Sequence record: OR228459.1
DNA: 64,000 nucleotides
Source of the DNA: Klebsiella phage fENko-Kae01
Strand: one strand, 5' to 3'
The position numbers and the translations under genes are program-made. Shown here in pieces: positions 1 to 64,000 of this stretch; within the stretch, counting starts at the first letter, position 1; the number at the start of each line of letters is the position of its first letter. The notes beneath the pieces were generated by a model. The model worked only from the letters and a program-made list of their open reading frames with translations, was not told the origin of the DNA and ran no database searches.

Positions 1-60
1 CTCCCGCAATAGAGTCGAAAAAGAAACTTCAGTTAGGTGATATTAAACTATAAATAAATT

Positions 61-177
61 TAGAATCTTACAGCAAATCTTATAAAATACATTTGACGTA
101 ATTAAAAAATAGATTCTAGTAAAACGAAATCCAACAGCAATTCAATTTTTTTCGGTATAAAAACAACAATGGATTTC
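61..177 (+). repeat. paired inverted repeats upstream of tRNA cluster (TAGAATCT/AGATTCTA and GAAATCCA/TGGATTTC); TTGACG inside first stem
   Basis: 8-bp inverted repeats read directly; a second copy of the AATCCAACAGCAATT...TGGATTCTA module lies upstream of tRNA-Leu at 6753-6807. Confidence 0.5.
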
Positions 178-182
178 AGTAT

Positions 183-257
183 CAGGGTGTGGGCAAGCGG
201 TATGCCATCTGTTTTGGGAACAGAAATTCGGGAGTTCGATCCTCTCCACCTTGACCA
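183..257 (+). tRNA. tRNA-Pro (anticodon TGG)
   Basis: Hand-folded cloverleaf: acceptor CAGGGTG/CACCTTG, D stem GGC/GCC, anticodon stem TCTGT/ACAGA with loop TTTGGGA, T arm GGGAG-TTCGATC-CTCTC, encoded CCA. Confidence 0.75.
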
Positions 258-261
258 ATTT

Positions 262-338
262 GGTTCGTTAGCTCAATAGGTTAGAGCAGGAAACTTTTAA
301 TTCTCAGGCTGGTGATTCGAGTTCACCACGATGTACCA
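262..338 (+). tRNA. tRNA-like, possibly degenerate tRNA-Lys (TTT)
   Basis: Canonical TA-GCTC-AATAGGTTA-GAGC D arm and GGTGA-TTCGAGT-TCACC T arm plus CCA, but acceptor pairs only 4-5 bp and anticodon stem has an A-C mismatch. Confidence 0.35.
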
Positions 339-339
339 T

Positions 340-414
340 ACTCCATTCGTCTATCGGTTAGGACGTTGGGTTTTCAACCCAAAAAGAACAGTTCAATTCT
401 GTTATGGAGTACCA
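340..414 (+). tRNA. tRNA-Glu (anticodon TTC)
   Basis: Acceptor ACTCCAT/ATGGAGT, anticodon stem TTGGG/CCCAA with loop TTTTCAA, T arm AACAG-TTCAATT-CTGTT, CCA encoded. Confidence 0.75.
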
Positions 415-477
415 CAATGTATAGAATCAACAATCTATATATAACGATATTAGAGCGTCTAGGAGCATAATATCTGC

Positions 478-549
478 ATATATAGTGAGTGGGATTGATA
501 AGAGGTTGATCGCTCTTTGATGTGGGTTCGATTCCTACTCTATATACCA
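478..549 (+). tRNA. tRNA-like element (T arm + CCA, unusual body)
   Basis: GTGGG-TTCGATT-CCTAC T arm, acceptor ATATATA/TCTATAT with 1 mismatch, CCA; perfect AAGAG/CTCTT stem encloses an 8-nt loop; no clean D arm. Confidence 0.3.
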
Positions 550-568
550 CACCTTATACGAGGTACTT

Positions 569-1066
569 ATGAAAGAACTAATTAAACAAAAATGTATGTT
601 CGAGTTATTAAGTACTGAAATCAATTCGGCTATAGTACTTGATGAACCAGAGTTTTGGATTCGTGATTACTATGACGTTCCAATGACCGTTCCCATCGAT
701 TCATACATGGATGATTATTGTACTACAATATTTCCAGATGAAGTCCATCTATTCACAAACAATTTTCATTTTATACATTATCCAAGTACTAAAGAAATCC
801 GCATATATCTTATGTTCCATTTCAATACTAGTGAATACGGTGTTCCACCTGAATACTATAGAGACGAATTACATGACAACATGGAATCATGTATTGCAAT
901 TAACTCGAATGGGTTTTGGTTCAGCGATGAGAATTACACATACAGTACTGAAGAAGAGATATTCCAACTATCCTGTACTGAATTGGGGTTCTACATTGAT
1001 ATAGTAGAACGTACTAAAGAATTCATTTATTCGGAGATTCAACGCCGTGAATGTAGAGAAGTATAG
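569..1066 (+). CDS. hypothetical protein
   Basis: 165-aa ORF, GAGG RBS before ATG, first gene after tRNA cluster. Confidence 0.6.
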   Translation: MKELIKQKCMFELLSTEINSAIVLDEPEFWIRDYYDVPMTVPIDSYMDDYCTTIFPDEVHLFTNNFHFIHYPSTKEIRIYLMFHFNTSEYGVPPEYYRDELHDNMESCIAINSNGFWFSDENYTYSTEEEIFQLSCTELGFYIDIVERTKEFIYSEIQRRECREV

Positions 1067-1454
1067 AGATTTTATAAAATACATGACTAACGCAGAGGAC
1101 TTGAAAATTTCAGTACTCGATGGTATTATGTACATTAATGTAGGAAGTATACGCTCTAACAGTATTGAGATTAACAATAACTATCATACTATTACTATGT
1201 ATGATTTGGATTGGGTTAGAGAAGAAACGAAAGAATCTACTAACAGTTCTGCATCTATGCTAGTAGCAGCGTTGAAAAATGCATCCCCTCCCAAATTGGA
1301 ATTCTATATTCCAATATCACAGGAAGATGAGTTCCAACAAAGTACTGCACGATTGGGATATATTCTACCGTATTCTTTAGTACCTTATGTTGATGAACTA
1401 GTAAAACGTGTTCATGATATAGTTGATGATTTTTATATTAAAGGAAGAGGTTAA
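1047..1454 (+). CDS. hypothetical protein
   Basis: 135-aa ORF overlapping previous stop; co-directional packing. Confidence 0.55.
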   Translation: MNVEKYRDFIKYMTNAEDLKISVLDGIMYINVGSIRSNSIEINNNYHTITMYDLDWVREETKESTNSSASMLVAALKNASPPKLEFYIPISQEDEFQQSTARLGYILPYSLVPYVDELVKRVHDIVDDFYIKGRG

Positions 1455-1455
1455 T

Positions 1456-1716
1456 ATGAAAGATATAAACGGTATTGAAATTACAGTTGGATGTACTTTA
1501 ATGTTTGCTGAACGTGAACCAGACAAGTGGAATCCACGTGATATGGTTTTCCATAAAGTTTCTAAAATCGATCCTGCTTTTGATGGTCGTATTATTTTTG
1601 AAGATCAAAATCAAAATAGTATCGCCTACAAGCAAAACATCACAACTTTACGTGTTGTTTCAGAAGGGTTTGTTGAGGCGTGGAAAAGTGGTGCGTTGTT
1701 TACGAGGGAATTCTAA
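1456..1716 (+). CDS. hypothetical protein
   Basis: Start trimmed to internal ATG (MKDING...) preceded by GGAAGAGG RBS. Confidence 0.55.
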   Translation: MKDINGIEITVGCTLMFAEREPDKWNPRDMVFHKVSKIDPAFDGRIIFEDQNQNSIAYKQNITTLRVVSEGFVEAWKSGALFTREF

Positions 1717-1955
1717 TGAGTAAGTACTTTGTACGCTATAGCTACGATGTAACCAATAAGGTTTCGCGTGGCGATGGTCTTGGATGGGGTTATGAAACAG
1801 AAAAAGTAACAGACTGTTGTGTTTGTGAAATTCCAGAAGAACGCATTGACATTTCTGAAGTACGTGATTACATACTTTCATACGAAGTAAATTATTTGGG
1901 TGATCGTAAGCCAGATGCTTATGATATTGACATTTTGGTGCTAAACAAACTATGA
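1716..1955 (+). CDS. hypothetical protein
   Basis: ATGA start/stop overlap with upstream gene (MSKYFVRY...); translational coupling. Confidence 0.5.
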   Translation: MSKYFVRYSYDVTNKVSRGDGLGWGYETEKVTDCCVCEIPEERIDISEVRDYILSYEVNYLGDRKPDAYDIDILVLNKL

Positions 1956-2164
1956 TTAACTATATTTTTTGTGTAAAGGGTGAAGGTATCGTTCCGGGTC
2001 TAACAGTTGTTCGTGCATATACAGAAACCGATGCTCTTGAAATGTTACGTGCTTAATTCACTAATCCTGATAACATTTCAATAAAACTTATTGAATGTAG
2101 TCAAGAGATATCATTTTTAAACTAGGATATATCACGAAATATTTTTAACGAAAAATGATAAAAT

Positions 2165-2197
2165 CTTGGGACAAAAACACATTCATGTGATATAATA
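2165..2197 (+). promoter_or_regulatory. class-G promoter: TTGGGACAAA -35-like box, TGTGATATAAT extended -10
   Basis: One of four near-identical copies (2165, 6597, 12910, 23900). Confidence 0.6.
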
Positions 2198-2219
2198 ATA
2201 TAGATACAAGAGGAACGAT

Positions 2220-2435
2220 ATGAAGATTAAAGATTTACGGTCTATGCTTGAACAGCACCCTGATGCAGAAATTGTCATTCAGACCACACCTTATGATGAT
2301 TATTCATTAGGAGATTGTGGGACAGCACATTTTTATAAAGCTGGGGATTTAGTCTTTGAACGTGGTGAAAGCCTAACGGAATTCATTGATGTTGAATTGA
2401 GTACAGCCCTTGTCGATATAATCGTTCTATCATAA
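2220..2435 (+). CDS. hypothetical protein
   Basis: 71-aa ORF with AGAGGAA RBS, immediately downstream of class-G promoter. Confidence 0.55.
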   Translation: MKIKDLRSMLEQHPDAEIVIQTTPYDDYSLGDCGTAHFYKAGDLVFERGESLTEFIDVELSTALVDIIVLS

Positions 2436-2468
2436 TTGTAAAATTGCTAATTGGAGAAACCAAAGAAT

Positions 2469-3050
2469 ATGAAGCTAAGTCTACGTAAAGCACACCGTCT
2501 AGTTAAAGATCTACAGAACCACCTAAGTGTTCGTGATCAACCTCAAACCATCCACCACAGTGCTGATGAGCAAGAGATTCTAGACACCATCGCTCTTGTT
2601 GAATCACGTAATGCAGAAGCAGTATATACTGCACTACACGTGGTTGAAGCTATCAGTGCAATTCGTGCTGGCGTTCAAGTATTGAATGCGAAAGAAGTAG
2701 ACGGTGATAGCGTTGATTCTTTGTTGAATCAAAAAGTTAAAATTGAATCCAAAATGCGTGTACTAGCAGCATTTGCGGTTGCACCAAAAGATACTCAGGA
2801 GAAGCGTGTACTTGCTATTAAACGTCAAGTACAAGACGCAGCATCTAATGCAGGACAGATGTACTCCAATAGTGATGTTGTTGTTCGTGGTCAGAGTATC
2901 AGTACTCAGCAACATCTAAACGATCTTTATGTTGCACTAAAGCAGGAACAAGAAGCAGTTAGTGATAAACTAGCTTATATCAACAATCTACTACAAGTAG
3001 AGATTGATGATAGCTACGCTGACTTGTTCAAGAAACTACAAGTTCTATAA
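2469..3050 (+). CDS. hypothetical protein
   Basis: ORF start moved to ATG (MKLSLRK...) after GGAGAAA RBS; ORF-track start is TTG. Confidence 0.6.
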   Translation: MKLSLRKAHRLVKDLQNHLSVRDQPQTIHHSADEQEILDTIALVESRNAEAVYTALHVVEAISAIRAGVQVLNAKEVDGDSVDSLLNQKVKIESKMRVLAAFAVAPKDTQEKRVLAIKRQVQDAASNAGQMYSNSDVVVRGQSISTQQHLNDLYVALKQEQEAVSDKLAYINNLLQVEIDDSYADLFKKLQVL

Positions 3051-3528
3051 GGTCGCTTAACCGCTGACCTCCTTACCGATAGAGCAATCGAAAAGCTATT
3101 TTTCGATACTACATGGTATGAAATGTTACTTTGAAAAAAAAGACATTTTATAAACAAAAGAGTTTGCTCCGTAATAGATGACAGATAATTAATCTTGCTT
3201 GGTTGTGGAAACGGTATAACTCGATTGCTCAGTTGAATGGTTGAAGTGTTGCATTGTTGCTTCGCTCTATCGGTACGTATTTTGGCTACGCTTTGATGTA
3301 AATAAAGTGTAGCACTTTTAAGTAAAATAAAATATTAAAACTGTGCGGTTGTAACCAGTACTGGAATTATACTTAGGGAAGTAGTGATCCAATAGTACCA
3401 GTAGTCTTAGGACTTTCACGAGGCCAGCACGAATAGGATCACAACCCATTCGTACACGTAGAGTTGGCAGAAAACGGGTAAGTAGTCATTTACTGGTTAA
3501 GGTGGCCTTACATTCAGGAACTAAAATT

Positions 3529-3604
3529 GCGTCTATCGTATAGTGGCCTAATATCACTGGTTTCCACCCAGTAGACCGGGATTCGAATTCCCGTAGACGC
3601 TCCA
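3529..3604 (+). tRNA. tRNA-Gly (anticodon TCC)
   Basis: Acceptor GCGTCTA/TAGACGC, D stem GTAT/ATAT, anticodon stem ACTGG/CCAGT with loop TTTCCAC, T arm CGGGA-TTCGAAT-TCCCG, CCA. Confidence 0.8.
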
Positions 3605-3637
3605 CACTAAATACTCATAGAATCCTAAGAGGACAAT

Positions 3638-4330
3638 ATGATGAATCTAAAAGAATTACAAGAATCAATCTCTTCTATAATGGAAGGGAAAATCGGAACC
3701 TTCTATCATGGAAGTACTTCAAACATTAAAAGTTTTGTTGATGACTTCGTAGGTAAAGGAAACGATGAATATGGCCCCGGAATATACTTCTCGAATAGAG
3801 AATGGATTGCGAGGGGTTATGCTGAACCTAACGGCTATATATATCGCTGTGATTTAGATTTTAGGAATGAATTAAGTGCTTACACTAAGTTCAATTTAGA
3901 TCACATTAAAACATTAATTGCTAAATCACCGGATGAATACGCAGCTACTAATTGGGATGAGGACGAGGCGAAAGCACATCGTATCGCATTGCAAAATTAT
4001 CTAGATTCGTATGATCATAATATGCTGGAGATTTTTATGCAAATTTGGGCAGATTGGTACATGGACTATCCGGTTGATTTTGTTCGCAATATAGTTGCTA
4101 TGGGGTATGATGGTTCGGTACACAATCTAGGTAATCCAGATGTGGATGGTATTACGGATGACACGTTGTATATTGTTGTCTATAATCCAAAATCAATTAA
4201 ATTAATTGAATCATATCCTTACCAACGAACGGTAGAAAAACCTAAAGAACCCGAAAAGGTTCAACCACATACATTTGTGACAAACTCACATGGTAGTGAT
4301 GATATCCCTCTCCAAACTACCAAATCTTAA
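3638..4330 (+). CDS. conserved phage protein with YHGST...GxGxYxxN motif (paralog of partial gene at 63532)
   Basis: 230 aa; FYHGSTSN...GPGIYFSNREW resembles IYHGSTRF...GVGLYCTNAYLW of the 63532 ORF. Confidence 0.65.
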   Translation: MMNLKELQESISSIMEGKIGTFYHGSTSNIKSFVDDFVGKGNDEYGPGIYFSNREWIARGYAEPNGYIYRCDLDFRNELSAYTKFNLDHIKTLIAKSPDEYAATNWDEDEAKAHRIALQNYLDSYDHNMLEIFMQIWADWYMDYPVDFVRNIVAMGYDGSVHNLGNPDVDGITDDTLYIVVYNPKSIKLIESYPYQRTVEKPKEPEKVQPHTFVTNSHGSDDIPLQTTKS

Positions 4331-4352
4331 TGCATACGCATTATGTCTTTTT

Positions 4353-4388
4353 GCCGATAGTATTATCATCTACTATCGGCTTTTTTTC
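4353..4388 (+). terminator. rho-independent terminator
   Basis: GCCGATAGTA-loop-TACTATCGGC stem followed by T7. Confidence 0.7.
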
Positions 4389-4412
4389 ATCCTAATTAAT
4401 AGGAGTACAAAA

Positions 4413-4904
4413 ATGACAACTGAAAAATTTGTTCAGTACTTTTTGAATATCATCAATGTAAATAAAACATTTGATTTAGATACTTGGTTAGATACTTCTG
4501 GCTATCCAAAACTGTATGAAGGGGGTGTAATCAAAAGTACTCTACCCTTGAAAAAAGGAGTATTACCACAATCCCTGTTCATTGCTGGCAAAAGAAATTT
4601 ATTCATGGGTATTATGGATTATGATGATGCACATGATCATGATGTTGATTTAAATTATGATTTCCAAACCCAAGTACTAACAATTAATTTCACTGATATT
4701 ACAACTCATAATGATGCATATGCAGAAGATGAGAACATGAATGACTATACTCTTAATGTGAAACTATTCGATGATGACGGTGAATTCTTTCAAGAGAATA
4801 CAGTAACTGATTTACCATTTGAATTTGAAGTACAAAAGAAAATGAAAGTATTCTTTGATGCTATGTATGATGGTTTCTGCAATAAGAAGGTATTAATAAA
4901 ATGA
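4413..4904 (+). CDS. hypothetical acidic protein
   Basis: Start trimmed to ATG (MTTEKF...) after TAGGAG RBS; ORF-track start lies inside terminator. Confidence 0.6.
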   Translation: MTTEKFVQYFLNIINVNKTFDLDTWLDTSGYPKLYEGGVIKSTLPLKKGVLPQSLFIAGKRNLFMGIMDYDDAHDHDVDLNYDFQTQVLTINFTDITTHNDAYAEDENMNDYTLNVKLFDDDGEFFQENTVTDLPFEFEVQKKMKVFFDAMYDGFCNKKVLIK

Positions 4905-5383
4905 ATAATAAAATATATGTCATGCCTGATAAAGTTATTGAATTAATTTGGGAAAAGGTTGAGTACTATAAGGCATTGGAAATACTTTCATATGACCAAG
5001 TTGTTTTTAACAATCGTGGGGTGAATAATGAGATTTATACTAGCAAGAAGTTCCACGACTTAGAATGTTTTCAGAATCCAAAAACAGGTGAATATAGCAT
5101 TACAATACTAAGTAATGCACTCATGGAACTATACTTCTTTGCAAATCAACTAACAGAAGAACCTGATAATGGTTATTATCTAGAAATAGAGTATAGATAT
5201 AATACAAATTGGGTACGAATGTCTACACACATTTATGAGTCAGAAGAAGAGTACTTTATGCAAAGTACTGTAGAAAATTTACAACTAAGTATCGACCGTA
5301 ATTTTAAAGTTGCTAGCTTTATGGCACAACTTAAAGAGTTGATCAGATTGAGGGCTATTGAACATGGAAAATCAACATCGTAA
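4901..5383 (+). CDS. hypothetical protein
   Basis: 160-aa ORF, ATGA overlap with upstream gene. Confidence 0.6.
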   Translation: MNNKIYVMPDKVIELIWEKVEYYKALEILSYDQVVFNNRGVNNEIYTSKKFHDLECFQNPKTGEYSITILSNALMELYFFANQLTEEPDNGYYLEIEYRYNTNWVRMSTHIYESEEEYFMQSTVENLQLSIDRNFKVASFMAQLKELIRLRAIEHGKSTS

Positions 5384-5588
5384 AATCAAAGGTTATCGAG
5401 AGCTAACCGAAGATGAAATTAAAAACATGAATGACGTTAAAGAGCTTGCTGCACAAGTTGGTGAACTAATTGAACGGCTAGGGGATTCCCCTGATATCGA
5501 CCGCCGCTGGTTGAATATCGCTAAGACCGATTTACAGAAAGGTTTTATGAGTGCTGTACGCAGCATTGCAAAACCAGATTCATTCTAA
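5358..5588 (+). CDS. hypothetical protein
   Basis: 76-aa ORF overlapping previous gene end. Confidence 0.45.
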   Translation: MNMENQHRKIKGYRELTEDEIKNMNDVKELAAQVGELIERLGDSPDIDRRWLNIAKTDLQKGFMSAVRSIAKPDSF

Positions 5589-5596
5589 AACAACAC

Positions 5597-5640
5597 TTGA
5601 CTTACATCCTTCACTAACGTATAATTAGTGAAGGTTTTTT
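5597..5640 (+). promoter_or_regulatory. terminator hairpin with embedded promoter (TTGACT-N17-TATAAT; -10 in hairpin loop)
   Basis: CTTCACTAA-CGTATAA-TTAGTGAAG stem-loop + T6; -10 hexamer sits in the loop. Confidence 0.55.
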
Positions 5641-5664
5641 AATTGAGAAATTGATGGAGGGGAA

Positions 5665-6150
5665 ATGAAATTTGATCCAGAAAGGTTATTACTGTTATTG
5701 CAAGTTCTATCGATCCCAACAAATACAAGTATGGTTAGTTTCAATCCAGTAAAGCCAATGAATCTTAAAAATGGAGATTCTGTTAAATATCCTAGTATGT
5801 CATTTGGCATCAACAAATCTCATAACTTTACTAGTACTGATATGTATTGCATGTTGATTGTAAAAAATGATTCAACATCAGATTATTGTTGTACTTGGTG
5901 GTTTACTAATGATAAGTTCATGTTATCTCTTATTGATAATGATGACAACGAAGATCCAGAAATGACAAGAAATATTTCTGATACTGTAGCTATGGGTAAT
6001 TTCCATAAATCAGAAGAAGAACATTTCCAAAAAGACTGTTTATCAGGAACTCCTATTACTTGGGAACTTGAGGTGACAGTAAAAGAATGTCTTTCTAATC
6101 TAAAATCTTTTTATAATGCAGCATTAGCCGAATGGAATGGTGTACTATGA
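5665..6150 (+). CDS. hypothetical protein
   Basis: 161-aa ORF, GGAGGGGAAATG RBS. Confidence 0.6.
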   Translation: MKFDPERLLLLLQVLSIPTNTSMVSFNPVKPMNLKNGDSVKYPSMSFGINKSHNFTSTDMYCMLIVKNDSTSDYCCTWWFTNDKFMLSLIDNDDNEDPEMTRNISDTVAMGNFHKSEEEHFQKDCLSGTPITWELEVTVKECLSNLKSFYNAALAEWNGVL

Positions 6151-6593
6151 ACACAACATTGATAAGACCTGAAGTACTGAAACATGTAAAGGGAAGATAT
6201 AAGGGAATTTCCAAAAATGATTTAAATTCATTTCCAGAAACCGAATTACTTGATAGTGAACAATTACTTTCTTACGGGGATCAAAATCACGGTTATTACT
6301 TTGACTTAGGTATTGATATGGGTAGTAACAAGGAAATTGGTTTTGAAGGTTCAATCACTCAATTTGAATTCAAACTTGTTGAGTACACGCAAATTGACAC
6401 TAAACCAAATTCGTTTAAGATTGATTTAACTTTATTTGATGGGGCATTAACCGAAGAAGTCTTTTTTCAATTCAGTACTATAGAAGATTTTTATGGCTTG
6501 ACATTCGAACAGCTTCGGGTTATCATAGAAATACGTGATGAAATTAAAAATCGCATTCCTCATTGGGGTATTAATCCTAAAGAAAAACTTTAA
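6147..6593 (+). CDS. hypothetical protein
   Basis: Start set to ATGA-overlap ATG (MNTTLIRP...). Confidence 0.55.
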   Translation: MNTTLIRPEVLKHVKGRYKGISKNDLNSFPETELLDSEQLLSYGDQNHGYYFDLGIDMGSNKEIGFEGSITQFEFKLVEYTQIDTKPNSFKIDLTLFDGALTEEVFFQFSTIEDFYGLTFEQLRVIIEIRDEIKNRIPHWGINPKEKL

Positions 6594-6596
6594 AAA

Positions 6597-6629
6597 GTTG
6601 GGACAAACTTAGAAAAATGTGATATAATA
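6597..6629 (+). promoter_or_regulatory. class-G promoter (TTGGGACAAA ... TGTGATATAAT) driving tRNA operon
   Basis: Near-identical to the 2165 copy. Confidence 0.6.
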
Positions 6630-6664
6630 TTATTATCAGGACGGTAAGATATTCTGGTAAAATT

Positions 6665-6747
6665 TAGTTGAGTAGCTTAAGGGAGAGCAGCAGGTAATAA
6701 CGATAAGATCACCTGTCAGTGTGGATTTAAACACCACCTCAACAACA
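6665..6747 (+). tRNA. tRNA-like element with enlarged anticodon loop (pseudo-tRNA?)
   Basis: AGTTGAG/CTCAACA acceptor, TA-GCTT-AAGGGA-GAGC D arm, GCAGG/CCTGT stem around a 17-nt loop, GTGG-9nt-CCAC T-like arm, CAC instead of CCA. Confidence 0.25.
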
Positions 6748-6752
6748 CAATT

Positions 6753-6807
6753 TAGAATCCAACAGCAATTTTATTCAATCGATTATATGAAAACAAAATG
6801 GATTCTA
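6753..6807 (+). repeat. conserved pre-tRNA leader hairpin (TAGAATCCA...TGGATTCTA)
   Basis: Second copy of module seen at 61-177, directly upstream of tRNA-Leu. Confidence 0.5.
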
Positions 6808-6812
6808 GCTTT

Positions 6813-6895
6813 GCGGGTATGGGGGAACTGGTAGACCCGACGTGCTTAAAACACGTTTCGCAAGAGTGAGGATTCGAATTCCTCTACCCGCACCA
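6813..6895 (+). tRNA. tRNA-Leu (anticodon TAA), long variable arm
   Basis: Acceptor GCGGGTA/TACCCGC, anticodon stem ACGTG/CACGT with loop CTTAAAA, 13-nt variable arm, T arm GAGGA-TTCGAAT-TCCTC, CCA. Confidence 0.8.
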
Positions 6896-6947
6896 CATTT
6901 TATAAGAAACCACCACGTGGTTATTGGATGAAAAAATGATAAGTTTT

Positions 6948-6976
6948 AGGGAAGCAAATGCTTCCCTTTTCTTTTG
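6948..6976 (+). terminator. rho-independent terminator after tRNA operon
   Basis: AGGGAAGC-AAAT-GCTTCCCT + TTTTCTTTT. Confidence 0.7.
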
Positions 6977-6986
6977 AGGATGAAGT

Positions 6987-7409
6987 ATGAAATTCAGTGA
7001 AAAAGAAATTGAATTCGTTCGTAAGTTAATTAAAACAATCAACAGGAACCCCGAAAGTGAATATTCACGAGGGGGTTATCGTTATAATTTTTGGACATGT
7101 ACAGGTGAACAAACAGAGAGAAAAAATTGTCATAATATAACATTATACAGCGAAGATGATTTATGGGGAGCTAATTTCGATATATACACAGATCGGATAG
7201 AAATCATTGTAGACTATGAAGATCATAGATGGGATCACACAATATATACTACGGAATTTAGTACTGTATCAGAAGAAGAATTATTCCAACAAAGCATTAT
7301 TCAAGATTTTTCTATGTTTGATGAATATCCTGATGTATTAGAACACTTATTAAAATACTCGGTTGAAGTGAGGTCTAATCTTGAAAAAGCCAATGCAATA
7401 CTCCAGTGA
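6987..7409 (+). CDS. hypothetical protein
   Basis: 140-aa ORF, GAGGATGAAGTATG RBS. Confidence 0.6.
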   Translation: MKFSEKEIEFVRKLIKTINRNPESEYSRGGYRYNFWTCTGEQTERKNCHNITLYSEDDLWGANFDIYTDRIEIIVDYEDHRWDHTIYTTEFSTVSEEELFQQSIIQDFSMFDEYPDVLEHLLKYSVEVRSNLEKANAILQ

Positions 7410-7896
7410 ATTAGATAAGAAGCAACGTGAGGTAATACTTCGGCAGTACTTTGATAATGCAATAAAAACTGCTGAGTACATGATTAGTACTGGAACTGAT
7501 GTAATGAATAATAATGAACAAACAACTTTAGAAGAAGCAAAGTTGTGGTGTTTATTACATAAGAATCATTATGCGATAACATTTTATGATAATGACATTG
7601 GAAGTCAAGATATAAGAAAAGCTACTAACTTTGCTATTGAGTTCCCAGAAGATGAAGTATTTGAACGTAGTGCTGCTGTTATTGATGTATTTCCTGACCG
7701 TATTCTTTTATGTAACGAACTATGTGATGATGTACCATTGTCAGAAATTGACATTTCGTTCAATGAACTTGATGAAGGGTATCATTTTCAGATGGAAGCA
7801 ACGCTTGAAATATTTCCATTTACATTTGAACAATTCAAGACGTTATTTGGTATAGCAAAAAAACTAAAACAGCCATTGACAAAATTGGAATCCTAG
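7393..7896 (+). CDS. hypothetical protein
   Basis: Start moved to first ATG (MQYSSEL...); overlaps upstream gene by 17 nt. Confidence 0.55.
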   Translation: MQYSSELDKKQREVILRQYFDNAIKTAEYMISTGTDVMNNNEQTTLEEAKLWCLLHKNHYAITFYDNDIGSQDIRKATNFAIEFPEDEVFERSAAVIDVFPDRILLCNELCDDVPLSEIDISFNELDEGYHFQMEATLEIFPFTFEQFKTLFGIAKKLKQPLTKLES

Positions 7897-7938
7897 TGTA
7901 TCATGGTATAAAATGATAAACATCAATAAGGAAAACGA

Positions 7939-8268
7939 ATGTCTAAACATATTGAACCACATGAATTAGCAATGCGTCTTGTAAAATCCATTGTCAAACG
8001 TGATTTAGGTGATCCAATTCTGGATGAGTACTACGAACATGGAATTGATAAATTCACGGAAATATTAAGCCGGATGCATAATAATAAAGAAGAAGATATT
8101 CGTGCGACTTTATATGATATGGTTAAATTCAATAAATTATTTGACATGCAAGAAGAATACGAAAAAGAAAATGTAATATATTGGATGTTAGTAATTACCT
8201 TTGGTAATGGATTTGATTTGGAATATTTTGATGAAGGTATTCTATGCAATTCTCGTGCAGAGGTATAA
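7939..8268 (+). CDS. hypothetical protein
   Basis: 109-aa ORF, AAGGAAAACGAATG RBS. Confidence 0.55.
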   Translation: MSKHIEPHELAMRLVKSIVKRDLGDPILDEYYEHGIDKFTEILSRMHNNKEEDIRATLYDMVKFNKLFDMQEEYEKENVIYWMLVITFGNGFDLEYFDEGILCNSRAEV

Positions 8269-8269
8269 T

Positions 8270-9202
8270 ATGATTACTAAAGATGATTTTTATGAATTTC
8301 TGAAAGCGTTTTATAATAAGTTCAGGTCAGCGGGTGAATATTTCAATGTTCACCCATATAATGAATTTCAAAGAAAAGAAAAGGAATATCATAACTTATG
8401 TGATGAATTGGGATTTTATGCTCGTGTTAGTTATAACACCTCCCCTCATGCACACAACATATATGGAATGTACGGAATTGATTTTCGTGATTTAATAACA
8501 TTAGGGTATATTCAAAATAAAGAATATTATTTAGAAATTCGCAATGATGAAGAAAATCCAACTTACTTAACACCAGACGACAGTACTTTTGAAAAGATAG
8601 CTAAAGCATTTATTTATGGTCAAGGAAAATTCACTATTCTTCCAGATGATGTTATTACAATTGGTGATGTGTCTTTAACAGTTTTTGAAATCCATAAAGC
8701 AATTGAAGAATATTCAGTACCACATCGTCTTAAAAAAATAGCAATCGATGATTTGTATGTTTTCCCATCAAAGGGTGACGATTACTCCTTTGGGGTTGGG
8801 GAACGTTACACGGAAGAATATTGTGATATGGTAGAAGATATTGATACACGTTTATCACCTTATTTCTTTTCTGCTGATGGAATAGTGAATGCTGATATTT
8901 CTCCTGAACATCAACGGTACTCATGGGATACATTCAAAGATAAAATAGTTGACGATATTACTGATATGGATGCCGTTTGGATTTGTAAAACAAAACCAGA
9001 TGTTCAATTTAATGTTAACATTGATACTTTAAAAAACTTGATTTCTTCTTTAGTAAAATCTAAAAATCCAGTAGCAGGATTATTAATGATACGTGTATTG
9101 ACACAAAACAAAATCACTATAAATTACACTGATGTTCCAGAATTCAAAGTATTTGTGGAACAACATGGTCAAATAATGCGTGAATTGAGAACAATGCACT
9201 AA
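8270..9202 (+). CDS. hypothetical protein
   Basis: Start trimmed to ATG (MITKDDF...) 2 nt after upstream stop, GAGGT RBS. Confidence 0.6.
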   Translation: MITKDDFYEFLKAFYNKFRSAGEYFNVHPYNEFQRKEKEYHNLCDELGFYARVSYNTSPHAHNIYGMYGIDFRDLITLGYIQNKEYYLEIRNDEENPTYLTPDDSTFEKIAKAFIYGQGKFTILPDDVITIGDVSLTVFEIHKAIEEYSVPHRLKKIAIDDLYVFPSKGDDYSFGVGERYTEEYCDMVEDIDTRLSPYFFSADGIVNADISPEHQRYSWDTFKDKIVDDITDMDAVWICKTKPDVQFNVNIDTLKNLISSLVKSKNPVAGLLMIRVLTQNKITINYTDVPEFKVFVEQHGQIMRELRTMH

Positions 9203-9205
9203 TAT

Positions 9206-9236
9206 ATGGGAAGCAATGCTTCCCATTTTCTTTAAG
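9206..9236 (+). terminator. rho-independent terminator
   Basis: TGGGAAGC-AAT-GCTTCCCA + TTTTCTTT; same stem family as terminator at 6948. Confidence 0.65.
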
Positions 9237-9244
9237 AGAATTTT

Positions 9245-9655
9245 ATGAATTTAGAAAAAACATTAAAATACATTGATGATAATTTTGAAAAACTGTATTC
9301 AGAAAAAAGTAAATCAAACACTAGAATTGATATTGAAAACAGTTTTATGGGTATTATTTTTGATTGGGATTTTTCTACTAAAGATACAGTACTGAAACTT
9401 GAATGGTTTCCGCATCAATATAAGTATTCTATTATCATTGAACTTTATAGTGAGACCGAATTTATATTAAACACATGGAATTCTAGAAGTTATTTGTGGT
9501 ATGAAGATTTTATTATAGATTTTGATATTGAACGTGGTTATTTTGATTGTTTAGATACTGTATATCCTATGGCATCTAACTTCAAATTTAAGTACTTAAA
9601 AATACTGAAAAGTATTTCTGTGAAATACATGATTAAGAAGGGTATAAACAAATGA
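9245..9655 (+). CDS. hypothetical protein
   Basis: 136-aa ORF. Confidence 0.55.
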   Translation: MNLEKTLKYIDDNFEKLYSEKSKSNTRIDIENSFMGIIFDWDFSTKDTVLKLEWFPHQYKYSIIIELYSETEFILNTWNSRSYLWYEDFIIDFDIERGYFDCLDTVYPMASNFKFKYLKILKSISVKYMIKKGINK

Positions 9656-9662
9656 GGTGAAT

Positions 9663-9905
9663 ATGAAAACCGATAAAGCTATTGAAAAGATGCGTCGTAA
9701 TAAGCGTAATTGGACTATCCCTAAACTGAAAGTAATCGCCGCACGTTGTGGTATTTCGTGCGTGTCGAATGGCAGTACTCATCACGTTTTCAGGTTAGAG
9801 GGTGTTGTAGAACATTTGTCAATTCCATTCAATGGTAAGGACATTCACCCTGATTATATAACTAAATTTCTACGCCTAATAGATAAGGCAACAGGAGAGA
9901 AGTAA
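9663..9905 (+). CDS. hypothetical protein
   Basis: ATG after GAGGTGA RBS (ORF-track start is GTG). Confidence 0.5.
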   Translation: MKTDKAIEKMRRNKRNWTIPKLKVIAARCGISCVSNGSTHHVFRLEGVVEHLSIPFNGKDIHPDYITKFLRLIDKATGEK

Positions 9906-11140
9906 TGATTTCTGAATACATGGCAATGTTTTCAAAAATGATGAATGACTATCCGTGGATGATGGGTCTTTATTCATTATATGGAATGGCAGTAATAACG
10001 TATCTAACAAAATTCATTCCTAAGATTTGGAACTTTATCTACAGTCAAAGTATTACAACATTAGAATTGAATAATGCTGGTTGGTCTGGAAATGAAGCTC
10101 ACTTTTTGGCATTTATGGAATGGTACTTAAAAAGTCCATATGCTAAGTGGTCACGCTATCTTTCACTAGATGGTAAATTTCACAGATGGGAAGATGATGA
10201 ACCTACGAATAAAACTTATGTAATTGGTGCTGGTTATGGTACACACTTCTTCTTTTACAAGAAGCGTCTATTTTGGTTCTCTAAAGGAACATTACAAAGT
10301 TCGGGTTCGGAGAAAGAAAAACAAAATATTGTAATTAAAACACTAGGACGCACACAGAAACCATTAGTAGATTTAGTTGCTGATTTTGCAGTTAAACCTA
10401 AAGAAACTGATATTAGTATCTTTAACTATAAAGATGATTGGGAACAGATTTCATCAGTAACTAAACGTCCACTATCATCAGTAATTCTACGTAAAGATAT
10501 TAAAGATGAATTGGTTGGAAATCTTGAGTACTTCTATGCTAATCGTGAATGGTACGTGTCACGTGGTCTAGCATATAAACAAACTTATATCCTACACGGT
10601 TTACCCGGTACAGGTAAAAGTAGTACTATCAAAGCACTAGCATCACACTTCAAAAAGAATATCTGTATCATTGATATTACTACAATGAGTAACATGGCAT
10701 TCGAAAAAGCAATGGCATCCGTTCCTCGTGGTTCAATCGTTCTAATCGAAGATTTTGATTCGTGTCGTGCATTACATTCACGTGAAGATAGTGAAGATAA
10801 TACAAATGGGATGGCTGAATTGGTCGAAGTACTCTCACTATCTAAAGTACTAAATGTTCTTGATGGTGTAGTTAGTCTAGATGATACTGTGGTATTTTTG
10901 ACCACCAACCACCTAGAGAAGATTGACGCTGCAATGACACGTAAAGGCCGGGTTGATTATTGCATCGAGATTCCACACCTAGAAGATGCAGAAGTGAAAG
11001 AATATATTCATCTTATGTATCCAGATAAAGAAATTCCACAAAAAACATTTGACACCATCGCGGGTTGTGATATACAATCTCTTTACCTCGAACATAAAGA
11101 AGATTTCAACAGCTTCATTGGAAGTCTAAAGGAGAAATAA
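9905..11140 (+). CDS. AAA+ ATPase with N-terminal membrane anchor (BCS1-like architecture)
   Basis: Walker A GLPGTGKSS, Walker B IVLIEDFD, sensor/arginine region TTNHLEKID...RKGRVD; N-terminal hydrophobic segment. Confidence 0.8.
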   Translation: MISEYMAMFSKMMNDYPWMMGLYSLYGMAVITYLTKFIPKIWNFIYSQSITTLELNNAGWSGNEAHFLAFMEWYLKSPYAKWSRYLSLDGKFHRWEDDEPTNKTYVIGAGYGTHFFFYKKRLFWFSKGTLQSSGSEKEKQNIVIKTLGRTQKPLVDLVADFAVKPKETDISIFNYKDDWEQISSVTKRPLSSVILRKDIKDELVGNLEYFYANREWYVSRGLAYKQTYILHGLPGTGKSSTIKALASHFKKNICIIDITTMSNMAFEKAMASVPRGSIVLIEDFDSCRALHSREDSEDNTNGMAELVEVLSLSKVLNVLDGVVSLDDTVVFLTTNHLEKIDAAMTRKGRVDYCIEIPHLEDAEVKEYIHLMYPDKEIPQKTFDTIAGCDIQSLYLEHKEDFNSFIGSLKEK

Positions 11141-11550
11141 TGGCTGAACTTAAACTCAAGTTGCGTGAGCGTTGGGTTAATGTTAGCGATAATACGGTAA
11201 TTCAAAGTCTCGTCACTGAGGAAACTATTCACATTGATGATGACTTAGATTTTGAAGAAATGGCACATTATTATATGTGCCTCCGTGTTGGGTCGAGTAT
11301 TGTAGATGGTGTCCGTCATGAAGTTTCAGTTTATGACGGTTCATTGACAAAAGAAGAAATGTTTGATTTCATTCTAAACAATACAGTAACATTATCTCCT
11401 GATGGATCTACTTGGAAGAAACATAATGAAGACGGTACTGAAGAAAAAGTAGTACTGAAATATAATGTATCAATTAATGGCTGTAGTATGAGTGGTTATG
11501 ATTTAGAAGATGCTATTAATCACTACGTTAAGGAGATTCAAAATAAATGA
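11140..11550 (+). CDS. hypothetical protein
   Basis: ATGG/TAA overlap with AAA+ gene; 136 aa. Confidence 0.55.
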   Translation: MAELKLKLRERWVNVSDNTVIQSLVTEETIHIDDDLDFEEMAHYYMCLRVGSSIVDGVRHEVSVYDGSLTKEEMFDFILNNTVTLSPDGSTWKKHNEDGTEEKVVLKYNVSINGCSMSGYDLEDAINHYVKEIQNK

Positions 11551-11870
11551 TTTCAGTAATGTGTGTAATTTGTGCTACTATCGTAATTTGTACTTTTATT
11601 AAGTACCGTTGCATTTGGAAATGTCAGCAACAAGAATACAAATTATATCGTGAGAAAAACAAGAAATCACCGTTTGTTATTCGTCCACATTTATATAAGC
11701 ATCCACATGATGCATCTAAACATTATTGGGGTTATGTAGTATTCAATACTGACACTGACCACCCATATACTGGCATTGATAAAAACAATACATCTTTTAC
11801 TGTATATCGCGAAAAGGCCGATGCAGATAAGCGTCGTAAAGAATTGGATGAATTATATGAATACAATTGA
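11547..11870 (+). CDS. hypothetical protein (N-terminal TM helix)
   Basis: 107-aa ORF, ATGA overlap. Confidence 0.5.
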   Translation: MISVMCVICATIVICTFIKYRCIWKCQQQEYKLYREKNKKSPFVIRPHLYKHPHDASKHYWGYVVFNTDTDHPYTGIDKNNTSFTVYREKADADKRRKELDELYEYN

Positions 11871-12048
11871 TTATAATGATGCCATAAAATTGATGGAGAA
11901 ATTCATCAATACTTACAAAGTAAAAGGAAAATTAAAAGGGTATTCTTATTCATTCAGTTCACGTAAGATAGAATTACGAGACAATAGTACTTCCGAATCT
12001 GTTATTATATGCAACGATCGTCTGATATATGTACAATCAATAACCTGA
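11848..12048 (+). CDS. hypothetical small protein
   Basis: Start chosen at internal ATG near upstream gene end; uncertain. Confidence 0.4.
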   Translation: MNYMNTIDYNDAIKLMEKFINTYKVKGKLKGYSYSFSSRKIELRDNSTSESVIICNDRLIYVQSIT

Positions 12049-12214
12049 TTCAAAACTACATCCTTTAAACGTTACTTATGTGAAGAAGAATGTTTTCAGG
12101 ATTCTTGTATTGGTGAAGTCGGTTGCGATGAAAAGATGGAGTTGCTTATCAAAGAATGTGTTGACGTGTACTACCAAAGTGTGATAAACTCGCTTAACAT
12201 AGGTGGTTGGGTTG

Positions 12215-12613
12215 ATGAGTGAAAATGTTGTTAATCGTAATAAACTATTAGAACGAGGTTTAATGTTGATAGTTGGTGCTACTATGTCATTAGAAGATAC
12301 TGGTAGTACTGGTCAATACCTCGTGAAAATGGGTACAATGAAGTTAGTACTATCTAGAAACTTTACAGAGGTTGCTATTTCAAAACACTATGTAACTATT
12401 AGATGGATGAGTGAAAGTATTGTATTAAGTCGGGCAACATCAGAAGAAGATTATTTTCAGAAGATGTGTCTTGATGATTCGTATTGTGATGAAGAGTACG
12501 AAAAAGGTATTAAAGAATTTTTTGATTTATATATGAAATCCTTGTATCGCAATTTTGCAATAGGGGGTTTCCTAGAAGGTGCTTATGCAGAAGATATCGA
12601 AAACGATCAGTAA
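12215..12613 (+). CDS. hypothetical protein
   Basis: ATG (MSENVVN...) after AGGTGG RBS. Confidence 0.5.
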   Translation: MSENVVNRNKLLERGLMLIVGATMSLEDTGSTGQYLVKMGTMKLVLSRNFTEVAISKHYVTIRWMSESIVLSRATSEEDYFQKMCLDDSYCDEEYEKGIKEFFDLYMKSLYRNFAIGGFLEGAYAEDIENDQ

Positions 12614-12914
12614 GTATCTCGCTGGTTTGAGTAAGTTTAAACAAGGCGAAGAATACGAAAGTAACAACATAAAATATAGGATTATGTTTGATCCACAATC
12701 CTATGATCAAGTACTATTATTTTTCAGTAAAGAGAATGGGCGAGAATCAATCCAATTTGCTTGTACTGAATTTGGTATTTACATTCGTGAAGAAGATAGT
12801 GATTCACCATCTCACTATTACTATCACACCCTTATGTACACACGTGATTTTGGATTTACCCTTTACGATCTAGCCAATGTGTATCACATTTTCAAAGAAA
12901 TGAAAAAATCTTGA
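12579..12914 (+). CDS. hypothetical protein
   Basis: 111-aa ORF; start uncertain (alternative ATG at ~12684). Confidence 0.45.
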   Translation: MLMQKISKTISKYLAGLSKFKQGEEYESNNIKYRIMFDPQSYDQVLLFFSKENGRESIQFACTEFGIYIREEDSDSPSHYYYHTLMYTRDFGFTLYDLANVYHIFKEMKKS

Positions 12915-12942
12915 GACAAATCTTAGCTTTTGTGATATAATA
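12910..12942 (+). promoter_or_regulatory. class-G promoter (TTGAGACAAA ... TGTGATATAAT)
   Basis: Third copy of class-G motif. Confidence 0.55.
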
Positions 12943-12969
12943 ACGAGAGTCAATCAATGGAGATAAAAT

Positions 12970-13830
12970 ATGTTTACTAAATTTCACAATGTAAGTTTCA
13001 TCACTTCAACTGTCACTGGTCTAGAGGTCGAAGGCAATCATCTAGTGATTCACACAACTGGTAGTTCTTACGAAGTTCCTTTCAAGAGTGGGGCTGAAGC
13101 AAAATCTGGTCTAGATGAACTAACTGATATTCTAAACAATAATAATATTAATACCAATAAAAAAGAAGAAACCGCATCCAAGACCGATGATATTCTAAAT
13201 CTTGCACAGGAAGCCGTAGAATCGCTTCAAGGCGTTCTAGGAACCCTACGTAGTGCTGCTACTTCTAAAGTGGCTGACGTAGCAGTTAAAAGCGTTTTAG
13301 ACCGTATTGATGGTCGTCTATCTTCTGTACTTGATGCAAAAGATGATCTTATTGCCAAAGCTAAGAGCATCTTTGAACATGCGGAACCAGAAAATAAACC
13401 AAAAGCACAACCAAAAACTAAAGAAAAGTCAGTAGTAAAAGAACCTAAGAACAGCGATGTATCAGTAGGTGATAACATTTTTGGTGATATTCTAAATGAT
13501 ATCTTCACTGGTACTTCTTGTGTGGATGTTTCACATGAGCATGGTGCTAAGAAAATCACAGTGGACGAATTCAAACAAGTATTTGGTACTGAGTCTGAAC
13601 CACTAATCGGTGATCTAACCGATAAACAATTACGTGAGTTCATTTCTGAGTTTGTTGATGGTGCACTAGAGAATGAGCGTGTACAAGTACTATTCAATAA
13701 TATCAAAGAACAATTTGGCGTTGAAGAAGCAGAAAAAGCAATTGAAGGATATAAGAAACTAATTCATACATTCTGTAACCAAAATGTTGAGATGACACTA
13801 TCTCAAGTAATTGCTCGTTACTTCTCCTAA
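12970..13830 (+). CDS. hypothetical protein
   Basis: 286-aa ORF, GGAGATAAAATATG RBS. Confidence 0.6.
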   Translation: MFTKFHNVSFITSTVTGLEVEGNHLVIHTTGSSYEVPFKSGAEAKSGLDELTDILNNNNINTNKKEETASKTDDILNLAQEAVESLQGVLGTLRSAATSKVADVAVKSVLDRIDGRLSSVLDAKDDLIAKAKSIFEHAEPENKPKAQPKTKEKSVVKEPKNSDVSVGDNIFGDILNDIFTGTSCVDVSHEHGAKKITVDEFKQVFGTESEPLIGDLTDKQLREFISEFVDGALENERVQVLFNNIKEQFGVEEAEKAIEGYKKLIHTFCNQNVEMTLSQVIARYFS

Positions 13831-13832
13831 TA

Positions 13833-13862
13833 AAAAAGGCGACCGAAAGGCCGCCTTTTTTG
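13833..13862. terminator. bidirectional rho-independent terminator
   Basis: A6-GGCGACC-GAAA-GGCCGCC-T9 between convergent genes. Confidence 0.75.
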
Positions 13863-13864
13863 TT

Positions 13865-15007
13865 TTAGTCTTTACCAACTATTACAATTTTACCAGTTAA
13901 TTCAATATTGCTATGTAGAATTATTTCTTCATCACTTTCTAAATCTACTTCAAGCATAACTACGTTATTACCTTCGTACACAGTAAAGGAAATATTCTTC
14001 TTACCATGTTCAGACGCTGCGATGTTCATCAAGAATTTTTCACCTGATGCAGTCCACGCTAGAGGTGCTACATATGGAGTTGTTTTGAGAGTTTTACCAA
14101 TAATTACAGCACGATATGGAGTATCATCGTATTTGGTTACTGTAATATTCCCATTCACTACTGATACGTCTGCATCATAAAGTACAAAATTAGTTTGATC
14201 TAATGATTGAAGTTGGATTACAATATCATTACCACGTCCATGAACAGAAGCAGGTATGGTTGATACGAATACATTACCAGATTGTTGTTGTTCTGAACTT
14301 GGAATTGAAATTGACGTAACATAATCTGAGTCTTGGTCATCCATGATAATTGGAACTGTTACTGACTTGTCATTATAGTTTGGAGAGGTTACTTTAATAG
14401 TAACTGTACCCGGCCCTACTATTGGGGTAACAGTGTCGATAACGAATGAACCATCTGGATTTACAATACCGGTTACTTCTCTACCATCTGGTAGTGTTGC
14501 TGTTATCACCATACCATTAGTGTTTACTGTTCCACTAGGAACTGTTATCACACCGGTAATACTGGTATCACCATTTTTAATTGGATTTGCTATGATATTA
14601 GAAATATCAATGGGTGGAATTCCACATTCAGGAATGTACATATCATAAAGTACTTTTCCGTTACTTAGAATCTTTTTATTAGTTAAGAATCTGATTACAA
14701 AACCTTCAATTGTGTGTTGCGGGTTATAGCCACGAACAAAGAAAGTATTTCTTGGAATCATATTAACTAATTGCGAATCGGATAACGAATAATCTAAAAA
14801 TACGCCTGTTACGTCTACGCCTGTTAGTAATAGCTTTTGGTATACAATTTCAGTACTTGGATCAATTAAGTCAAACATTACATCTGAACGTTGTTTGTAG
14901 ATGCGAAGGTTTGTAGTCTTAGTGTGATCGTGGAAGTGTACACCGTTAGCAATATACCCACAGACACCGTAAGGATATTCATTAATTCCAGCTATCGGTC
15001 TTGCCAT
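13865..15007 (-). CDS. Ig-like (Big-type) repeat structural/decoration-like protein
   Basis: 380 aa; repeated TVTxPxGxVTxxG beta-sandwich segments; strong AAGGGGGAAAAATG RBS; lone minus-strand gene in plus block. Confidence 0.7.
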   Translation of the reverse strand: MARPIAGINEYPYGVCGYIANGVHFHDHTKTTNLRIYKQRSDVMFDLIDPSTEIVYQKLLLTGVDVTGVFLDYSLSDSQLVNMIPRNTFFVRGYNPQHTIEGFVIRFLTNKKILSNGKVLYDMYIPECGIPPIDISNIIANPIKNGDTSITGVITVPSGTVNTNGMVITATLPDGREVTGIVNPDGSFVIDTVTPIVGPGTVTIKVTSPNYNDKSVTVPIIMDDQDSDYVTSISIPSSEQQQSGNVFVSTIPASVHGRGNDIVIQLQSLDQTNFVLYDADVSVVNGNITVTKYDDTPYRAVIIGKTLKTTPYVAPLAWTASGEKFLMNIAASEHGKKNISFTVYEGNNVVMLEVDLESDEEIILHSNIELTGKIVIVGKD

Positions 15008-15061
15008 TTTTCCCCCTTAAACATGAGTGTTATATCAATATTTACCTCAAAGAATAAAAAA

Positions 15062-15090
15062 TTGACACCATACATGATTTACGGTATAAT
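15062..15090 (+). promoter_or_regulatory. sigma70-type promoter TTGACA-N17-TATAAT
   Basis: Consensus hexamers, 17-bp spacer. Confidence 0.65.
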
Positions 15091-15146
15091 GTGTTTTGTT
15101 GATTGGGAGACCGATTGATCTCAAATTTATAAATTCAGGAGTTGTT

Positions 15147-15719
15147 ATGAGTCGTTTAATTATTAAGAATAACAAGATGACAGTTCGCTTGCACAATGAT
15201 GAGGCTGATTCGTTCATGGCTAAAGCTATTGCGAAATCAGAAAAATTTGAACGCATTGCGTCAGCAGCGAAGTCACCTTATGGTTTCAATCATCCACACG
15301 CTCATTTCGTTGGGATGGTTGCAGAACACGCTTCATGGATTCTGTTTAATAGTATTGAAGAACTAACCGGGAATGACCTGAAAATTGATCCTGCATATCG
15401 CGATGAGAACCGTGAGGCTGAATGTGACCTGTACGTTAACGGATTACGTATTGAAGTTAAAGGTATTAAGTATGGGTCGTGGTTAAACTTCGGGCCATGT
15501 ATTAGCTCTCGTCAATTGAAAAAAATTGAGAAAAAAGCTGACATTGTTTTGTGGGCGTTGTATAATGAACGTCGTCAGGAATTTTCATTCGAAGGATTTA
15601 ACTACGTTAAAGATATTCGTTCTATTCCTACTGTAGTTACAGGTGCAGTGGGTCGTCCACAAATCGAAAATCATCCAGTACTGGATATTCTTAAACCACT
15701 TCAGGAGCTTGCACTATGA
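15147..15719 (+). CDS. hypothetical protein, possible PD-(D/E)xK nuclease fold
   Basis: Start trimmed to ATG after CAGGAG; ECDLY...IEVKG resembles D-x(n)-E-x-K motif (weak). Confidence 0.55.
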   Translation: MSRLIIKNNKMTVRLHNDEADSFMAKAIAKSEKFERIASAAKSPYGFNHPHAHFVGMVAEHASWILFNSIEELTGNDLKIDPAYRDENREAECDLYVNGLRIEVKGIKYGSWLNFGPCISSRQLKKIEKKADIVLWALYNERRQEFSFEGFNYVKDIRSIPTVVTGAVGRPQIENHPVLDILKPLQELAL

Positions 15720-15925
15720 AAGCATGGGTATATGTTGATGGATATGCAAAAGTAGAAGCTGATTTCCCAGAACTACCACGGGTGGGAGATGAAATCTCTA
15801 TTAAAAGCATGACCGACTCATTTGGAACTAAGTACATTGTTGATTATGTACAGCATGAAATTCGCCACGGCGATCTAACAACTAAAGTAACTATTAATAT
15901 CTACACAAAGGAGGTTCCACTATGA
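15716..15925 (+). CDS. hypothetical protein
   Basis: ATGA overlap, 69 aa. Confidence 0.5.
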   Translation: MKAWVYVDGYAKVEADFPELPRVGDEISIKSMTDSFGTKYIVDYVQHEIRHGDLTTKVTINIYTKEVPL

Positions 15926-16395
15926 TTCTCTCGTGTATTGCAATTTTAATTCTATTCTGTGTGATTCTTTCTTGGACTGATTTACATTCACACGTAGGGT
16001 ATGCTTTCTATGTAGCAAAGAATGAAGGATGGCATCTATTTCCAATTGTTTGGTTTCAATCATTCTTTCTACCTACAGCATTTTTACGTAGTGGTAAGTC
16101 TGCTTTTGATTATACTGAATTGTCCAAATTGGAACGTACACTAAGGGCGTACTTTAGTAACGAGGAAGGAATCGAAGCAGAATGGGAATCACGGCGTGGA
16201 CAGTATTTTGAAATCAGTCGTAAGGGATTTAAAGGAATTCGTTTCCATATACCAAAAGATGATAGTGTTTCAATCAATGGTTATGATCGCTTAGTTCCAC
16301 CACGCCTAGCATTTTTGATGCTAGCATGTGCTAAACAGATTGTAAACGATCATAAAAAGAAAAAAAATACGAGTGAAAAACCACTTTTCAGTTGA
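15922..16395 (+). CDS. hypothetical membrane protein
   Basis: N-terminal TM helix; ATGA overlap. Confidence 0.55.
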   Translation: MILSCIAILILFCVILSWTDLHSHVGYAFYVAKNEGWHLFPIVWFQSFFLPTAFLRSGKSAFDYTELSKLERTLRAYFSNEEGIEAEWESRRGQYFEISRKGFKGIRFHIPKDDSVSINGYDRLVPPRLAFLMLACAKQIVNDHKKKKNTSEKPLFS

Positions 16396-16420
16396 CAGAT
16401 TGGTAATACCTAGATATAAT
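16392..16420 (+). promoter_or_regulatory. sigma70-type promoter TTGACA-N17-TATAAT
   Basis: Consensus hexamers. Confidence 0.65.
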
Positions 16421-16448
16421 ACTTTCACTAACTAAGGAGATAATTTGT

Positions 16449-16931
16449 ATGAATATCGTAGCAACTAAACTCTCAAGTTCAATGAGTAAACGTCAAGGTT
16501 ATCTTTCAATCTCTGATGCAATGGAACCAAATCTAAAAAGCTATACATTCAGCCATTGCCTTAAACTCAAAAAAGATGCACTCGGATTTACAAAATGGGT
16601 TCTATATTGGGATGATACCGATTTCGTAGTAGTATTCACTGTTATTACCACTGTTCTCAGTACTGGTTATATCAAAGCAACTATAATTGATCGTGAATTG
16701 ACTGATGTGCAAACTGTTGGTGCTTACACTGGTAAAAACTCATTCACTGAAGTTCATCTTGTACAAGGAAAATATCTAAGTACTAAAGAACGTGCGAACG
16801 CTATAAGTACTGCTCTTAGTACTCATGATTTCCGTGGGAATAACACTTCAACAAAAGAAGATCCCGAAAAACTACAAGCACAGATTGACGCCATTGCTGA
16901 ATCTTGGGGAATTAAACCCAAAAAATCATAA
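16449..16931 (+). CDS. hypothetical protein
   Basis: 160 aa, AAGGAGATAATTTGTATG RBS. Confidence 0.55.
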   Translation: MNIVATKLSSSMSKRQGYLSISDAMEPNLKSYTFSHCLKLKKDALGFTKWVLYWDDTDFVVVFTVITTVLSTGYIKATIIDRELTDVQTVGAYTGKNSFTEVHLVQGKYLSTKERANAISTALSTHDFRGNNTSTKEDPEKLQAQIDAIAESWGIKPKKS

Positions 16932-16937
16932 CCAGTT

Positions 16938-16960
16938 CAGGCCACTCAGTGGCCTTCTTT
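16938..16960 (+). terminator. rho-independent terminator
   Basis: AGGCCAC-TCA-GTGGCCT + TCTTT. Confidence 0.55.
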
Positions 16961-16975
16961 AAGGAGTTGATAAAA

Positions 16976-17419
16976 ATGATTACTTCAAAATTTTTCAAAT
17001 ATTATGTAGCATTTTATTTTTGTCTTTTATATTTGTTTGTAGGGTATTATACTAATATCATTACATGGGAAACTCCGTCACATTTACGGATTCTTATGAG
17101 TATTATTCTTAGTCTTGGAACATGTTTCTTTGCTGCAATGGTATTATCTTGTATGGCAGAAGATATGATGGCTGCTAAAGAATCATTCAGTATTTTTGGA
17201 AAGAAAAAACTATTTCGCATTTGGCAATACTTAGCAGCACCAATTTTCATTTGGGAAATTTATAAATGGGAACATTTCGGAATTATTATTCCATCATTAT
17301 TGATGTACATGGGTATGAAAGCACTAATCACTAATCACAATAATCATGTTGAAGCATTCAACGAAGAAGAACTTAAACGTAAAGCACGTCAGGAACAAGC
17401 GGAACAGGTGACATTATGA
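16976..17419 (+). CDS. hypothetical multi-TM membrane protein
   Basis: ATG after AAGGAG; ORF-track start inside terminator. Confidence 0.55.
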   Translation: MITSKFFKYYVAFYFCLLYLFVGYYTNIITWETPSHLRILMSIILSLGTCFFAAMVLSCMAEDMMAAKESFSIFGKKKLFRIWQYLAAPIFIWEIYKWEHFGIIIPSLLMYMGMKALITNHNNHVEAFNEEELKRKARQEQAEQVTL

Positions 17420-17829
17420 TCAAAGGTCTTTATATTTTCTTTTCAGTACTGATCGGTATTAAAGTACTAGAAGGAATTCCATTTCTAGATGTATTATCAG
17501 GTTCGTGGCATATTGTAAGTACTGTTGCATTACGTTCTTTTATGTTTTTAGCACTTTTTCTGGTTGCTTTTAACACCGCAGCGTTTATGGAAGAAAAAGA
17601 TAACCATGACAGTTCTTTTGTGCAATTTTATCTACGCCAGTTCATAGGTCTTAAATTATTACCATTATGGCCTTTGTACTTTTGGTTTGGGGCAGCAGCA
17701 TTTCAAGTACAAGTGAATAACGTTATCGATGCAGTAGCAATTTTCATTATTACTTTACTAGCAACAAGCGTTGTTCTTGTTCAGAATGGCTTGTATAAGC
17801 GGTTCCTAATGGAAGAAGTAAAAAAGTAA
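17416..17829 (+). CDS. hypothetical multi-TM membrane protein
   Basis: ATGA overlap; hydrophobic. Confidence 0.55.
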   Translation: MIKGLYIFFSVLIGIKVLEGIPFLDVLSGSWHIVSTVALRSFMFLALFLVAFNTAAFMEEKDNHDSSFVQFYLRQFIGLKLLPLWPLYFWFGAAAFQVQVNNVIDAVAIFIITLLATSVVLVQNGLYKRFLMEEVKK

Positions 17830-17835
17830 ACATAA

Positions 17836-17870
17836 TCATTGACCGCCTAGGCGGTCATTGTTATAATATA
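17836..17870 (+). promoter_or_regulatory. hairpin-embedded promoter (TTGACC in perfect 16-bp palindrome GACCGCCTAGGCGGTC, then TATAAT)
   Basis: -35 inside stem, 18-bp spacer to TATAAT; relative of the UUCG-hairpin promoter family. Confidence 0.55.
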
Positions 17871-17897
17871 TGCATACAAACAAAAGAGGAAATAAGA

Positions 17898-18320
17898 ATG
17901 TCTTGGAAACATGTTGACCGTGCTGAACTGAACCAATTTGATATCTTTGCTTTTGTAAATCTCAAACAAAATGTAGTGATGAAAGGTCGTGTTTTCACAG
18001 GTTCCGATTTAGTTACTAAAGTGCTAGTAATGGATAGTGAAGGTGAAATTCAAGGCGTACTCGATCTCCCTGATTGGGCCTATTACAGTACTGAAGATGC
18101 CATGCTTAAAGCATTCTATGAAGAAGTTGGAGCACTTCCTGGGGGTGACTTCAAGAATAAAGTATGGAACATGACGCATAATAATTATCGCATGGAACAA
18201 CTTTCGGCAATGATTCAGCGTCTTACTGACATTGCATTTGAAACACCAGAAGCAATCATTTTAAAATACGTTCCCGATTTGACCATTACTGATTCAATGC
18301 TTGAGCAATTCAAGTTCTAA
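17898..18320 (+). CDS. hypothetical protein
   Basis: 140 aa, AAGAGGAAATAAGAATG RBS. Confidence 0.55.
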   Translation: MSWKHVDRAELNQFDIFAFVNLKQNVVMKGRVFTGSDLVTKVLVMDSEGEIQGVLDLPDWAYYSTEDAMLKAFYEEVGALPGGDFKNKVWNMTHNNYRMEQLSAMIQRLTDIAFETPEAIILKYVPDLTITDSMLEQFKF

Positions 18321-18334
18321 TAGAAAAAAAGCAG

Positions 18335-18363
18335 TTGACGTTTAATACGTTGGCTGCTATAAT
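18335..18363 (+). promoter_or_regulatory. sigma70-type promoter TTGACG-N17-TATAAT
   Basis: Consensus spacing. Confidence 0.6.
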
Positions 18364-18393
18364 TTCTATACTTAATCAAAGGAGAATAATATC

Positions 18394-18750
18394 ATGAGAC
18401 ACCGTTCCGAATTCATTCGCAACCGTACTGAATATCTAATGAATAAAGGCATAGATGTAGATACTGCTTCCAAGCAAGCAAATCTTGATTTCCGTAGTAT
18501 GACTGAGTTGGCGGCTGAATGTGTAATGACTTGTGCTGATGAAGAACTTCCCGGTAAAGGTAATACTCGTTGTAATCGTACAGCTTGTCAAAGTGATAAG
18601 CATGTGTTATTTTATAATTTCGTTATGGGAAAGAATTATTGCGTCAATTGTGCAACTGATATTCGTTTCTGTAACAATCTTAACAAATTAGATTTATACC
18701 CTGAGTACAATAAATCTTTGGATAAACTGTTAGAGGACAATGCAAAATGA
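18394..18750 (+). CDS. Cys-rich putative zinc-binding protein
   Basis: 118 aa; CVMTCAD...CNRTAC...CVNC cysteine clusters. Confidence 0.55.
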   Translation: MRHRSEFIRNRTEYLMNKGIDVDTASKQANLDFRSMTELAAECVMTCADEELPGKGNTRCNRTACQSDKHVLFYNFVMGKNYCVNCATDIRFCNNLNKLDLYPEYNKSLDKLLEDNAK

Positions 18751-18995
18751 GTCAAGCTGAAATCACCGCAGACATTATCATCACTGAACAGCAACACATT
18801 GAAGAACTCCGTATGCACATCAAAGACCTGTACCAGCAAGTTTCTGATGGTCTAATGGAAAGTGGTAATGTAGTTACTAAGGCTATTGAAAATCTGTACA
18901 AAGAGATCGATGCATCCTTTAATAAAAAAAGTAAGTACGAACAGAACGTACTAGCACTTAAACGTCAAATCTTCAAAGAATTGGGAGTACTGTAA
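18747..18995 (+). CDS. hypothetical protein
   Basis: ATGA overlap, 82 aa. Confidence 0.5.
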   Translation: MSQAEITADIIITEQQHIEELRMHIKDLYQQVSDGLMESGNVVTKAIENLYKEIDASFNKKSKYEQNVLALKRQIFKELGVL

Positions 18996-19286
18996 ATGTT
19001 CAAGAGCTTTGCCCCTTGGGATAAAAAACCAGAAGAAAATGGTGCATACATCGTTGTGGTCTATTCTCGTGATGGTGTACCAGTGATGCGTATTGCATTT
19101 TATGATGTTGAGTCAAATACGTGGACACAGCAGCATATTGAAGAATATGGGTATTCCACTACTTCCAAACTTAACGACAACATTATTTCTTATTATAAGA
19201 AAATTGATGGTGTTTCTTTTGAGGTAATCCCTGAATCCTATAAGATCAAAATGGATGGGGTTAAACTTAACGAAGATGACGAATGA
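18996..19286 (+). CDS. hypothetical protein
   Basis: TAAATG junction, 96 aa. Confidence 0.5.
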   Translation: MFKSFAPWDKKPEENGAYIVVVYSRDGVPVMRIAFYDVESNTWTQQHIEEYGYSTTSKLNDNIISYYKKIDGVSFEVIPESYKIKMDGVKLNEDDE

Positions 19287-19786
19287 CAACAATCTACGTT
19301 AACCACAAATTGGGTGTCGTAATGACCGACACCCGTACTACAACTACAGTACAAGAAACATTTCTAGGTATCCCAATAGCAACGTATGATACATTCAATG
19401 ATGATGGTGTAAAAGCTATTAATGTACATGATCGTATCTTTGTTGAAAGTGGTTCATGTGAAGAGAGTACTAAAATTCTTCAGTACTTAGCACATGGAAC
19501 ACCGATTAAACCTGCACCAAAAAAGTATAAACTTCTAAGTAATTGTTTTCTAGTGGATAAGAATTGGCTACTCCAAATTTATATCCAGAAAGGTAAGGTA
19601 CATAAGCGTTTCCACGTTGTAAAAGAAGACTCTTGGTATTGCACTGGAAGCGGTAGCAATGCGTTGTATGAAGCATTAAAGGTTTATGACTTTAAGCCAA
19701 CGTTAGAAGAAGCTATATCGGCCTTTAAGACCGTTCATTTCAGTGATCGTTTTACAAGCAATCAGGTACTGATTTACAAAATCTGA
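19283..19786 (+). CDS. hypothetical protein
   Basis: ATGA overlap, 167 aa. Confidence 0.55.
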   Translation: MTTIYVNHKLGVVMTDTRTTTTVQETFLGIPIATYDTFNDDGVKAINVHDRIFVESGSCEESTKILQYLAHGTPIKPAPKKYKLLSNCFLVDKNWLLQIYIQKGKVHKRFHVVKEDSWYCTGSGSNALYEALKVYDFKPTLEEAISAFKTVHFSDRFTSNQVLIYKI

Positions 19787-19845
19787 TTGACACAAATTTT
19801 AAATATTAGTATTATAGATGCCAGCAACAAAGCTGGCATTTTTTT
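19787..19845 (+). promoter_or_regulatory. promoter (TTGACA-N17-TATTAT) immediately followed by GC hairpin + U7 (terminator/attenuator-like leader)
   Basis: GCCAGC-AACAAA-GCTGGC + T7 located at predicted +1..+25 of the transcript feeding the sigma-factor gene. Confidence 0.5.
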
Positions 19846-19864
19846 ATCAAATTAGGAGTTATGC

Positions 19865-20833
19865 GTGAAAAAACTAAATCTAGAATCTATCCACGATGAA
19901 GTACTAGACGAATGTTTCCACAATGAGAACAATACTGTAAAAAGTTTGCTTCAAAGTTCGGCTGATGATATTGATGATGAAAGCACCGCAGTTGTAAGCA
20001 GTGAAGCATACAATACAAAAGAACGTTTGCCAGCAGGTTTGACCAACGAAATTCTTATTGACCGCATTAACAGCGGTATTGATGTGGCTAAAAACATGGA
20101 CATGCTAGTACGTTGCAACAGTGGTTTAGTTTATGCAATTGCTCGTAAATGTACTTGTAACATTCAATTCCAAGATAAAGTACAATATGGTTTCGAAGGA
20201 TTGATACATGCAATCCGCAAATTCGATACTTCTAAAAAAACCAGCTTTAGTACTTATGCTACTACTGCAATCAGGCAGACTATGTATAACTACGGTAACG
20301 AAGAGTCTCGTATGGTAGCACTACCCAAGTATCAATCAGTTAACAACGTAACGATTCAGAACTTCATTGAGCGTTTCATTGCAAACAACGGTCGTAACCC
20401 AACGCATGAGCAGATTTCAGAAGGTACTGGTATTGACCTAACTTCAGTATCTCGTGTAATGAAATACACAAGCAATGCAATCAGTCTTGATACACCAGTT
20501 AATGAAGATGGGTCTGTAATGCTTCAGGACGTGATTAAAGGTGAAAGCGAAGACTTCCATTTAGATCCGGGTCTAATCACCGATGAGAGCATTATGAACG
20601 AACTTTTGGAAGTAATTTTTCATGACCTATCGCCAGATGATCGTGCATTAGTTGAAGCAGTACACGGCTTGAATCACGAAGATGAAAAATCTTTTTGGAC
20701 TCTAGCATCGGAAGGTTTTGTTTACACTGATAGTAAAGGGCGTCAATATTCTTCACGTACCTCTTTACATCGCTGCTACAATGATGTAGTATCACGTATT
20801 CGTCGTCATATGAATGAGCGTGGTATCAAATGA
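19865..20833 (+). CDS. sigma-70 family RNA polymerase sigma factor
   Basis: Region 2 FEGLIHAIRKFDTSKKTSFSTYATTAIRQTM matches sigma70 2.2-2.4; region 3/4-like C-terminus; GTG start after AGGAG. Confidence 0.8.
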   Translation: MKKLNLESIHDEVLDECFHNENNTVKSLLQSSADDIDDESTAVVSSEAYNTKERLPAGLTNEILIDRINSGIDVAKNMDMLVRCNSGLVYAIARKCTCNIQFQDKVQYGFEGLIHAIRKFDTSKKTSFSTYATTAIRQTMYNYGNEESRMVALPKYQSVNNVTIQNFIERFIANNGRNPTHEQISEGTGIDLTSVSRVMKYTSNAISLDTPVNEDGSVMLQDVIKGESEDFHLDPGLITDESIMNELLEVIFHDLSPDDRALVEAVHGLNHEDEKSFWTLASEGFVYTDSKGRQYSSRTSLHRCYNDVVSRIRRHMNERGIK

Positions 20834-21159
20834 AAATAGATGCGTTGGGTGTTGGTATTGTGTTAGCAGTGGTAGGAATACTTTCCATGCCATTCTGGAA
20901 GCCACCACTTGATAAGATTGTGTTGAATGCACTTGATAATCCATATAAGTGCAATATGATTGTTGCGAAAACCGATGGTGAAGTAGTTAGTTCTCATGAA
21001 ATCATAAAACGTTCGACATTGGTTGAATATAAATCCAAAAAGAGTGTATTAGATGGTGTGAATCTATATCCTTATTTGGAATTTAATGACACATTTAGTA
21101 CTAATGCAGTACCGAATGCGTCTATTCAATCAGCGTTGGTATTGTGTTCAAAGGTTTAA
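20830..21159 (+). CDS. hypothetical protein with N-terminal TM helix
   Basis: ATGA overlap. Confidence 0.5.
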   Translation: MKIDALGVGIVLAVVGILSMPFWKPPLDKIVLNALDNPYKCNMIVAKTDGEVVSSHEIIKRSTLVEYKSKKSVLDGVNLYPYLEFNDTFSTNAVPNASIQSALVLCSKV

Positions 21160-21163
21160 AAAT

Positions 21164-21200
21164 AAAGGGTTGACTTCGGTCAGCCCTTTTGTTATTATAT
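21164..21200 (+). promoter_or_regulatory. UUCG-tetraloop hairpin terminator fused to promoter (TTGACT inside stem, 17 bp, TATTAT)
   Basis: AAAGGGTTGAC-TTCG-GTCAGCCC-TTTT-G-TTATTATAT; family of 9 copies. Confidence 0.65.
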
Positions 21201-21229
21201 GTCTACACCAACTGATGAGGATTAATTAA

Positions 21230-21556
21230 ATGAAACATTCGACTTTTGACAAACAAGAAATTATGTCTCTTTTGTTCAACAATGAACAAGTCTATATCGA
21301 GCTACCATTCAATGACCATAGTGGTATGATGATCTCACGTACCATCTCTCACTTCCACGGATATAAGAAGCAACCAAATATTGAAGTTCGTTTTTATGAA
21401 AAAGACGGGAATTATATGTCATATGCAACAGAATACTTCAATGTATATAATATTGAAAACGCCACTGATGCAGTTCTTTCTCGCTATTACAGTGAAGATC
21501 CATTAGTGTATTCAAAATATAGTACTGATTTCGAATCAACCTTTGTGAAAGAATAA
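21230..21556 (+). CDS. hypothetical protein
   Basis: 108 aa. Confidence 0.55.
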   Translation: MKHSTFDKQEIMSLLFNNEQVYIELPFNDHSGMMISRTISHFHGYKKQPNIEVRFYEKDGNYMSYATEYFNVYNIENATDAVLSRYYSEDPLVYSKYSTDFESTFVKE

Positions 21557-21576
21557 CACGACAAGGAATCATAATA

Positions 21577-21852
21577 ATGCAAGTAATAAAAATTGAATAT
21601 GAAGTAACTGACCATAAACTTGGTGGCAATTATCATTTCACTGAAATTGCAGCGAATGTTGATGCGGCGGTCACATACTTAGAAAAGAACTTCACTGGAC
21701 TAGTAGATGTTACTACTAATATGGTAGATTATAGTGATAATCCACCAGTAAGAGTATACCATCATACAAAAGAACGTGTAGATGAAGACGGTGATTGGGA
21801 TTACCCACGCGAAACAAAAATCGAATTATACTTTGAAGAGGTTATCGAATAA
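21577..21852 (+). CDS. hypothetical protein
   Basis: 91 aa, AAGGAATCATAATAATG RBS. Confidence 0.5.
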   Translation: MQVIKIEYEVTDHKLGGNYHFTEIAANVDAAVTYLEKNFTGLVDVTTNMVDYSDNPPVRVYHHTKERVDEDGDWDYPRETKIELYFEEVIE

Positions 21853-22139
21853 TGAAAGGTATCAAAGAAGATGACCAATTACGTTCAGTACTAGAAAAAG
21901 ATTATAATGATATTGTAAACTTTAAGTACTGTGGTGATGAGTACAAAAAGAATACAAAAATACGTGATTTCTTGAATAATATCTTTACAGCTAATATCAA
22001 AGCGGTGTATACTGTCAATTCCAAGACTAACATTGATAATGGATGGGATTGGAGCGGGGAAATCGTTATCATAGTTAATGGTAAAGGTAAAGTAATTATC
22101 ATGTCTAATTCTGAATGGTCTTCTATCCGCTTACTTTAA
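21852..22139 (+). CDS. hypothetical protein
   Basis: TAATG overlap. Confidence 0.5.
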   Translation: MKGIKEDDQLRSVLEKDYNDIVNFKYCGDEYKKNTKIRDFLNNIFTANIKAVYTVNSKTNIDNGWDWSGEIVIIVNGKGKVIIMSNSEWSSIRLL

Positions 22140-22148
22140 GGAATTAAA

Positions 22149-22460
22149 ATGAAAGGTACTACAATCATAATCAGCATTTTATTTGTATTATTCGGAATTG
22201 GTGTTAAAACTGTTGTACAGAAAGCAATGGTTCAAGATTTAAATTGTGAAGTGCGTGTAATCTACGATGATTATCGTATTAATGTAAACACCGGAACATT
22301 CCAGTCAGATGAACTTGATAAAATTGTTGAATATGGTGGTGCTATGCTCGGTGAACACATCAATGATTTGAAGAAAGTCAATAAAGGTTTGTATGCTGGA
22401 TCAGGTAAGAAACATGATGATGTATTGGCATCGGTCGTAACATGTAAAAAAGTAGAATAA
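22149..22460 (+). CDS. hypothetical protein (signal/TM N-terminus)
   Basis: 103 aa. Confidence 0.5.
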   Translation: MKGTTIIISILFVLFGIGVKTVVQKAMVQDLNCEVRVIYDDYRINVNTGTFQSDELDKIVEYGGAMLGEHINDLKKVNKGLYAGSGKKHDDVLASVVTCKKVE

Positions 22461-22467
22461 ATTAAAG

Positions 22468-22506
22468 CAAAGGGTTGACTTCGGTCAGCCCTTTTGTTAT
22501 TATATC
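22468..22506 (+). promoter_or_regulatory. UUCG-hairpin terminator/promoter element (copy 2)
   Basis: Identical core AAAGGGTTGACTTCGGTCAGCCCTTTTGTTATTATAT. Confidence 0.65.
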
Positions 22507-22535
22507 TACAACGAAACGAATATTAAGAGGAAATC

Positions 22536-22961
22536 ATGTCAGCCCTTAAAACTAAAGATGGCATTGCACCCGGTAAAATTATGTACCACGTATACGGTAC
22601 AGTACTTGCAAAAAGAAGACATAAACTTACTGAAGATAATATCGACGTTCACATTGAACGTTGTATTATTACGTCTTTCCCGAAATATTATCATTACAGC
22701 TTAAGTACTCGTACTGATAGTTTGTTCGTTGATTGTATTATGTTTGGGACGATGGGAGAGTTTCGGAGTGGGTTTAGTCTTAAAGATTGTGGTATTGGTA
22801 ATAAAAAGAATTACAACCTAAATCGGCTGTTCACTTCAATTGGTGATGCACGTGAATTCATTGGTGAAATCATGGAGGGAAAGTTCTTTGACGTTGAAGA
22901 ACAAATGTTGTATAATGAAGAAAAATACTATTATGACATTTGTAATAGCATTACACTTTAA
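22536..22961 (+). CDS. hypothetical protein
   Basis: 141 aa, AAGAGGAAATCATG RBS. Confidence 0.55.
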   Translation: MSALKTKDGIAPGKIMYHVYGTVLAKRRHKLTEDNIDVHIERCIITSFPKYYHYSLSTRTDSLFVDCIMFGTMGEFRSGFSLKDCGIGNKKNYNLNRLFTSIGDAREFIGEIMEGKFFDVEEQMLYNEEKYYYDICNSITL

Positions 22962-22970
22962 GGAGAAATT

Positions 22971-23264
22971 ATGAAATATGATGTTATCATTCGTACTGAA
23001 CAGACTATCCCATCTTTGAAGTACATCCATAAAGATGACCAATTTGATGAAGAACGTAGTCAAGAATTAGAACGCAGTATTCTACGTATTTTCAATAAGG
23101 CATATCGCCCACATGGTATCGAATTAGTACCACATGAGGTTGAGTACTTGCACTTTACTATTCGTACTCTAAACTATGATGGTGAATGTAAGACGGATGA
23201 ACTACGTATAGCGTATCATTTCTTCACTGGTATCTGTGAAGCCTTAGAACTTAAAGTTGCATAA
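22971..23264 (+). CDS. hypothetical protein
   Basis: 97 aa, AAGGAGAAATTATG RBS. Confidence 0.5.
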   Translation: MKYDVIIRTEQTIPSLKYIHKDDQFDEERSQELERSILRIFNKAYRPHGIELVPHEVEYLHFTIRTLNYDGECKTDELRIAYHFFTGICEALELKVA

Positions 23265-23286
23265 ACCAGATAAATGAGGATTTAAT

Positions 23287-23616
23287 ATGCCTATTCCATT
23301 ATTCCATGAAACAAATACATTCACCGTATATAAAAAGAATGAAGAACTAAAGAGAATCAACTTCACTGGTCACAAAGTTGGTTTGTATTATAAATTATAT
23401 TCAGTACTAAAAAAGAAGCATGACTACCATTTACAAACATCAACAGTGCGTGATATTACCGGACGTGTATTAATGAATGGTAATTTCATAGATATCTTAA
23501 TGCGGTTGATTGAAGAACTTAAGAAAAAATATAAGTACTCAATCATTAGTTACAAAGGGAAGGTATTGAAGTCTATCATTGGTATGATGACGAAGAAGGT
23601 GTTGCCTCACAACTAA
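23287..23616 (+). CDS. hypothetical protein
   Basis: 109 aa, GAGGATTTAATATG RBS. Confidence 0.5.
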   Translation: MPIPLFHETNTFTVYKKNEELKRINFTGHKVGLYYKLYSVLKKKHDYHLQTSTVRDITGRVLMNGNFIDILMRLIEELKKKYKYSIISYKGKVLKSIIGMMTKKVLPHN

Positions 23617-23900
23617 TGAATTTAAAAGAGAAGTATACTAAAAGTGGTGATCCACGTTTATTCCGCAAAGTACAAGTACTTGACAACGAATCCCAACGTA
23701 GTACGTATGAAAGTCTTGATGATCTAATTGATATGTTCCGAACTACCAAAGATGCTAAAGAACCAGAATTTGGTGTATACCTTAGCTTTGAAGAAGTACT
23801 AGAAGATATGCGTCCATTTATTGTTAATGGTTCAGACAAAGAAAAGATTGAAGCTAAAGCAATCTTGGCTTATGTTGCTGCTAAACTAGCGGAGAAATAG
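23616..23900 (+). CDS. hypothetical protein
   Basis: ATGA overlap, 94 aa. Confidence 0.5.
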   Translation: MNLKEKYTKSGDPRLFRKVQVLDNESQRSTYESLDDLIDMFRTTKDAKEPEFGVYLSFEEVLEDMRPFIVNGSDKEKIEAKAILAYVAAKLAEK

Positions 23901-23932
23901 TTGGGACAAACATGAATTAATGTCCTATAATA
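23900..23932 (+). promoter_or_regulatory. class-G promoter (TTGGGACAAA ... TGTCCTATAAT)
   Basis: Fourth copy; drives GC-rich island transcript. Confidence 0.55.
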
Positions 23933-24033
23933 AGATATAAACCGATTACGGGGAGTCCAATGGACTCCCTGATGTTGTTATTCCTGATCCACTTGAAAAT
24001 GTAAAGGGCAGATGAGTTGATAATCGCAACGAA

Positions 24034-24327
24034 GTGCAGATGAAACCCGCTCGGCGGCAATGCGGCACTATAAACGAGAACGTAAGGCACGTAACCTCGC
24101 TAGATAGACATATGAGAGTACTCACCAGATTGCTAAGGGAGTTTATTAAAGGGTTAGTCACACCCATAATAAACACATTCTATCGTGGACTGTATCGCGT
24201 TAGAATGAGTGTAGTAGGACTACGACCGTTGCATAGAACAGAGATAGGGAGAAACAGGGCAACTCGCTTCCGTGTCATTGACAATTCTCTATACAGTAAA
24301 GCCGATGCCACCAGCGTCAAGTTTTAA
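24034..24327 (+). CDS. possible Arg-rich small basic protein (or non-coding structured RNA region)
   Basis: 97-aa ORF in ~50% GC island, no good RBS, 100-nt structured leader. Confidence 0.3.
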   Translation: MQMKPARRQCGTINENVRHVTSLDRHMRVLTRLLREFIKGLVTPIINTFYRGLYRVRMSVVGLRPLHRTEIGRNRATRFRVIDNSLYSKADATSVKF

Positions 24328-24475
24328 TTCTTCCTCCCCAGCGGGGGGATGAAATTGCCTCTACAAACCTCGTCAATATAAAAGGTTGACATAATCAAAT
24401 AAATGAATTACACTGAACGAAGTGAAGAGTAATTCCGTTGCTATCGAAGATAGTAACGTTTGATAGGAGTTCAAA

Positions 24476-25342
24476 ATGATCCACCTAAAATTATCAATTC
24501 CAGATATGGATTATGCCAATCTCAATCCTGATTTTTATCCATACATTGACTGGAATAAATTGCGAGATACAGAAATCTCATTAATGCCGAAAGATGTAAT
24601 TCTATATGCACCAATTCGTAAAATCATTTCCCATTTAGGTACACAAGAAAAATCAGGTACAAGTGATATCCAAGTACTAGAAGTAATCGCACGTTGCTTT
24701 AATGAATTGAATGAAAAAAAACATTTATTTTCACGCGATGTAGATTTGTTCAACTTCATTAATGAATTTTGTAGTTTTGAATTTCGTAAGAAATATCATA
24801 GACAATTACTTGCTAAACGCCACCCAGAACATACATATCAGTTTGTCTGTACATTGGTCGCAGATTATATTGTTGGTTTGGAGTTTTTAGATAAACTACC
24901 TTACCATAAAATGACAATTGATGTATTCAACAAACTAAAACTGGAAGATATGAGAAAATTAATCTTCAATACTAATTACATTCAAAATACATTAACATAT
25001 CAAGTACCGATGGATGAAGCCGCTTTTGCATTACCATCGTCTGATTTAGAAAAATTAAAAATGCCAGTTCCCCGAAATGTTATGTTTACAAAAACACTAC
25101 AGAAATTATGCACGAGTGAACAGTTTTCGGTAGTTGTAAAACAACAAGAAGAAATTAATTGGGATGAAATGGTTAACTTATACCATAAATGTGAAATAGT
25201 ATACAGTGACTTATTTCTAGTTTGGAAAAAGTTTATTGAAGAAAGTAATGAGGATTATATTCGCGATTCTGAAGAATTTGTAAGAGAATCTTTCAACAAC
25301 AACTTTGATAGAAGTTACTTTAATATTAAGGATTACTTATGA
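24476..25342 (+). CDS. hypothetical protein
   Basis: 288 aa, TAGGAGTTCAAAATG RBS. Confidence 0.6.
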   Translation: MIHLKLSIPDMDYANLNPDFYPYIDWNKLRDTEISLMPKDVILYAPIRKIISHLGTQEKSGTSDIQVLEVIARCFNELNEKKHLFSRDVDLFNFINEFCSFEFRKKYHRQLLAKRHPEHTYQFVCTLVADYIVGLEFLDKLPYHKMTIDVFNKLKLEDMRKLIFNTNYIQNTLTYQVPMDEAAFALPSSDLEKLKMPVPRNVMFTKTLQKLCTSEQFSVVVKQQEEINWDEMVNLYHKCEIVYSDLFLVWKKFIEESNEDYIRDSEEFVRESFNNNFDRSYFNIKDYL

Positions 25343-25635
25343 TTCTAAACATTTTTGTACTAATGATTGTTTTCATCCCTTTTTGGACTTCACTAGTCTA
25401 TAAACACTCAACTTGGATTACTAAAGTAATGGTGTTCATTTGGTGTTCGTTGGTTGCATTTGTATTGTTCATGGTACGGGATGCTTCTATATCACTTGAA
25501 CAGTACGGATATCCAATTGATTGGTTCCCAATAACGTTAATATGTTCTTGGTTTATATTTGGACAATTTATTGGTTTAAAGGCAGTATTATCTGAATTAC
25601 CCCGGTACAATTCTCTAAATAGTACTAATGATTAA
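25339..25635 (+). CDS. hypothetical multi-TM membrane protein
   Basis: ATGA overlap; hydrophobic. Confidence 0.5.
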   Translation: MILNIFVLMIVFIPFWTSLVYKHSTWITKVMVFIWCSLVAFVLFMVRDASISLEQYGYPIDWFPITLICSWFIFGQFIGLKAVLSELPRYNSLNSTND

Positions 25636-25655
25636 ATCTTTTTAGGAGAATTTAT

Positions 25656-26036
25656 ATGGCACACGACCAATGGGATCGCAAAGATCCGTCACATGATGTA
25701 GATGCATCGAAACTAGACGACAAACACAAAACCAAGTACTTTGATGAATTGGGGCTATTGAAGCCAGATCAATCTCTTTCGCATGATCGTCCTTCACGTG
25801 AGAAGTCTTTCAGTCTAGAATCATTAGGCCATGAGCTACGTGAAGTTTTCAGTAATCACCCAATCTATGTGCGTGACATTATTGAAAAACTCAAGGTAAC
25901 ACCAAAAGAACACTTTAAAGCCACAGTACACGCCGCTTTCAAAGCACTACACGAAGCACGTGGCAGTGAGCGTAAGATCCATGCTGCAATCATTGACGCG
26001 ATTGAGTCAGTGAAGCACAAATTTAGTAAGAAATAA
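25656..26036 (+). CDS. hypothetical protein
   Basis: 126 aa, TAGGAGAATTTATATG RBS. Confidence 0.55.
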   Translation: MAHDQWDRKDPSHDVDASKLDDKHKTKYFDELGLLKPDQSLSHDRPSREKSFSLESLGHELREVFSNHPIYVRDIIEKLKVTPKEHFKATVHAAFKALHEARGSERKIHAAIIDAIESVKHKFSKK

Positions 26037-26040
26037 CACA

Positions 26041-26078
26041 AAAGGGTTGACGAGAGTCAGCCCTTTTTCGTATAATAA
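26041..26078 (+). promoter_or_regulatory. GNRA-type hairpin terminator/promoter element (AAAGGGTTGAC-GAGA-GTCAGCCC-T5 ... TATAAT)
   Basis: Same stem as UUCG family with different tetraloop. Confidence 0.6.
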
Positions 26079-26111
26079 GAGTATCGAAACAAAACTATTA
26101 AGGAAATCATA

Positions 26112-27071
26112 ATGCCACATTTCACTTTTGCAGAACCAACACAAACCAGTACTAAAAAGACAAAGGTTAAAACCGACAATGCTGCTGGTTTAATCTACAC
26201 TGCAATGAAGAAATCCAAGGTTCGTAATCCTAAATTTAAACCAGCATTTGTTGCTAGTTTACCACGTCAGCACAACTACTCTAAAACAGTACTTGTACTG
26301 TTGAATATGTATAAATCATCGGGTTCTTTGAAATGTTCCTGCTGTAATTCATCTGAAGCATACTTTGTAATACATGTCGAATGTGGTCGTGCAACATTTC
26401 GTGCTATGGTAGATACTAATAGTGGTCGTCAAGTCCTGACCGTTGACCATGATGTACTGAAATCGTTAGGCGGTAAAGATGAAGAACAAAACTACAATCC
26501 GTTGTGCTATAAATGCAATCAGATTCGTGGTTCTCGTTTCGCTGGATTTAAAGAATTCAAAGAATGGTATGATTCACAAGAAGTAATTGATACCATCAGT
26601 GGTTTACCATCAGCAAACTTCTGTCATATAGATTTTAAAAGTAATCTTAACAATAATATCCATTGTGAAACCATTAATGGTGCAACTGCGTTGCCACCAA
26701 ATATGATGAATGAACTTAAGAAAGAAATGCGTCGTGACCAATATGACATTTTCTCTAAACTATCGATAAAGATTTGGTTGAAGATGGATCGTGATAGTGC
26801 TAATACTATCTTAAATGAATTAGTACTCGAACGTATACAAAAACGTCACAACAAGAAACATATTAAATTACAAAATCATAACTTTTTTAACTACCAGAAG
26901 AATATTACTGATCATCGTAAAATAAAGATGCATATCGAAGAACAATTACGTGCACAGGTTCGCAAGTTACGTAATACACCAGTACATGTCAGTACTGAAG
27001 AAGTTAAAAAAGTCAATACTGCATTTAGTTTTAAAAATATTTGGTCAGCCTTGAAAAATATCTTTGCCTAA
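26112..27071 (+). CDS. HNH endonuclease-domain protein
   Basis: VDHDVLKSLGG...NYNPLCYKCNQIRG HNH motif; Cys-rich N-terminal region. Confidence 0.65.
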   Translation: MPHFTFAEPTQTSTKKTKVKTDNAAGLIYTAMKKSKVRNPKFKPAFVASLPRQHNYSKTVLVLLNMYKSSGSLKCSCCNSSEAYFVIHVECGRATFRAMVDTNSGRQVLTVDHDVLKSLGGKDEEQNYNPLCYKCNQIRGSRFAGFKEFKEWYDSQEVIDTISGLPSANFCHIDFKSNLNNNIHCETINGATALPPNMMNELKKEMRRDQYDIFSKLSIKIWLKMDRDSANTILNELVLERIQKRHNKKHIKLQNHNFFNYQKNITDHRKIKMHIEEQLRAQVRKLRNTPVHVSTEEVKKVNTAFSFKNIWSALKNIFA

Positions 27072-27074
27072 GTA

Positions 27075-27108
27075 TTGACACGATCAGGGAGTATGTTATA
27101 ATACTCCC
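27075..27108 (+). promoter_or_regulatory. promoter TTGACA-N16-TGTTATAAT with -10 in loop of GGGAGTAT/ATACTCCC hairpin
   Basis: Near-identical copy at 28381. Confidence 0.6.
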
Positions 27109-27131
27109 ATAGAAAATAAAGAGGACATATC

Positions 27132-27458
27132 ATGAATTATCAACTAGTACTTGCTGCATTAAATGAACTTAAATCTGGTCATATTGAAGACACCAGTAAA
27201 GGTATTTGTTTCAATCTAGCATGGAAACTTGATATGGATCGTAACAATCCATTGAACATGAGTACTCATTTCATTGAGGAAGCATTTACTTCAATTTTTG
27301 GTTCAGTACTGACTTCTCCAGTTGAAGGTGATATTATTTCGTATTTGAACAACAAAAATAAATGGGATAAAGAAACAGAAATGGGCTTGCGTCGTTTTGA
27401 TTTACTTGATAAAATGATTGCATACGCTGAAGAACAACTCAACAAAGAGGAAGCATAA
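27132..27458 (+). CDS. hypothetical protein
   Basis: 108 aa, AAGAGGACATATCATG RBS. Confidence 0.55.
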   Translation: MNYQLVLAALNELKSGHIEDTSKGICFNLAWKLDMDRNNPLNMSTHFIEEAFTSIFGSVLTSPVEGDIISYLNNKNKWDKETEMGLRRFDLLDKMIAYAEEQLNKEEA

Positions 27459-27459
27459 G

Positions 27460-27624
27460 ATGAAATACTTAATCGCATTTGCACTGATTATTGGTTTGGC
27501 TGGTGGTTTCTGGATTGGTAAAGCAACTTATCAGGTCAAACTCACTGCTGGTTCTTGTCTCGATGCAACTACTCAAAGCATTGGAGAAAGTATCGATAAC
27601 TTTATTAGCAACATTAAGGGGTAA
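27460..27624 (+). CDS. small single-TM protein
   Basis: ATG (MKYLIAFALIIG...) after AGAGGAAG RBS. Confidence 0.45.
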   Translation: MKYLIAFALIIGLAGGFWIGKATYQVKLTAGSCLDATTQSIGESIDNFISNIKG

Positions 27625-27627
27625 CAT

Positions 27628-27915
27628 ATGATTCAATACTTCCAAACTCGTCGTATTTCTGACATGACTGAAGGCTGTGGTCACATGGTTAATGACCGTG
27701 CTTTTACGGAATGGCAATATGCAGCAGATTATATTAACTCCCAACCGGGCGTAATGGGTCGTCGTGTGAAATGGACAGAAGAAAAATATGCTGGTGATTG
27801 GGATATCCAAACCATTAATGTATATGATTCTCCATTTGATCCAGAAGCAGAAGCACGTGCAAACGCACTTGCTAAACTAACACCACAAGAACGCAAACTA
27901 TTGGGGCTTGAATAA
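27628..27915 (+). CDS. hypothetical protein
   Basis: 95 aa, AAGGGGTAACATATG RBS. Confidence 0.55.
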   Translation: MIQYFQTRRISDMTEGCGHMVNDRAFTEWQYAADYINSQPGVMGRRVKWTEEKYAGDWDIQTINVYDSPFDPEAEARANALAKLTPQERKLLGLE

Positions 27916-28127
27916 TGAGTGTAGAACTTACTACCTTCAATGAAGGTAATAAAACTTACTTAGCTGTCGGTTTCATTGAAGATCGTGGTTTTGATGATTC
28001 TAATGTATGTCAGTACCGTTGTGTTGATGCTCAAGGTTATGAGTTTTACACTGATGATCACGGTGAAGCAATGGAATTTATCAGTAATGGTCTAACACAG
28101 CCTAAGAACACATGGACGCTTCCATGA
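27915..28127 (+). CDS. hypothetical protein
   Basis: TAATG overlap. Confidence 0.5.
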   Translation: MSVELTTFNEGNKTYLAVGFIEDRGFDDSNVCQYRCVDAQGYEFYTDDHGEAMEFISNGLTQPKNTWTLP

Positions 28128-28384
28128 AGTACATAATGATTGTACTGGCTATGCTTTTCCTAAGTGCATGTGATGATGAACCAGTGATCGATGCCAAGTA
28201 TTTGGCTATGCATGAGTGCGTCTACACTGGTAAATCATTTCAAACTGATGAAAAGACGTGGATTTCTAACGGGCGTGGTGGTTCATGGAAAGATGTAACT
28301 AATCGTTACTATGTCTATGATTGTCCACCGGGAAAGCAAAAAACTTTATCAACTGTTAGGCTTGTTATTGATACTGAGCATTGA
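28112..28384 (+). CDS. putative lipoprotein
   Basis: Signal peptide with lipobox LSAC (MKYIMIVLAMLFLSACDD). Confidence 0.55.
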   Translation: MDASMKYIMIVLAMLFLSACDDEPVIDAKYLAMHECVYTGKSFQTDEKTWISNGRGGSWKDVTNRYYVYDCPPGKQKTLSTVRLVIDTEH

Positions 28385-28414
28385 CAACATTCGGGAGTAT
28401 GTTATAATACTCCC
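28381..28414 (+). promoter_or_regulatory. promoter TTGACA-N16-TGTTATAAT with -10 in hairpin loop (copy 2)
   Basis: GGGAGTATGTTATAATACTCCC identical to the 27087 copy. Confidence 0.6.
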
Positions 28415-28437
28415 ATATTAAGAAAACAGGAGCTACA

Positions 28438-28596
28438 ATGGAAAATATTTACGTTAATGCATTTAATGGTTTAGTTCGTAAGTTCGTTGGTGGTAAAGGT
28501 TTCAATTTGCAAGATGATGGAACATGGGTTAAAACCGGCATATCTGAGAAATTGATTAAAAATCTTCCTTACTATAAGTTACAGGAAAACAAATAA
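28438..28596 (+). CDS. small hypothetical protein (52 aa)
   Basis: ATG after AACAGGAG RBS directly downstream of promoter; below ORF-track cutoff. Confidence 0.4.
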   Translation: MENIYVNAFNGLVRKFVGGKGFNLQDDGTWVKTGISEKLIKNLPYYKLQENK

Positions 28597-28886
28597 TGAA
28601 AGTAGATATCCATTATACTAGTTTTAATATGCGTAAAGATACTGAAAGTATTGTGGCTACTTCTGGTGCAATTGCATTTTTTAATGATCACGACATTCCT
28701 TATGTTCTTGAAGAACATGATAGGTTCGGCGGCGGTAAGAAAGAAATGATAACTTGGCATGAAAGTGCAACACCAATCGAACTTGTTGATTTCTCTATTG
28801 ATGTTATGCATGAATACGCTCAACGCTATAATCTCATTTTCCAGATTGGTAAAGAAACCGTAGTTATTAAATTCGATGAAAAATAA
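28596..28886 (+). CDS. hypothetical protein
   Basis: TAATG overlap, 96 aa. Confidence 0.5.
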   Translation: MKVDIHYTSFNMRKDTESIVATSGAIAFFNDHDIPYVLEEHDRFGGGKKEMITWHESATPIELVDFSIDVMHEYAQRYNLIFQIGKETVVIKFDEK

Positions 28887-28895
28887 GGAATTCTT

Positions 28896-29543
28896 ATGTT
28901 AAAAGATCCTAACTTTGAACCAATGGATTTATTTTTTAAGAATAAAGATCACGGTTTGTATTTCTCTTACATTATGGTTAAGAGTCCTATTGATGGACGT
29001 ATTATCCCTGCCATGAGTGGATACACTGATCCTTCTCATGAACGCTGGGAAGGTGAAAAGAAATCTATTAAGGTATTTTTAACAGCACGTCATGCACCGG
29101 GAATCTATTTGGGTTTTCCAATGGAAGACATGCTCGCATTGAGTCCCACCCGCCATATTGAAAGTGTTGGAAATTTCGACTTGAGTACTGGTATGTACTA
29201 TACATATGAAGAAATGAAAGAACAATTCAATCGTGGTTATCATTTACAGAATGAACCATTAAGTACTGGAAAACCAGCAGCACATATGAATTCAATAGCC
29301 AATCCATATGGGTTAGCTGATAACATCTCTCAAGTACTAAAATATTACCGGAAGGTTGTGACTAATCCCAATGTTAATGTCGTCCTGCATGTACAGCAGC
29401 ACGATAAGACTAAAAATACAGTGGGGATGCGTTGGCATAAATCCGGTAAGTATATCGGTAATCATAATCCAAAGCATGAATATATTAATGATGAAGAAGG
29501 GTTTGATCGCTTTATTTCTTACCATTTCTATGTTATAGAGTAG
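28896..29543 (+). CDS. hypothetical protein
   Basis: 215 aa, AAGGAATTCTTATG RBS. Confidence 0.6.
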   Translation: MLKDPNFEPMDLFFKNKDHGLYFSYIMVKSPIDGRIIPAMSGYTDPSHERWEGEKKSIKVFLTARHAPGIYLGFPMEDMLALSPTRHIESVGNFDLSTGMYYTYEEMKEQFNRGYHLQNEPLSTGKPAAHMNSIANPYGLADNISQVLKYYRKVVTNPNVNVVLHVQQHDKTKNTVGMRWHKSGKYIGNHNPKHEYINDEEGFDRFISYHFYVIE

Positions 29544-29549
29544 GTGTGT

Positions 29550-29753
29550 ATGGGTAAATTTCTAGTAATTGGATTTGTAATAGGATTTCTAGTAATATTA
29601 GGTATTTTTGGGGCTGTCTTTATGATTACATATTGGGATTCATTGTATCCTGAATGGGATCGCATTGGAACAGATGAAATCGCGAACACCTGTTTAATAT
29701 CATCATTTGGTGGACTAATAGGTATGTTTATAACTCTTTGGATAATTGATTAA
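29550..29753 (+). CDS. small membrane protein
   Basis: ATG after GAGTAGGTG; two TM segments. Confidence 0.45.
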   Translation: MGKFLVIGFVIGFLVILGIFGAVFMITYWDSLYPEWDRIGTDEIANTCLISSFGGLIGMFITLWIID

Positions 29754-30133
29754 TGCATAAAATAATTATTGTAGTACTTCTAATGTTTGGTGTATCATAT
29801 TCTGCATTAGCTGAAAAGATTCTTTGTGTTGATGTGAAGCATAAAGCTCACGTTATTGAATTTGTCACCGATAGTATTGACTTTGTGTATCTAGATGGTG
29901 TAGAATATCAACGTCAACCACATATGGCAAAAATAAGTACTGAGTACTTTACAAGTGATAAGAAAATGTTAACATTTTTCTTTGATCCAAATCCAGAAAA
30001 ACGTGATTGGTTTAATATTTTGTTAACATCAATCCCAAAGAAAAATGAAAAAGTACTTGAAGATTTCTTCGCATTGTGCGATAATGTAAACCTTCTCGAA
30101 GAAGAACAACAACCTCAACTCGTTAAACAATAA
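29753..30133 (+). CDS. secreted/periplasmic protein
   Basis: Signal peptide MHKIIIVVLLMFGVSYSALA. Confidence 0.55.
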   Translation: MHKIIIVVLLMFGVSYSALAEKILCVDVKHKAHVIEFVTDSIDFVYLDGVEYQRQPHMAKISTEYFTSDKKMLTFFFDPNPEKRDWFNILLTSIPKKNEKVLEDFFALCDNVNLLEEEQQPQLVKQ

Positions 30134-30142
30134 GGAAACTAC

Positions 30143-30475
30143 ATGTTTATTCTATCTCTAGGTTATATTATTTTTGTCGCTACTATGATTATTTCTATCT
30201 TCCGTGTTCACGTTAATAAAGAAGATTTTGATGTAATTGGCTCTTATTTCAATAATACCCCAGAACACAGTAATTTCGCAAAATATGTATATTACTGTCT
30301 TTATGCTTGGGTGATTGCTTGGGGACTATCTCTTATTCTACCAGTACTTGCTATCGTATGTATGGTAATTAATCTAGTACTTTACATTGCAGCTTGGATT
30401 TGGATTTACGAATGTTATAAAGATGGTCACATGGTACGTTGGTTCAACGACATTAAAGCTAAATTAAATCCATAA
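30143..30475 (+). CDS. multi-TM membrane protein
   Basis: Hydrophobic 110 aa. Confidence 0.5.
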   Translation: MFILSLGYIIFVATMIISIFRVHVNKEDFDVIGSYFNNTPEHSNFAKYVYYCLYAWVIAWGLSLILPVLAIVCMVINLVLYIAAWIWIYECYKDGHMVRWFNDIKAKLNP

Positions 30476-30482
30476 GATGAAA

Positions 30483-30522
30483 AAAAGGGTTGACGAAAGT
30501 CAGCCCTTTTTGTTATAATAAT
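30483..30522 (+). promoter_or_regulatory. GAAA-tetraloop hairpin terminator/promoter element
   Basis: AAAAAAGGGTTGAC-GAAA-GTCAGCCC-T5-G-TTATAAT. Confidence 0.6.
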
Positions 30523-30545
30523 TTCATCAACTAAAGGAGAACTAT

Positions 30546-30968
30546 ATGCCTCGTGCTTCATTTAAAGTAACTGATTGTGATGTAAATCTTATTAGGCGTG
30601 ATATGTTTGAAACAAAAAAATCCTATGAATATTTTCTCATTGGTTTCCACGCAGCACGTGAATTGCAGATGTTGAAAGATTCTGGAAATATTATCATGGA
30701 TTCTGGAACCCCACTTGAATCTAATTGTGATTTTTATATTGCATTTGACCAGTGGAAAGATGAACTATCAATGCCTCGGCTTGGGCCATCGGTAGATGGT
30801 AAGAGTATGACTATGTGGTTTGGTGCAACAATGGGTAACATTCCAAATACCACTTTTGTATATAAACGCGAATTGAAAGATGCGTTTGGTAAGATCACAT
30901 ATGTAGTACCAACAAATCAAAAAAAATTTGAAATAAAAGAGTTGACTGACTACAATTCTATGGTATAA
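30546..30968 (+). CDS. hypothetical protein
   Basis: 140 aa, AAAGGAGAACTATATG RBS. Confidence 0.55.
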   Translation: MPRASFKVTDCDVNLIRRDMFETKKSYEYFLIGFHAARELQMLKDSGNIIMDSGTPLESNCDFYIAFDQWKDELSMPRLGPSVDGKSMTMWFGATMGNIPNTTFVYKRELKDAFGKITYVVPTNQKKFEIKELTDYNSMV

Positions 30969-30998
30969 TAGTAGTACTTAATTGGAGAGAACTCTAAA

Positions 30999-31229
30999 AT
31001 GTTCGATGAAGATATGTCGGAATTACCACCAGTACTAGAAGAAACGCTTGAAGAAATTAACAAAATGGGTAAGAAAGATCTACGTGAGTTTGCCTGTAGT
31101 ATTCTTTTAAACTTAGTAGATCTTCAAGAAAAGCATTTAGAACTTCAACGTCGTTACAATCGTAATCGTGCAGACTATCTTTCACGTTGCACCAGTTCGG
31201 GTGGGATTACTATCCCTCCACGTTTTTAA
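30999..31229 (+). CDS. hypothetical protein
   Basis: 76 aa, GGAGAGAACTCTAAAATG RBS. Confidence 0.5.
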   Translation: MFDEDMSELPPVLEETLEEINKMGKKDLREFACSILLNLVDLQEKHLELQRRYNRNRADYLSRCTSSGGITIPPRF

Positions 31230-31239
31230 GGAGTTGTAT

Positions 31240-31569
31240 ATGGTTATTGTACTTAATTCTATTTCTCAAATACTTTGGTTTTTTGTCTCGGTATTCGGAT
31301 TAGTTTCTTTGATCCTTATGTTCTTTAAAAAGAAATCATGGCTAAGACGTATTAATATGGACGAATGGGATTCTCCTTTTTTGGCGTGGGTTTCATTTAT
31401 TGGGGGTATGTTCATTTTTGGTATGCATTTAGTGATGGATGAAAGTGGTGTTTCATTGAATGGTTTTAGTGTCGGTTTTATGATTTCAATAATGCTTATT
31501 GGGTTTTGTTTAGTAGAGTTTTTATTTTCATTAATCTCAGATTGGCGTAAAAATATACCGGAGTCCTAA
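31240..31569 (+). CDS. multi-TM membrane protein
   Basis: ATG after AGGAG; hydrophobic. Confidence 0.5.
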   Translation: MVIVLNSISQILWFFVSVFGLVSLILMFFKKKSWLRRINMDEWDSPFLAWVSFIGGMFIFGMHLVMDESGVSLNGFSVGFMISIMLIGFCLVEFLFSLISDWRKNIPES

Positions 31570-31902
31570 ATGAAACTAGCATTGCAAAATATTTTACTAC
31601 TAATCATCACTGTAAGTATTGCATTTGGCTTTTATTATGTGTATAATAATGCTATGCAAAAACGTTTGGAAAAGCCATACCATTGTTATCTGATTGTTAA
31701 ACCGAAAAATGATTATGGAATAACTGAACGTTTCAATACAACCAGAAAAGAATTGAGTACTCTCTCTGTTGGACAGGTATATCATGGTTACACCGTATCA
31801 AGTATCAATTCAACAATGAGTAAAAGTGTGTACACAATTCGCTACAATCCTGATAATAATTCTGAACTAATTGAAGGTTCAGTGTCATGTTTTGAAGATT
31901 AG
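31570..31902 (+). CDS. protein with N-terminal TM anchor
   Basis: TAAATG junction. Confidence 0.5.
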   Translation: MKLALQNILLLIITVSIAFGFYYVYNNAMQKRLEKPYHCYLIVKPKNDYGITERFNTTRKELSTLSVGQVYHGYTVSSINSTMSKSVYTIRYNPDNNSELIEGSVSCFED

Positions 31903-31910
31903 AGGTTTAA

Positions 31911-32228
31911 ATGAATTTCAGTACTACAACGAAGTCGGGTATGATTCAATACGCTAAAATCGACCCAACTAAAAACATCAACGTCTTAGAAGTCGAGCAG
32001 AATATTATTGAAAAATTTAATAAGAAATGGAAAAATAAAAATATTGAAGTTCAAAAATATTCTGAACATTTACCATTTGCTTTTGTAATTTCTGCTACAA
32101 CAACATATAGTACTGTAACTGGTGTTAAAGAACAACATCCAGAATATAGTGAGTTTGTTCTATGTGCTGGTTATCTCGATGGTTGTGCAGACAATTTTGG
32201 GTTGAAGTGTACACGTTCTGGATTGTAA
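31911..32228 (+). CDS. hypothetical protein
   Basis: 105 aa. Confidence 0.5.
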   Translation: MNFSTTTKSGMIQYAKIDPTKNINVLEVEQNIIEKFNKKWKNKNIEVQKYSEHLPFAFVISATTTYSTVTGVKEQHPEYSEFVLCAGYLDGCADNFGLKCTRSGL

Positions 32229-32232
32229 TGAA

Positions 32233-32272
32233 AAAAGGGATTGACTTCGGTCATCCCTTTTAATATAATAAA
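32233..32272 (+). promoter_or_regulatory. UUCG-hairpin terminator/promoter element (variant GGGATTGAC-TTCG-GTCATCCC, TATAAT)
   Basis: Compensatory T/A change keeps stem paired. Confidence 0.6.
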
Positions 32273-32281
32273 GGAAATAAT

Positions 32282-32464
32282 ATGAGAACTTGTCTAACAT
32301 TTCTTATTATTTTTGTATTAAGTTGCACCTTTATGTATGGCATACCTATATATAAAGAATGGAATGAACTTGGTAAGTATGTTGATAGTTTGGACACACT
32401 AAACAAGTTTGCTCCTGTATTAATTTCTGCATGTATTGCAACTTTTTTTTACATTAATGAATGA
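32282..32464 (+). CDS. small TM protein
   Basis: 60 aa, AAGGAAATAATATG RBS. Confidence 0.4.
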   Translation: MRTCLTFLIIFVLSCTFMYGIPIYKEWNELGKYVDSLDTLNKFAPVLISACIATFFYINE

Positions 32465-32485
32465 AATCTTTTTGGAGATTAATTA

Positions 32486-32809
32486 ATGACTATGAATAAA
32501 TTAATATTTCTTGTAATTCTTACTATTGTTGTAGTTGGCTTATCCTCCCAATCACATGCTGATGAATTGGACGAACCAATCTGTAAAGTACGGGTATGTA
32601 ATAAGATTGAACGCTTCTCTTTAGACTTGTTTGCTCATGTGAAAGATTCAATGGGTGAAGTATGTGACACTATTATTATTCCACAATCACAATTAGGTCA
32701 AGGTGTAGGTCAAGTACTGAACTCCGAATCAAGATGGTATCAAGGTTCTAGTATTAACCCTACTAAGAAATCAGTTACTCGTATTCAAGAAATTATTCGT
32801 TGCAAATAG
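32486..32809 (+). CDS. secreted protein
   Basis: Signal peptide MTMNKLIFLVILTIVVVGLSSQSHA. Confidence 0.5.
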   Translation: MTMNKLIFLVILTIVVVGLSSQSHADELDEPICKVRVCNKIERFSLDLFAHVKDSMGEVCDTIIIPQSQLGQGVGQVLNSESRWYQGSSINPTKKSVTRIQEIIRCK

Positions 32810-32823
32810 TATGTGAGGAAAGT

Positions 32824-33030
32824 ATGATTAAAGAATTTCCAGATGGTGTAAGTGTTCGTGTTCTAAAAGAACTAATCAAAGATTGGCCTGAAGTAAGAGA
32901 AAATGGCGAAGATACGATGGTATACTTGGGTGATGGAAATGGCTACAGTAACCAAGCAATTGAGGTTAGTACTATTGATCAAGATGAACATGGAGTAAGT
33001 GATTTATTCATTGCTCATAATTCCAAATAA
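32824..33030 (+). CDS. hypothetical protein
   Basis: ATG after GAGGAAAG. Confidence 0.45.
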   Translation: MIKEFPDGVSVRVLKELIKDWPEVRENGEDTMVYLGDGNGYSNQAIEVSTIDQDEHGVSDLFIAHNSK

Positions 33031-33047
33031 AACAATTGGAGGAAGAA

Positions 33048-33242
33048 GTGACCAGTACTATTCATTCTACTTTAACGTTTATTGTGTCACAAATAATCCT
33101 TGTGTGTTTGATGCTGTTAGGGTATAATGTATATCAAAGTACAGGAAAGTTCTGGCACTTCTTAGCATTAGGAATGGTAGCCGTCTGTACTGCATTATTG
33201 TTTATTGAGTTGATGAACAGATACATCAAGGTGAAGCAATGA
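33048..33242 (+). CDS. small TM protein (GTG start)
   Basis: GTG 4 nt after GGAGGAAG; ORF-track start is TTG. Confidence 0.4.
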   Translation: MTSTIHSTLTFIVSQIILVCLMLLGYNVYQSTGKFWHFLALGMVAVCTALLFIELMNRYIKVKQ

Positions 33243-33880
33243 CTAAACAAGAAATCTTTAAGCACATTATTACGATCCTACGTCCCGAAACCCTCCGTCG
33301 CCAAATGGAGTTTGATATTGTTCAAGCAGAACGTATCATCAAAGAGAAAGTACAAGAAGTTGGCCTGACCTTTATTGGTATTGGGATGTATGCTGTCGTA
33401 GTCGAACATCCTGACTATCCTGAACGTGTATTCAAAGTAACTACTTCTCGCTGGGATGGTTATCGTGAATATGTAAAGTACTGTATAGCTAACAAGGGTA
33501 AAAAGTTTCTACCTGTTATCCATAGTGCTAATGAGAAAGGAAACTTCGGATGGTATGAACTTGATAAGTACTACCCCATCCTAGACCCAAACGGTGGCTA
33601 TGAGGCGTTCGTTAGTATCTATGTAGAGGATATGTATGCCTATGCTCATGCGGGGCAGTACAGTGATTCTGTTAAGGATTTAGAGGGTAGACCAGAAGCT
33701 ATTGAGATTTATAAACGTGCAAAAGAGATTGCTGATTTATACAAAAATAGCTTTACATTGGATATTCACACTGGTAATATAATGCTTAGTAAAGATGGTG
33801 AAGTAATTATTACTGATCCACTAGCGGCTGATGTACGCAGGGAAATCCCTGTATCAGAAGCTGATCCCGAATTCGATTAG
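33239..33880 (+). CDS. protein-kinase-fold protein (eukaryotic-like Ser/Thr kinase signature)
   Basis: Gly-loop IGIGMYAVVV, VFKV lysine, catalytic loop LDIHTGNIML (D-x4-N), IITDP metal-binding Asp. Confidence 0.6.
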   Translation: MTKQEIFKHIITILRPETLRRQMEFDIVQAERIIKEKVQEVGLTFIGIGMYAVVVEHPDYPERVFKVTTSRWDGYREYVKYCIANKGKKFLPVIHSANEKGNFGWYELDKYYPILDPNGGYEAFVSIYVEDMYAYAHAGQYSDSVKDLEGRPEAIEIYKRAKEIADLYKNSFTLDIHTGNIMLSKDGEVIITDPLAADVRREIPVSEADPEFD

Positions 33881-33888
33881 GAGCTATT

Positions 33889-34059
33889 ATGAACTCAAAT
33901 AACCTCATTCTGAAAGAAGCAATTCATACTCTGTGTGTTCTTCGTTGTCAAAATCTTCAGATGATTTATGAAGGAAACGATAACACTTCAAAAGAAAAAG
34001 AAATCGAAGCACAGGAGAAATTCATCAAAGAGTTAATTGATGAACATGTGCCTAACTAA
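33889..34059 (+). CDS. small hypothetical protein (56 aa)
   Basis: ATG after TAGGAGCTATT; below ORF-track cutoff. Confidence 0.35.
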   Translation: MNSNNLILKEAIHTLCVLRCQNLQMIYEGNDNTSKEKEIEAQEKFIKELIDEHVPN

Positions 34060-34069
34060 TGGTGAATGT

Positions 34070-34648
34070 ATGAGAAAAATAGTTCTTGCACTTGCATTAA
34101 CACTATTCAGTACTACAGCTTTTAGTACTCAATACCAATGCAGTGTATCAAGAAGTACAGGACAATTCACAAAAGGTATCATCACTGAACGTGGTGATGC
34201 CGTATCCTTTACGACCTTTGACAATAAAGAAACTTATACGTCTGGTTCCTTATTTGAACTACAGACGAATAACATCATGCTAAAGCATAAAGCAAAGGAT
34301 AACGTAGCTTTCTGTACTAACGTCATGACTACTGCTACTGAAGATAACTTTGGTAATAAGTCTTTCAAGTTCAAAAATACTGGTAGTGGTGAAAGTTTAA
34401 CCTTCTATGATTGTGAAGAGTTTCAGCAACCAGAAGGGGAAGAAGCATGTGATATACCCCTCCCAGAACCATCTGTATGCCACGCTACTGAGCCTAAAAA
34501 ACTAGCTGATAAGCTAGATGGTAATGGTGACAAACCCCCTGAGAAGAAGTCTGGTAAGCCACATAAACCTAAGAATCCATTCAACAAAGCTAACAAACCG
34601 AAGCCAAAATCGAAGATGCCAACACCAGATAATATGTGTCCTACTTAA
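34070..34648 (+). CDS. secreted Pro/Lys-rich protein
   Basis: Signal peptide MRKIVLALALTLFSTTAFS; C-terminal PEKKSGKPHKPKNPFNKANKPKPKSK. Confidence 0.55.
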   Translation: MRKIVLALALTLFSTTAFSTQYQCSVSRSTGQFTKGIITERGDAVSFTTFDNKETYTSGSLFELQTNNIMLKHKAKDNVAFCTNVMTTATEDNFGNKSFKFKNTGSGESLTFYDCEEFQQPEGEEACDIPLPEPSVCHATEPKKLADKLDGNGDKPPEKKSGKPHKPKNPFNKANKPKPKSKMPTPDNMCPT

Positions 34649-34663
34649 AAATAAAGGGTTGAC

Positions 34664-34702
34664 TTTGGTCATCCCTTTTGATATTATATATGCATACCAA
34701 CA
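34664..34702 (+). promoter_or_regulatory. hairpin terminator/promoter element (GGGTTGAC-TTTG-GTCATCCC, TATTAT)
   Basis: Family member. Confidence 0.6.
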
Positions 34703-34716
34703 AAGGGGATTACGTG

Positions 34717-34887
34717 ATGAAAATCGAACTAACTACTCATGATAAAAAACCAGCATTCAAAATCCTTACTGGTTATCGTGCTGGTAACTACATTGAAAGT
34801 AAAGAAGGTTGTGTTCAACACTTTCAAAGTACTGAATCAGCTATCAAATGGGCTGAAGAAATTGGTTATAAAATAATTATTAAGTGA
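34717..34887 (+). CDS. hypothetical protein
   Basis: ATG after AAAGGGGA. Confidence 0.5.
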   Translation: MKIELTTHDKKPAFKILTGYRAGNYIESKEGCVQHFQSTESAIKWAEEIGYKIIIK

Positions 34888-34894
34888 GGATAAT

Positions 34895-35122
34895 ATGAAA
34901 ATTGCATACGTAGGTAGCCATAAATTTATTACACGTAATGAACGTCTGTACTTTATTTGTGAGCGTACAAAAGACGCTGCTGTACAGGCTGAATGGGCTG
35001 ATGATGTATTGAAACGTGCTAACGTACAATTTGATAATGGTCGTTGGTCACATGAAGCTGCTGGTGAAATACTAGAGAAAGCGGAAGATGTACTTTCTAA
35101 CTATCTTGTTGTTACTGCTTAA
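34895..35122 (+). CDS. hypothetical protein
   Basis: 75 aa, GAGGATAATATG RBS. Confidence 0.5.
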   Translation: MKIAYVGSHKFITRNERLYFICERTKDAAVQAEWADDVLKRANVQFDNGRWSHEAAGEILEKAEDVLSNYLVVTA

Positions 35123-35133
35123 GAGGAAATATT

Positions 35134-35328
35134 ATGAAACTTAAACGTTATGAACGCAATCGTATTATGGATGCACTGTACCGTGAAGAAACTTCAATCA
35201 AAGCGGTGAAACAACATTTTGTTTTGGGATTCCGTATGCCAGCACGTAAAGCAAAGCAGACCGCAGTTGACCTTTTGAATGAAGGAATTGAGTACTGGAA
35301 CTCTGATGTGATGGATGACATTTACTGA
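35134..35328 (+). CDS. hypothetical protein
   Basis: 64 aa, AGAGGAAATATTATG RBS. Confidence 0.5.
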   Translation: MKLKRYERNRIMDALYREETSIKAVKQHFVLGFRMPARKAKQTAVDLLNEGIEYWNSDVMDDIY

Positions 35329-35483
35329 TGAGTGGATTTATATTCACGGTAGTAGTAACATGCATTGTTTGTGCAATATCTTACTATTATCTTCATATAC
35401 ATCCAGAAGGTGCATTTTCTAAAAAGAAATCGCCATCAAAACCAGTCGTGGATGAAGATTATGTAAATAATTTTTGGAAGTAG
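35328..35483 (+). CDS. small TM protein (51 aa)
   Basis: ATGA overlap; below ORF-track cutoff. Confidence 0.35.
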   Translation: MSGFIFTVVVTCIVCAISYYYLHIHPEGAFSKKKSPSKPVVDEDYVNNFWK

Positions 35484-35497
35484 ACATTTATCTGTAT

Positions 35498-35536
35498 AAA
35501 AGGGTTGACTTAGGTCAGCCTTTTTTGCTATTATAT
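35498..35536 (+). promoter_or_regulatory. hairpin terminator/promoter element (GGGTTGAC-TTAG-GTCAGCC, TATTAT)
   Basis: Family member. Confidence 0.6.
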
Positions 35537-35564
35537 ATGCATACCAACGAAGGAGATTAAGTAA

Positions 35565-36332
35565 ATGACCCGCGAAGAGAAAGCAATCCAAATTGAGAAA
35601 AACTTCAATAGCATGATGGATGCATTGGAATGTCTTCTGTCTCCTGAGAGCACCGTAAACAGCATGATCGTTAGCGGTAAAGGCGGCGTCGGGAAAACAT
35701 ATAACATTGAGCAACGCCTTATGCAAGCTGACAGTAACCTTGAATGCACATACAAAAGCATTTCTGGTAAAATCACTACTATGGGTCTGTTCAAAGCTCT
35801 CTACGAATCACGTCACAGTACTGATGTGCTTCTGCTTGACGATGTTGATGTATTCGCAAATGAAACAACTATCGATTTATTGAAAGCAGTACTTGACACT
35901 ACTGATGTTCGTACTGTATCATACATCACAAGCTCAAAAGCACTAGCTGAATCTGGCATCCCACAGCAATTTGATTTCCGTGGCAAAGTAATCTTTATCA
36001 CTAACAAAAATTTAGCTCGTATGGCTAAAGCTGAGAATGCCTTGTCACCACACGTTGATGCATTGCTTACTCGTAGTATCTTTATTGATCTTCAACTCTT
36101 CACAAACGAAGAAGTGATGATCCACATAGAAAACCTTATGCGTAAGCATAACATGCTTGTTAAGCATGGTATTAACAAACAAGGTTCTGATATGATCCTG
36201 AATTGGATGCTTAAACATGAATCTAAACTTCGTTCACCTTCATTGCGTATGCCAGTACTAATCGCTGGTATGTACAATAAATTCCCATTTGATTGGGAAG
36301 AAAAATGTGAAAACATGTTCCTTGAAAAATAA
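35565..36332 (+). CDS. P-loop NTPase with ParA/MinD-like deviant Walker A
   Basis: IVSGKGGVGKTYN Walker A, VLLLDDVDVF Walker B-like. Confidence 0.65.
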   Translation: MTREEKAIQIEKNFNSMMDALECLLSPESTVNSMIVSGKGGVGKTYNIEQRLMQADSNLECTYKSISGKITTMGLFKALYESRHSTDVLLLDDVDVFANETTIDLLKAVLDTTDVRTVSYITSSKALAESGIPQQFDFRGKVIFITNKNLARMAKAENALSPHVDALLTRSIFIDLQLFTNEEVMIHIENLMRKHNMLVKHGINKQGSDMILNWMLKHESKLRSPSLRMPVLIAGMYNKFPFDWEEKCENMFLEK

Positions 36333-36342
36333 TGGAGAATCC

Positions 36343-36660
36343 ATGATTACTTTAAACGTCATTCTAGCTCTACTCGGTGCAGTATTTCTTGTTGTTGGTT
36401 GGTATTCAATTTGGAAAGAAACAGTATTCACTGACTTCTTTGAATTCTATATTGAAAAAAATAACATTTGGGCTGTTGTTCTACAATCATTCAACCACTC
36501 TCTAATTCTAATTGGTTATGCTTGTGGTATTCTACGCGAAACAACAGGAGAAACATTACTGCTACTAGCATATCTAGTACTATCACTTGTATTAATGCTA
36601 GGTACAGCATTTTTCTTTGCACCCGGTCGTTTCAAGAAGTTAAAAGGTAAACAGAAATGA
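36343..36660 (+). CDS. small multi-TM membrane protein
   Basis: ATG after ATGGAGAATCC; first of four tandem ~110-aa TM proteins. Confidence 0.5.
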   Translation: MITLNVILALLGAVFLVVGWYSIWKETVFTDFFEFYIEKNNIWAVVLQSFNHSLILIGYACGILRETTGETLLLLAYLVLSLVLMLGTAFFFAPGRFKKLKGKQK

Positions 36661-37016
36661 ATTGGCACAACGTTAATATTGTGGTAAGCATTTACACTAT
36701 ACTAGTAGTGATGTTATCATTGCTAGCGTTAGGTAAGTTCTTTTGTGTAAAAGTACTGTACGATTTATATGACCGAATTAATAATTATATTGACGAAACA
36801 CTTCCCGGTATATTTTGTATAGGTCTAGTCGTTGAAATAGCAACATTAATATGTTATCATTATGAGTGGAAACCGGGATTGATGTTATTATTATTTGCTA
36901 TTTCGATTATAACACTCATCGGTATTGTATTTTTAGTACTTGGGTTATTTTTCATTACATCAAAGTTTTTATCTGATTATCATCGTAAACTTAAAGAACG
37001 TAAAAACATTTACTAG
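36657..37016 (+). CDS. small multi-TM membrane protein
   Basis: ATGA overlap. Confidence 0.5.
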   Translation: MNWHNVNIVVSIYTILVVMLSLLALGKFFCVKVLYDLYDRINNYIDETLPGIFCIGLVVEIATLICYHYEWKPGLMLLLFAISIITLIGIVFLVLGLFFITSKFLSDYHRKLKERKNIY

Positions 37017-37025
37017 GAGATTATT

Positions 37026-37355
37026 ATGTTTCTACAATATTATGGCATGATTGGTTTTGCTATTGGTATTATAATCTGCTTAGTTTTTCTTTACCAATGG
37101 TATTTCAATGTAAAAGAATTTAAAGAACTAAAATACTTTGGTTCTTTCTTTTGTGTAATTGGTACTATTATGTCAGTGGTTGGTTATGTAGTATTGGTTA
37201 TTTTTGATGTTGGTGGTGATAATCCCGAACAGATGTTGCGTTTCTGGAACAGATGTGGTATTATATATTCAACAATTACGATATTATTCGTGATTGAGAT
37301 GCTATTACATTATCGTTCCAAGTATATTATTGGAGATAAGAACAATGAAACCTGA
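37026..37355 (+). CDS. small multi-TM membrane protein
   Basis: TAGGAGATTATTATG RBS. Confidence 0.5.
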   Translation: MFLQYYGMIGFAIGIIICLVFLYQWYFNVKEFKELKYFGSFFCVIGTIMSVVGYVVLVIFDVGGDNPEQMLRFWNRCGIIYSTITILFVIEMLLHYRSKYIIGDKNNET

Positions 37356-37473
37356 TTCATGGGTTATTGAAGATATTCGCAGAATGCGGCAAACAAAAAC
37401 CCGTACACAAATCGAAGAATCATATTTAGAACTTCTATTGTGGTATGTGAAAGTACTTAATTCTAAGGAGTAA
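37345..37473 (+). CDS. small basic protein (42 aa)
   Basis: ATG after GGAGATAAG; overlaps neighbours; speculative. Confidence 0.3.
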   Translation: MKPDSWVIEDIRRMRQTKTRTQIEESYLELLLWYVKVLNSKE

Positions 37474-37476
37474 TAT

Positions 37477-37815
37477 ATGTTCGGAACTACTAGTGATTTT
37501 ATTGTTATTATCAGCCTAACATTAATGGTTATGTTATTCCTTGATTATGTCTTCGGTGCTGACAAACTTGAATTTGCCCGGACATTACTTGTAAAGAATC
37601 AGGAATGGATTTTTGCACTAGGTTGGATTGGTGTTGGAACTATATTCAAATGTATTGGAATCTTCACTGATAGTGAAACACTATATGGTTTAGGAACTTT
37701 TTATGTTTGGATTATTATTGGTGCTTTCGGTATATATTATGGTTCCTTATATGTGGTAAAATTTATTTTAAATCTACGTTCTGCTAATATTGCAAAACGC
37801 AAAAAGCCCCGCTAA
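37477..37815 (+). CDS. small multi-TM membrane protein
   Basis: AAGGAGTAATATATG RBS. Confidence 0.5.
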   Translation: MFGTTSDFIVIISLTLMVMLFLDYVFGADKLEFARTLLVKNQEWIFALGWIGVGTIFKCIGIFTDSETLYGLGTFYVWIIIGAFGIYYGSLYVVKFILNLRSANIAKRKKPR

Positions 37816-37827
37816 GGGGCTTTTTTA
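37805..37827. terminator. bidirectional terminator between plus block and minus fibre array
   Basis: A5-GCCCC-GCTAA-GGGGC-T6 overlapping both stop codons. Confidence 0.75.
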
Positions 37828-38472
37828 TTCAAATGGATATGTTGGTGGAGTTATGGATGATTCTGTATACAACGCAGAATTGCTTATTCTGATTTGGTCA
37901 TAGTAAGCATTAGCAGAAGTTTCATACCCACCAATTCGTAATGGTGTGTTATAAACACCCCATCGATCACCATTAAGAATCATTTTCAAAGAACCACTGA
38001 TATATAAACGAACATCGGTTCCGCTCTGTACTAATGCTACATGTGTCCATACATTAAGTGGTATATTACTTGAAATTAGGCTAGTACCTTTCGTTCTACC
38101 CTGTAAGTACAAATTACTTGTATAGATTTTTACACCACCAGTAACACCAGTACCATTACTGATATACCAGTTATTGGTATTTCTACCAACAGCATACATG
38201 TAAAATTCAATAGTATAATCACCTTCTTGTTTAGATACGTTAAGATCTTTCATTTGATCCACAGCTAAACTGATAAAACCAGAAGTGAATCTAAATGATT
38301 TCTCTTGTTCGGGTAATACTATAGTACTGTCTATAGAAGGAGTACTGTTTAATGTAATAACCCTTCCCGGATTCCAAACATCTTTGAATCCATCTTTAGC
38401 TCTCATGAGCATACCATATTTTTTATCTGGTGCTGTATTAGCATATGTTAATAATCTTGAAAATGGTATCAT
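37825..38472 (-). CDS. MIPF-family fibre-like paralog 1 (short; lectin/ConA-like C-terminal domain)
   Basis: N-terminus MIPFSRLLTYAN shared with 12 downstream paralogs; 215 aa. Confidence 0.8.
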   Translation of the reverse strand: MIPFSRLLTYANTAPDKKYGMLMRAKDGFKDVWNPGRVITLNSTPSIDSTIVLPEQEKSFRFTSGFISLAVDQMKDLNVSKQEGDYTIEFYMYAVGRNTNNWYISNGTGVTGGVKIYTSNLYLQGRTKGTSLISSNIPLNVWTHVALVQSGTDVRLYISGSLKMILNGDRWGVYNTPLRIGGYETSANAYYDQIRISNSALYTESSITPPTYPFE

Positions 38473-38545
38473 TTTATTTTCCTTAATTTTGCAGACATAT
38501 ATTTAATTAGAAAAATCCCCTAACTTTGACAGTACATGGATACAT

Positions 38546-39676
38546 TTAAAAAGGTAAATCCGTCTGTTCAGAAATAATATAACTCAATGGTGTTTGGCAT
38601 ATCGAATAATTTTTACCAGCCATACTACTAGGTGGATATCCACTCATCCAAATTTTATTACCTGACCAGAAATAATTAATATACGTTCCACCACTATATG
38701 ACATATTCGTATTATAAGAACTGAAATCTACTTCTTTCCATGATTCAAAATATGGTAAATTATTGCTGGACTGACTATTAATAGGACTATACCCTGTACT
38801 AACAAGTTTATTTGTATCAGAATTGTGTAGATATAATCTACTAGGAGATGGAGATATATTGTCATTATAAAATTTACTCATGTCACCTATATTGAATCCA
38901 ACATTAATACTTTTTTGACTTAAACCTGAAACCCCTGTATTTGATGTACCGGTAACATGGATAATATTATCAGTACTTATAACAATTATACCATTATTAT
39001 AATAAATGGTATTAGGTGTGAAAGATATATCTTTAAGTACTTCGGTAAACGTAACTTTATCTCCCGGTTGGTCATTTATTTGCAGGGAGTTATTATTTCC
39101 AGCACCCCAAATAGTATTATCATTTTTTACAATAAAACATGTGTCTCCGCCAGCATCACCAAAAACACTTTTAACATTTTCAGACATTAATACCCAATCA
39201 CTAACAAATGTTTTAGTTCCATTTCCAATAGAACCATTGCGATTATATCCTCTACCATAAAGTTTACCATCATTTAACAAAACAAAGACAGTGTATCCAG
39301 CGATAATATTTTTAATATTAGATATATCGAAAGCTGAAAAGTACTGACTTACATCTGTAAATCCCTGCTGGATTGTATTCGCATTATGAAAGCAATATAA
39401 TGATCCAGTAGCATACATTTTACCATCAGTCTTATGAGCAAAAGTAACATACCCTGTCCAGAAGTTTACAACATCTTGTGCAGACAAGACAATATCTCCT
39501 GTTATATTCAAAGCTGTACTTCCACCCCATAGGTAATCATTATCAACACCATGTGCATATAAATCCCCGTTTTCTAAGAGGATCAGACCACGGGTGTTAT
39601 ATGACAAAATTTTTTTAATACTTGGTAATCCGGGTGCTATATTAGCATAATTTAATATACGAGTGAATGGTATCAT
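38546..39676 (-). CDS. MIPF-family fibre-like paralog 2 (RCC1-like repeats)
   Basis: Start set to MIPFTRILNYAN; GRGYNRNGSIGNG / GAGNNNSLQIND repeats. Confidence 0.8.
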   Translation of the reverse strand: MIPFTRILNYANIAPGLPSIKKILSYNTRGLILLENGDLYAHGVDNDYLWGGSTALNITGDIVLSAQDVVNFWTGYVTFAHKTDGKMYATGSLYCFHNANTIQQGFTDVSQYFSAFDISNIKNIIAGYTVFVLLNDGKLYGRGYNRNGSIGNGTKTFVSDWVLMSENVKSVFGDAGGDTCFIVKNDNTIWGAGNNNSLQINDQPGDKVTFTEVLKDISFTPNTIYYNNGIIVISTDNIIHVTGTSNTGVSGLSQKSINVGFNIGDMSKFYNDNISPSPSRLYLHNSDTNKLVSTGYSPINSQSSNNLPYFESWKEVDFSSYNTNMSYSGGTYINYFWSGNKIWMSGYPPSSMAGKNYSICQTPLSYIISEQTDLPF

Positions 39677-39687
39677 TTTATTTCTCC

Positions 39688-40866
39688 TTACGTGTTCCAC
39701 GGTAATTTTATTGGTGTGAATTTTGGATACAAAATAGTTGCTTCTAAACCGGGTAAGTACTTACCTTGTCCAGCACCATAAACATTCCCATTAACATCAC
39801 ACAGTATTGTTGAATAATTTCCACATGCAGTTATTGTTTTTATTTCTGAACCTTTTACTTGTACATCCCCTCCACCAAAAATAGTTGGTAGGTAATTAAC
39901 AATAGTTGCCACAGTAGAACCAGTACCAGATGAATACGAACTCGCATTATTATATCCATTAACCATCAATCTATCATAACCATCAACAATATATGTAAGA
40001 ACATTAAATGTAGTGAATGATGATTTTGCAGGTAATGACAATGTATTAGTAACTAATGTTGGTTTTTGAACCGGGGCAGGTGAAGCAGTACTTCCCGGTG
40101 TTGCAGTACTATAATAATTTGTACCCCATGAATATACATTACCATCAATTGTGATACATTTATAGGATAATGCATCGCTTGATAACGATTTACACTTTTG
40201 ATTATTTGGTAACACCAATCTTGTAAATGATAAAAGTGTAACCCCGTTATTGGCAATGCCAGAATTATTATCATTTCCACATCGGTATAGTTCTCCGGTT
40301 TTAGTAAGGAGCCATGTTGCAATATTTCCATTAACATCAAGTACTTCCTCTACTGGCCCACCAGTATGCTGTAACATAGTCCATGTTAATGGTGCGGTAC
40401 TTAATCCAAATGATGGATAATTAGTTGGACTAATTACTTTTACAACCCCAGAACTATCAATTTTATATAATCCATGTCTAGTAGTAAATAACTTATGAAT
40501 ATCATTGCCATCTGATAGCATTAGATCAGTGAAATCAGTAAATGTATTTGTATTCGATGCATTTGGTATAACAGACGCAATCCAACCCGTATAAAACCAT
40601 TTTCCATCTACTGTTTTGATTATACATCCCGGAGTCATATCTTCTATCCAAAAGTCTTCTACGTCATCGCGAAGAATATGCCATCCATCTAAAAAATTAT
40701 TAATGTCTTGACCATTGCCAAATTCACCATTACTACTTTCACCGAATGCATATAATATATTATTATTATCTAACAGATAAAGTGCTTTTTGCCATCCTGC
40801 TATTTTCTTTACAAATTTGTTTTGTACGGTATTTCCATACGTTAATATCCTTGCGAATGGTATCAT
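39688..40866 (-). CDS. MIPF-family fibre-like paralog 3 (RCC1-like beta-propeller repeats)
   Basis: MIPFARILTYGN; GESSNGEFGNGQD repeat. Confidence 0.85.
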   Translation of the reverse strand: MIPFARILTYGNTVQNKFVKKIAGWQKALYLLDNNNILYAFGESSNGEFGNGQDINNFLDGWHILRDDVEDFWIEDMTPGCIIKTVDGKWFYTGWIASVIPNASNTNTFTDFTDLMLSDGNDIHKLFTTRHGLYKIDSSGVVKVISPTNYPSFGLSTAPLTWTMLQHTGGPVEEVLDVNGNIATWLLTKTGELYRCGNDNNSGIANNGVTLLSFTRLVLPNNQKCKSLSSDALSYKCITIDGNVYSWGTNYYSTATPGSTASPAPVQKPTLVTNTLSLPAKSSFTTFNVLTYIVDGYDRLMVNGYNNASSYSSGTGSTVATIVNYLPTIFGGGDVQVKGSEIKTITACGNYSTILCDVNGNVYGAGQGKYLPGLEATILYPKFTPIKLPWNT

Positions 40867-42059
40867 TTTATATCTCCTTGATTTACATTCAATCCATGTT
40901 TCATTGATTCTTTCGTTAAATCTTTTGGGAATTTACCAAATTTGTCTGATATATTAGTATAAGTATCATATGTAATTATTTCTGTTTTAGTATTAAATCT
41001 ACCACACATATATATTGAACCATCTTTCAAGTATACATAAGTTGCTGAGTTACCTAAATCAAGATACACAATATCATTAGTATTAAATGGAACTTGAACT
41101 TTTACTGGAGATACTCTAACGGTTCCATCATTTAATCCTCTAAATGAAGTATTTCCGGTAACATACATACCTTCATTTGTGTAATACATAGTTGTATTAC
41201 AGTTTGAAAATGAATTATCAGCAAGACCTATAATACTGGTTCTCATAGGCCATGAATTACTTATTATAGTGGTTGACGTTAGATTATTAGTAGAACCATT
41301 ACCAAATACACCATTAAAACCAAATCCTCTTCCATACCACGTTTTATCAACATAAGAAGGAAAAATTATTGCATATTGATGATCCTGTAGTGATTTACCA
41401 TATATCTCATCAGTACTAGCATTTCCAATTAATACTGGATATGAATAAAAAGTACTTTCAGGGGCTGATGAAAATATACTAGCTATATTTTGACCACCAC
41501 CATGTACTTGACCCGATGTATTAATTGTCCACCAGTTTGTACCACTATTACCTATAGCTATAATATTTGTACTTACTAAATTCCAATTTGTATATGGCAC
41601 TGTACTAGAGTTTAAACCCCTTTGTGAACCAATCACTCTGAAAAAATTATTATTATCTATGAAACCAATACTAGGGGAACCTGTATTAAATGAAACTGTA
41701 TCAATAATAATAGAGCCTGAAGAAAAGAAAATATCTTCTTTGAAAGTTGTTTCCATTGTATTGTCATTACTAGTACGATAAACTCTAGAACCCGTATAAT
41801 AGACTTTATTATTAGTTTCTTGAAGCATCAAAGAGTTCCCAAATTGATCCATCCAGAAATTTTTTACGTTATTTCTTATAAGTGTCCAATCTTCATGCCA
41901 TACTTTTGCTTGACCATCACCAAAAGCACCATTGCCTCTACCATGCAATTCCCCATTACTTAATAAAATCATCCAAGATGCTGTACTGAATTGTATTTTA
42001 ACAATCTTAGAATCTTCCGCTATATTGCCATAATTTAACATTCTTGTGAACGGTATCAT
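40863..42059 (-). CDS. MIPF-family fibre-like paralog 4
   Basis: MIPFTRMLNYGN; GRGNGAFGDGQ repeat; ATGA-coupled to paralog 3. Confidence 0.85.
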   Translation of the reverse strand: MIPFTRMLNYGNIAEDSKIVKIQFSTASWMILLSNGELHGRGNGAFGDGQAKVWHEDWTLIRNNVKNFWMDQFGNSLMLQETNNKVYYTGSRVYRTSNDNTMETTFKEDIFFSSGSIIIDTVSFNTGSPSIGFIDNNNFFRVIGSQRGLNSSTVPYTNWNLVSTNIIAIGNSGTNWWTINTSGQVHGGGQNIASIFSSAPESTFYSYPVLIGNASTDEIYGKSLQDHQYAIIFPSYVDKTWYGRGFGFNGVFGNGSTNNLTSTTIISNSWPMRTSIIGLADNSFSNCNTTMYYTNEGMYVTGNTSFRGLNDGTVRVSPVKVQVPFNTNDIVYLDLGNSATYVYLKDGSIYMCGRFNTKTEIITYDTYTNISDKFGKFPKDLTKESMKHGLNVNQGDIK

Positions 42060-42069
42060 CCCCTTCTCC

Positions 42070-43236
42070 TTATATTATTCTTGGTTGCATTGGAACTTTA
42101 TTCCATTTGGTAAAATCTTCAGTTGACCCCGGTATCCATCTTGAATTACCCACTGCATATACCGTATTTTCATGCCAATAATACACGTAATAACCACCTT
42201 GAACAACATGTGTTGGATCGAAGATAATATCTTGAAGAAAACCATTTTGCACTAAGGTTGAATATATTATTGTTGATGTATTACCTATTCCAAATCTACC
42301 ATAGTAATCAGAACCAGAACTATATATAGATTCTGAAGTACAAAGATAAATTGCTCCTTCACTGCAAAAACTATTTGTGTACTGAACAAATTTACTGGCT
42401 AATTCAGAATCAATTAATGTATTTTTTGTTAGTGTCGTGTAATAAGAAGATGCAGTAGTCCCATCAGCACATAAACCATTACCACGAAACCCGCTCATAT
42501 ATACATCATTGCTTTCTGTAATAATCAAGACATTATTAGCACTTAAAATAATGGTTTTTATTGGCAATGTAAACGGTACTTTATAGAATATAGGTTGCTC
42601 ACTTGAAAATCCTAGACCTAAAGTTCCATATAAATTTCTTCCAGTACCGAAAAGTTCACCTGATGTACTAATATAAAATGAGGCATCACTTGATGAACTT
42701 AATGAACTATAAATTTCTTTCACTCCACTAGCTACACGTTTAAATGATGCTGAAGGTGTAGTACCTAAACCAATATTACCGTACTGATTATTTGATGCAT
42801 ATGTTCCTTGACCAATAGCATAAAGCTGTTCATCTTGTAATAAAAATAATCCTCTACTTCCAAACATTAATTTGGCTTTGTTTAAATCAAAGTTATTGAA
42901 AGTTGATGTTATTTCAGTAAATGTATTTAAATATCCAGATGATGCTCCCAATGATGCTCGATAACCAGTAAAAAACACTTTATTATTTTCAGTAATAATT
43001 AAAGTACAGTCAACACCAACATATATATCTTTTATATTTTCGATTGGACATTTTACCCATGTATTTTTGTTTACTAATGTTCCATCACCTAATTGACCAC
43101 TTGTATTATCACCAGTACCAAATGCTTGACCATCATCAAATAGTACAAAAATAAATCCATAATACGAAACAACTTTTTTAATTTTAGTTTTTGGTAAAAT
43201 ATTACCATATGATATAATTCTTGCAAATGGAATCAT
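42070..43236 (-). CDS. MIPF-family fibre-like paralog 5
   Basis: MIPFARIISYGN; GDNTSGQLGDGTLVN RCC1 signature. Confidence 0.85.
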   Translation of the reverse strand: MIPFARIISYGNILPKTKIKKVVSYYGFIFVLFDDGQAFGTGDNTSGQLGDGTLVNKNTWVKCPIENIKDIYVGVDCTLIITENNKVFFTGYRASLGASSGYLNTFTEITSTFNNFDLNKAKLMFGSRGLFLLQDEQLYAIGQGTYASNNQYGNIGLGTTPSASFKRVASGVKEIYSSLSSSSDASFYISTSGELFGTGRNLYGTLGLGFSSEQPIFYKVPFTLPIKTIILSANNVLIITESNDVYMSGFRGNGLCADGTTASSYYTTLTKNTLIDSELASKFVQYTNSFCSEGAIYLCTSESIYSSGSDYYGRFGIGNTSTIIYSTLVQNGFLQDIIFDPTHVVQGGYYVYYWHENTVYAVGNSRWIPGSTEDFTKWNKVPMQPRII

Positions 43237-43312
43237 AATCCCCTCATAATTCTTGTAATTATATTATATTTAATTAAAAAAGGTCAGTACTGGTATTGTA
43301 CTGACCTTTTTA
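43237..43312 (-). promoter_or_regulatory. intra-array terminator + late-type promoter cassette
   Basis: Hairpin GGTCAGTAC-TGGTATT-GTACTGACC + T-run, then TTAATTAAATATAATATAATTACAAGAATTATGAGGGGATT-ATG (minus strand). Confidence 0.6.
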
Positions 43313-44434
43313 TTATTTCCAAGGCATTTTTTCATCGGCAAGTCGAGTAAGCCTATTAAAAAATGAAATTCCATTTATTGGTGTATTACCACATACAAAC
43401 ATATCATCGTTATTATCAATAACCATTGAAAATAAATTATCACCACCAAATGAAACAATATTAGATACTGTACCGAATATCATTGGTGTTAGTGTAGCTT
43501 GTGCTGATGAAGATGCACCATTACCACATTGTCCATAGCTATTAAATCCACAACGCCATATTTGATTGTTAATCCATATCATCGGTGACATACCCAAACT
43601 GTTTGTTAAAGAACCAATTACTCTTAATGGTACAGAAGGATCAAATTGAGTACTGATCTGTACTGAATTAAGTACTGGATTTGTATTACCAACCGAACCT
43701 TGACCTTGTGTGTTAATTGATGCAGTTCGTATAGAACCATCTTTCATAAAATAATATGTTGTATAAAACGTATTAGCAGTGTACAATACATCATCCAATG
43801 TTTTCGTAAATGTAGGTACTGAGGTTGGTGTAGTACCAGATAACATCATCATTCCTGCATAATAACAACTTCCATCACTTAATATTAAACAGGTTGTATT
43901 GAATGAACAGGACATGTACTGAACGTTTTCGATTGAACTATATGTGAATTTAGTAACACTAGCAGAACTACCAGTACCGAAACACCCAGCACTATTGCTT
44001 CCATAAAAGAACCATTTTCCATTATTCAATAATACTCTAATACCTTCAGCAATGTAAACACTTTTTATATCATCTGGCGATACCCCAAAATCTGAAAAGT
44101 ACTTCGTTACATTAACAAAGGATCTTGTATTTTGTGCTATTGGCATACCATATGTACTTCCAGTGTACCACATTATATTATCTTCATCTATAGCCAGTGT
44201 TCCATGTACACCACCGAAATATCTTTTCACTCTGGTTAATACCTTAGTCCACGATGATAGGTTCGTTGTATCACCAGTTCCTAATTGACCCAAGTTATTC
44301 TGTCCAATTGCATATAGATCACCATTACGGTGTAAATACCATGCTGCACTGTAATTTACCTGAACTCGTTCACCCAATATAGTCGGTGCTTTAACTTCAT
44401 TGCCATAACTTAATATTCTTGTAAATGGTATCAT
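43313..44434 (-). CDS. MIPF-family fibre-like paralog 6
   Basis: MIPFTRILSYGN; GQNNLGQLGTGDTTN. Confidence 0.85.
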   Translation of the reverse strand: MIPFTRILSYGNEVKAPTILGERVQVNYSAAWYLHRNGDLYAIGQNNLGQLGTGDTTNLSSWTKVLTRVKRYFGGVHGTLAIDEDNIMWYTGSTYGMPIAQNTRSFVNVTKYFSDFGVSPDDIKSVYIAEGIRVLLNNGKWFFYGSNSAGCFGTGSSASVTKFTYSSIENVQYMSCSFNTTCLILSDGSCYYAGMMMLSGTTPTSVPTFTKTLDDVLYTANTFYTTYYFMKDGSIRTASINTQGQGSVGNTNPVLNSVQISTQFDPSVPLRVIGSLTNSLGMSPMIWINNQIWRCGFNSYGQCGNGASSSAQATLTPMIFGTVSNIVSFGGDNLFSMVIDNNDDMFVCGNTPINGISFFNRLTRLADEKMPWK

Positions 44435-44456
44435 TATTATTCCTCGATTATTTTAA

Positions 44457-45626
44457 TTACATTGGCAATACCAACGGAAGTACTGAACCAATACCATATG
44501 TTGGAACATTACTTTGTATTGTTGGTGCTGTATTTTTTGGTGAAGATGTGGCTATATTAGGAAAAGATGAAGATGGATTAAACAATACTATATTACCAGA
44601 ACCACTCATAAGCATCAACCCATCGTATTTCTCATTTTGTGCACATTTCTCGAATGTTCCAATGTCAACTGTAGAATTCACATAGTTTTTACTTCTATGT
44701 CCACAACCATATATTTCATTATCAACTGTCATGTAATATGATACGCTTCCTGAACTCGTATTAATAAATTTAAAATAGCTACGGAAATTAGCTGGTAGAA
44801 TTGGTAATGTTCCTGATACGAATCCATAAAACCCACTATTAGTATTACCATTACCCAACGAACCATATGATCCCCATCCAGTTCCGTAATATGTCCCATC
44901 AGATAAAAAAATTATACAATTGTTATTGCACATTTTAATTTGATTGATTTTTTGAACATCCACACCCGGAAATGATTCAGTAAATGTTAATACATTAGAA
45001 ACACTACTTGCATTACATTGGTTTTGTGTATTACGTCCAGATGATAGTACTGTGCCATCTTCTAAGATAATTCTTGCTGCTCCAGTACCAGACATACATG
45101 CTACCGCATTTGATGAATTAAACAATTTCTTTAACGAAAAAAAACCAACATTGGCTTTCCCTTGACCTGACCAACCTTCTGTATCAGTACCAATACCCCA
45201 CACCGAACCATCATTATGAATAAGCATAAGACCATTTCTATCAATATTAATGTATTTTATCTCATTAATATCTATTCCGACAAAACTAGATGTAACGTCA
45301 ATCCATGTATTCGAAACTGTTACAGAACTTTTCAATACGTTGTGACCCGTTAACATAACTTTACCAGTACTTGTAATATATATTGTTTGTGAAAAACCAG
45401 TACTACATAACCTAACTTCATCAACTTCGGGAACCATAATCCACTCATTAAATGAATTTGTGTTATTTCCAGTACCCAATTGACCATTGGCATTACTACC
45501 AGACAAATATAACTTTTCATTGTAAATCAATGAATACGTTTCACTATATTCTGAAGTACTCAATAAAATTGATTTTGGTATTGGTGGTGTATTTCCATAT
45601 AACATGATTCTAGCAAATGGTATCAT
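44457..45626 (-). CDS. MIPF-family fibre-like paralog 7
   Basis: Start set to MIPFARIMLYGN; GSNANGQLGTGNNTN. Confidence 0.85.
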   Translation of the reverse strand: MIPFARIMLYGNTPPIPKSILLSTSEYSETYSLIYNEKLYLSGSNANGQLGTGNNTNSFNEWIMVPEVDEVRLCSTGFSQTIYITSTGKVMLTGHNVLKSSVTVSNTWIDVTSSFVGIDINEIKYINIDRNGLMLIHNDGSVWGIGTDTEGWSGQGKANVGFFSLKKLFNSSNAVACMSGTGAARIILEDGTVLSSGRNTQNQCNASSVSNVLTFTESFPGVDVQKINQIKMCNNNCIIFLSDGTYYGTGWGSYGSLGNGNTNSGFYGFVSGTLPILPANFRSYFKFINTSSGSVSYYMTVDNEIYGCGHRSKNYVNSTVDIGTFEKCAQNEKYDGLMLMSGSGNIVLFNPSSSFPNIATSSPKNTAPTIQSNVPTYGIGSVLPLVLPM

Positions 45627-46325
45627 ATTTGAACCTCCCACATCTTAACATATTGTATCCTACCTTTGAATAAAACTGGATTAGCATTATTATCTCCAGC
45701 AACATATGAGCCAAATAAACTAAAATACTGATTATCTGGTGATAATATTTGATACCAAGGAAATGTTTGTGTTTCATTAAAAAGTTCAGAATGTACAGTA
45801 ACAGAAATACCTTTTCTAAACTCCATTTTTATAGTATCCCATGCATTGGGGTTAGACCATGTTGGAAGTATTCGGGCAAAATTATTTCCCCAATCTATGA
45901 ATACTTGATTATATGTAGCACTATATTGGTTGAATGCATTAACAAATCCCGATATTCTTCTGCTATTATAATTACCAGTTTCAAATAACGTTTGCCCCCC
46001 CAAGTGGTGAACATTTCATTCTATATTCTATGGCAAATGCATTATACAGACTGAAGTCTAATTTGATTCCTTTTACTGGATTTATAGTTCTAAAATAAAC
46101 ACTACTATTTGTACAATCCAATACATTAGACCCTATTTCATCATCATATACCACAGTTCCGGCGATGGGATTAGTTATACCTATTTGTGAACGTTGTAAA
46201 AATGCATTACCTGCTCTATCAGGAATACCAGTACTACCAATTTTTTGAGTACTGTAATCTACATCAAGTATCATTTTTTCGGGTGCAATATTCCCGTATT
46301 TTAATATCATTGAAAATGGTATCAT
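45623..46325 (-). pseudogene. MIPF-family paralog 8 (lectin-like), split by frameshift at G7 homopolymer; phase-variable or slippage-dependent
   Basis: ORF 45981-46325 (MIPFSMILKYGN...) and ORF 45623-46003 overlap at CTTGGGGGGGCAAAC; deleting one G fuses frames into ~238-aa protein. Confidence 0.6.
45995..46001 (-). repeat. poly-G(7)/poly-C(7) homopolymeric tract at frameshift site
   Basis: Read directly: TTTGCCCCCCCAAGTGG on plus strand. Confidence 0.9.
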
Positions 46326-46412
46326 AATCCCCTCATAATTCTTGTAATTATATTATATTTAACCAAAAAAAGCCAGTACACCATTTTTAGTACTACACGA
46401 AATTTAAGTTTA
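46326..46412 (-). promoter_or_regulatory. intra-array promoter cassette (copy 2)
   Basis: Conserved ATAATTCTTGTAATTATATTATATTTAA sequence upstream of paralog 8. Confidence 0.55.
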
Positions 46413-47597
46413 CTATAATTTCCACGGTAATTGCATTAGAGATTGAAAATATCCATTGAAAATATCATTTGTTAAACAAGTTGGGTTCGTGTTTTTCCCG
46501 CAGCCCAAAATAATATTTTCATCCCTGCATATATATCCATTATAATAATTACATATAATAATATCATGTTCTTTGCAAATTATATCAGGAACTATAGTAT
46601 ATGTACCTATATATTGGGGTGATGTTCCTAAACCCAACGCATAATTATAATTATTTCCAGTACTATATAATCTATTATTAATATCAACATACATGGAAAC
46701 GCCACTATGCATTGTATATACTTTACCAAAATAATTATAATCATTACATGAATTCGGTAATTCCACGGTGATCATATTACCTGATGTATTTTGATTCGTA
46801 TTCGTTGTATTTCCATCACCGAATGCCCCGGCTGAATTCGTACCAATACAATATGCTGTTGACTTAGTATACGCAATCGTATTGTTAGTAGACATCCTAA
46901 CCTGAAGTATAGGTTCACTTACAGTACTAAACATTCGATGAAAACGAACAATATTCTCATTATTAATGCCACCCTCAGTACTGGTTTTTATACAATATGA
47001 TGCATTCCTACCAGCACCCCACACTGTCCCGTCTTTTTTAATATATACACTATTTTGTGAAGTAATAGAACAATCTTCAACATCAGTATCTATCAATGTC
47101 AATGGGAAATATCCAGTACTACCAACACCTAATTCACCATAACGATTAAGTCCAATACCATAAAGTTCACCATTGTTTAATAATACAAATGTATTATTCT
47201 CAGGAACTATTTTTTTAATATCTGATATATTAATAGAACTAAACAAGTTAGAGATATCAGTAAATGTCGTATACCCTGATGCTGTACCACTGTTATTCTG
47301 AATTGCTCGATCGCCTGATAAAAATATTTTATCATCATGCGAAATATATATAGTACTTCCAATCCCATTAGTACATAACTTAATATCCGATTCTGGTATT
47401 TTAAATAAAGATCTAGGTCTATCTGATTTATGACCCAACCCCAATTGACCATATGCGTTATACCCACCAACATAGGCATCGCCGGTGCTTAATAAAATAC
47501 TATAAGAAACATTAGAACTAAAACTTAAATTCATTTGTTTGATATATGGTATTTCTCTTATATTACCGTATGTCAATATCCTAGCAAATGGTATCAT
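46413..47597 (-). CDS. MIPF-family fibre-like paralog 9
   Basis: MIPFARILTYGN; GYNAYGQLGLGHKSD. Confidence 0.85.
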   Translation of the reverse strand: MIPFARILTYGNIREIPYIKQMNLSFSSNVSYSILLSTGDAYVGGYNAYGQLGLGHKSDRPRSLFKIPESDIKLCTNGIGSTIYISHDDKIFLSGDRAIQNNSGTASGYTTFTDISNLFSSINISDIKKIVPENNTFVLLNNGELYGIGLNRYGELGVGSTGYFPLTLIDTDVEDCSITSQNSVYIKKDGTVWGAGRNASYCIKTSTEGGINNENIVRFHRMFSTVSEPILQVRMSTNNTIAYTKSTAYCIGTNSAGAFGDGNTTNTNQNTSGNMITVELPNSCNDYNYFGKVYTMHSGVSMYVDINNRLYSTGNNYNYALGLGTSPQYIGTYTIVPDIICKEHDIIICNYYNGYICRDENIILGCGKNTNPTCLTNDIFNGYFQSLMQLPWKL

Positions 47598-47674
47598 ACA
47601 TTCTCCTTATTTGTACAATTATATTATATTTAATTAAAAATGACAGTACTTATGTAGTACTGTCATTTTTCTTA
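47598..47674 (-). promoter_or_regulatory. intra-array terminator + promoter cassette (copy 3)
   Basis: AATGACAGTAC-TTATGTA-GTACTGTCATT hairpin + T-run; conserved promoter block. Confidence 0.6.
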
Positions 47675-48478
47675 TTATGTAGTTGGGCCTACATTACTTG
47701 TGGGAAATCTACGACCACCTCCCCAAATAATACGCACACCACCCAATCCTTCATCAGTACTTGTATTACCAGCACCACGATATATGGTTGTACCCGGAAC
47801 CGCACTACCTGAACTACCACGATAATGTGCAGCAGAACCACTTCCAGATTCACCCATACCAAATAAACCAACTGCACCACCTGAAGCAGCTATACCGCCC
47901 CCTCCGCCAGCACCACCAGCACCAGAACTGCCAGATGAACTACTTGCACCATTACCACCATTACCTTCATAGCCACCAGCACCACCTGAGCCGCCTCTTT
48001 CATATCGATAAGTACCAGAAGTCGGCCCACTACCACCTCTACCACCATCGCCGCCGCCATCGTTTATTTGACTGGCATTCTTTCCACCAACACCTCCTGA
48101 CCCTCCGGCACCACTAGACATTGTAGTACCATAACTGCCCATTTTTCCACCACCAGCAATGCAAGCATTTGAGTTATTTTGTAATACATAAGAATTTCCA
48201 CCATCAGAATTGGCTGTATAACCATTTACACCAACTGTAACTGATAGTACTTCACCGGGAGTTACCACTACATCATTCCTATAACTTAAACCACCGCCAC
48301 CGCCACCACCACCAGTACTTCCAGTGCCAACCCTACCACCACCGCCAACACATAATATACATATAGATTCAACATCATCTGGTACTATAAACTCAAATGT
48401 TCCAGATTGAACCCAGACCATTTCCCCTTTTGGTGGTAATTTATTTCCGTATGTTAGCATTTTTGTAAATGGTATCAC
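47675..48478 (-). CDS. MIPF-family paralog 10 with glycine-rich C-terminal domain
   Basis: MIPFTKMLTYGN then FEFIVPDDVESICILCVGGGG and long GGxGG tracts. Confidence 0.8.
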   Translation of the reverse strand: MIPFTKMLTYGNKLPPKGEMVWVQSGTFEFIVPDDVESICILCVGGGGRVGTGSTGGGGGGGGLSYRNDVVVTPGEVLSVTVGVNGYTANSDGGNSYVLQNNSNACIAGGGKMGSYGTTMSSGAGGSGGVGGKNASQINDGGGDGGRGGSGPTSGTYRYERGGSGGAGGYEGNGGNGASSSSGSSGAGGAGGGGGIAASGGAVGLFGMGESGSGSAAHYRGSSGSAVPGTTIYRGAGNTSTDEGLGGVRIIWGGGRRFPTSNVGPTT

Positions 48479-48488
48479 GATTGTCTCC

Positions 48489-49622
48489 TTAATTAATTCT
48501 TATTTTAGTAAAAATATTATTTTCTGAACCATCAGATTTTTTTCCCGGTAAAACACTAATACTTCCAACTCCCCAAATATCATTTCCATCAAATATTAAA
48601 GAATAAAAAGTTCCACCCAAAATCTGTACTTTTTTGTTATCTTGTACTGTTGTAAATTTAGGAATTTCTTTAAAAATAGAGGATGCCTGTGGTAAGCCAC
48701 TATATTCAACTAGACCCGTTGCATAAAATGTACCGTTAGTACCTAAAAATATATTTCTGTTTGGTGTACCCTTTAACTTTCCTCCAATAACCATTTGGGA
48801 TGGCATGTTTATTTTGGTTGACCAAGATTTAAGCTGAGTATTTGAATTTACACCGTCACCTAATATCCCATTAATTTGCCAACCAGAACCTGCTATTGTC
48901 GTTGGTGTCCAATATGATAATGTACTAGCACGTGTTGCCATAAAGGATGATGTGCCACCATTAAGTATTATCCCCCACGTATACTTATTTTCTGAATTAC
49001 CAGAACCAAATTGACCATAAGGCTGTTGTCCCGCTCCATACAAATATACGGAAGTGGGTGAAATTCCACGAGCTATCATAGAATAGTCTCCAACATATAA
49101 TTCTTGATGGTAAGTAGTACCAACTCGCGTAAATGAACTTATCCGATTTGTAGATCCTAGACCACACGCCCCATTACTATTCCAACCTCTTGAATATAAT
49201 TGATTGTCGATATCAATATATCCCATAGTGTATAAACCAATATCTAATTCTTTCACCGAATCATAAGATGGCATAGTATTAGTTATATCATCACCTTCTA
49301 TTGGAGATAATCCACCAGTAGTATTCTTGGTTCCTAATACATCATAGTTTCCATTAAAAATCCATTTTCCATCCTTAGTATATATTAATGTACTCTTAGA
49401 ACCACACCAAACATCTTCTGCATTTCTATCCAGTACTACAAACTCGTAGTACTGATATGTTGCTGTGCAATCCTTTAACTGATTAGAATTGTTATAACCA
49501 ATACCATATAGTAATCCACTTTCCATTAATACCACATAATGTGTATCACCACATGATATTTTCTTTATATTACTTGGTACAACTACATTACCATATCCCA
49601 ATATCCTCGCAAATGGTATCAT
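48489..49622 (-). CDS. MIPF-family fibre-like paralog 11
   Basis: Start set to MIPFARILGYGN; GWNSNGACGLGSTNR. Confidence 0.85.
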   Translation of the reverse strand: MIPFARILGYGNVVVPSNIKKISCGDTHYVVLMESGLLYGIGYNNSNQLKDCTATYQYYEFVVLDRNAEDVWCGSKSTLIYTKDGKWIFNGNYDVLGTKNTTGGLSPIEGDDITNTMPSYDSVKELDIGLYTMGYIDIDNQLYSRGWNSNGACGLGSTNRISSFTRVGTTYHQELYVGDYSMIARGISPTSVYLYGAGQQPYGQFGSGNSENKYTWGIILNGGTSSFMATRASTLSYWTPTTIAGSGWQINGILGDGVNSNTQLKSWSTKINMPSQMVIGGKLKGTPNRNIFLGTNGTFYATGLVEYSGLPQASSIFKEIPKFTTVQDNKKVQILGGTFYSLIFDGNDIWGVGSISVLPGKKSDGSENNIFTKIRIN

Positions 49623-49640
49623 ATATCCCCCATAATTCAT

Positions 49641-49696
49641 GTAATTATACTATATTTAATTAAAAAAGGCTAGTACGCACTTGTACTAGCCATCTC
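49641..49696 (-). promoter_or_regulatory. intra-array terminator + promoter cassette (copy 4)
   Basis: GGCTAGTAC-GCACTT-GTACTAGCC hairpin; conserved promoter block. Confidence 0.6.
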
Positions 49697-50842
49697 TCAA
49701 TTAATAGATTTAATATCAACTTCTGCACCCAATGACAATTTAGTAAAGGTAGTTGTATCTTGACTTAAGGAAGGAAAAGAAGAACCACTATACCAAATTG
49801 TATTTCTAGTTATTATCATAGTATTAGTTGAATTAGCACATATTCCAATTATATCATTAAGTACTAACTCATCTGGCAAATTAATAATTGTCTTATTTTG
49901 GGGCGTAACCTTATTACCTAAACCCAATTGTCCACTTGTATTATTTCCAGTACAATATAAATCATTATTCACACTAAAAAATGTACCATAACGTGTTAAT
50001 ATAGAATATGGATGATTGAAAAACTTATTAGCACCAACCATACTATACAAACCCGTAATACCAATTTGGGCTGTACTTCCATTACCCATACAATAATAAG
50101 TACCTAATCCCGCTCCATATATCCAACTTTGATTAATAGACATAACCGCCGATGGCATTAAACTCCATGAAATGTTAGAAGTTCTAGGAGCAGAAGCAAC
50201 TTGTACTTCATTCGGCGTAGGTGATGTTCCAAGCATCGATGGTGCATTACCAAAACCACAGATAACATCATATGCACTGAACCATTTTCGATAAGCCGTT
50301 ATGCCATTATAAAGCTGTACATCTTTAACCCTAGAAACCATTAAAGTAGGTACTGATAACATTCCATTTAAGGCAACCTTATTACTTAAACTATAAGTAC
50401 TATTCCTACCAACCATATATAAATCACCATATGTGCGATCAGTCGAATTCGGTATTAAATAAGCCATGTTGTTTAAAGTAGCTGTAATGTTATAAGCATC
50501 ACTAGGAATAGTAAAGGGAAGTTTGGTAAAACTATATACATTACTATTAAGCCCTAAACATGTGCGGTTGCCAGATATATAGTACTGACCATCATTTCCT
50601 TGAATGATCACACTCATATCAGTAGCACATACCACTTTTTTAATATTACCTGCAATCAATCTCCATTCAGATAATGGTGCAGAATCACCAGTACCCAATT
50701 GACCCTGACTATTATCCCCTAATGCAAATAAATTACCAATAGAATCTATATATAATGCAAAATAATTCAATCCACAGAATTGAACTATTTTTGCATCCGG
50801 TAATGTGTTCCCATAATCCAATATCCTAGCAAACGGTATCAT
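49697..50842 (-). CDS. MIPF-family fibre-like paralog 12
   Basis: MIPFARILDYGN; GDNSQGQLGTGDSAP. Confidence 0.85.
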   Translation of the reverse strand: MIPFARILDYGNTLPDAKIVQFCGLNYFALYIDSIGNLFALGDNSQGQLGTGDSAPLSEWRLIAGNIKKVVCATDMSVIIQGNDGQYYISGNRTCLGLNSNVYSFTKLPFTIPSDAYNITATLNNMAYLIPNSTDRTYGDLYMVGRNSTYSLSNKVALNGMLSVPTLMVSRVKDVQLYNGITAYRKWFSAYDVICGFGNAPSMLGTSPTPNEVQVASAPRTSNISWSLMPSAVMSINQSWIYGAGLGTYYCMGNGSTAQIGITGLYSMVGANKFFNHPYSILTRYGTFFSVNNDLYCTGNNTSGQLGLGNKVTPQNKTIINLPDELVLNDIIGICANSTNTMIITRNTIWYSGSSFPSLSQDTTTFTKLSLGAEVDIKSIN

Positions 50843-52038
50843 ATATTATCCTCTCTTAAATTAAAATCTGTTATTAATGTAAAATTCTCAGATAATGGTG
50901 TACTTAATGGCGTAAATCCAACACCAGCACTTGTTGTTAACCCCGAACCCTTTGCATATAGTAACGGGGCCATATTCAATGCACAAAGAGCAAACATCCT
51001 CGTATTTGTATAAGCCCTATATGTGTTCCCATTGCCCTGTACTGTATATCTTGGCGTGAATGTGAGAAGACGATCTCCACCACCTCCATCCATATAACCC
51101 GCAAAATATAGTACACCATTAGTATCAGATAGGATATTCGTCCAATACGTCTGGATGGATGTCCCAAATAGTGATAATAAATTACCCGGCTTAAATGCTA
51201 ATTGTGCAGTATATAACCGAACATTCGCATCTACACTAATATTACCTATCCCCCACGCACCAGCATAATTTCTTCCTGAACAATAATATTTTCCGTCCGT
51301 CCTAAAAAGCATAAAATGTGTTTGACTTATACGAAATGCATTATATTCATAATCTACCTCAGATGTAGCCTCAGAAAATAATTGTGTCCATGTAGTATAT
51401 ACAGTACTTTGAGATGTAGTCTGCATCTGTTGATAAGTGTTATCTCCAGTACCCCAAAATGTTCCATCCAAATCCTGATATACTCCATTAATATTCGTTA
51501 TCCAACAATCCTGTACTGACGATTTTAATAGTACTGGCGTGAAACTAGGAGTTTTATTAGCACTACCAAAGTAACCATAATCGTTTTTTCCATGTGCATA
51601 TAATGAACCATCATTCAACAAAATATAAACTGTGTTGTAATTCATTGTTATTTTCTTAATCTTTAATATATCAAAATACGTAGAATAAAATGAAGTCTTA
51701 TCAACCCATGTGGCTGTATTACTAGTACCATCATATATCGTCTGACGACCTGTATAAAATAATTTATCATCATTCGATAATACAAACGTTCCATATGTAC
51801 TACCCCATGCAGTCTTTACATCCCTCTTAACTAAATGCATCTCACCATAGTAATTTACACCAACTGGAAAACCCAAAACATATCCATAATTCTTATCACA
51901 GGTTCCCCATAACTCTCCATTATTCAAATGCATCCACATCGTCGCGGCGGTATTATCCGAATCCAAAAAGAAGTCAATCACTTTTGCGGGTGCTGCTACC
52001 TTATTCCCATACTCTAATATCCTAGTAAATGGTATCAT
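50839..52038 (-). CDS. MIPF-family fibre-like paralog 13 (first gene of array)
   Basis: MIPFTRILEYGN; GKNDYGYFGSANKTP, GRNYAGAWGIGN. Confidence 0.85.
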   Translation of the reverse strand: MIPFTRILEYGNKVAAPAKVIDFFLDSDNTAATMWMHLNNGELWGTCDKNYGYVLGFPVGVNYYGEMHLVKRDVKTAWGSTYGTFVLSNDDKLFYTGRQTIYDGTSNTATWVDKTSFYSTYFDILKIKKITMNYNTVYILLNDGSLYAHGKNDYGYFGSANKTPSFTPVLLKSSVQDCWITNINGVYQDLDGTFWGTGDNTYQQMQTTSQSTVYTTWTQLFSEATSEVDYEYNAFRISQTHFMLFRTDGKYYCSGRNYAGAWGIGNISVDANVRLYTAQLAFKPGNLLSLFGTSIQTYWTNILSDTNGVLYFAGYMDGGGGDRLLTFTPRYTVQGNGNTYRAYTNTRMFALCALNMAPLLYAKGSGLTTSAGVGFTPLSTPLSENFTLITDFNLREDNI

Positions 52039-52181
52039 ATTATCCCCCTATAATTATCATTATATCATATTTACCCATATATATACCCTTTTTAATATAT
52101 TAGAAAACTCTATAGTACTACCATATATACACCATATAAACGCATAGAAAGCCATAAGAGAAGACTTCTCCAATATTATAC

Positions 52182-52242
52182 ACAGGTGTAGCTCCTGTAG
52201 ATAGCGGCTCTTAGACGCTTATCGAAAGGATTCAACACCTGT
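52182..52242. repeat. large inverted repeat ACAGGTGT...ACACCTGT enclosing 45 nt
   Basis: 8-bp perfect arms read directly in non-coding control region. Confidence 0.5.
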
Positions 52243-52394
52243 AAAAATACCCAATTGTTAATATGTACAGTACTTTTACTTTTAAAATTATTCAGGAAAT
52301 AGTTACACATTGAACTATATTAGTAAGTACTAATGGAAGCTACTATTCAGTACTTACCCCCTTCCGCTATATCTTCTCTGTATAAGAAGATAGA

Positions 52395-52580
52395 AAAGTA
52401 CTAAAAAGTACTACACACCTTTTTTACAAAGTACCATTCAACCTTTTTCCCGAAAGTACTCCATCCTAAATCCCAATCCTAGAAATTTTGGAGTACCCTC
52501 CAACCTCCAGCTAAAATCTCAAAAGTACTCCATCCTAAATCTGAATCAACAAAATGCTGGACAACCATTCAGTACTAAAT
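52395..52580. repeat. iteron-like AGTACT-containing direct repeats (two exact copies of AAAGTACTCCATCCTAAATC 69 bp apart)
   Basis: 52453-52472 and 52522-52541 identical; additional AAAGTACT/GAGTACC units at ~25-35 bp spacing. Confidence 0.6.
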
Positions 52581-52699
52581 TATAATGTTATTAGTGGGAA
52601 TCTACCCTCGTATATATGATGCTGTATATAATATCAGTACTGAACGAATTAACAGTATTAGTAGATATACCAGTACTGAAAATATTTTGAAAATAGTTG

Positions 52700-52728
52700 T
52701 TGACACCGTGGGAATATTTTGACATAAT
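52700..52728 (+). promoter_or_regulatory. promoter TTGACA-N17-CATAAT in control region
   Basis: Consensus spacing; only a 22-codon ORF downstream. Confidence 0.45.
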
Positions 52729-53064
52729 ACACGGCATGGAAGATGTGGTGAGTTATCATCCTGACTTCTGTCTTGTTTATGAAAATAGATTGAAACAGTA
52801 CTAACACGTTTATAACAACGTAACAGTACTGATATGAAGTGAAAAGTATTACCCACCAGCTTAAGCTGGTGGATGTGGTTAGAATAATAAGAAGGGGAAT
52901 CCCCAATCATACGATGAACTATATTCAATTCTACCAGTACTGCGAATAGTTACTCCACAAGAATGAGAAGACTGTTGTAGTACTGAACTTTTTATGACGA
53001 GAAAATTTGAATAGATTTTGGGTGTACTTATCCTGTACTCTGGACGGATTAAGGGCGTGTTTGA

Positions 53065-53150
53065 TTCTCATTCGCATATAAGAATGATAAACTTTCTCAA
53101 CATGAGAATGGTTCTCAGTTGCAAATAAGAATAGTTCTCAAATGAGAATA
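53065..53150. promoter_or_regulatory. four operator-like TTCTCA...(G/A)AGAAT inverted-repeat sites at ~25-bp spacing
   Basis: TTCTCAacaTGAGAA and TTCTCAaaTGAGAA palindromes plus two longer-spacer versions. Confidence 0.5.
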
Positions 53151-53314
53151 ATAATGATTATCGTTTTCAGTACTAGACTAATTTTTCCATTGGCTAGCCT
53201 ACCGCGACGGAATATAATATTCCGGCAGTATCACGAATCAGCTTGTTTTAAATCTGCCGTTATTATCTCAATATCTGGGTAGAATGTCAAGCTAATATTT
53301 TAAAAAATAAATGC

Positions 53315-53343
53315 TTGACACGTTGGCAGTACTTTGCTATTAT
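53315..53343 (+). promoter_or_regulatory. promoter TTGACA-N17-TATTAT driving non-coding IR-element transcript
   Basis: Perfect -35; no protein-size ORF before next promoter. Confidence 0.6.
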
Positions 53344-53370
53344 ATACACATAGCAAGAACAATGCTCAAG

Positions 53371-53458
53371 CCCACAGGGTGCGGAGGTGTATTCGTTAAA
53401 AGCTAAATGCGAATGATTATCATTTCGCTCATATGATACATTTCCGCACCCTCTAGGG
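53371..53458 (+). ncRNA. IR-element (CCCACAGGGTGCGG ... AATGATTATCATT ... CCGCACCCTCTAGGG), putative structured sRNA
   Basis: Homologous copy in inverted orientation at 59647-59726; flanked by convergent promoters. Confidence 0.45.
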
Positions 53459-53485
53459 TCTCCGCTTTCTCGCGTCTATATAGTA

Positions 53486-53514
53486 ATTATACGGTAATGC
53501 GGTTTATGCGTCAA
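53486..53514 (-). promoter_or_regulatory. minus-strand promoter (AAAAGTACTTGACG-N17-TATAAT) converging on IR element
   Basis: Reverse complement of 53486-53526 gives consensus promoter. Confidence 0.55.
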
Positions 53515-53591
53515 GTACTTTTTTAAAGAAAATCGAAAATAATTTAGTACTATATGTATATAAGGAAGGAAAAAGAATTTTCAAAAAGTAC

Positions 53592-53620
53592 TTGCATTCT
53601 AATTTAACCTATTGCATAAT
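53592..53620 (+). promoter_or_regulatory. early promoter AAAAAGTACTTGCAT-N17-CATAAT
   Basis: First of ~22 early promoters sharing AAAAGTACTTG(A/C)(C/A)(A/T) upstream box. Confidence 0.6.
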
Positions 53621-53664
53621 AGCTACATCGAAACGAGATACACAAACACATTAAGGAAAACGAT

Positions 53665-53898
53665 ATGATTCGCATTGTTCGCATTAATTACTCTACCGGT
53701 GAAGCTGATAAAGTAGCGGTTATTGTATCAGAAAAGAATGATGATCATCTACACAATACGCTGATGCGTTTTGTTAGTGCGGTTGACCGTTGGGCTAGTA
53801 TTGAGTACTTAGAAACGTTTAAAGTCCCTGCCGTCCAGCTTAACGGGCATGATATTAAAGCAATTTGGAATGCTGACGAAATGATCGCGAACATGTAA
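53665..53898 (+). CDS. hypothetical early protein
   Basis: 77 aa, TTAAGGAAAACGATATG leader. Confidence 0.55.
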   Translation: MIRIVRINYSTGEADKVAVIVSEKNDDHLHNTLMRFVSAVDRWASIEYLETFKVPAVQLNGHDIKAIWNADEMIANM

Positions 53899-53924
53899 TT
53901 ATTTCAAGTACTATCAAAATTTAC

Positions 53925-53952
53925 TTGACTTACTTTGATAGTACTTTATAAT
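53925..53952 (+). promoter_or_regulatory. early promoter, class B UTR (ACTTACATACAAACGAAGTACTATTAAGGAAA)
   Basis: TTGACT-N16-TATAAT. Confidence 0.6.
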
Positions 53953-53989
53953 ACTTACATACAAACGAAGTACTATTAAGGAAAGCATT

Positions 53990-54121
53990 ATGATCACTAT
54001 CGAGAAAATCCGTTTAGCAGTAGAAGAACTGATCGCGGCTGGCTGGATTGTCGCAGAAAGTGAAGAAGAAATTAACATTGTAGTAAATGGTATGTATTCA
54101 GTTATGACAAACGTGGAGTAA
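53990..54121 (+). CDS. small hypothetical early protein (43 aa)
   Basis: ATG after conserved TTAAGGAAAGCATT leader; below ORF-track cutoff. Confidence 0.4.
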   Translation: MITIEKIRLAVEELIAAGWIVAESEEEINIVVNGMYSVMTNVE

Positions 54122-54138
54122 GTTAGTATTAAAAGTAC

Positions 54139-54167
54139 TTGCATTTACTTAGCGAGTACTTTATAAT
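54139..54167 (+). promoter_or_regulatory. early promoter, class B UTR
   Basis: TTGCAT-N17-TATAAT. Confidence 0.6.
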
Positions 54168-54203
54168 ACTTACATACAAACGAAACACTATTAAGGAAAT
54201 ATC

Positions 54204-54821
54204 ATGGAAAACATTATCGACGTTATCAAGTCTGTTTCTTATGCTGATCTGAATGAAGCACAAAAAGAAAAAGCTATTGAGATCATGCGAGAGTTAGAGA
54301 ATCAAGAAATGACTCCGTTTTGGTCTGTAGATATTACTGATCAATGGAAAGAAACTTTAGACACTGAATACGGCATTACTGATGCAGTGATTTATTGGTC
54401 TGGTTTTTGTTCACAAGGTGACGGTGCATCGATTAGTACTGAATACTATATTGATATTGAGAAGTTTTTACGTAAATGTAAAGCGTGGTCAAAATTCCGT
54501 GTACTGCACAAAATTATTGACCGTGAAGAAATTCATGCTAAGATTGATCGTAGCTCAAGCCGTTACAATCATGAAAACACTGTAAGCGGTAGCGTAGAGC
54601 TTGATTATAACATTGATTGGACGGCGAAGCAGGAAAGCGAAGCTGAACGCTTAGAAGAATTTTTGACCGAAACTATTCGCGAACTTTCTTGTAAGCTGTA
54701 TAAAGAACTTGATAATGAGAATGATTATCAAAACAGCGATGATGCCCTTTGGTCTACCATTGAAGCAAATGAATATGATTTTGCTGTAAACTCAAACGGC
54801 GACGTTTTGCGTATCGCCTAA
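54204..54821 (+). CDS. acidic early protein
   Basis: 205 aa, very D/E-rich. Confidence 0.6.
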   Translation: MENIIDVIKSVSYADLNEAQKEKAIEIMRELENQEMTPFWSVDITDQWKETLDTEYGITDAVIYWSGFCSQGDGASISTEYYIDIEKFLRKCKAWSKFRVLHKIIDREEIHAKIDRSSSRYNHENTVSGSVELDYNIDWTAKQESEAERLEEFLTETIRELSCKLYKELDNENDYQNSDDALWSTIEANEYDFAVNSNGDVLRIA

Positions 54822-54837
54822 AGTACTGACATACTGT

Positions 54838-54869
54838 AAAACGCTCTATAACGCATTGTAGGGCGTTTT
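54838..54869 (+). terminator. rho-independent terminator
   Basis: AAAACGC...GGGCGTTTT. Confidence 0.5.
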
Positions 54870-54926
54870 AAGGAATAGCAGTATCATTTATCATCTTAAT
54901 TAATTAAACGGCGTAGACGGCGATTT

Positions 54927-55097
54927 ATGAGCAAACAAGATATATTGAAAGGGGATGTTTTATACTGGTTAGATCCTGATGATGGGATCTGTTCTGGATG
55001 GGTAACAGTATTAGACGTTAATACTACAGTACTGGTAAAAGGTGCAACGGCAGAATTTGAAGTGCTACCCGAAGAACTTTATTCGCATGAAGTTTAA
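54927..55097 (+). CDS. small hypothetical protein (56 aa)
   Basis: ATG ORF between terminator and next promoter; weak RBS. Confidence 0.4.
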   Translation: MSKQDILKGDVLYWLDPDDGICSGWVTVLDVNTTVLVKGATAEFEVLPEELYSHEV

Positions 55098-55104
55098 AAA
55101 GTAC

Positions 55105-55162
55105 TTGCAAAGTAAATCTAAAAGCGTATAATGATTTGCATAGGGGGAAACATCTTCCCCCC
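55105..55162 (+). promoter_or_regulatory. early promoter + class A 5'UTR hairpin (GGGGGAA-ACATC-TTCCCCC)
   Basis: TTGCAA-N16-TATAAT; hairpin starts ~+10, followed by ACTATTAAGAGAAACGATT-ATG. Confidence 0.65.
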
Positions 55163-55181
55163 ACTATTAAGAGAAACGATT

Positions 55182-55622
55182 ATGACTATCTACTATCTGA
55201 CTTATAAAACCGCCGACAATGTAACTGATGCTAATGTGACCGCAAACACGGTACAGGAAGCAATGGAAGTACTGAAAGCGGAACTACCTGATATTCAGAT
55301 CGTTTGTGTAGTTGATACCGAAACGAATCTTAAAACTATTATTGACCACTATGATTATTTCCGTGGGCGTAAGTTACAGGACTGGTATCATATCGAAATA
55401 GAAACACGTGAACTACCAGAAGAACAACAGCACTTTGAGCAGGGTACTAGCATTTGGGTTACTACCGATAAACGCATATATTTCTGTTCACGCATACACG
55501 TTAACAAGCGTGTTAAAATTGGGGCAGATTCATATAGTGGACTGTTTACAAATAGTAACCTACTAAATGACAAGTACATAAAAGTTTATGAGCGTTTTGG
55601 AACTGATATTTACGCTTCATAA
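55182..55622 (+). CDS. hypothetical early protein
   Basis: Start set to ATG after class A leader (MTIYYLTYK...). Confidence 0.6.
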   Translation: MTIYYLTYKTADNVTDANVTANTVQEAMEVLKAELPDIQIVCVVDTETNLKTIIDHYDYFRGRKLQDWYHIEIETRELPEEQQHFEQGTSIWVTTDKRIYFCSRIHVNKRVKIGADSYSGLFTNSNLLNDKYIKVYERFGTDIYAS

Positions 55623-55630
55623 TATCACAA

Positions 55631-55660
55631 AGGGGAAGCAATTGCTTCCCTGTTTATTTG
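55631..55660. terminator. bidirectional terminator
   Basis: AGGGGAAGC-AATT-GCTTCCCCT + TTTATTT. Confidence 0.7.
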
Positions 55661-55703
55661 TACAGTACTATAATCTATAGATACAATACCGCACCCCGTG
55701 GGC

Positions 55704-55754
55704 TAATGTGTTTTCATGGGTATTATTATGCCAGTACTACAAACATTTGTCAAT
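55704..55754 (-). ncRNA. leaderless mini-ORF (MKTH*) small transcription unit with own promoter
   Basis: Minus strand: TTGACA-N18-ATAATA, TSS at ATG, ATGAAAACACATTAG, then CCCACGGGGTGCGG arm and the bidirectional terminator. Confidence 0.45.
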
Positions 55755-55931
55755 CATTATTTTCAATTAATTTAAACGCACTGTAACACTGTATAAGGCG
55801 TTTTGTTATTAAGGTAAGCAAACGTATTGAGTACTATCTAAAAGGCCGTTGTGGGCTTGCTGGTGGCGTTGTGTTGTAGTATTGAAATATAAGGAAAATA
55901 TAAAAAAGGCTGTCAATGATTAAAAAAGTAC

Positions 55932-55960
55932 TTGACGGATTGATTTAGTACTGTCATAAT
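55932..55960 (+). promoter_or_regulatory. early promoter without downstream ORF (possible sRNA promoter)
   Basis: AAAAAAGTACTTGACG-N17-CATAAT; next promoter 140 bp downstream. Confidence 0.5.
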
Positions 55961-56072
55961 GTATCACATAGAGCGGCGGGATGGATAAACATTCCTAAGT
56001 AGACAGCCAGTAAGTCATACGAAAGACTGGTGCCGAACTGAAAGAAAGATTGAAAAGAGTTTTAAAAAGTAC

Positions 56073-56101
56073 TTGACAAGCTGGTGGGAAATTGAGATAA
56101 T
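56073..56101 (+). promoter_or_regulatory. early promoter
   Basis: AAAAAGTACTTGACA-N17-GATAAT. Confidence 0.6.
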
Positions 56102-56151
56102 GACCCCGTAGACAGCAAACAACCTAATTAAACTTTAAGAGGAAATATACA

Positions 56152-56739
56152 ATGACTACTACTACTGAAAATGCACGTGTTACCCTGAAATCTGCACTGG
56201 AAGCTGGCGACGTTAAAACCCTTGCTGTTATCCTTGCGAAAGTTGGTCATGATAAAGACGGCGTATCTAAATTGGGCTTGACTTTCTCACTGGCGGTTAA
56301 GGAAGCGAAGGAAGTACTTAAAGAGCAAGCCAAAGCAGCAGAAGAAGCTGCACGTCAGGCAGCAGAACGCCGCGAAGCTAAAAAGGCTGCACGTCAAGCC
56401 GAAGAAGAAAAGCGTCAGGCTGAGATCAAGGCAGAAAAAGAAAATATGCTCAAGTTCCTCATGGATACGGTTAACGGTATGGGCTTAGACCTTGAGGCGG
56501 CAGAAGCGGCAGCAGAAGCGGCAATTGTTAAAAAGTACGGCGATGTTAACAAAGTACCTAAGTATACTTTTAACCGTGTAGCGGTGATTGTAGACGGTAA
56601 AGAATACAACATGCCAACTTCTGGGAACATGGTAGAAGTACTTAAAAATGCACTTGAAGCAAGCGGTAAATCGCGTAAAGAGTTTATCATCGAACACGCG
56701 AAAGACAAGGCAGAAGCGGAAGCGGCATTCGCTGAATAA
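56152..56739 (+). CDS. Ala/Glu/Lys-rich coiled-coil early protein
   Basis: 195 aa; AKAAEEAARQAAERREAKKAARQAEEEKRQAEIKAEKE. Confidence 0.6.
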   Translation: MTTTTENARVTLKSALEAGDVKTLAVILAKVGHDKDGVSKLGLTFSLAVKEAKEVLKEQAKAAEEAARQAAERREAKKAARQAEEEKRQAEIKAEKENMLKFLMDTVNGMGLDLEAAEAAAEAAIVKKYGDVNKVPKYTFNRVAVIVDGKEYNMPTSGNMVEVLKNALEASGKSRKEFIIEHAKDKAEAEAAFAE

Positions 56740-56757
56740 TAACAGTACTAAACTATA

Positions 56758-56784
56758 GGCGGCCTAAGTGGTCGCCTTTTTTTA
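56758..56784 (+). terminator. rho-independent terminator
   Basis: GGCGGCC-TAAGT-GGTCGCC + T7. Confidence 0.65.
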
Positions 56785-56797
56785 ATTGGGGGATTAT

Positions 56798-57058
56798 ATG
56801 GCTGTAGGATTCGCGAAAGACGGGGCAGAACAAGACGAGATTTTAGCGGTCATAAACGCCGCTGTAAGCCACGCAAGGAATCAGATAGGGGATAGTACTA
56901 TTACAAGTAGAACGCACTGCCTAGACTGTTCTAGGACTATTCCTGAGCGTAGACGGGAAGTAGTAAAGGGTGTTAAGTACTGCGTAGAGTGTCAGGCTGA
57001 TCATGATAGTATATTTAAAAGAGATCCGCGTAATTGTTGGCACAGATCTATGAGATAG
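56798..57058 (+). CDS. TraR/DksA-family C4 zinc-finger protein
   Basis: CLDCSRTIPERRREVVKGVKYCVECQ matches TraR/DksA C4 finger; start set at ATG after GGGGGA. Confidence 0.7.
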   Translation: MAVGFAKDGAEQDEILAVINAAVSHARNQIGDSTITSRTHCLDCSRTIPERRREVVKGVKYCVECQADHDSIFKRDPRNCWHRSMR

Positions 57059-57061
57059 TAC

Positions 57062-57118
57062 TTGACATACTTTCTGATTAAAGTATAATGATTTGCATAG
57101 AGGGAAACATCTTCCTTC
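57062..57118 (+). promoter_or_regulatory. early promoter + class A UTR hairpin (variant GAGGGAAACATCTTCCTTC)
   Basis: TTGACA-N16-TATAAT. Confidence 0.65.
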
Positions 57119-57139
57119 ACTAATTAAGGAAATAGAATC

Positions 57140-57412
57140 ATGCGTACACCAATGACCCGCGAAGAAATACACACAGTACTGACAACTAACATTCAGGACT
57201 GGAAGAAATACGCAGATATTAACGAAGCTCAAGACTTGAACAATGAGCTAGATGGTGAAGATCTGGACGTAATTTGTTCCCCTGAGTTTTATGATGATAT
57301 TCATTCCGATGATGATGTTTGGAATGTACTGGAAAAGCATTTCCTCGATACTGATTTAAGTATCTACTCGCGTGATACTTTTATTTTAATTCACAACATT
57401 TATAACAAATAA
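57140..57412 (+). CDS. acidic early protein
   Basis: 90 aa, D/E-rich. Confidence 0.55.
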   Translation: MRTPMTREEIHTVLTTNIQDWKKYADINEAQDLNNELDGEDLDVICSPEFYDDIHSDDDVWNVLEKHFLDTDLSIYSRDTFILIHNIYNK

Positions 57413-57415
57413 TTG

Positions 57416-57472
57416 TTGACTTACTTATATAGTACTGTATAATGGTTTGCATAGGGGGAAACATCTTCCCCC
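57416..57472 (+). promoter_or_regulatory. early promoter + class A UTR hairpin
   Basis: TTGACT-N16-TATAAT; GGGGGAAACATCTTCCCCC. Confidence 0.65.
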
Positions 57473-57491
57473 ATCAATTAAGGAAAAGAAA

Positions 57492-57701
57492 ATGACTCGA
57501 TACACTGTAGAAGTACGTACTACTAAAAACATTGCTACTGATGTGATTCGTTATTATAAGATGGTTTGTGGTGTTGCTCGCCGTATTAGTAAAGCGGATT
57601 ATGACAAGCTGGATCGCGAAGCTGATGGTATGGATTGTTTTTATACAGTAAACACAAAAACGCATACAAAGCAATTTAAAACATTGTCTTATTACATGTA
57701 A
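57492..57701 (+). CDS. hypothetical early protein
   Basis: ATG after AAGGAAAAGAAA leader. Confidence 0.55.
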   Translation: MTRYTVEVRTTKNIATDVIRYYKMVCGVARRISKADYDKLDREADGMDCFYTVNTKTHTKQFKTLSYYM

Positions 57702-57719
57702 AAAGTTTTACTCCAGTAC

Positions 57720-57748
57720 TTGACAATAGATGCGAGTACTGGCATAAT
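57720..57748 (+). promoter_or_regulatory. early promoter, class B UTR
   Basis: TTGACA-N17-CATAAT. Confidence 0.6.
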
Positions 57749-57784
57749 AACTTTATTGAAACGAAATACTATTAAGGAAATATC

Positions 57785-57832
57785 ATGGCTAATCTCATTG
57801 TTCGATTGTATGAAGATTGTTTCTACTTTTAG
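57785..57832 (+). CDS. 15-codon mini-ORF (MANLIVRLYEDCFYF) at consensus early start site
   Basis: Occupies position of a normal early gene start after ATTAAGGAAATATC; shares MAN start with gene at 58259. Confidence 0.3.
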   Translation: MANLIVRLYEDCFYF

Positions 57833-57862
57833 TATTGTGGGAAACCTATATCCGTTAAAGAG

Positions 57863-58174
57863 ATGATCGCATCGGGCTATATGTTATCTAAGCATGATCA
57901 CACTGGATTCATGGCTGAAATGGTTGCGGCTAGTTATAAGTTTGGTGAAGAATGGGAAGCACAATATTTTCCGGCTGTCAATGCAATGATTAAGCGGTTG
58001 GCAGAACACACTGAGTTTATGGAATTTTGGACTGTTTTAAAAATGGTTGACGTGAATCAGAATGGGGAAACGTGTCAGCCATACGCACATTTTGACGCTG
58101 GGGAAGATATTAGCACAATTTGGAAATGGTTGGAAGATAAATTTACAACAATTAAAATTGCAGATTACTTGTAA
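57863..58174 (+). CDS. hypothetical early protein
   Basis: 103 aa, AAAGAG RBS. Confidence 0.5.
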   Translation: MIASGYMLSKHDHTGFMAEMVAASYKFGEEWEAQYFPAVNAMIKRLAEHTEFMEFWTVLKMVDVNQNGETCQPYAHFDAGEDISTIWKWLEDKFTTIKIADYL

Positions 58175-58180
58175 AAGTAC

Positions 58181-58239
58181 TTGCATTACTATCTGAAAAG
58201 CGTATAATGGTTTGCATAGGGGGAAACATCTTCCCCCAC
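58181..58239 (+). promoter_or_regulatory. early promoter + class A UTR hairpin
   Basis: TTGCAT-N16-TATAAT; GGGGGAAACATCTTCCCCC. Confidence 0.65.
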
Positions 58240-58258
58240 TAACTAAGAGAAGAATATC

Positions 58259-58639
58259 ATGGCTAATCAAATCACTCCAGCACAGACCTTCAATAAATTC
58301 AGTACTGAAATCGTATTGAAAGAGTATGTGCCAGATTATGGTTGGACTGATGCATGTGTATGCACTGATGTAGCAGATGCAAAGCAACGCATTAAAGATT
58401 ATCGTGCGGAGGGTTTACAGGTTAAAACTGCCCGTCGCCGTGTACTTAACAAAGATGCTTTCTTATGTCAAGCTCTTTTAAACTTCTGCCGTGACTACTA
58501 TCGCCGTACTGGTGGATTATGGCCTAATGAGGTTGAAGTACTGAAATCTAACGGTAAAGTAAAATTTACCTTGACTTTAAAAGAAATTGAGGAAGTACTT
58601 GGTGATGATTGTTTTTTAGTAACTTCACAGCCAGCATAA
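58259..58639 (+). CDS. hypothetical early protein
   Basis: 126 aa. Confidence 0.6.
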   Translation: MANQITPAQTFNKFSTEIVLKEYVPDYGWTDACVCTDVADAKQRIKDYRAEGLQVKTARRRVLNKDAFLCQALLNFCRDYYRRTGGLWPNEVEVLKSNGKVKFTLTLKEIEEVLGDDCFLVTSQPA

Positions 58640-58647
58640 AAAAGTAC

Positions 58648-58681
58648 TTGACACATAACGGGGATATGATACAATATCCCC
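58648..58681 (+). promoter_or_regulatory. early promoter with -10 (TACAAT) in loop of GGGGATAT/ATATCCCC hairpin
   Basis: TTGACA-N16-TACAAT; 8-bp perfect stem. Confidence 0.55.
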
Positions 58682-58708
58682 ATATTGAAAAGTAATGGAA
58701 GTACTGAA

Positions 58709-58900
58709 ATGAATTATCAAAAGGTTAGCAAGCGAGTAGTTGAACTCTCTAAGAAAGCACGTAAAGAGTATACCTTAGAACGTTCAATTAACAACTATCA
58801 TTTAAAGCAAGGTGATAAGTTTATTGTTATTGACGAACCTTTGGAAATCGTGTATATTGTAGTTAATGCGATGATTCGTGATAAAACGAGGATTAAGTAA
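58709..58900 (+). CDS. hypothetical early protein
   Basis: Start set to ATG (MNYQKVSK...); ORF-track start is TTG. Confidence 0.5.
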   Translation: MNYQKVSKRVVELSKKARKEYTLERSINNYHLKQGDKFIVIDEPLEIVYIVVNAMIRDKTRIK

Positions 58901-59155
58901 ATGCGTACATTAGACCAACTTATTGACCCTAATACGTCAGCACGTCGATCAATGGTTACTATCGGCGGTAATGGTAAACAACACTGGAGTGGTTACATTT
59001 GCTTTATTGTTGGTGGAAAAATGTATGAGCGGGTAGTATATCACAAAGAGATTAATTATATACTATTCCGTAAAGAAGTCATAGCAGTCGATCCTACCGC
59101 CCTAAAACCGATTGCAGGGGCATGGAACAAAGAATCGCTGTACCTTACAGCTTAA
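58901..59155 (+). CDS. hypothetical protein
   Basis: TAAATG junction, 84 aa. Confidence 0.5.
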   Translation: MRTLDQLIDPNTSARRSMVTIGGNGKQHWSGYICFIVGGKMYERVVYHKEINYILFRKEVIAVDPTALKPIAGAWNKESLYLTA

Positions 59156-59204
59156 CCAATAAAAGGCCGCTACGTGCGGCCTATCGCGTTCTAGAGGGTA
59201 TATT

Positions 59205-59393
59205 ATGAATACTGTACAAGTACTAGATGAGATTGAAAAAATTGTTGACAGTACTAACAAACGTGATATACTGTTATCAAGAAATAAGGCTAACCAGTAC
59301 GAAAAGAATTGCGTACAATCTGCACTAGGGGGTAACTTTGAATCGCTACACTCAACCATACTTCAAGGGAATAACAACCGCCCACCAGCGTAA
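59205..59393 (+). CDS. hypothetical protein
   Basis: 62 aa, GAGGGTATATTATG RBS. Confidence 0.4.
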   Translation: MNTVQVLDEIEKIVDSTNKRDILLSRNKANQYEKNCVQSALGGNFESLHSTILQGNNNRPPA

Positions 59394-59595
59394 AAAGAAA
59401 CTACACATAGTACAGAAACGAAAGCGTAAAGTACTTAAACTTAAACCAACATATAGTTGGGGATTGTCGTGGGATGAAATCAATCACGGACTATCATGGA
59501 ATCAATTATATGTTATTGGCTCAAGTGTTGGACGCTTTCATTTTAGTACTATATCACGACAAGAAACACGTGTAAACCCATATAAAAGTACTTGA
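59338..59595 (+). CDS. very basic small protein, +1-frame overlap with upstream ORF
   Basis: 85 aa, K/R-rich; 56-nt overlap around CTAGGGGGTAAC. Confidence 0.3.
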   Translation: MNRYTQPYFKGITTAHQRKKKLHIVQKRKRKVLKLKPTYSWGLSWDEINHGLSWNQLYVIGSSVGRFHFSTISRQETRVNPYKST

Positions 59596-59633
59596 CATAT
59601 ATCCGGCTTAGTGAGATAATACTTACAAGCCGG
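59592..59633 (+). promoter_or_regulatory. early promoter with -10 (GATAAT) in loop of CCGGCTT/AAGCCGG hairpin
   Basis: TTGACA-N17-GATAAT; no ORF downstream. Confidence 0.55.
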
Positions 59634-59646
59634 AGAAACGGCGTGA

Positions 59647-59726
59647 CCCATAGGGTGCGAAGAAGTAATCAGTACTTGAGAATGATAATCATTTACAACA
59701 CTAGACAGATTTATGCACCCGATGGG
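59647..59726 (-). ncRNA. IR-element (minus orientation): CCCATCGGGTGCA ... AATGATTATCATT ... CGCACCCTATGGG
   Basis: Homolog of 53371-53458; downstream of leaderless mini-ORF on minus strand. Confidence 0.45.
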
Positions 59727-59776
59727 TTAGATTGTTTTCATGCATATATAATATCAAAGTACTGTTATAGTGTCAA
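59727..59776 (-). ncRNA. leaderless mini-ORF (MKTI*) unit with own promoter
   Basis: Minus strand TTGACA-N17-TATTAT, TSS at ATG, ATGAAAACAATCTAA. Confidence 0.45.
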
Positions 59777-59810
59777 GCATTTTTATTTGATAATTATTTT
59801 AAAAAAAGTC

Positions 59811-59838
59811 TTGCATTACTTTCTGAATAACGTATAAT
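59811..59838 (+). promoter_or_regulatory. early promoter, class B UTR
   Basis: TTGCAT-N16-TATAAT. Confidence 0.6.
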
Positions 59839-59869
59839 ACTTACATCAACCACTGAGAGGAAAGAAACA

Positions 59870-60241
59870 ATGTCTATTAAGCGTATTGTATTTGGTCGCG
59901 GTGCAAGTGAAGAAGTAGTACCTGTTGAACTGATCGCGATGTTAAATGAAATGATTCGCCGTGGTGATATTAATTTTAGTCCTGATGTAATGCCTTATGC
60001 GATTTCGTATGAGGTGCGTAAAAGTCCTAAGTACTGGAAGATTGACCGTGTAGAATTGGACAAAGAAACCGGAGAGATTCGCGAGTTTGGGCGTAGTTCT
60101 GTTGGTGCTGTAGATTTTGAAGGGAACGTGTTTAAATCTGCCAGCTATAAAGCCGTTGCTAAGGGTATCCGTGGAAACATCTTTGTTAACAATGGTTTTA
60201 GTGCAATTACTGGTGACGGATATATTCGTTATTTAAATTAA
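59870..60241 (+). CDS. hypothetical early protein
   Basis: 123 aa. Confidence 0.6.
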   Translation: MSIKRIVFGRGASEEVVPVELIAMLNEMIRRGDINFSPDVMPYAISYEVRKSPKYWKIDRVELDKETGEIREFGRSSVGAVDFEGNVFKSASYKAVAKGIRGNIFVNNGFSAITGDGYIRYLN

Positions 60242-60247
60242 AAAGTA

Positions 60248-60308
60248 CTTGCAAAGTAATCTGATTAGCGTATAATGTTTTACATAGAGAGGGGAAATAG
60301 TTTCCCCT
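60248..60308 (+). promoter_or_regulatory. early promoter + class A UTR hairpin (covariant GAGGGGAAA-TAG-TTTCCCCTC)
   Basis: TTGCAA-N16-TATAAT; compensatory base changes preserve stem. Confidence 0.65.
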
Positions 60309-60328
60309 CCATATTAAGGAAAAGTATC

Positions 60329-60565
60329 ATGGCACAGAAAATCACTCGCGATAACGTAGAATTTTACATTGATATCCTGAATACTAAACTTGAAAAGATG
60401 GGTGCTCCACTACGTTACAAAATGATCCCTGTTGCTGGTGGTTATGAGTTGCAAAAGTACAAGGGTGATATTCAGGTTGATTATTGTGTATCTGGTCAAA
60501 AACTCCGTGAAGTTTATGAGATTGTACGTTTTGCAGCTAACATGATTTCGGATAACGTGAAGTAA
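60329..60565 (+). CDS. hypothetical early protein
   Basis: Start set to ATG after leader (MAQKITRDNV...). Confidence 0.55.
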   Translation: MAQKITRDNVEFYIDILNTKLEKMGAPLRYKMIPVAGGYELQKYKGDIQVDYCVSGQKLREVYEIVRFAANMISDNVK

Positions 60566-60584
60566 TTATTATCAAAAAGTACTA

Positions 60585-60613
60585 TTGACAGAAACATGAT
60601 AGTACTTTATAAT
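60585..60613 (+). promoter_or_regulatory. early promoter, class B UTR
   Basis: TTGACA-N17-TATAAT. Confidence 0.6.
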
Positions 60614-60645
60614 ACTTACATCAATTAAGCAAAGAGGAAAACAAA

Positions 60646-60951
60646 ATGCAAATGTCTAACCTGTATGTAGCTCACATCACTATGCGTCATGGTGAATATG
60701 AAACACTGGTTAAACGTCTGATTATTGCTAAGAGTTTAGCAGAGGCAGAATTATACGCCTATGAAGAAGGGATGGCAACATTTGACGGTAGCGAATTAGA
60801 AGATAAATCCAGCTATCAAGAAGCGGATCAACCTCATACGTGGTATTTCTCAGGCGGGGATTGGTGCGTTACTCTTAATGCAGTTACATGGATTGAGGAT
60901 CGCGAAACAGCTAAAGTAATTGCTAAATCTGATTTACTGTCTTATCTGTAA
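60646..60951 (+). CDS. hypothetical early protein
   Basis: 101 aa. Confidence 0.55.
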   Translation: MQMSNLYVAHITMRHGEYETLVKRLIIAKSLAEAELYAYEEGMATFDGSELEDKSSYQEADQPHTWYFSGGDWCVTLNAVTWIEDRETAKVIAKSDLLSYL

Positions 60952-60957
60952 AAGTAC

Positions 60958-60990
60958 TTGACAACCTTTCGGGGGTAGGATATACTATCC
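60958..60990 (+). promoter_or_regulatory. early promoter with -10 (TATACT) inside GGATA/TATCC hairpin
   Basis: TTGACA-N17-TATACT. Confidence 0.55.
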
Positions 60991-61018
60991 CCATCAATTA
61001 AGCAAAGAGAGAAACAAA

Positions 61019-61429
61019 ATGTTTAAAATTACTAGCGTAGAAAAAAGCGGCGATTCCATGATTGTAAGTGCTTTCTGGAATGATGCTTGTCAAGTATCTA
61101 TTAGCTTTAATCAAATGGGCGTAGTACAATCCTGTACTTTCGCAGAGGATACCAAAGAGCGAGCACAATTAGAAGATCATGCACGTTCGGTAATTAAATT
61201 CAATATTCCTATTGAAATGGAACCTAATATCATTTATACTGATGATCAGGTCGAGCAAATGAAACGTTGGTATGAATCTTTGATTAAAGCGGAAAAGGTC
61301 ATTGCAGAAATGGATCAATGTATCGTTGAAGCTGATTGGTTATCTGATATGTTCGGGCAAACATCCGGTAGCATTATTGATGCCCTGTTTAATGTTCGTG
61401 CGGCGTTAGATCCTCGCATCAATCAATAA
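61019..61429 (+). CDS. hypothetical early protein
   Basis: 136 aa. Confidence 0.6.
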   Translation: MFKITSVEKSGDSMIVSAFWNDACQVSISFNQMGVVQSCTFAEDTKERAQLEDHARSVIKFNIPIEMEPNIIYTDDQVEQMKRWYESLIKAEKVIAEMDQCIVEADWLSDMFGQTSGSIIDALFNVRAALDPRINQ

Positions 61430-61432
61430 AGA

Positions 61433-61472
61433 AAAAAGGGGTTGACTTCGGTCGCCCCTTTTGTTATTATAT
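61433..61472 (+). promoter_or_regulatory. UUCG-hairpin terminator/promoter element (GGGGTTGAC-TTCG-GTCGCCCC, TATTAT)
   Basis: Only copy in the early region; stem has compensatory changes. Confidence 0.6.
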
Positions 61473-61548
61473 AGTCATTGGCAGATAAGCTACTAACCCA
61501 TAGGGTGCAATAGTCTGTCTGTAGTATTTTAGTACTGAAAAATAGTTC

Positions 61549-61576
61549 TTGCTTTTATGTGCTGGTGGTGTATAAT
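61549..61576 (+). promoter_or_regulatory. promoter with weak -35 (TTGCTT) and TATAAT
   Basis: UTR ACTTGTATTGAAAC... shared with promoter at 63471. Confidence 0.45.
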
Positions 61577-61606
61577 ACTTGTATTGAAACAAACGAGGGT
61601 TCAATT

Positions 61607-61768
61607 ATGGAACATGATTTTGATTCATCGGATTTTGAGTTGGCTAGTGATTATGCATGGCATCTTATGCAAAAAGAAGGTAAATCCGAAACTGATGCAT
61701 TAATGCAGGCGGCTAACCAATATAATATTAATTACGTATCATTACAAGGATATTGGGATCAAGCATAA
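61607..61768 (+). CDS. small hypothetical protein
   Basis: Start set to ATG after GAGGGTTCAATT. Confidence 0.5.
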   Translation: MEHDFDSSDFELASDYAWHLMQKEGKSETDALMQAANQYNINYVSLQGYWDQA

Positions 61769-61775
61769 AAAGTAC

Positions 61776-61832
61776 TTGCATTACATATTCAGTACTGTAT
61801 AATGGTTTGCATAGGGAAAAACAACTTCCCCC
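61776..61832 (+). promoter_or_regulatory. early promoter + class A UTR hairpin (variant GGGAAAAACAACTTCCC)
   Basis: TTGCAT-N16-TATAAT. Confidence 0.65.
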
Positions 61833-61852
61833 ACTAATTAAGGAAATGAATT

Positions 61853-62317
61853 ATGAATAGCATCCAGTTCGTAGAAGCCATTGAAAAAGAATTCCTGTCA
61901 GTATTTCCTAACGGTTTCTTTATTGCCCGACCTTTACCGTTGGGCGGTGATGTAGGGATCACTATGGGACTGACTCGCGAACAGGCCGATTGTCCTCATA
62001 ATATCCGTGATAATGATCGTATGCGTATGACCTTCGCGATCCACGGTATGAAGTTTGGGGATAGTGAAGATTATAACGACAAGTTAATTATGGAACCGTA
62101 CTATTCAGCGATTAGCACGATTCCACGCAAGCCATACTACGCTATGGGACACGATAAGATCAAGACACGCAAAACCACTAACACGCCGGAAAAATTGATT
62201 GTAACGCTTTCTAAGTACATTAAAACCGCAGGGCAGCAAGTAAAAGAGCTAGCAGAAGTAAACGAGATTTATCAGCAGGAACAGATTAAACCTCAGTACT
62301 TAGAAATTAACGTGTAA
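61853..62317 (+). CDS. hypothetical early protein
   Basis: 154 aa. Confidence 0.6.
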   Translation: MNSIQFVEAIEKEFLSVFPNGFFIARPLPLGGDVGITMGLTREQADCPHNIRDNDRMRMTFAIHGMKFGDSEDYNDKLIMEPYYSAISTIPRKPYYAMGHDKIKTRKTTNTPEKLIVTLSKYIKTAGQQVKELAEVNEIYQQEQIKPQYLEINV

Positions 62318-62333
62318 TTATTATCAAAAGTAC

Positions 62334-62362
62334 TTTACAAATACAGTAGAGTACTTTATAAT
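62334..62362 (+). promoter_or_regulatory. early promoter, class B UTR
   Basis: TTTACA-N17-TATAAT. Confidence 0.55.
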
Positions 62363-62394
62363 ACTTACATCAATTAAGCAAAGAGGGTTACAAA

Positions 62395-62619
62395 ATGGCG
62401 GCTAAAACTTTTGAACAGTTAAAATGGGTTGCTGGTCAAATCACTGATGATCTGATGTATTCCCGAATGAATGAAGCAGTACTAAAAACCGTTTTCAATC
62501 GCCGGACTAAATCTACTGAAATGGCTACCTTATGCGGCCTTGTATGTGCTAGTGCAATGGAACGTAAAATTAATACAGAAGTAATTGAGCGTTATTTACG
62601 CAACGTACATACTGAGTAA
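62395..62619 (+). CDS. hypothetical early protein
   Basis: 74 aa. Confidence 0.55.
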   Translation: MAAKTFEQLKWVAGQITDDLMYSRMNEAVLKTVFNRRTKSTEMATLCGLVCASAMERKINTEVIERYLRNVHTE

Positions 62620-62635
62620 TTATTATCAAAAGTAC

Positions 62636-62664
62636 TTTACAAATATAGTAGAGTACTTTATAAT
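62636..62664 (+). promoter_or_regulatory. early promoter, class B UTR
   Basis: TTTACA-N17-TATAAT; whole 62320-62395 block duplicated at 62620-62697. Confidence 0.55.
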
Positions 62665-62696
62665 ACTTACATCAATTAAGCAACGGGATTTATACT

Positions 62697-62927
62697 ATGG
62701 ATAATCGTGAAATCATTGCTCAAGTACTGACACGTATTTTAATGTCAACTCGACTTTCACAGGTACGCAACATCACAGCCGCACATGAAAATACATGGCG
62801 TGAAGCCTTAAATGGTAGTAATGCAAGTCAGCTAGCGGCGGATAATAAGCTGAAAGAAGTTATCAAGTCTGCTATGGCAGAATTGAATGATGATGCAGTA
62901 AATTATGTTTTAAATTCTTTCAAATAG
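62697..62927 (+). CDS. hypothetical early protein
   Basis: 76 aa. Confidence 0.55.
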   Translation: MDNREIIAQVLTRILMSTRLSQVRNITAAHENTWREALNGSNASQLAADNKLKEVIKSAMAELNDDAVNYVLNSFK

Positions 62928-62930
62928 TAA

Positions 62931-62987
62931 TTGCATTACTTCTGAAATAACGTATAATGGTTTGCATAGGGGGAAACAACTTCCCCC
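62931..62987 (+). promoter_or_regulatory. early promoter + class A UTR hairpin
   Basis: TTGCAT-N16-TATAAT; GGGGGAAACAACTTCCCCC. Confidence 0.65.
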
Positions 62988-63007
62988 ACTAATTAAGGAA
63001 ATATAAT

Positions 63008-63316
63008 ATGATTGCTAACGTTCAAGCCAACTTTGAAAACCAATTCATCAATGAAATATTGCGACTGGATGATGGGGTCGCACGTATTAACTACGGTTTT
63101 AACTCCGGTGGTTATGAAAGTAACGTGTACTTTTATACTGCTGACGGTGGTACACTGGCAATCGATACGGTAATTGTTGAAATACAAAAAGTAAACTTCA
63201 ATGATGAAAATGATCCACAGTGGTATATCATCGGCTATGACGTGAACTATGAAGATCAAGATCTTTATGACTCACATACAGGCCAGCAAATCATTCCCGC
63301 TTATGGGGATGAATAA
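63008..63316 (+). CDS. hypothetical early protein
   Basis: 102 aa. Confidence 0.55.
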   Translation: MIANVQANFENQFINEILRLDDGVARINYGFNSGGYESNVYFYTADGGTLAIDTVIVEIQKVNFNDENDPQWYIIGYDVNYEDQDLYDSHTGQQIIPAYGDE

Positions 63317-63323
63317 TAACACA

Positions 63324-63353
63324 AAGGGGAGCTAACACTCCCCTGTTTATTTG
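63324..63353. terminator. bidirectional terminator
   Basis: GGGGAG-CTAACA-CTCCCC + TGTTTATTT. Confidence 0.65.
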
Positions 63354-63395
63354 TACAGTACTAAATCATATAGATACAATTCCGCACCCTGTGGG

Positions 63396-63446
63396 TTAGA
63401 TTGTTTTCATGACAATAATTATACTTAAAATCGGGTGACGTGTCAA
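63396..63446 (-). ncRNA. leaderless mini-ORF (MKTI*) unit with own promoter
   Basis: Minus strand TTGACA-N17-TATAAT, ATGAAAACAATCTAA at TSS, CCCACAGGGTGCGG arm, ends at bidirectional terminator. Confidence 0.45.
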
Positions 63447-63470
63447 GCATTTATTTTATTAAAAACGTAC

Positions 63471-63498
63471 TTGCAATTTTTCAGTACTGTAGTATAAT
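63471..63498 (+). promoter_or_regulatory. early promoter
   Basis: TTGCAA-N16-TATAAT; back-to-back with minus promoter at 63441. Confidence 0.6.
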
Positions 63499-63531
63499 AC
63501 TTGTATTGAAACGAGATAAGGGAAACACAAA

Positions 63532-64000
63532 ATGATTACACAAATCTATCACGGCAGCACCCGTTTTGATACTGCTGGTGGATATAAAGGCGGCAAGCCT
63601 AACAGCTTTCAATATGGTGTAGGTCTGTATTGTACTAATGCTTACTTGTGGGCTGAGAAGTACGGTCGAAGTGTTTATGTATTAGATGTGGAACTCAAAC
63701 CAGAACACCACGCCGACAATGTAGAAATTACAATTGAAAACTTGCAATATTGGGTTAACTGCTATTGCTCGCAAAAAGTAGCAAAGATCTTTAAAAAGGA
63801 ATTCAGCCAGCGTAAAACTATGACTGCAAATCGCTTTGAATTGTGGTTGTACTGGAATGTAAGACGCTTTAAACCAATCGCCGTACAATTAGCTGCTTTC
63901 TTTGCTGCACAAGGTGTAACCCATAATAGCGAGGTTGGCAATTATGGTGGTAAACTCATTCGTATCTATGACTTTGATATTATCAAAGGTTACACAAAGG
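63532..64000 (+). CDS. YHGST-motif protein, partial (paralog of 3638-4330), runs off window
   Basis: MITQIYHGSTRFDTAGGYKGG...GVGLYCTNAYLWAEKYG; no stop before 64000. Confidence 0.6.
   Translation, partial: MITQIYHGSTRFDTAGGYKGGKPNSFQYGVGLYCTNAYLWAEKYGRSVYVLDVELKPEHHADNVEITIENLQYWVNCYCSQKVAKIFKKEFSQRKTMTANRFELWLYWNVRRFKPIAVQLAAFFAAQGVTHNSEVGNYGGKLIRIYDFDIIKGYTK

Follow-up and report, generated by a model that had tools for sequence, protein, structure and literature searches.

Single-gene promoter cassettes with a covarying leader hairpin in the putative early region of a 121Q/RaK2-like jumbo phage

Layout of the cassette region

The window, meaning the whole 64,000-nucleotide stretch of Klebsiella phage fENko-Kae01 (OR228459.1) that was analyzed, was 98% identical to SE_PL, 7t3, Munch, and PHA46, a set of Salmonella jumbo phages related to 121Q and RaK2; the phage genome is ~350 kb in size. 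Between positions 53592 and 63498, 23 sigma-70-like promoters were found on the plus strand, 20 of them directly 5' of an ORF, which is about the number of single-gene cassettes (~22) proposed in a sequence-only reading of this DNA. Of approximately 25 small plus-strand genes at 53.6–64 kb, 20 had their own sigma-70 consensus promoter. The promoters consist of TTGACA/TTGCAT, a spacer of 16–17 nt, and TATAAT, with AAAAGTAC upstream, and the -35 boxes are mostly TTGCAT or TTGCAA, not TTGACA. With up to two mismatches, AAAAGTACTTGACA occurred 19 times in the whole window (1.3 expected), and 12 of these matches lay within 53.5–62.7 kb. Seven class A cassettes and 13 others lie within 10 kb, most of them adjoining the preceding stop codon with no other terminator in between. 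Pfam and PHROG searches assigned the cargo proteins only to families of unknown function, and an Rfam covariance-model search of 52.5–64 kb gave no relevant match at E ≤ 1. The region is best read as a hyperplastic early region of a 121Q/RaK2-like jumbo phage, in which each module carries one ORFan.

Several other features lie in or near the cassettes. The motif AGTACT was in 10-fold excess, and phased AGTACT sites flank the -35 and -10 boxes. Covarying non-coding RNA units (a promoter, a P1 hairpin, and CUAA-CCC-NNN-GGGUGC) are co-located with the cassettes; when their pairing with class A leaders was predicted with RNAduplex, only trivial pairing between terminator stems and G/C arms was obtained. 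T-tailed true terminators, separate from the leader hairpins, are located at 55632, 56757, and 63325. Fur-box matches (≥14 of 19 positions) were no commoner than in shuffled sequence.

Class A leaders and their hairpins

In terms of leader structure, class A is defined by the order TATAAT, 10–12 nt, a G/C-rich hairpin of 7–9 bp, 6–7 nt, and the SD. There are seven copies, with -10 boxes at 55127, 57084, 57438, 58203, 60271, 61798, and 62953. A 26-nt class A core matched six times, with none expected, and a covariance model run over the whole 64 kb found exactly these seven copies, all on the plus strand. In the first (55105..55184; -35 TTGCAA at 55105–55110, -10 TATAAT at 55127–55132), the hairpin GGGGGAA/TTCCCCC at 55143–55161 (68.3 bits, dG -12.3) is followed by the SD AAGAG and by ATG 55182 of a 146-aa ORF with DUF7300. 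The second (57062..57142; -35 TTGACA, -10 at 57084–57089, ATG 57140; 72.7 bits) carries GAGGGAA/TTCCTTC at 57100–57118 (dG -8.0), which differs from the consensus stem by one A-U and one G·U pair. The third (57416..57494; -35 TTGACT, -10 at 57438–57443, hairpin at 57454–57472, ATG 57492; 76.7 bits), the fourth (58181..58261; -35 TTGCAT, -10 at 58203–58208, hairpin at 58219–58237, ATG 58259; 74.5 bits), and the seventh (62931..63010; -10 at 62953–62958, hairpin at 62969–62987, ATG 63008; 79.6 bits) have the same layout. The fifth (60249..60331; -10 at 60271–60276, ATG 60329; 45.4 bits) has a variant 9-bp hairpin, GAGGGGAAA-tag-TTTCCCCTC, at 60289–60309 (dG -14). In the sixth (61776..61855; -10 at 61798–61803, ATG 61853; 69.6 bits), the hairpin at 61814–61830 is degraded, and only GGGAA/TTCCC still pairs (dG -5.4, z -0.08).

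The GGGGGAA/TTCCCCC stems and their variants had predicted dG values of -8 to -17 kcal/mol, and the rest of the class A leader was predicted to be unpaired. Single-copy z-scores against dinucleotide shuffles were modest (-1.3 to -2.7) because such shuffles retain the G and C runs, and they are not the main evidence for structure. The sequence-only reading had taken the stems at 60286 and 61814 as compensatory changes. The first of these (GAGGGGAAA/TTTCCCCTC) is the sole true case within the window. The second is a stem damaged by two A·C mismatches (GGGAAAA opposite TTCCCCC), and is intact in the Munch orthologue; the stem at 57100–57118 adds one G·U pair. Covariation evidence from the window alone is therefore thin.

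Hairpin position and unstructured leaders

The hairpin starts 8–15 nt past the -10 box (mode 11), directly 3' of a conserved CAT(A/C) compatible with a Y-1/R+1 transcription start, and its 3' end lies 3–9 nt from the SD and 14–22 nt from the ATG. It had been placed ~10 nt from +1, but its distance from the predicted +1 is only about 3–5 nt. A start at the A of the conserved CAT would leave an unpaired 5' tail of 3 nt in Salmonella-type leaders and of 5–6 nt in the 121Q/RaK2 variants, which have CATCAA or CATCAAA before the stem; a start at the sixth nucleotide past the -10 box would give a 5-nt tail. Leaders with the hairpin measure 50 nt and those without it 31 nt, indicating that the hairpin is an add-on, of ~19–22 nt, at the predicted 5' end. 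Between roughly one-third and one-half of modules bear it. When 119 promoters chosen blind to leader sequence were used for folding, 52% of the leaders fell at or below -8 kcal/mol and 42% above -4, whereas the control distribution was unimodal; the leaders are thus bimodal, being either structured (dG ≤ -8) or unstructured.

The unstructured leaders, which had been described as a single class B, comprise at least three related families: B (ACTTACATACAAACGAA..ACTATTAAGGAAA), C (ACTTACATCAATTAAGCAAAGAG), and D (ACTTGTATTGAAAC). These have sub-modules in common with class A, and the A/U-rich SD module 3' of the class A hairpin is the same as in the unstructured leaders. Three class B cassettes (dG 0) occupy 53592..54206, with promoters at 53592, 53925, and 54139 and ATGs at 53665, 53990, and 54204. 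A class B-like cassette (TTGACA..CATAAT) at 57720..57787 is followed by an ORF of only 15 codons after the ATG; homology with Munch ends 7 nt past this ATG, indicating that the gene there was replaced. Class C cassettes occur in pairs at 60585..61021 (promoters at 60585 and 60958) and at 62334..62699 (TTTACA -35 boxes at 62334 and 62636), with an unstructured class C-like cassette at 59811..59872. Class D cassettes lie at 61549..61609, with the leader ACTTGTATTGAAAC, and at 63471..63534, the latter being the last before the end of the window. In the cassette at 58648..58711, a stem–loop (GGGGATAT..ATATCCCC, 58660–58681) spans the -10 box and is outside the cassette's own transcript, and the promoter at 60958 likewise has a stem–loop over its -10 box (60971–60992). 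All of these cassettes are on the plus strand.

Covariation of the hairpin across the phage family

Leaders from across the phage family were compared in a gapless alignment of 24 sequences and in a model-based alignment of 67 distinct leaders; an alignment of all 64 leaders by plain MAFFT was rejected because its 3' arms were out of register. In the gapless alignment, 98.8% of the cells were paired and double-sided changes occurred in five of the seven pairs, a result reached by none of 500 shuffles. In the model-based alignment, 98.2% of the pair cells were paired, the cells with double-sided changes numbered 62 (13.7 in shuffles), and the covariation score was 0.468 (0.244 in shuffles), which again none of 500 shuffles reached; slid registers scored far lower than the true register. 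Approximately 29 distinct stems were found across the family, and several different stems coexist within one genome. At this same position, RaK2, 121Q, Erwinia phage Hallingskeid, and further jumbo contigs have stems of unrelated sequence, and unrelated stems include those of RaK2 (GGAGATTCCA/TGGAATCTCC), L114 (GGGTAAGC/GCTTACCC), and L133. A broader pattern searched in viral contigs (TATAATGNTTTNCATAG) returned mostly chance matches and was kept out of the statistics.

Every 5' arm is rich in purines and starts with GGG or GAG, the loops are 3–6 nt and variable in sequence, and conservation is high in the flanks GNTTTRCATA and ACTAATTAAGGAAA. A hairpin of this kind remains purine-first when reverse-complemented, so the purine-rich arm was rejected as a strand indicator, and only the counts of G·U and A·C are informative. 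There were 12 G·U pairs, with the G always in the 5' arm of the sense strand, against at most five A·C, mostly extension artefacts, and this excess favors the sense strand. These results strongly support the proposition that pairing, rather than sequence, has been conserved by compensatory change across this jumbo-phage family. The earlier suggestion that the RNA hairpin itself is selected is strongly supported by these family-wide alignments, not by the two examples on which it was based.

Exchange of promoter–leader modules

Between the window and Munch, four indels and one replacement were found, and all five are bounded by modules, with 37–91 nt of junction homology duplicated at the rearrangements. 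Divergence was 5.65% in the modules and 2.72% elsewhere, in a bimodal pattern. In 15 of 21 clusters of orthologues, the leader carries a hairpin in some phages and is unstructured in others, showing that promoter–leader modules have been exchanged between orthologous genes. Hairpin-less modules recombine as well.

Possible roles of the hairpin

The reading that we prefer, although tentatively and at somewhat less than even odds, is that these modules are a variant of the T4-type PeSL cassette with a transcribed stem–loop, which probably serves as a generic 5' stabilizer or insulator. Each module would combine an AGTAC-containing A-tract with a sigma-70 consensus promoter, a short leader, and an SD, and would drive a single ORFan, with the stem–loop, where present, inserted 3–5 nt past the predicted start and 6–7 nt 5' of the SD. 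Host RNA polymerase would transcribe the hairpin as the 5'-terminal structure of an early mRNA, where it could act without sequence specificity, hindering 5'-end-dependent attack and scanning by RppH/RNase E and keeping the SD context constant for whichever cargo gene the module lands on. Repeated modules would also supply the homology for the gain, loss, replacement, and re-heading of cassettes. The stabilizing or insulating effect, the position of the transcription start, and the early timing are what we infer from the sequence. Several observations temper this reading. The damaged stem at 61814 is tolerated and the z-scores of single copies are modest, both of which count against it. Modules with and without the hairpin are freely swapped, which could also mean that the effect of the hairpin is small. 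Moreover, the reported limit for 5'-end protection is an unpaired tail of 2–4 nt; the predicted 5–6 nt tails of the 121Q/RaK2 variants exceed it, and simple occlusion of the 5' end may therefore fail in these phages.

An unlikely but better-placed alternative is that the hairpin sets translation initiation, either insulating the RBS from upstream sequence or lowering or raising 30S binding, while mRNA decay would be little affected. This is consistent with its location 6–7 nt 5' of the SD, inside the 30S footprint, with the tight spacing to the SD and ATG, with the unpaired remainder of the leader, and with the SD module shared with unstructured leaders. However, spacing to the promoter is just as tight, which makes anchoring to the SD and anchoring to the promoter inseparable, and orthologues of the same genes are driven by modules that lack the hairpin.

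The highly conserved flanks, the uniformly purine-rich 5' arm, and the requirement for early genes to be shut off later in infection would suit a site recognized by a factor of phage or host origin, such as a RegA/RegB-like repressor or nuclease acting in this shut-off, or an RNA modifying RNA polymerase. We nevertheless consider this improbable, given that the loops vary in length and sequence, stems of unrelated sequence occur in one genome, the hairpin is not bound to particular genes, and no Rfam match was found. The variable loops, the coexisting stems, and the swapping between orthologues make a gene-specific regulator site in particular less likely.

Slightly more doubtful still is a PeSL-type attenuator, in which the hairpin stops or reduces read-through from upstream cassettes so that each gene is driven by its own promoter. 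The G-run/loop/C-run stem–loops of the RB49 PeSLs cut lacZ expression like a strong terminator (PMC2839356), most cassettes in the region adjoin the preceding stop codon with no other terminator, and RB49-like stem–loops are present over the -10 boxes at 58660–58681 and 60971–60992. On the other hand, the class A hairpin lies downstream of its own start, and an efficient terminator there would abort its own transcripts. A terminator scan did not call it, its tail is ACUAAUUAAGG with no U-tract, and a T-rich tail was absent after 67 of 69 promoter-linked purine-arm hairpins, whereas T-tailed terminators occur separately in the region. The lack of a U-tract and the location in leaders of conserved ORFs with good SDs argue against intrinsic termination.

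A role at the DNA level only, as an inverted repeat for recombination or template switching or as an operator, with the RNA hairpin as a by-product, is very improbable: the modules do form the indel junctions with Munch, but pairing-preserving changes speak against a sequence-specific operator, several stems per genome are incompatible with a single repressor, arms of 7–9 bp are too short for stable cruciforms, the asymmetry of G·U over A·C indicates one strand, and hairpin-less modules recombine too.

Relationship to known systems

Shuffling of PeSL cassettes is known from the T4-type phages RB49/phi1, PST/T4, and nt-1/KVP40 (Arbiol 2010, PMC2839356; Comeau 2014, PMC4122927). The sequence-only reading had not raised the point that the whole promoter–leader unit described here behaves in a PeSL-like manner. 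Both are repeated units of ~100 bp in which an A/T-rich region precedes a near-consensus sigma-70 promoter, combined with a G-run/C-run stem–loop, an SD, and a start codon, and both cluster in ORFan-rich hyperplastic early regions, at the boundaries of indels and replacements between close relatives. They differ in that the published stem–loops, described as terminators or attenuators, are located upstream of the promoter, between the -35 and -10 boxes, or over the -10 box, outside their own transcript, a placement found here only in the 58648 and 60958 cassettes. The class A stem–loop, by contrast, lies 10–12 nt past the -10 box in the transcribed leader, has no U-tract, and covaries across the family. 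The carriers also differ, being Tequatrovirus-type phages for PeSLs and 121Q/RaK2-like jumbo phages for class A.

The E. coli ompA and papA mRNAs and the T7 phi10 (gene 10) leader have 5'-terminal stabilizing stem–loops. Like class A, they have a short stable hairpin at or near the 5' end, followed by an A/U-rich unstructured stretch and an SD, and their dependence on structure rather than sequence fits the compensatory changes and the ~29 stems of class A. Stabilization has been demonstrated experimentally for these leaders, whereas for class A it is predicted; the predicted 5' tail of class A (3–6 nt) is at or beyond the published limit for protection of the 5' end, and class A is mobile and recurs as a module on dozens of genes. 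As summarized in PMC3997798, 5'-terminal stem–loops stabilize E. coli mRNAs (Emory 1992; Bouvet & Belasco 1992; Arnold 1998). The early RNase III sites of T7 are similar as repeated RNA structures between early genes that shape the stability of single messages. They are, however, interrupted duplexes of ~20 bp cut in a polycistronic transcript, whereas each class A hairpin follows its own promoter, and class A stems of 7–12 bp are too short for RNase III. In the Rak2-like phage CBB, RpoD-like early promoters with UP-like elements have been predicted (PMC5259590). CBB belongs to the same phage group and likewise has sigma-70 consensus promoters before short hypothetical ORFs, in its early/terminal-repeat region, but that work dealt with promoters only, and no leader hairpin, leader classes, or module exchange was described. 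In the literature on Rak2-like phages, we found neither a description of the leader hairpin nor transcription start data.

The present observations extend the PeSL shuffling model beyond T4-type phages and add a case in which the stem–loop is demonstrably selected at the level of RNA pairing. Phages of ~350 kb are therapy candidates in which hundreds of early ORFans are unexplored, and the two leader grammars, hairpin and unstructured, could guide the annotation of early transcription units and show where start codons need correcting. They also allow the influence of 5' structure on the fate of phage mRNAs to be tested concretely, and the swappable promoter modules amount to a set of natural insulated expression parts. 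More speculatively, and with little likelihood, the 5' hairpin may be a family-wide "self" mark on a subset of early mRNAs, either for surviving a phage-driven change in RNA decay or for later selective removal by it, and may form, together with the non-coding units and AGTACT sites, an undescribed early-timing program, based on RNA and DNA motifs, in 121Q/RaK2-like phages.

Promoters and leader classes of the early cassettes

A regex and consensus scan of 53592–63498 identified 23 plus-strand sigma-70-like promoters, 20 of which sit 28–55 nt 5′ of an ATG with a Shine–Dalgarno (SD) sequence, and about five genes have no promoter of their own (54927; the DksA/TraR-like zinc-finger gene at 56799; 58901; 59205; and 59338). 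The motif AAAAGTACTTGACA, with up to two mismatches allowed, occurred 19 times against 1.3 expected, mostly within 53.5–62.7 kb. Seven cassettes carry the class A leader, which has a G/C-rich hairpin between the −10 and the SD and runs in the order TATAAT, GNTTTRCATA, hairpin, ACTAATTAAGGAAA, 5–7 nt, and ATG. Its 26-nt core had six matches against 0 expected, and a covariance model recovered exactly these seven copies across the whole 64 kb. No family in Rfam matches this leader, and no description of its hairpin was found in papers on Rak2-like phages. The unstructured leaders, assigned to one shared class B in the sequence-only reading, are divided into at least three related families (B, C, and D). 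Pieces of these also turn up 3′ of the class A hairpin, namely the SD-proximal segment of class B (ACTATTAAGGAAA) and the beginning of class C (ATCAATTAAG), so the leaders are mosaics of sub-modules.

The most over-represented hexamer was AGTACT, with 222 sites in the whole window against 21.8 expected from base composition, and a 10–22-fold excess was found in every related locus. The hexamer is also over-represented within coding sequences (2.7 per kb). In approximately half of the early promoters, AGTACT occupies two fixed positions separated by about 20 bp: one copy takes in the first T of the −35, and the other ends 1 nt before the −10. The upstream box AAAAGTACT, previously described as fused to the −35, is therefore one placement of a genome-wide palindrome, which may be a binding site for some factor.

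Covariation of the leader hairpin

The proposal that the pairing of the hairpin is itself under selection was borne out when the leaders were aligned. Searches anchored on the leader flanks, rather than on the stem, retrieved class A-type leaders from IMG/VR jumbo contigs, Salmonella phage Munch, 121Q (L051/L081), RaK2 (L017), and Erwinia phage Hallingskeid. When 24 leaders with a stem of 7 bp were aligned without gaps, 98.8% of the cells were paired and two-sided changes were present at five of the seven pairs; none of 500 shuffles attained these values, and slid registers scored far lower. The covariance model built from this alignment gave 69 matches in 12 family loci. Among the 67 distinct rows, 98.2% of the cells paired, with 62 double-sided-change cells (13.7 in shuffles) and a covariation score of 0.468 (0.244 in shuffles); this alignment is biased towards structure by its fit to the model, and the gapless result agrees with it. 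Approximately 29 distinct stems exist across the family, some of them unrelated in sequence (GGAGATTCCA/TGGAATCTCC, GGGGATACA/TGTATCCCT, GGGTAAGC/GCTTACCC, and GGTTAAGGAA/TTCTTAACC).

Inside the window, the class A hairpins have predicted folding energies of −8 to −14 kcal/mol, except for the copy at 61814 (−5.4 kcal/mol, z −0.08). The GGGAA/TTCCC stem of this copy had been taken as a compensatory variant, but it is a damaged stem with two uncompensated G-to-A changes, and the Munch orthologue is intact. The other example, at 60286, is truly compensatory (60289–60309) and is the sole such case in the window; the hairpin at 57100–57118 contains one G·U pair. In the family alignment, there were 12 G·U pairs, the G in each case lying in the 5′ arm as read on the sense strand, and at most five A·C pairs, mostly stem-extension artefacts. 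This excess of G·U over A·C gives modest support to folding of the sense strand.

Position and possible function of the hairpin

We selected 119 distinct promoters by the pattern GTAC-TTGNNN-N16-18-TATAAT alone, without consulting the leader. The folding energies of their leaders were bimodal, with 52% at −8 kcal/mol or below, 42% above −4, and few between, whereas a control segment 150 nt downstream was unimodal near −5. The first paired base lies 8–15 nt past the −10 (mode 11), directly 3′ of a conserved CAT(A/C), which fits a pyrimidine(−1)/purine(+1) start and would leave a predicted 5′ tail of 3–5 nt, or 5–6 nt in the 121Q and RaK2 variants. The 3′ end of the stem is 3–9 nt from the SD and 14–22 nt from the ATG. 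The median leader length is 50 nt with the hairpin and 31 nt when unstructured, indicating that the hairpin is an approximately 19-nt add-on to an otherwise similar leader. On the plus strand, G/C-rich hairpins with a purine-rich arm occur in only three contexts: behind the −10, in true terminators tailed by T, and spanning the −10.

The best-supported mechanism, by analogy with ompA, papA, and T7 phi10, which are precedents among the references in PMC3997798, is a 5′ protective or insulating hairpin, to which we give slightly less than an even chance; our confidence is no higher because the start sites are predicted and some variants would leave the longer tail. The hairpin could instead be a translation-context element, or a recombination element acting only as DNA. 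A factor-binding site is a further candidate, but the loops vary, several stems coexist in one genome, and modules swap freely, all of which favours a generic structural role over a sequence-specific operator or gene-specific regulator. An attenuator of the type found in promoter-early stem-loops (PeSLs) fits poorly, since no U-tract follows the class A hairpins and efficient termination within the cassette's own transcript would prevent the conserved ORF downstream from being expressed.

Relatives and module exchange

The region is 98% identical to the Salmonella jumbo phages SE_PL, 7t3, PHA46, and Munch (approximately 337–350 kb), with patchy matches to Escherichia 121Q-like, Klebsiella RaK2-like, and Erwinia phages. 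In the record of Munch, an unclassified member of the Caudoviricetes, the counterpart is the genome start (1.2–21 kb), a run of short hypothetical genes annotated with only RBSs and a few terminators, the leaders being unannotated. A published prediction of RpoD-like promoters and UP-like elements in the early/terminal-repeat region of CBB, a related phage, does not mention leader structure (PMC5259590). The proteins encoded by the cassettes matched only families of unknown function.

The region is collinear with Munch except that Munch has four additional genes and one gene is replaced. The BLAST segments overlap at every junction by 37–91 nt of promoter–leader sequence, which is duplicated in Munch, and the replaced stretch begins 7 nt past the ATG of the cassette at 57720 and ends at the next promoter. 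Modules diverge from Munch by 5.65%, compared with 2.72% elsewhere (Fisher P = 6e-9), and the differences per module are bimodal (0–1 or 7–20), a pattern that suggests conversion or swapping. Of the 21 orthologue clusters present in at least three phages, 15 are mixed, the leader having a hairpin in some phages but being unstructured in others. At 57785–58174, the ATG behind the 57720 promoter opens an ORF of only 15 codons, a 103-aa ORF starts at 57863, and homology with Munch is lost at 57792. The locus resembles a recombination scar, or a gene recently replaced or disrupted.

The data fit the PeSL model known from T4-type phages, in which repeated units of early promoter, stem-loop, and SD border the ORFans of hyperplastic regions and bring about modular shuffling (PMC2839356, PMC4122927). 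Clear precedents exist for this type of module, as they do for the mechanism proposed here. However, the stem-loop of a PeSL is located 5′ of the promoter or inside it and acts like a terminator, whereas the class A stem-loop is transcribed, from its predicted start, as the 5′ terminus of the mRNA of its own cassette. Placement of the RB49 type is also present in the window: stem-loops spanning the −10, as in RB49/phi1 PeSLs, occur at 27075–27110, 28381–28416, 58660–58681, and 60971–60992 (e.g., GGGAGTATgtTATAATACTCCC) and fall outside the cassette's own transcript. At 26047, 30490, 32241, and 61437–61470, the −35 TTGAC(G/T) belongs to the G/C-rich stem of a terminator (GGGTTGACgagaGTCAgCCC), after which come a T-run and TATAAT, so that one element would both end the upstream unit and start the next. 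The 42 nt at 61437–61478 are 97.6% identical in Klebsiella RaK2-like phages.

Promoter-linked non-coding units

A repeat unit with a strong sigma-70 promoter and no ORF behind it was found at 53371, 59647, and 61497 on the plus strand and at 63395, 59726, 55702, and 53458 on the minus strand, with more than 60 further copies in related loci (L001–L006, L017, L081, L114, L126, L130, L133, L134, L137, L140, and L141). At 21–29 nt past the promoter lies P1, a small hairpin whose loop is G(N)GAAA or AGAUAA and whose pairs covary (GC 15/CG 14; AU 14/CG 13/GC 6). CUAA comes after it, then a hairpin that is invariant (ACCC-NNN(N)-GGGU), and lastly GC(R)GAAAUGUAUCUAU. Minus-strand units end at bidirectional terminators shared with plus-strand cassettes (55632–55651 and 63325–63344), giving predicted RNAs of approximately 90 nt, which would span 55630–55718 and 63322–63411 on the minus strand. 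The unit has no match in Rfam and may represent either a family of phage sRNAs or a leader RNA that acts in cis.

Two convergent pairs of these units (53316–53514 and 59592–59784) form long inverted repeats of approximately 110 nt (ΔG −37 to −43 kcal/mol). At the centre of each pair is a sequence resembling a Fur box: GAGAATGATAATCATTTAC at 59678, which matches 16 of 19 positions, and GCGAATGATTATCATTTCG near 53405. Further GAGAAT/GATAAT-type repeats occur at 53060–53165, and a 17/19 match lies inside a gene at 54711. The association of the pairs with Fur boxes is weak, because the overall number of such matches does not exceed that in shuffled sequence.

Another putative non-coding transcript may arise from 55932–56072, where a TTGACG..CATAAT promoter is followed by approximately 130 nt without an ORF up to the next promoter at 56073. 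The promoter pattern also matched a different phage group, unrelated to the window phage (IMG/VR contigs L127, L129, L131, L135, L136, and L138), in which AAAAGACTTGACA..TATAAT promoters occur in arrays, with CGGCGC and short non-coding stretches after each one; this is another repeated-promoter architecture.

Follow-up and report, generated by a model that had tools for sequence, protein, structure and literature searches.

Several described systems resemble parts of the locus analysed here. The PeSLs (promoter-early stem-loops) of T4-type phages (Arbiol et al., 2010, PMC2839356; Comeau et al., 2014, PMC4122927) are repeated cassettes of near-consensus sigma-70 early promoters, concentrated in plastic small-ORFan regions of T4-related myoviruses; they consist of a terminator followed by a promoter, lie in gene direction and lack any transcribed module that is conserved. 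Lambda oop and P22 sar are short non-coding RNAs (~70-90 nt) with their own promoters on the strand opposite an early gene, ended by a terminator next to the convergent gene. In nut (boxA/boxB) and HK022 put elements a promoter-proximal hairpin of the nascent RNA, with a purine-rich loop, is combined with a conserved linear sequence. The pR-pL switch of coliphages 186 and P2 has two strong convergent promoters within ~200 bp and a palindromic operator-like sequence between them, and lambda bar minigenes are very short ORFs (AUG, few codons, stop) of a phage early region. In PA5oct, a distant relative of the phage studied here, RNA-seq showed two ncRNAs of high abundance whose genes lie in the terminal repeat (PMC7318152).

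Our window, a 64-kb stretch of DNA, has as its nearest relatives phages Munch, 7t3 and SE_PL (Rak2-like jumbo phage group), and its early region shares homology with the terminal repeat of related phages. A preliminary description had pointed out three minus-strand sites (A, B and C) as promoter-driven mini-ORF units. Their near-consensus sigma-70 promoters are indeed present (12/12 for C, 11/12 for A and B), and the composite pattern CATGAAAACANNNTARCCCAYNGGGTGC (CATGAAAACA…TA(A/G)CCCAYNGGGTGC) has three matches, with 0 in 100 shuffles. The set proved larger than three, as a profile search added four members (P1, P1', B' and P2). All seven lie at 53.3-63.4 kb, with none within 1-53 kb of the window; A, B, C and P1' are on the minus strand and the other three of the seven on the plus strand. 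We put it at slightly better than an even chance that the three loci are members of a family of repeated, non-coding cassettes for early transcription in the early region of a Rak2-like jumbo phage.

Anatomy and extent of the cassette family

Each member consists of a promoter, a leader of ~20 nt and the invariant box CCCAYNGGGTGC(GGAG), which as RNA reads CCCAYNGGGUGC(GGAG). The 12-nt box has six matches in the window, where 0.32 are expected. Of 75 boxes, collected in the window and at about 20 loci in related jumbo phages, 72 have a promoter of at least 9/12 upstream at fixed spacing and orientation. The box lies without exception on the transcribed side and in a single orientation, at a variable distance (20-29 nt) from the -10 hexamer. 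The leaders are of two types, a hairpin of 4-5 bp with a covarying stem and a purine-rich loop (GCGAAA, GAGAAA, AGAUAA or AGAACAA), or an A-rich unstructured variant, to which the hairpin-less leaders of A, B and C belong. The mean MFE of 62 leaders was -3.2, compared with -1.00 +/- 0.16 in shuffled sets. When 15 leaders, chosen by their loop only, were tested for covariation, 95% of cells were paired versus 45% in shuffles (0/500 shuffles) and two-sided changes were found in all four pairs, with slid controls at 50% or below. By these comparisons the leader hairpin is a genuine single-strand feature. It is the sole strong RNA-level evidence, and it is missing from the three copies flagged at the outset. 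Two-sided covariation was also looked for in the box and none was found, and therefore the box could be recognised in its DNA form and not as RNA.

The only whole genome scanned, a 347.5-kb Klebsiella phage genome, has all ten of its profile matches at 30.3-48.9 kb, a region homologous to the PhageTerm terminal repeat (~20 kb) of phage Muenster. The family is conserved in 36-63 jumbo-phage records, and the relatives that share it have hosts in Klebsiella, Escherichia, Cronobacter, Pectobacterium, Yersinia, Serratia and Erwinia. The 64 kb contain six strong minus-strand promoters, and four of these are family members. None of the seven units is directly followed by a Shine-Dalgarno sequence and a gene, in which they differ from the ordinary promoters of the region. 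The family has no match in Rfam, no published description was found, and it is apparently undescribed so far.

Single units and head-to-head pairs

The members occur in two arrangements (Table 1). The RNAs predicted for the single units A and C end at the bidirectional terminator that closes the preceding plus-strand module, as had been proposed for two of the copies. Single units on the minus strand with a terminator-like hairpin behind them recur in phages of Klebsiella, Escherichia, Yersinia, Serratia and Pectobacterium, and in Muenster they adjoin independently annotated terminators. In the head-to-head pairs (B with B', P1 with P1') the promoters converge and the boxes form the base of a hairpin or palindrome. 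Box-to-box length is 69 bp in 10 of 19 such pairs, and base pairing is not uniformly maintained outside the boxes; the long hairpins could be a simple consequence of two boxes lying face to face. The conserved arm described for all three copies holds for A and C, whereas B departs from them after GGGTGC and has no ...GCGG arm. Copy B, rather than being an antisense unit, forms one side of a palindrome with convergent promoters. No further plus-strand promoter-like site was seen in a scan between the B' promoter and gene 59870-60241, and P2 is followed by a second promoter and then by gene 61607-61768.

Table 1. Features of the seven cassettes in window coordinates (a dot marks features not assigned to one strand).
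Feature	Position	Strand	Remarks
P1/P1', head-to-head pair	53315..53514	.	folding z -4.9
P1 promoter	53315-53343	+	P1 box at 53371
P1' promoter	53514-53486	-	
P1/P1' core, 88 bp	53371-53458	.	CCCACAGGGTGCGGAGG...TCCGCACCCTCTAGGG
P1/P1' palindromic centre	53412-53424	.	AATGATTATCATT
A promoter	55753-55725	-	TTGACA-17-CATAAT, 11/12
A predicted RNA, ~93 nt	55625..55717	-	profile match 55725-55672, E 2.8e-11; folding z -3.4
A leader, A-rich	55717-55703	-	ATGAAAACACATTAG
A box	55702-55687	-	CCCACGGGGTGCGGTA; begins CCCACGGGGTGCGG from 55702; hairpin next
A terminator stem	55650-55633	-	common to + gene 55182-55622
B' promoter	59592-59620	+	TTGACA-17-GATAAT, 11/12; left-hand promoter of pair
B' profile match	59623-59669	+	E 5.4e-8; leader hairpin GCCGgagaaaCGGC
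B' box	59647-59658	+	CCCATAGGGTGC; faces B box
B'/B core, 80-bp palindrome	59647..59726	.	long hairpin on either strand; folding z -6.0
B'/B core centre	59678-59696	.	GAGAATGATAATCATTTAC; 16/19 to Fur-box consensus
B box	59726-59715	-	CCCATCGGGTGC; faces B' box
B leader	59741-59727	-	ATGAAAACAATCTAA
B promoter	59776-59748	-	TTGACA-17-TATTAT, 11/12; right-hand promoter of head-to-head pair
P2 unit	61433..61527	+	profile match 61477-61527, E 4.7e-9
P2 promoter	61442-61470	+	composite terminator/promoter hairpin GGGGTTGACTTCGGTCGCCCCTTTTGTTATTAT
P2 leader hairpin, then box	box 61497-61508	+	TGGCagataaGCTA, then CCCATAGGGTGC
C promoter	63446-63418	-	TTGACA-17-TATAAT, 12/12
C predicted RNA, ~93 nt	63318..63410	-	nhmmer match 63417-63367, E 6.5e-12
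C leader, A-rich ('mini-ORF')	63410-63396	-	ATGAAAACAATCTAA
C box	63395-63380	-	CCCACAGGGTGCGGAA; begins CCCACAGGGTGCGG from 63395; hairpin next
C terminator stem	63344-63325	-	common to + gene 63008-63316

Start sites, RNA ends and abundance of the cassette RNAs are predictions throughout. Our best guess is that these are non-coding early RNAs marking the boundaries of gene modules. Host RNA polymerase would fire from the cassette promoters once the DNA enters the cell, and leader and box would give a short, stable and abundant box-RNA or a box-carrying 5' leader. Units at module ends would fire head-on against gene direction, and the boundary might be sealed as promoters are occupied, polymerases collide and the RNAs pair with read-through transcripts. 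The box would be read by some factor. Such a sealing role leaves the invariance of the box and the plus-strand units P1, B' and P2 unexplained.

Alternative readings of the cassettes

The sites had been interpreted as leaderless toxic minigenes, in which a 5'-terminal AUG would direct synthesis of MKTI/MKTH and peptidyl-tRNA drop-off would poison host translation. All three copies carry an ATG, three codons and a stop, a predicted transcription start on the ATG is plausible since its A lies 6-7 nt after the -10 hexamer, and one E. coli phage copy (L005 6285) reads ATG AAA ACA AGC TAA. However, of 62 distinct leaders about 8 contain CATG, and in several of these the frame passes through the box into longer ORFs with no stop after four codons. 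The ATG is absent from the other four window members, the plus-strand ones beginning CAUAGC..., CAUUGG... and ACAAGCC..., and from the Klebsiella phage copies at matching positions, which begin CAUAAGCC... and CAUAAAGC... (Muenster 5020- and 11998-). The minigene reading is unsupported because of this scarcity and absence. The lambda bar minigenes have a Shine-Dalgarno sequence and demonstrated pth-dependent toxicity, whereas here there is no Shine-Dalgarno sequence, conservation rests in the box and, elsewhere, in the hairpin, and the in-frame stop comes from the URR triplet that the whole family conserves before the box. 'ATG AAA ACA NNN stop' thus looks like a by-product of the A-rich leader and the URR triplet, an accident of one variant. 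By sequence comparison the ATG is a feature of one lineage-specific leader variant. The three AUG copies may still be translated, but translation is not the conserved property of the family, and we give the minigene reading hardly any credence. The other proposal, that the RNAs are cis-antisense sRNAs of the lambda oop type, which would pair with the 3' ends of convergent mRNAs and lead to RNase III cleavage or decay, fits A and C in part. These are short minus-strand units with their own promoters, opposing genes 55182-55622 and 63008-63316 and sharing their bidirectional terminators; the arrangement is kept in other genera, and the minus-strand terminator tails are weak (CUUUGUG), so that read-through into the genes is possible. 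However, the predicted RNAs do not reach the stop codons, ending 2-3 nt before them (2-3 nt beyond them in gene direction), and therefore the overlap is confined to the terminator hairpin and 3' UTR and does not reach the coding 3' ends, leaving the reading only partly supported; oop and sar, in contrast, overlap the coding or ribosome-binding region of their targets. The conserved leader and box of A and C are intergenic, outside any overlap, and the model does not account for B, P1' or the plus-strand members. Unlike oop and sar, the units belong to a multi-copy family whose members share a 5' module and also occur on the gene strand, and an antisense function is in our view unlikely.

A nut/put-like role, in which the nascent hairpin and box would load a phage or host factor on polymerase and alter downstream termination, is decidedly unlikely. 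It would accord with the fixed position just past the start site, with a boxB/boxA-like logic (a small covarying hairpin with a purine-rich loop, then a linear conserved box) and with an early region punctuated by terminators; minus-strand units would then give timed antisense read-through, and a very basic small ORF (59338-59595) adjoins B'/B. Yet the order and sequences of the parts are unrelated to nut and put, the box has no similarity to the boxA consensus, no arginine-rich N-like protein was found, and the neighbouring proteins match only uncharacterised families. Four of the seven units run counter to the genes, many units face the wrong way or meet a terminator immediately, the plus-strand units each head a module that ends simply at the next terminator, and convergent pairs make little sense for anti-termination. 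Titration of a conserved host factor by abundant box-RNA or multi-copy DNA sites, with the Fur-box-like centres of long pairs titrating or responding to Fur, is less probable still. Many copies have strong promoters, the region is probably present twice per genome, and the box is kept across phages of at least seven host genera; Fur-box-like sites with at most three mismatches are in excess (5 versus 0.11 expected, all at 53.1-59.7 kb, one being the B-pair centre). Against this, no candidate partner was identified, the box is predicted to be single-stranded in single units but base-paired in pair RNAs, and the 69-bp pairs of other phages have no Fur-like centre. The pairs B'/B and P1/P1' resemble the 186/P2 pR-pL switch, but no repressor is known here, each genome has several copies of the units, and both transcripts carry the same conserved 5' module. 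Finally, the units could be PeSL-like regulatory or recombination cassettes acting as DNA, serving spread, homogenisation and module shuffling with no specific RNA function, and a DNA-binding protein might use the box as its operator. We regard this as quite unlikely. A repeated promoter cassette in a hyperplastic ORFan region of a distant T4 relative, the PeSL-like composite terminator/promoter hairpin of P2 and many relatives (PMC4122927), cassette indels relative to Munch, the invariant, non-covarying box and the recurrent 69-bp distance all agree with it. However, the indel borders (57792-58173 and 60648-60950) fall at ordinary promoter repeats of ~80 bp and not at box units, and, unlike PeSLs, four of the seven units oppose the genes and units form convergent head-to-head pairs. 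The defining part here is transcribed, a covarying 5' hairpin and an invariant 12-16-nt box whose distance from the -10 hexamer varies while its side and orientation do not, and the compensatory changes in the leader stem argue that what is selected is a folded single strand.

A family of promoter-linked boxes at module boundaries

The three minus-strand sites singled out in the preliminary description (A, B and C) were all recovered in the sequence. Their promoters match the sigma-70 consensus at 11 or 12 of 12 positions, an AUG with three sense codons and a stop follows in each leader, and the pattern CATGAAAACANNNTARCCCAYNGGGTGC occurs three times in the window and never in 100 shuffles. 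When the three copies were aligned, A and C matched from promoter to terminator, but B departed after GGGTGC. Two of the copies had been proposed to run into the bidirectional terminator of the convergent gene and to give RNAs of ~90 nt, and the sequence agrees with this: the minus-strand terminator-like hairpins at 55650-55633 and 63344-63325 also close the plus-strand genes 55182-55622 and 63008-63316, and the predicted length of the A and C RNAs is ~93 nt.

The sites belong to a larger family, whose unit is a near-consensus sigma-70 promoter, a short leader and an invariant box. The 12-nt box CCCAYNGGGTGC is found six times in the window (0.32 expected), three of them on the plus strand, and a profile built from 48 copies retrieved exactly seven members, all at 53.3-63.4 kb, with none in the first 53 kb. 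Besides A, B and C these are P1, P1′, B′ and P2; B′/B and P1/P1′ are head-to-head pairs with convergent promoters, and A, C and P2 are single units. The 64 kb contain six strong minus-strand promoters, and the family accounts for four. Unlike the ordinary promoters of the region, none of the window units directly precedes a Shine-Dalgarno sequence and a gene, and where a single unit lies on the plus strand, as P2 does, another promoter comes between it and the gene. From left to right, the pair P1/P1′ is followed by five genes, a terminator with unit A pointing left, about nine genes, the pair B′/B, four genes, the terminator/promoter P2, five genes, and a terminator with unit C pointing left. 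This order, from which we derive the boundary idea, shows the units at the boundaries of plus-strand gene modules.

At P2 the terminator and promoter form a composite, PeSL-like hairpin (61433-61470) whose stem (GGGGTTGACTTCGGTCGCCCCTTTTGTTATTAT) includes the -35 hexamer; hairpins of this design are also seen at Muenster 8962, at position 18750 of locus L002 and at many other jumbo-phage loci.

Positions of the box units and of other promoter and palindrome features in the window
Feature	Position	Strand	Basis or detail
P1	53350-53400	+	profile match
P1′	53470-53434	-	profile match
A	55725-55672	-	profile match
B′	59623-59669	+	profile match
B	59749-59698	-	profile match
P2	61477-61527	+	profile match
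C	63417-63367	-	profile match
Promoter of A	55753-55725	-	11/12
Promoter of B	59776-59748	-	11/12
Promoter of C	63446-63418	-	12/12
Partner promoter of B	59592-59620	+	TTGACA-17-GATAAT
Partner promoter of P1	53514-53486	-	TTGACG-17-TATAAT
Mini-ORF of A	55717-55703	-	AUG to stop
Mini-ORF of B	59741-59727	-	AUG to stop
Mini-ORF of C	63410-63396	-	AUG to stop
Fur-box-like palindrome (B′/B centre)	59678-59696		sequence match
Fur-box-like palindrome (P1/P1′ centre)	53412-53424		sequence match
Fur-box-like palindrome	53144-53168		sequence match
Fur-box-like palindrome	54711-54729		sequence match
Promoter repeat (~80 bp)	55093-55176
Promoter repeat (~80 bp)	57047-57138
Promoter repeat (~80 bp)	57406-57495
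Promoter repeat (~80 bp)	58173-58266
Promoter repeat (~80 bp)	60234-60331
Promoter repeat (~80 bp)	60553-60651
Promoter repeat (~80 bp)	61751-61859
Promoter repeat (~80 bp)	62308-62397
Promoter repeat (~80 bp)	62614-62688
Promoter repeat (~80 bp)	62916-63011

Distribution in relatives and the terminal repeat

The 55-64 kb part of the window is 96-98% identical to the Salmonella jumbo phages SE_PL, 7t3, PHA46 and Munch (~350 kb), and Rak2-like phages of Escherichia, Klebsiella and Erwinia match it more distantly. Window position 52370 is equivalent to Munch base 1. In the related Klebsiella phage Muenster, this early region has as its counterpart a terminal repeat of 20,030 bp (PhageTerm prediction), dense with small plus-strand genes. 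Five phages of the group are reported to have direct terminal repeats of ~20 kb (PMC13070987), and that of CBB is 22.5 kb (PMC5259590). The units of the window would likewise sit in a terminal repeat, a placement that we infer from homology.

BLAST searches with units C and P1 matched 36 and 63 records, respectively, where homologues were found in jumbo-phage records only, from eight host genera; the lone exception in size was a 52-kb record. In one complete Klebsiella phage genome of 347.5 kb, the exact boxes (eight) and the profile matches (ten) without exception lie at 30.3-48.9 kb, an interval homologous to the Muenster terminal repeat, whose counterpart in that genome is 30,260-50,087. 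The Munch copies extend from 1,003 to 20,321, with none onward to 30,000. By these matches, the family is confined to the early region, the part that corresponds to the terminal repeat of relatives. The arrangement of a single unit with a terminator recurs in an E. coli phage and in phages of Yersinia, Serratia, Pectobacterium and Klebsiella, and Muenster single units adjoin independently annotated terminators at 4951-4978 and 11927-11953.

In Muenster (18-29) and its relative OU509535 (position 30288), a box with no promoter is found 17 bp from the left genome end as defined by PhageTerm. A link between box and genome terminus was rejected as a general explanation, since no box was found at the right repeat boundary (~4030 in locus L003) or at the left end of fEgEco12, an end verified by restriction, and the window holds no detectable homologue of the Muenster genome end.

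Chi sites (GCTGGTGG) are in strong excess in the window (13, against 0.57 expected) and are densest in its early, terminal-repeat-like part, where eight of the 13 fall within 52853-63581. On the plus strand there are six at 52.4-64 kb, compared with one in the first 52 kb, and several Chi sites fall within promoter spacers, for example at 61561. The excess may have to do with recombination between repeats or with attack by RecBCD on the linear ends. At its start the window carries five tRNA genes (Pro, Lys, Glu, Gly and Leu; 183-414, 3529-3604 and 6813-6895), and many strong plus-strand sigma-70 promoters are spread over 1.9-36 kb.

Leader hairpin, box and paired units

We compared 75 copies, namely those of the window, of Muenster and of Munch together with those of about 17 loci on jumbo viral contigs; a scan of viral contigs with a 14-base pattern gave mostly chance matches, and only loci on contigs longer than 300 kb were kept. 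For 72 of the 75 boxes a promoter matching at least 9 of 12 positions lies upstream, at fixed distance and orientation. The leader, which is the segment from the conserved CAT start to the box, is of two kinds. One forms a small hairpin, with stems AGCA/TGCT, GCCG/CGGC, TGGC/GCCA, CCAC/GTGG, GGAG/CTCC, GACG/CGTC and others, and with the loops GCGAAA, GAGAAA, AGATAA or AGAACAA; the other is A-rich and unstructured (AUGAAAACAAUCUAA, AUAGACAAAAACUAA, AUAGAAACAAGCUAA or AUCAAGAAAACAGCUAA). The leaders of A, B and C have no hairpin stem. The mean minimum free energy of the leaders is -3.2 kcal/mol, against -1.00 ± 0.16 in shuffled sets. Covariation was assessed in 15 leaders picked on their loop sequence alone: 95% of the stem cells are paired, against 45% after shuffling (0/500) and at most 50% in a control with slid partners, and two-sided changes occur at four of the four stem pairs. 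The leader hairpin is statistically solid in these alignments, and its pairing together with the two-sided changes is evidence that selection acts on a single strand in its folded form, for which an RNA 5′ end is the simplest candidate.

In the box, covariation was never seen among the copies compared. The box-internal hairpin GGGUG/YRYYY is 86% paired, its changes are all one-sided and do not exceed shuffles, and the 3′ neighbour of the box changes by transitions only, which are compatible with pairing to GGGUG and hint weakly at it. The comparison shows a conserved promoter-linked module, transcribed by prediction, with covariation of the RNA type.

Many copies consist of two units with convergent promoters, whose two boxes form the base of a palindrome; this spans 69 bp in 10 of 19 pairs and 80 or 87-92 bp in the lineage of the window. 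In B′/B, unit B makes up the right half. The cores of P1/P1′ and B′/B can fold into a long hairpin on either strand (z = -4.9 and -6.0, respectively), which may be the simple outcome of two boxes placed face to face; across phages, pairing outside the boxes is not consistently retained. The centre of B′/B (GAGAATGATAATCATTTAC) is a putative Fur site that matches the E. coli Fur-box consensus GATAATGATAATCATTATC at 16 of 19 positions, and its Munch homologue matches at 17 of 19. The centre of P1/P1′ is AATGATTATCATT, and P1-type centres are also kept in phages of Klebsiella, E. coli and Yersinia. With up to three mismatches to the consensus, five Fur-box-like sites are found in the early region, compared with 0.11 expected, and two of them are pair centres; a decoy function, or titration of Fur, is one rival reading. 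To the left of P1, the minus strand at 53060-53170 carries an array of GAGAA(N)nATTCTC or GATAATCATTAT-type palindromes, iteron- or operator-like in appearance, downstream of a strong minus-strand promoter (-35 at 53290) that is outside the box family.

Known elements and a possible role

In Rfam only tRNAs reached the gathering score, and nothing was placed over any unit even at E values up to 10. The element is not mentioned in the papers on CBB, fEgEco12, phAPEC6 and Muenster or in a 2026 review of jumbo phages, and the literature on this phage group, as far as accessible, offers generic promoter predictions only. Presumed resemblances to CRISPR repeats, REP elements, the CsrA motif, RyhB, M1 RNA and tmRNA were judged too short to matter. 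Abundant terminal-repeat ncRNAs were detected by RNA-seq in the distant relative PA5oct (PMC7318152). They are unrelated in sequence, and ncRNA001 of its terminal repeat, considered as a homologue, was dismissed as it carries no box.

The preliminary description had read the short ORFs as toxic minigenes of the lambda bar type. In A, B and C the AUG lies 6-7 nt past the -10 hexamer, possibly at the predicted +1, and has no Shine-Dalgarno sequence. CATG is present in about eight of 62 leaders, and several of those frames continue beyond the box; the ATG is missing at matching positions in Klebsiella-phage copies and in four of the seven window members, and the stop is the URR triplet that precedes the box family-wide. 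Because the ATG is rare or absent in homologues and the stop belongs to a family-wide triplet, the ORF is not the conserved feature, and the comparison does not support the minigene reading; the three AUG copies may yet be translated. A striking mini-ORF can thus arise as a by-product of a non-coding repeat, a lesson for genome scanning. The other suggestion, antisense RNAs acting on gene 3′ ends, which we compared with lambda oop, held in part. A and C are short convergent units with their own promoter and terminator opposite a gene, but the overlap is limited to the terminator, whose stems lie beyond the gene ends (55622 and 63316): the predicted 3′ ends of the A and C RNAs are 2-3 nt past the stop codons of the convergent genes, no overlap with their coding region or ribosome-binding site was found, and the conserved portion is intergenic. 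B is arranged differently, with a hairpin that has no U-tract and is not a clear terminator.

Among described elements, those that come closest are the PeSL cassettes (promoter/stem-loop) known from T4-type phages (PMC2839356, PMC4122927), short cis-antisense phage RNAs such as oop, and face-to-face promoter switches; the family has features of all of these and the full definition of none. A PeSL-like cassette or operator would act at the DNA level, and the window units do resemble PeSL in that their early promoters, close to the sigma-70 consensus, recur in a plastic region of ORFans. They differ in that an upstream or overlapping stem-loop in gene direction is present only at P2 and in many relatives, whereas A, B and C oppose genes and have no upstream stem-loop, and in that indel borders relative to Munch (57792-58173 and 60648-60950, in this one genome pair) fall at ordinary promoter repeats and not at box units. 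A polymerase-modifying element of the nut/put type is another rival reading. In the hairpin-class leaders a promoter-proximal hairpin has a conserved loop and a variable stem; the stem is missing from A, B and C. The box is unlike what we take to be the boxA consensus, and no N-like arginine-rich N-terminal motif was found. The one Lys/Arg-rich protein, from an 85-aa ORF immediately upstream of B′/B (59338-59595, +), has a very basic stretch (HQRKKKLHIVQKRKRKVLKLK, nine K/R in 15 residues) and no match in PHROGs.

Rak2-like jumbo phages are being developed as therapy against Klebsiella, E. coli and Salmonella, and to our knowledge their early gene regulation is essentially unknown. Host polymerase would transcribe the units as immediate-early, giving short box-RNAs or box-bearing leaders; units at module ends would counter read-through by head-on transcription and pairing, and some factor would recognise the box. 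It is possible, if rather unlikely, that hairpin and box constitute an early RNA signal of a new kind in phages, common to Rak2-like jumbo phages of Enterobacterales. On this reading, both strands of the terminal repeat would be massively transcribed into it within minutes of infection, and through some partner it would reprogramme the polymerase or act as a decoy for a conserved host factor, with the head-to-head pairs as regulated convergent-promoter switches, possibly Fur-responsive, that gate successive early modules. Such a partner of the box-RNA, if real, would mean a new mechanism of host takeover or timing and would raise the interest of the family; without one, the family still illustrates clearly how promoter cassettes shape modular early regions. 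With seven to ten strong promoters per terminal repeat, all predicted to yield one common short RNA module, and with half of these promoters firing against genes, the family is a concrete, conserved and testable handle on Rak2-like early gene regulation. A transcription-primed replication origin was set aside, being at odds with the terminated single units.

Against Pfam and PHROGs, the neighbouring ORFs matched only families of unknown function and one DksA/TraR-like zinc-finger protein among the early genes (56798-57058, +; phrog_54, E 5e-17), a plausible modulator of host RNA polymerase. The ~80-bp intergenic promoter repeats lie 5′ of most small plus-strand genes, and it is at such repeats that replaced cassettes and indels have their borders when the window is compared with Munch. 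The palindrome AGTACT occurs 222 times in the window, ~10 times a rough base-composition estimate (examples at 52635, 52671, 52824, 52935 and 63482), and CAGTACTG occurs 21 times (0.78 expected); CAGTACTG/AGTACT sequence turns up immediately 5′ of -35 hexamers (AAAAAGTACTTGAC), within spacers of promoters (AGTACTGGCATAAT) and 3′ of the box.
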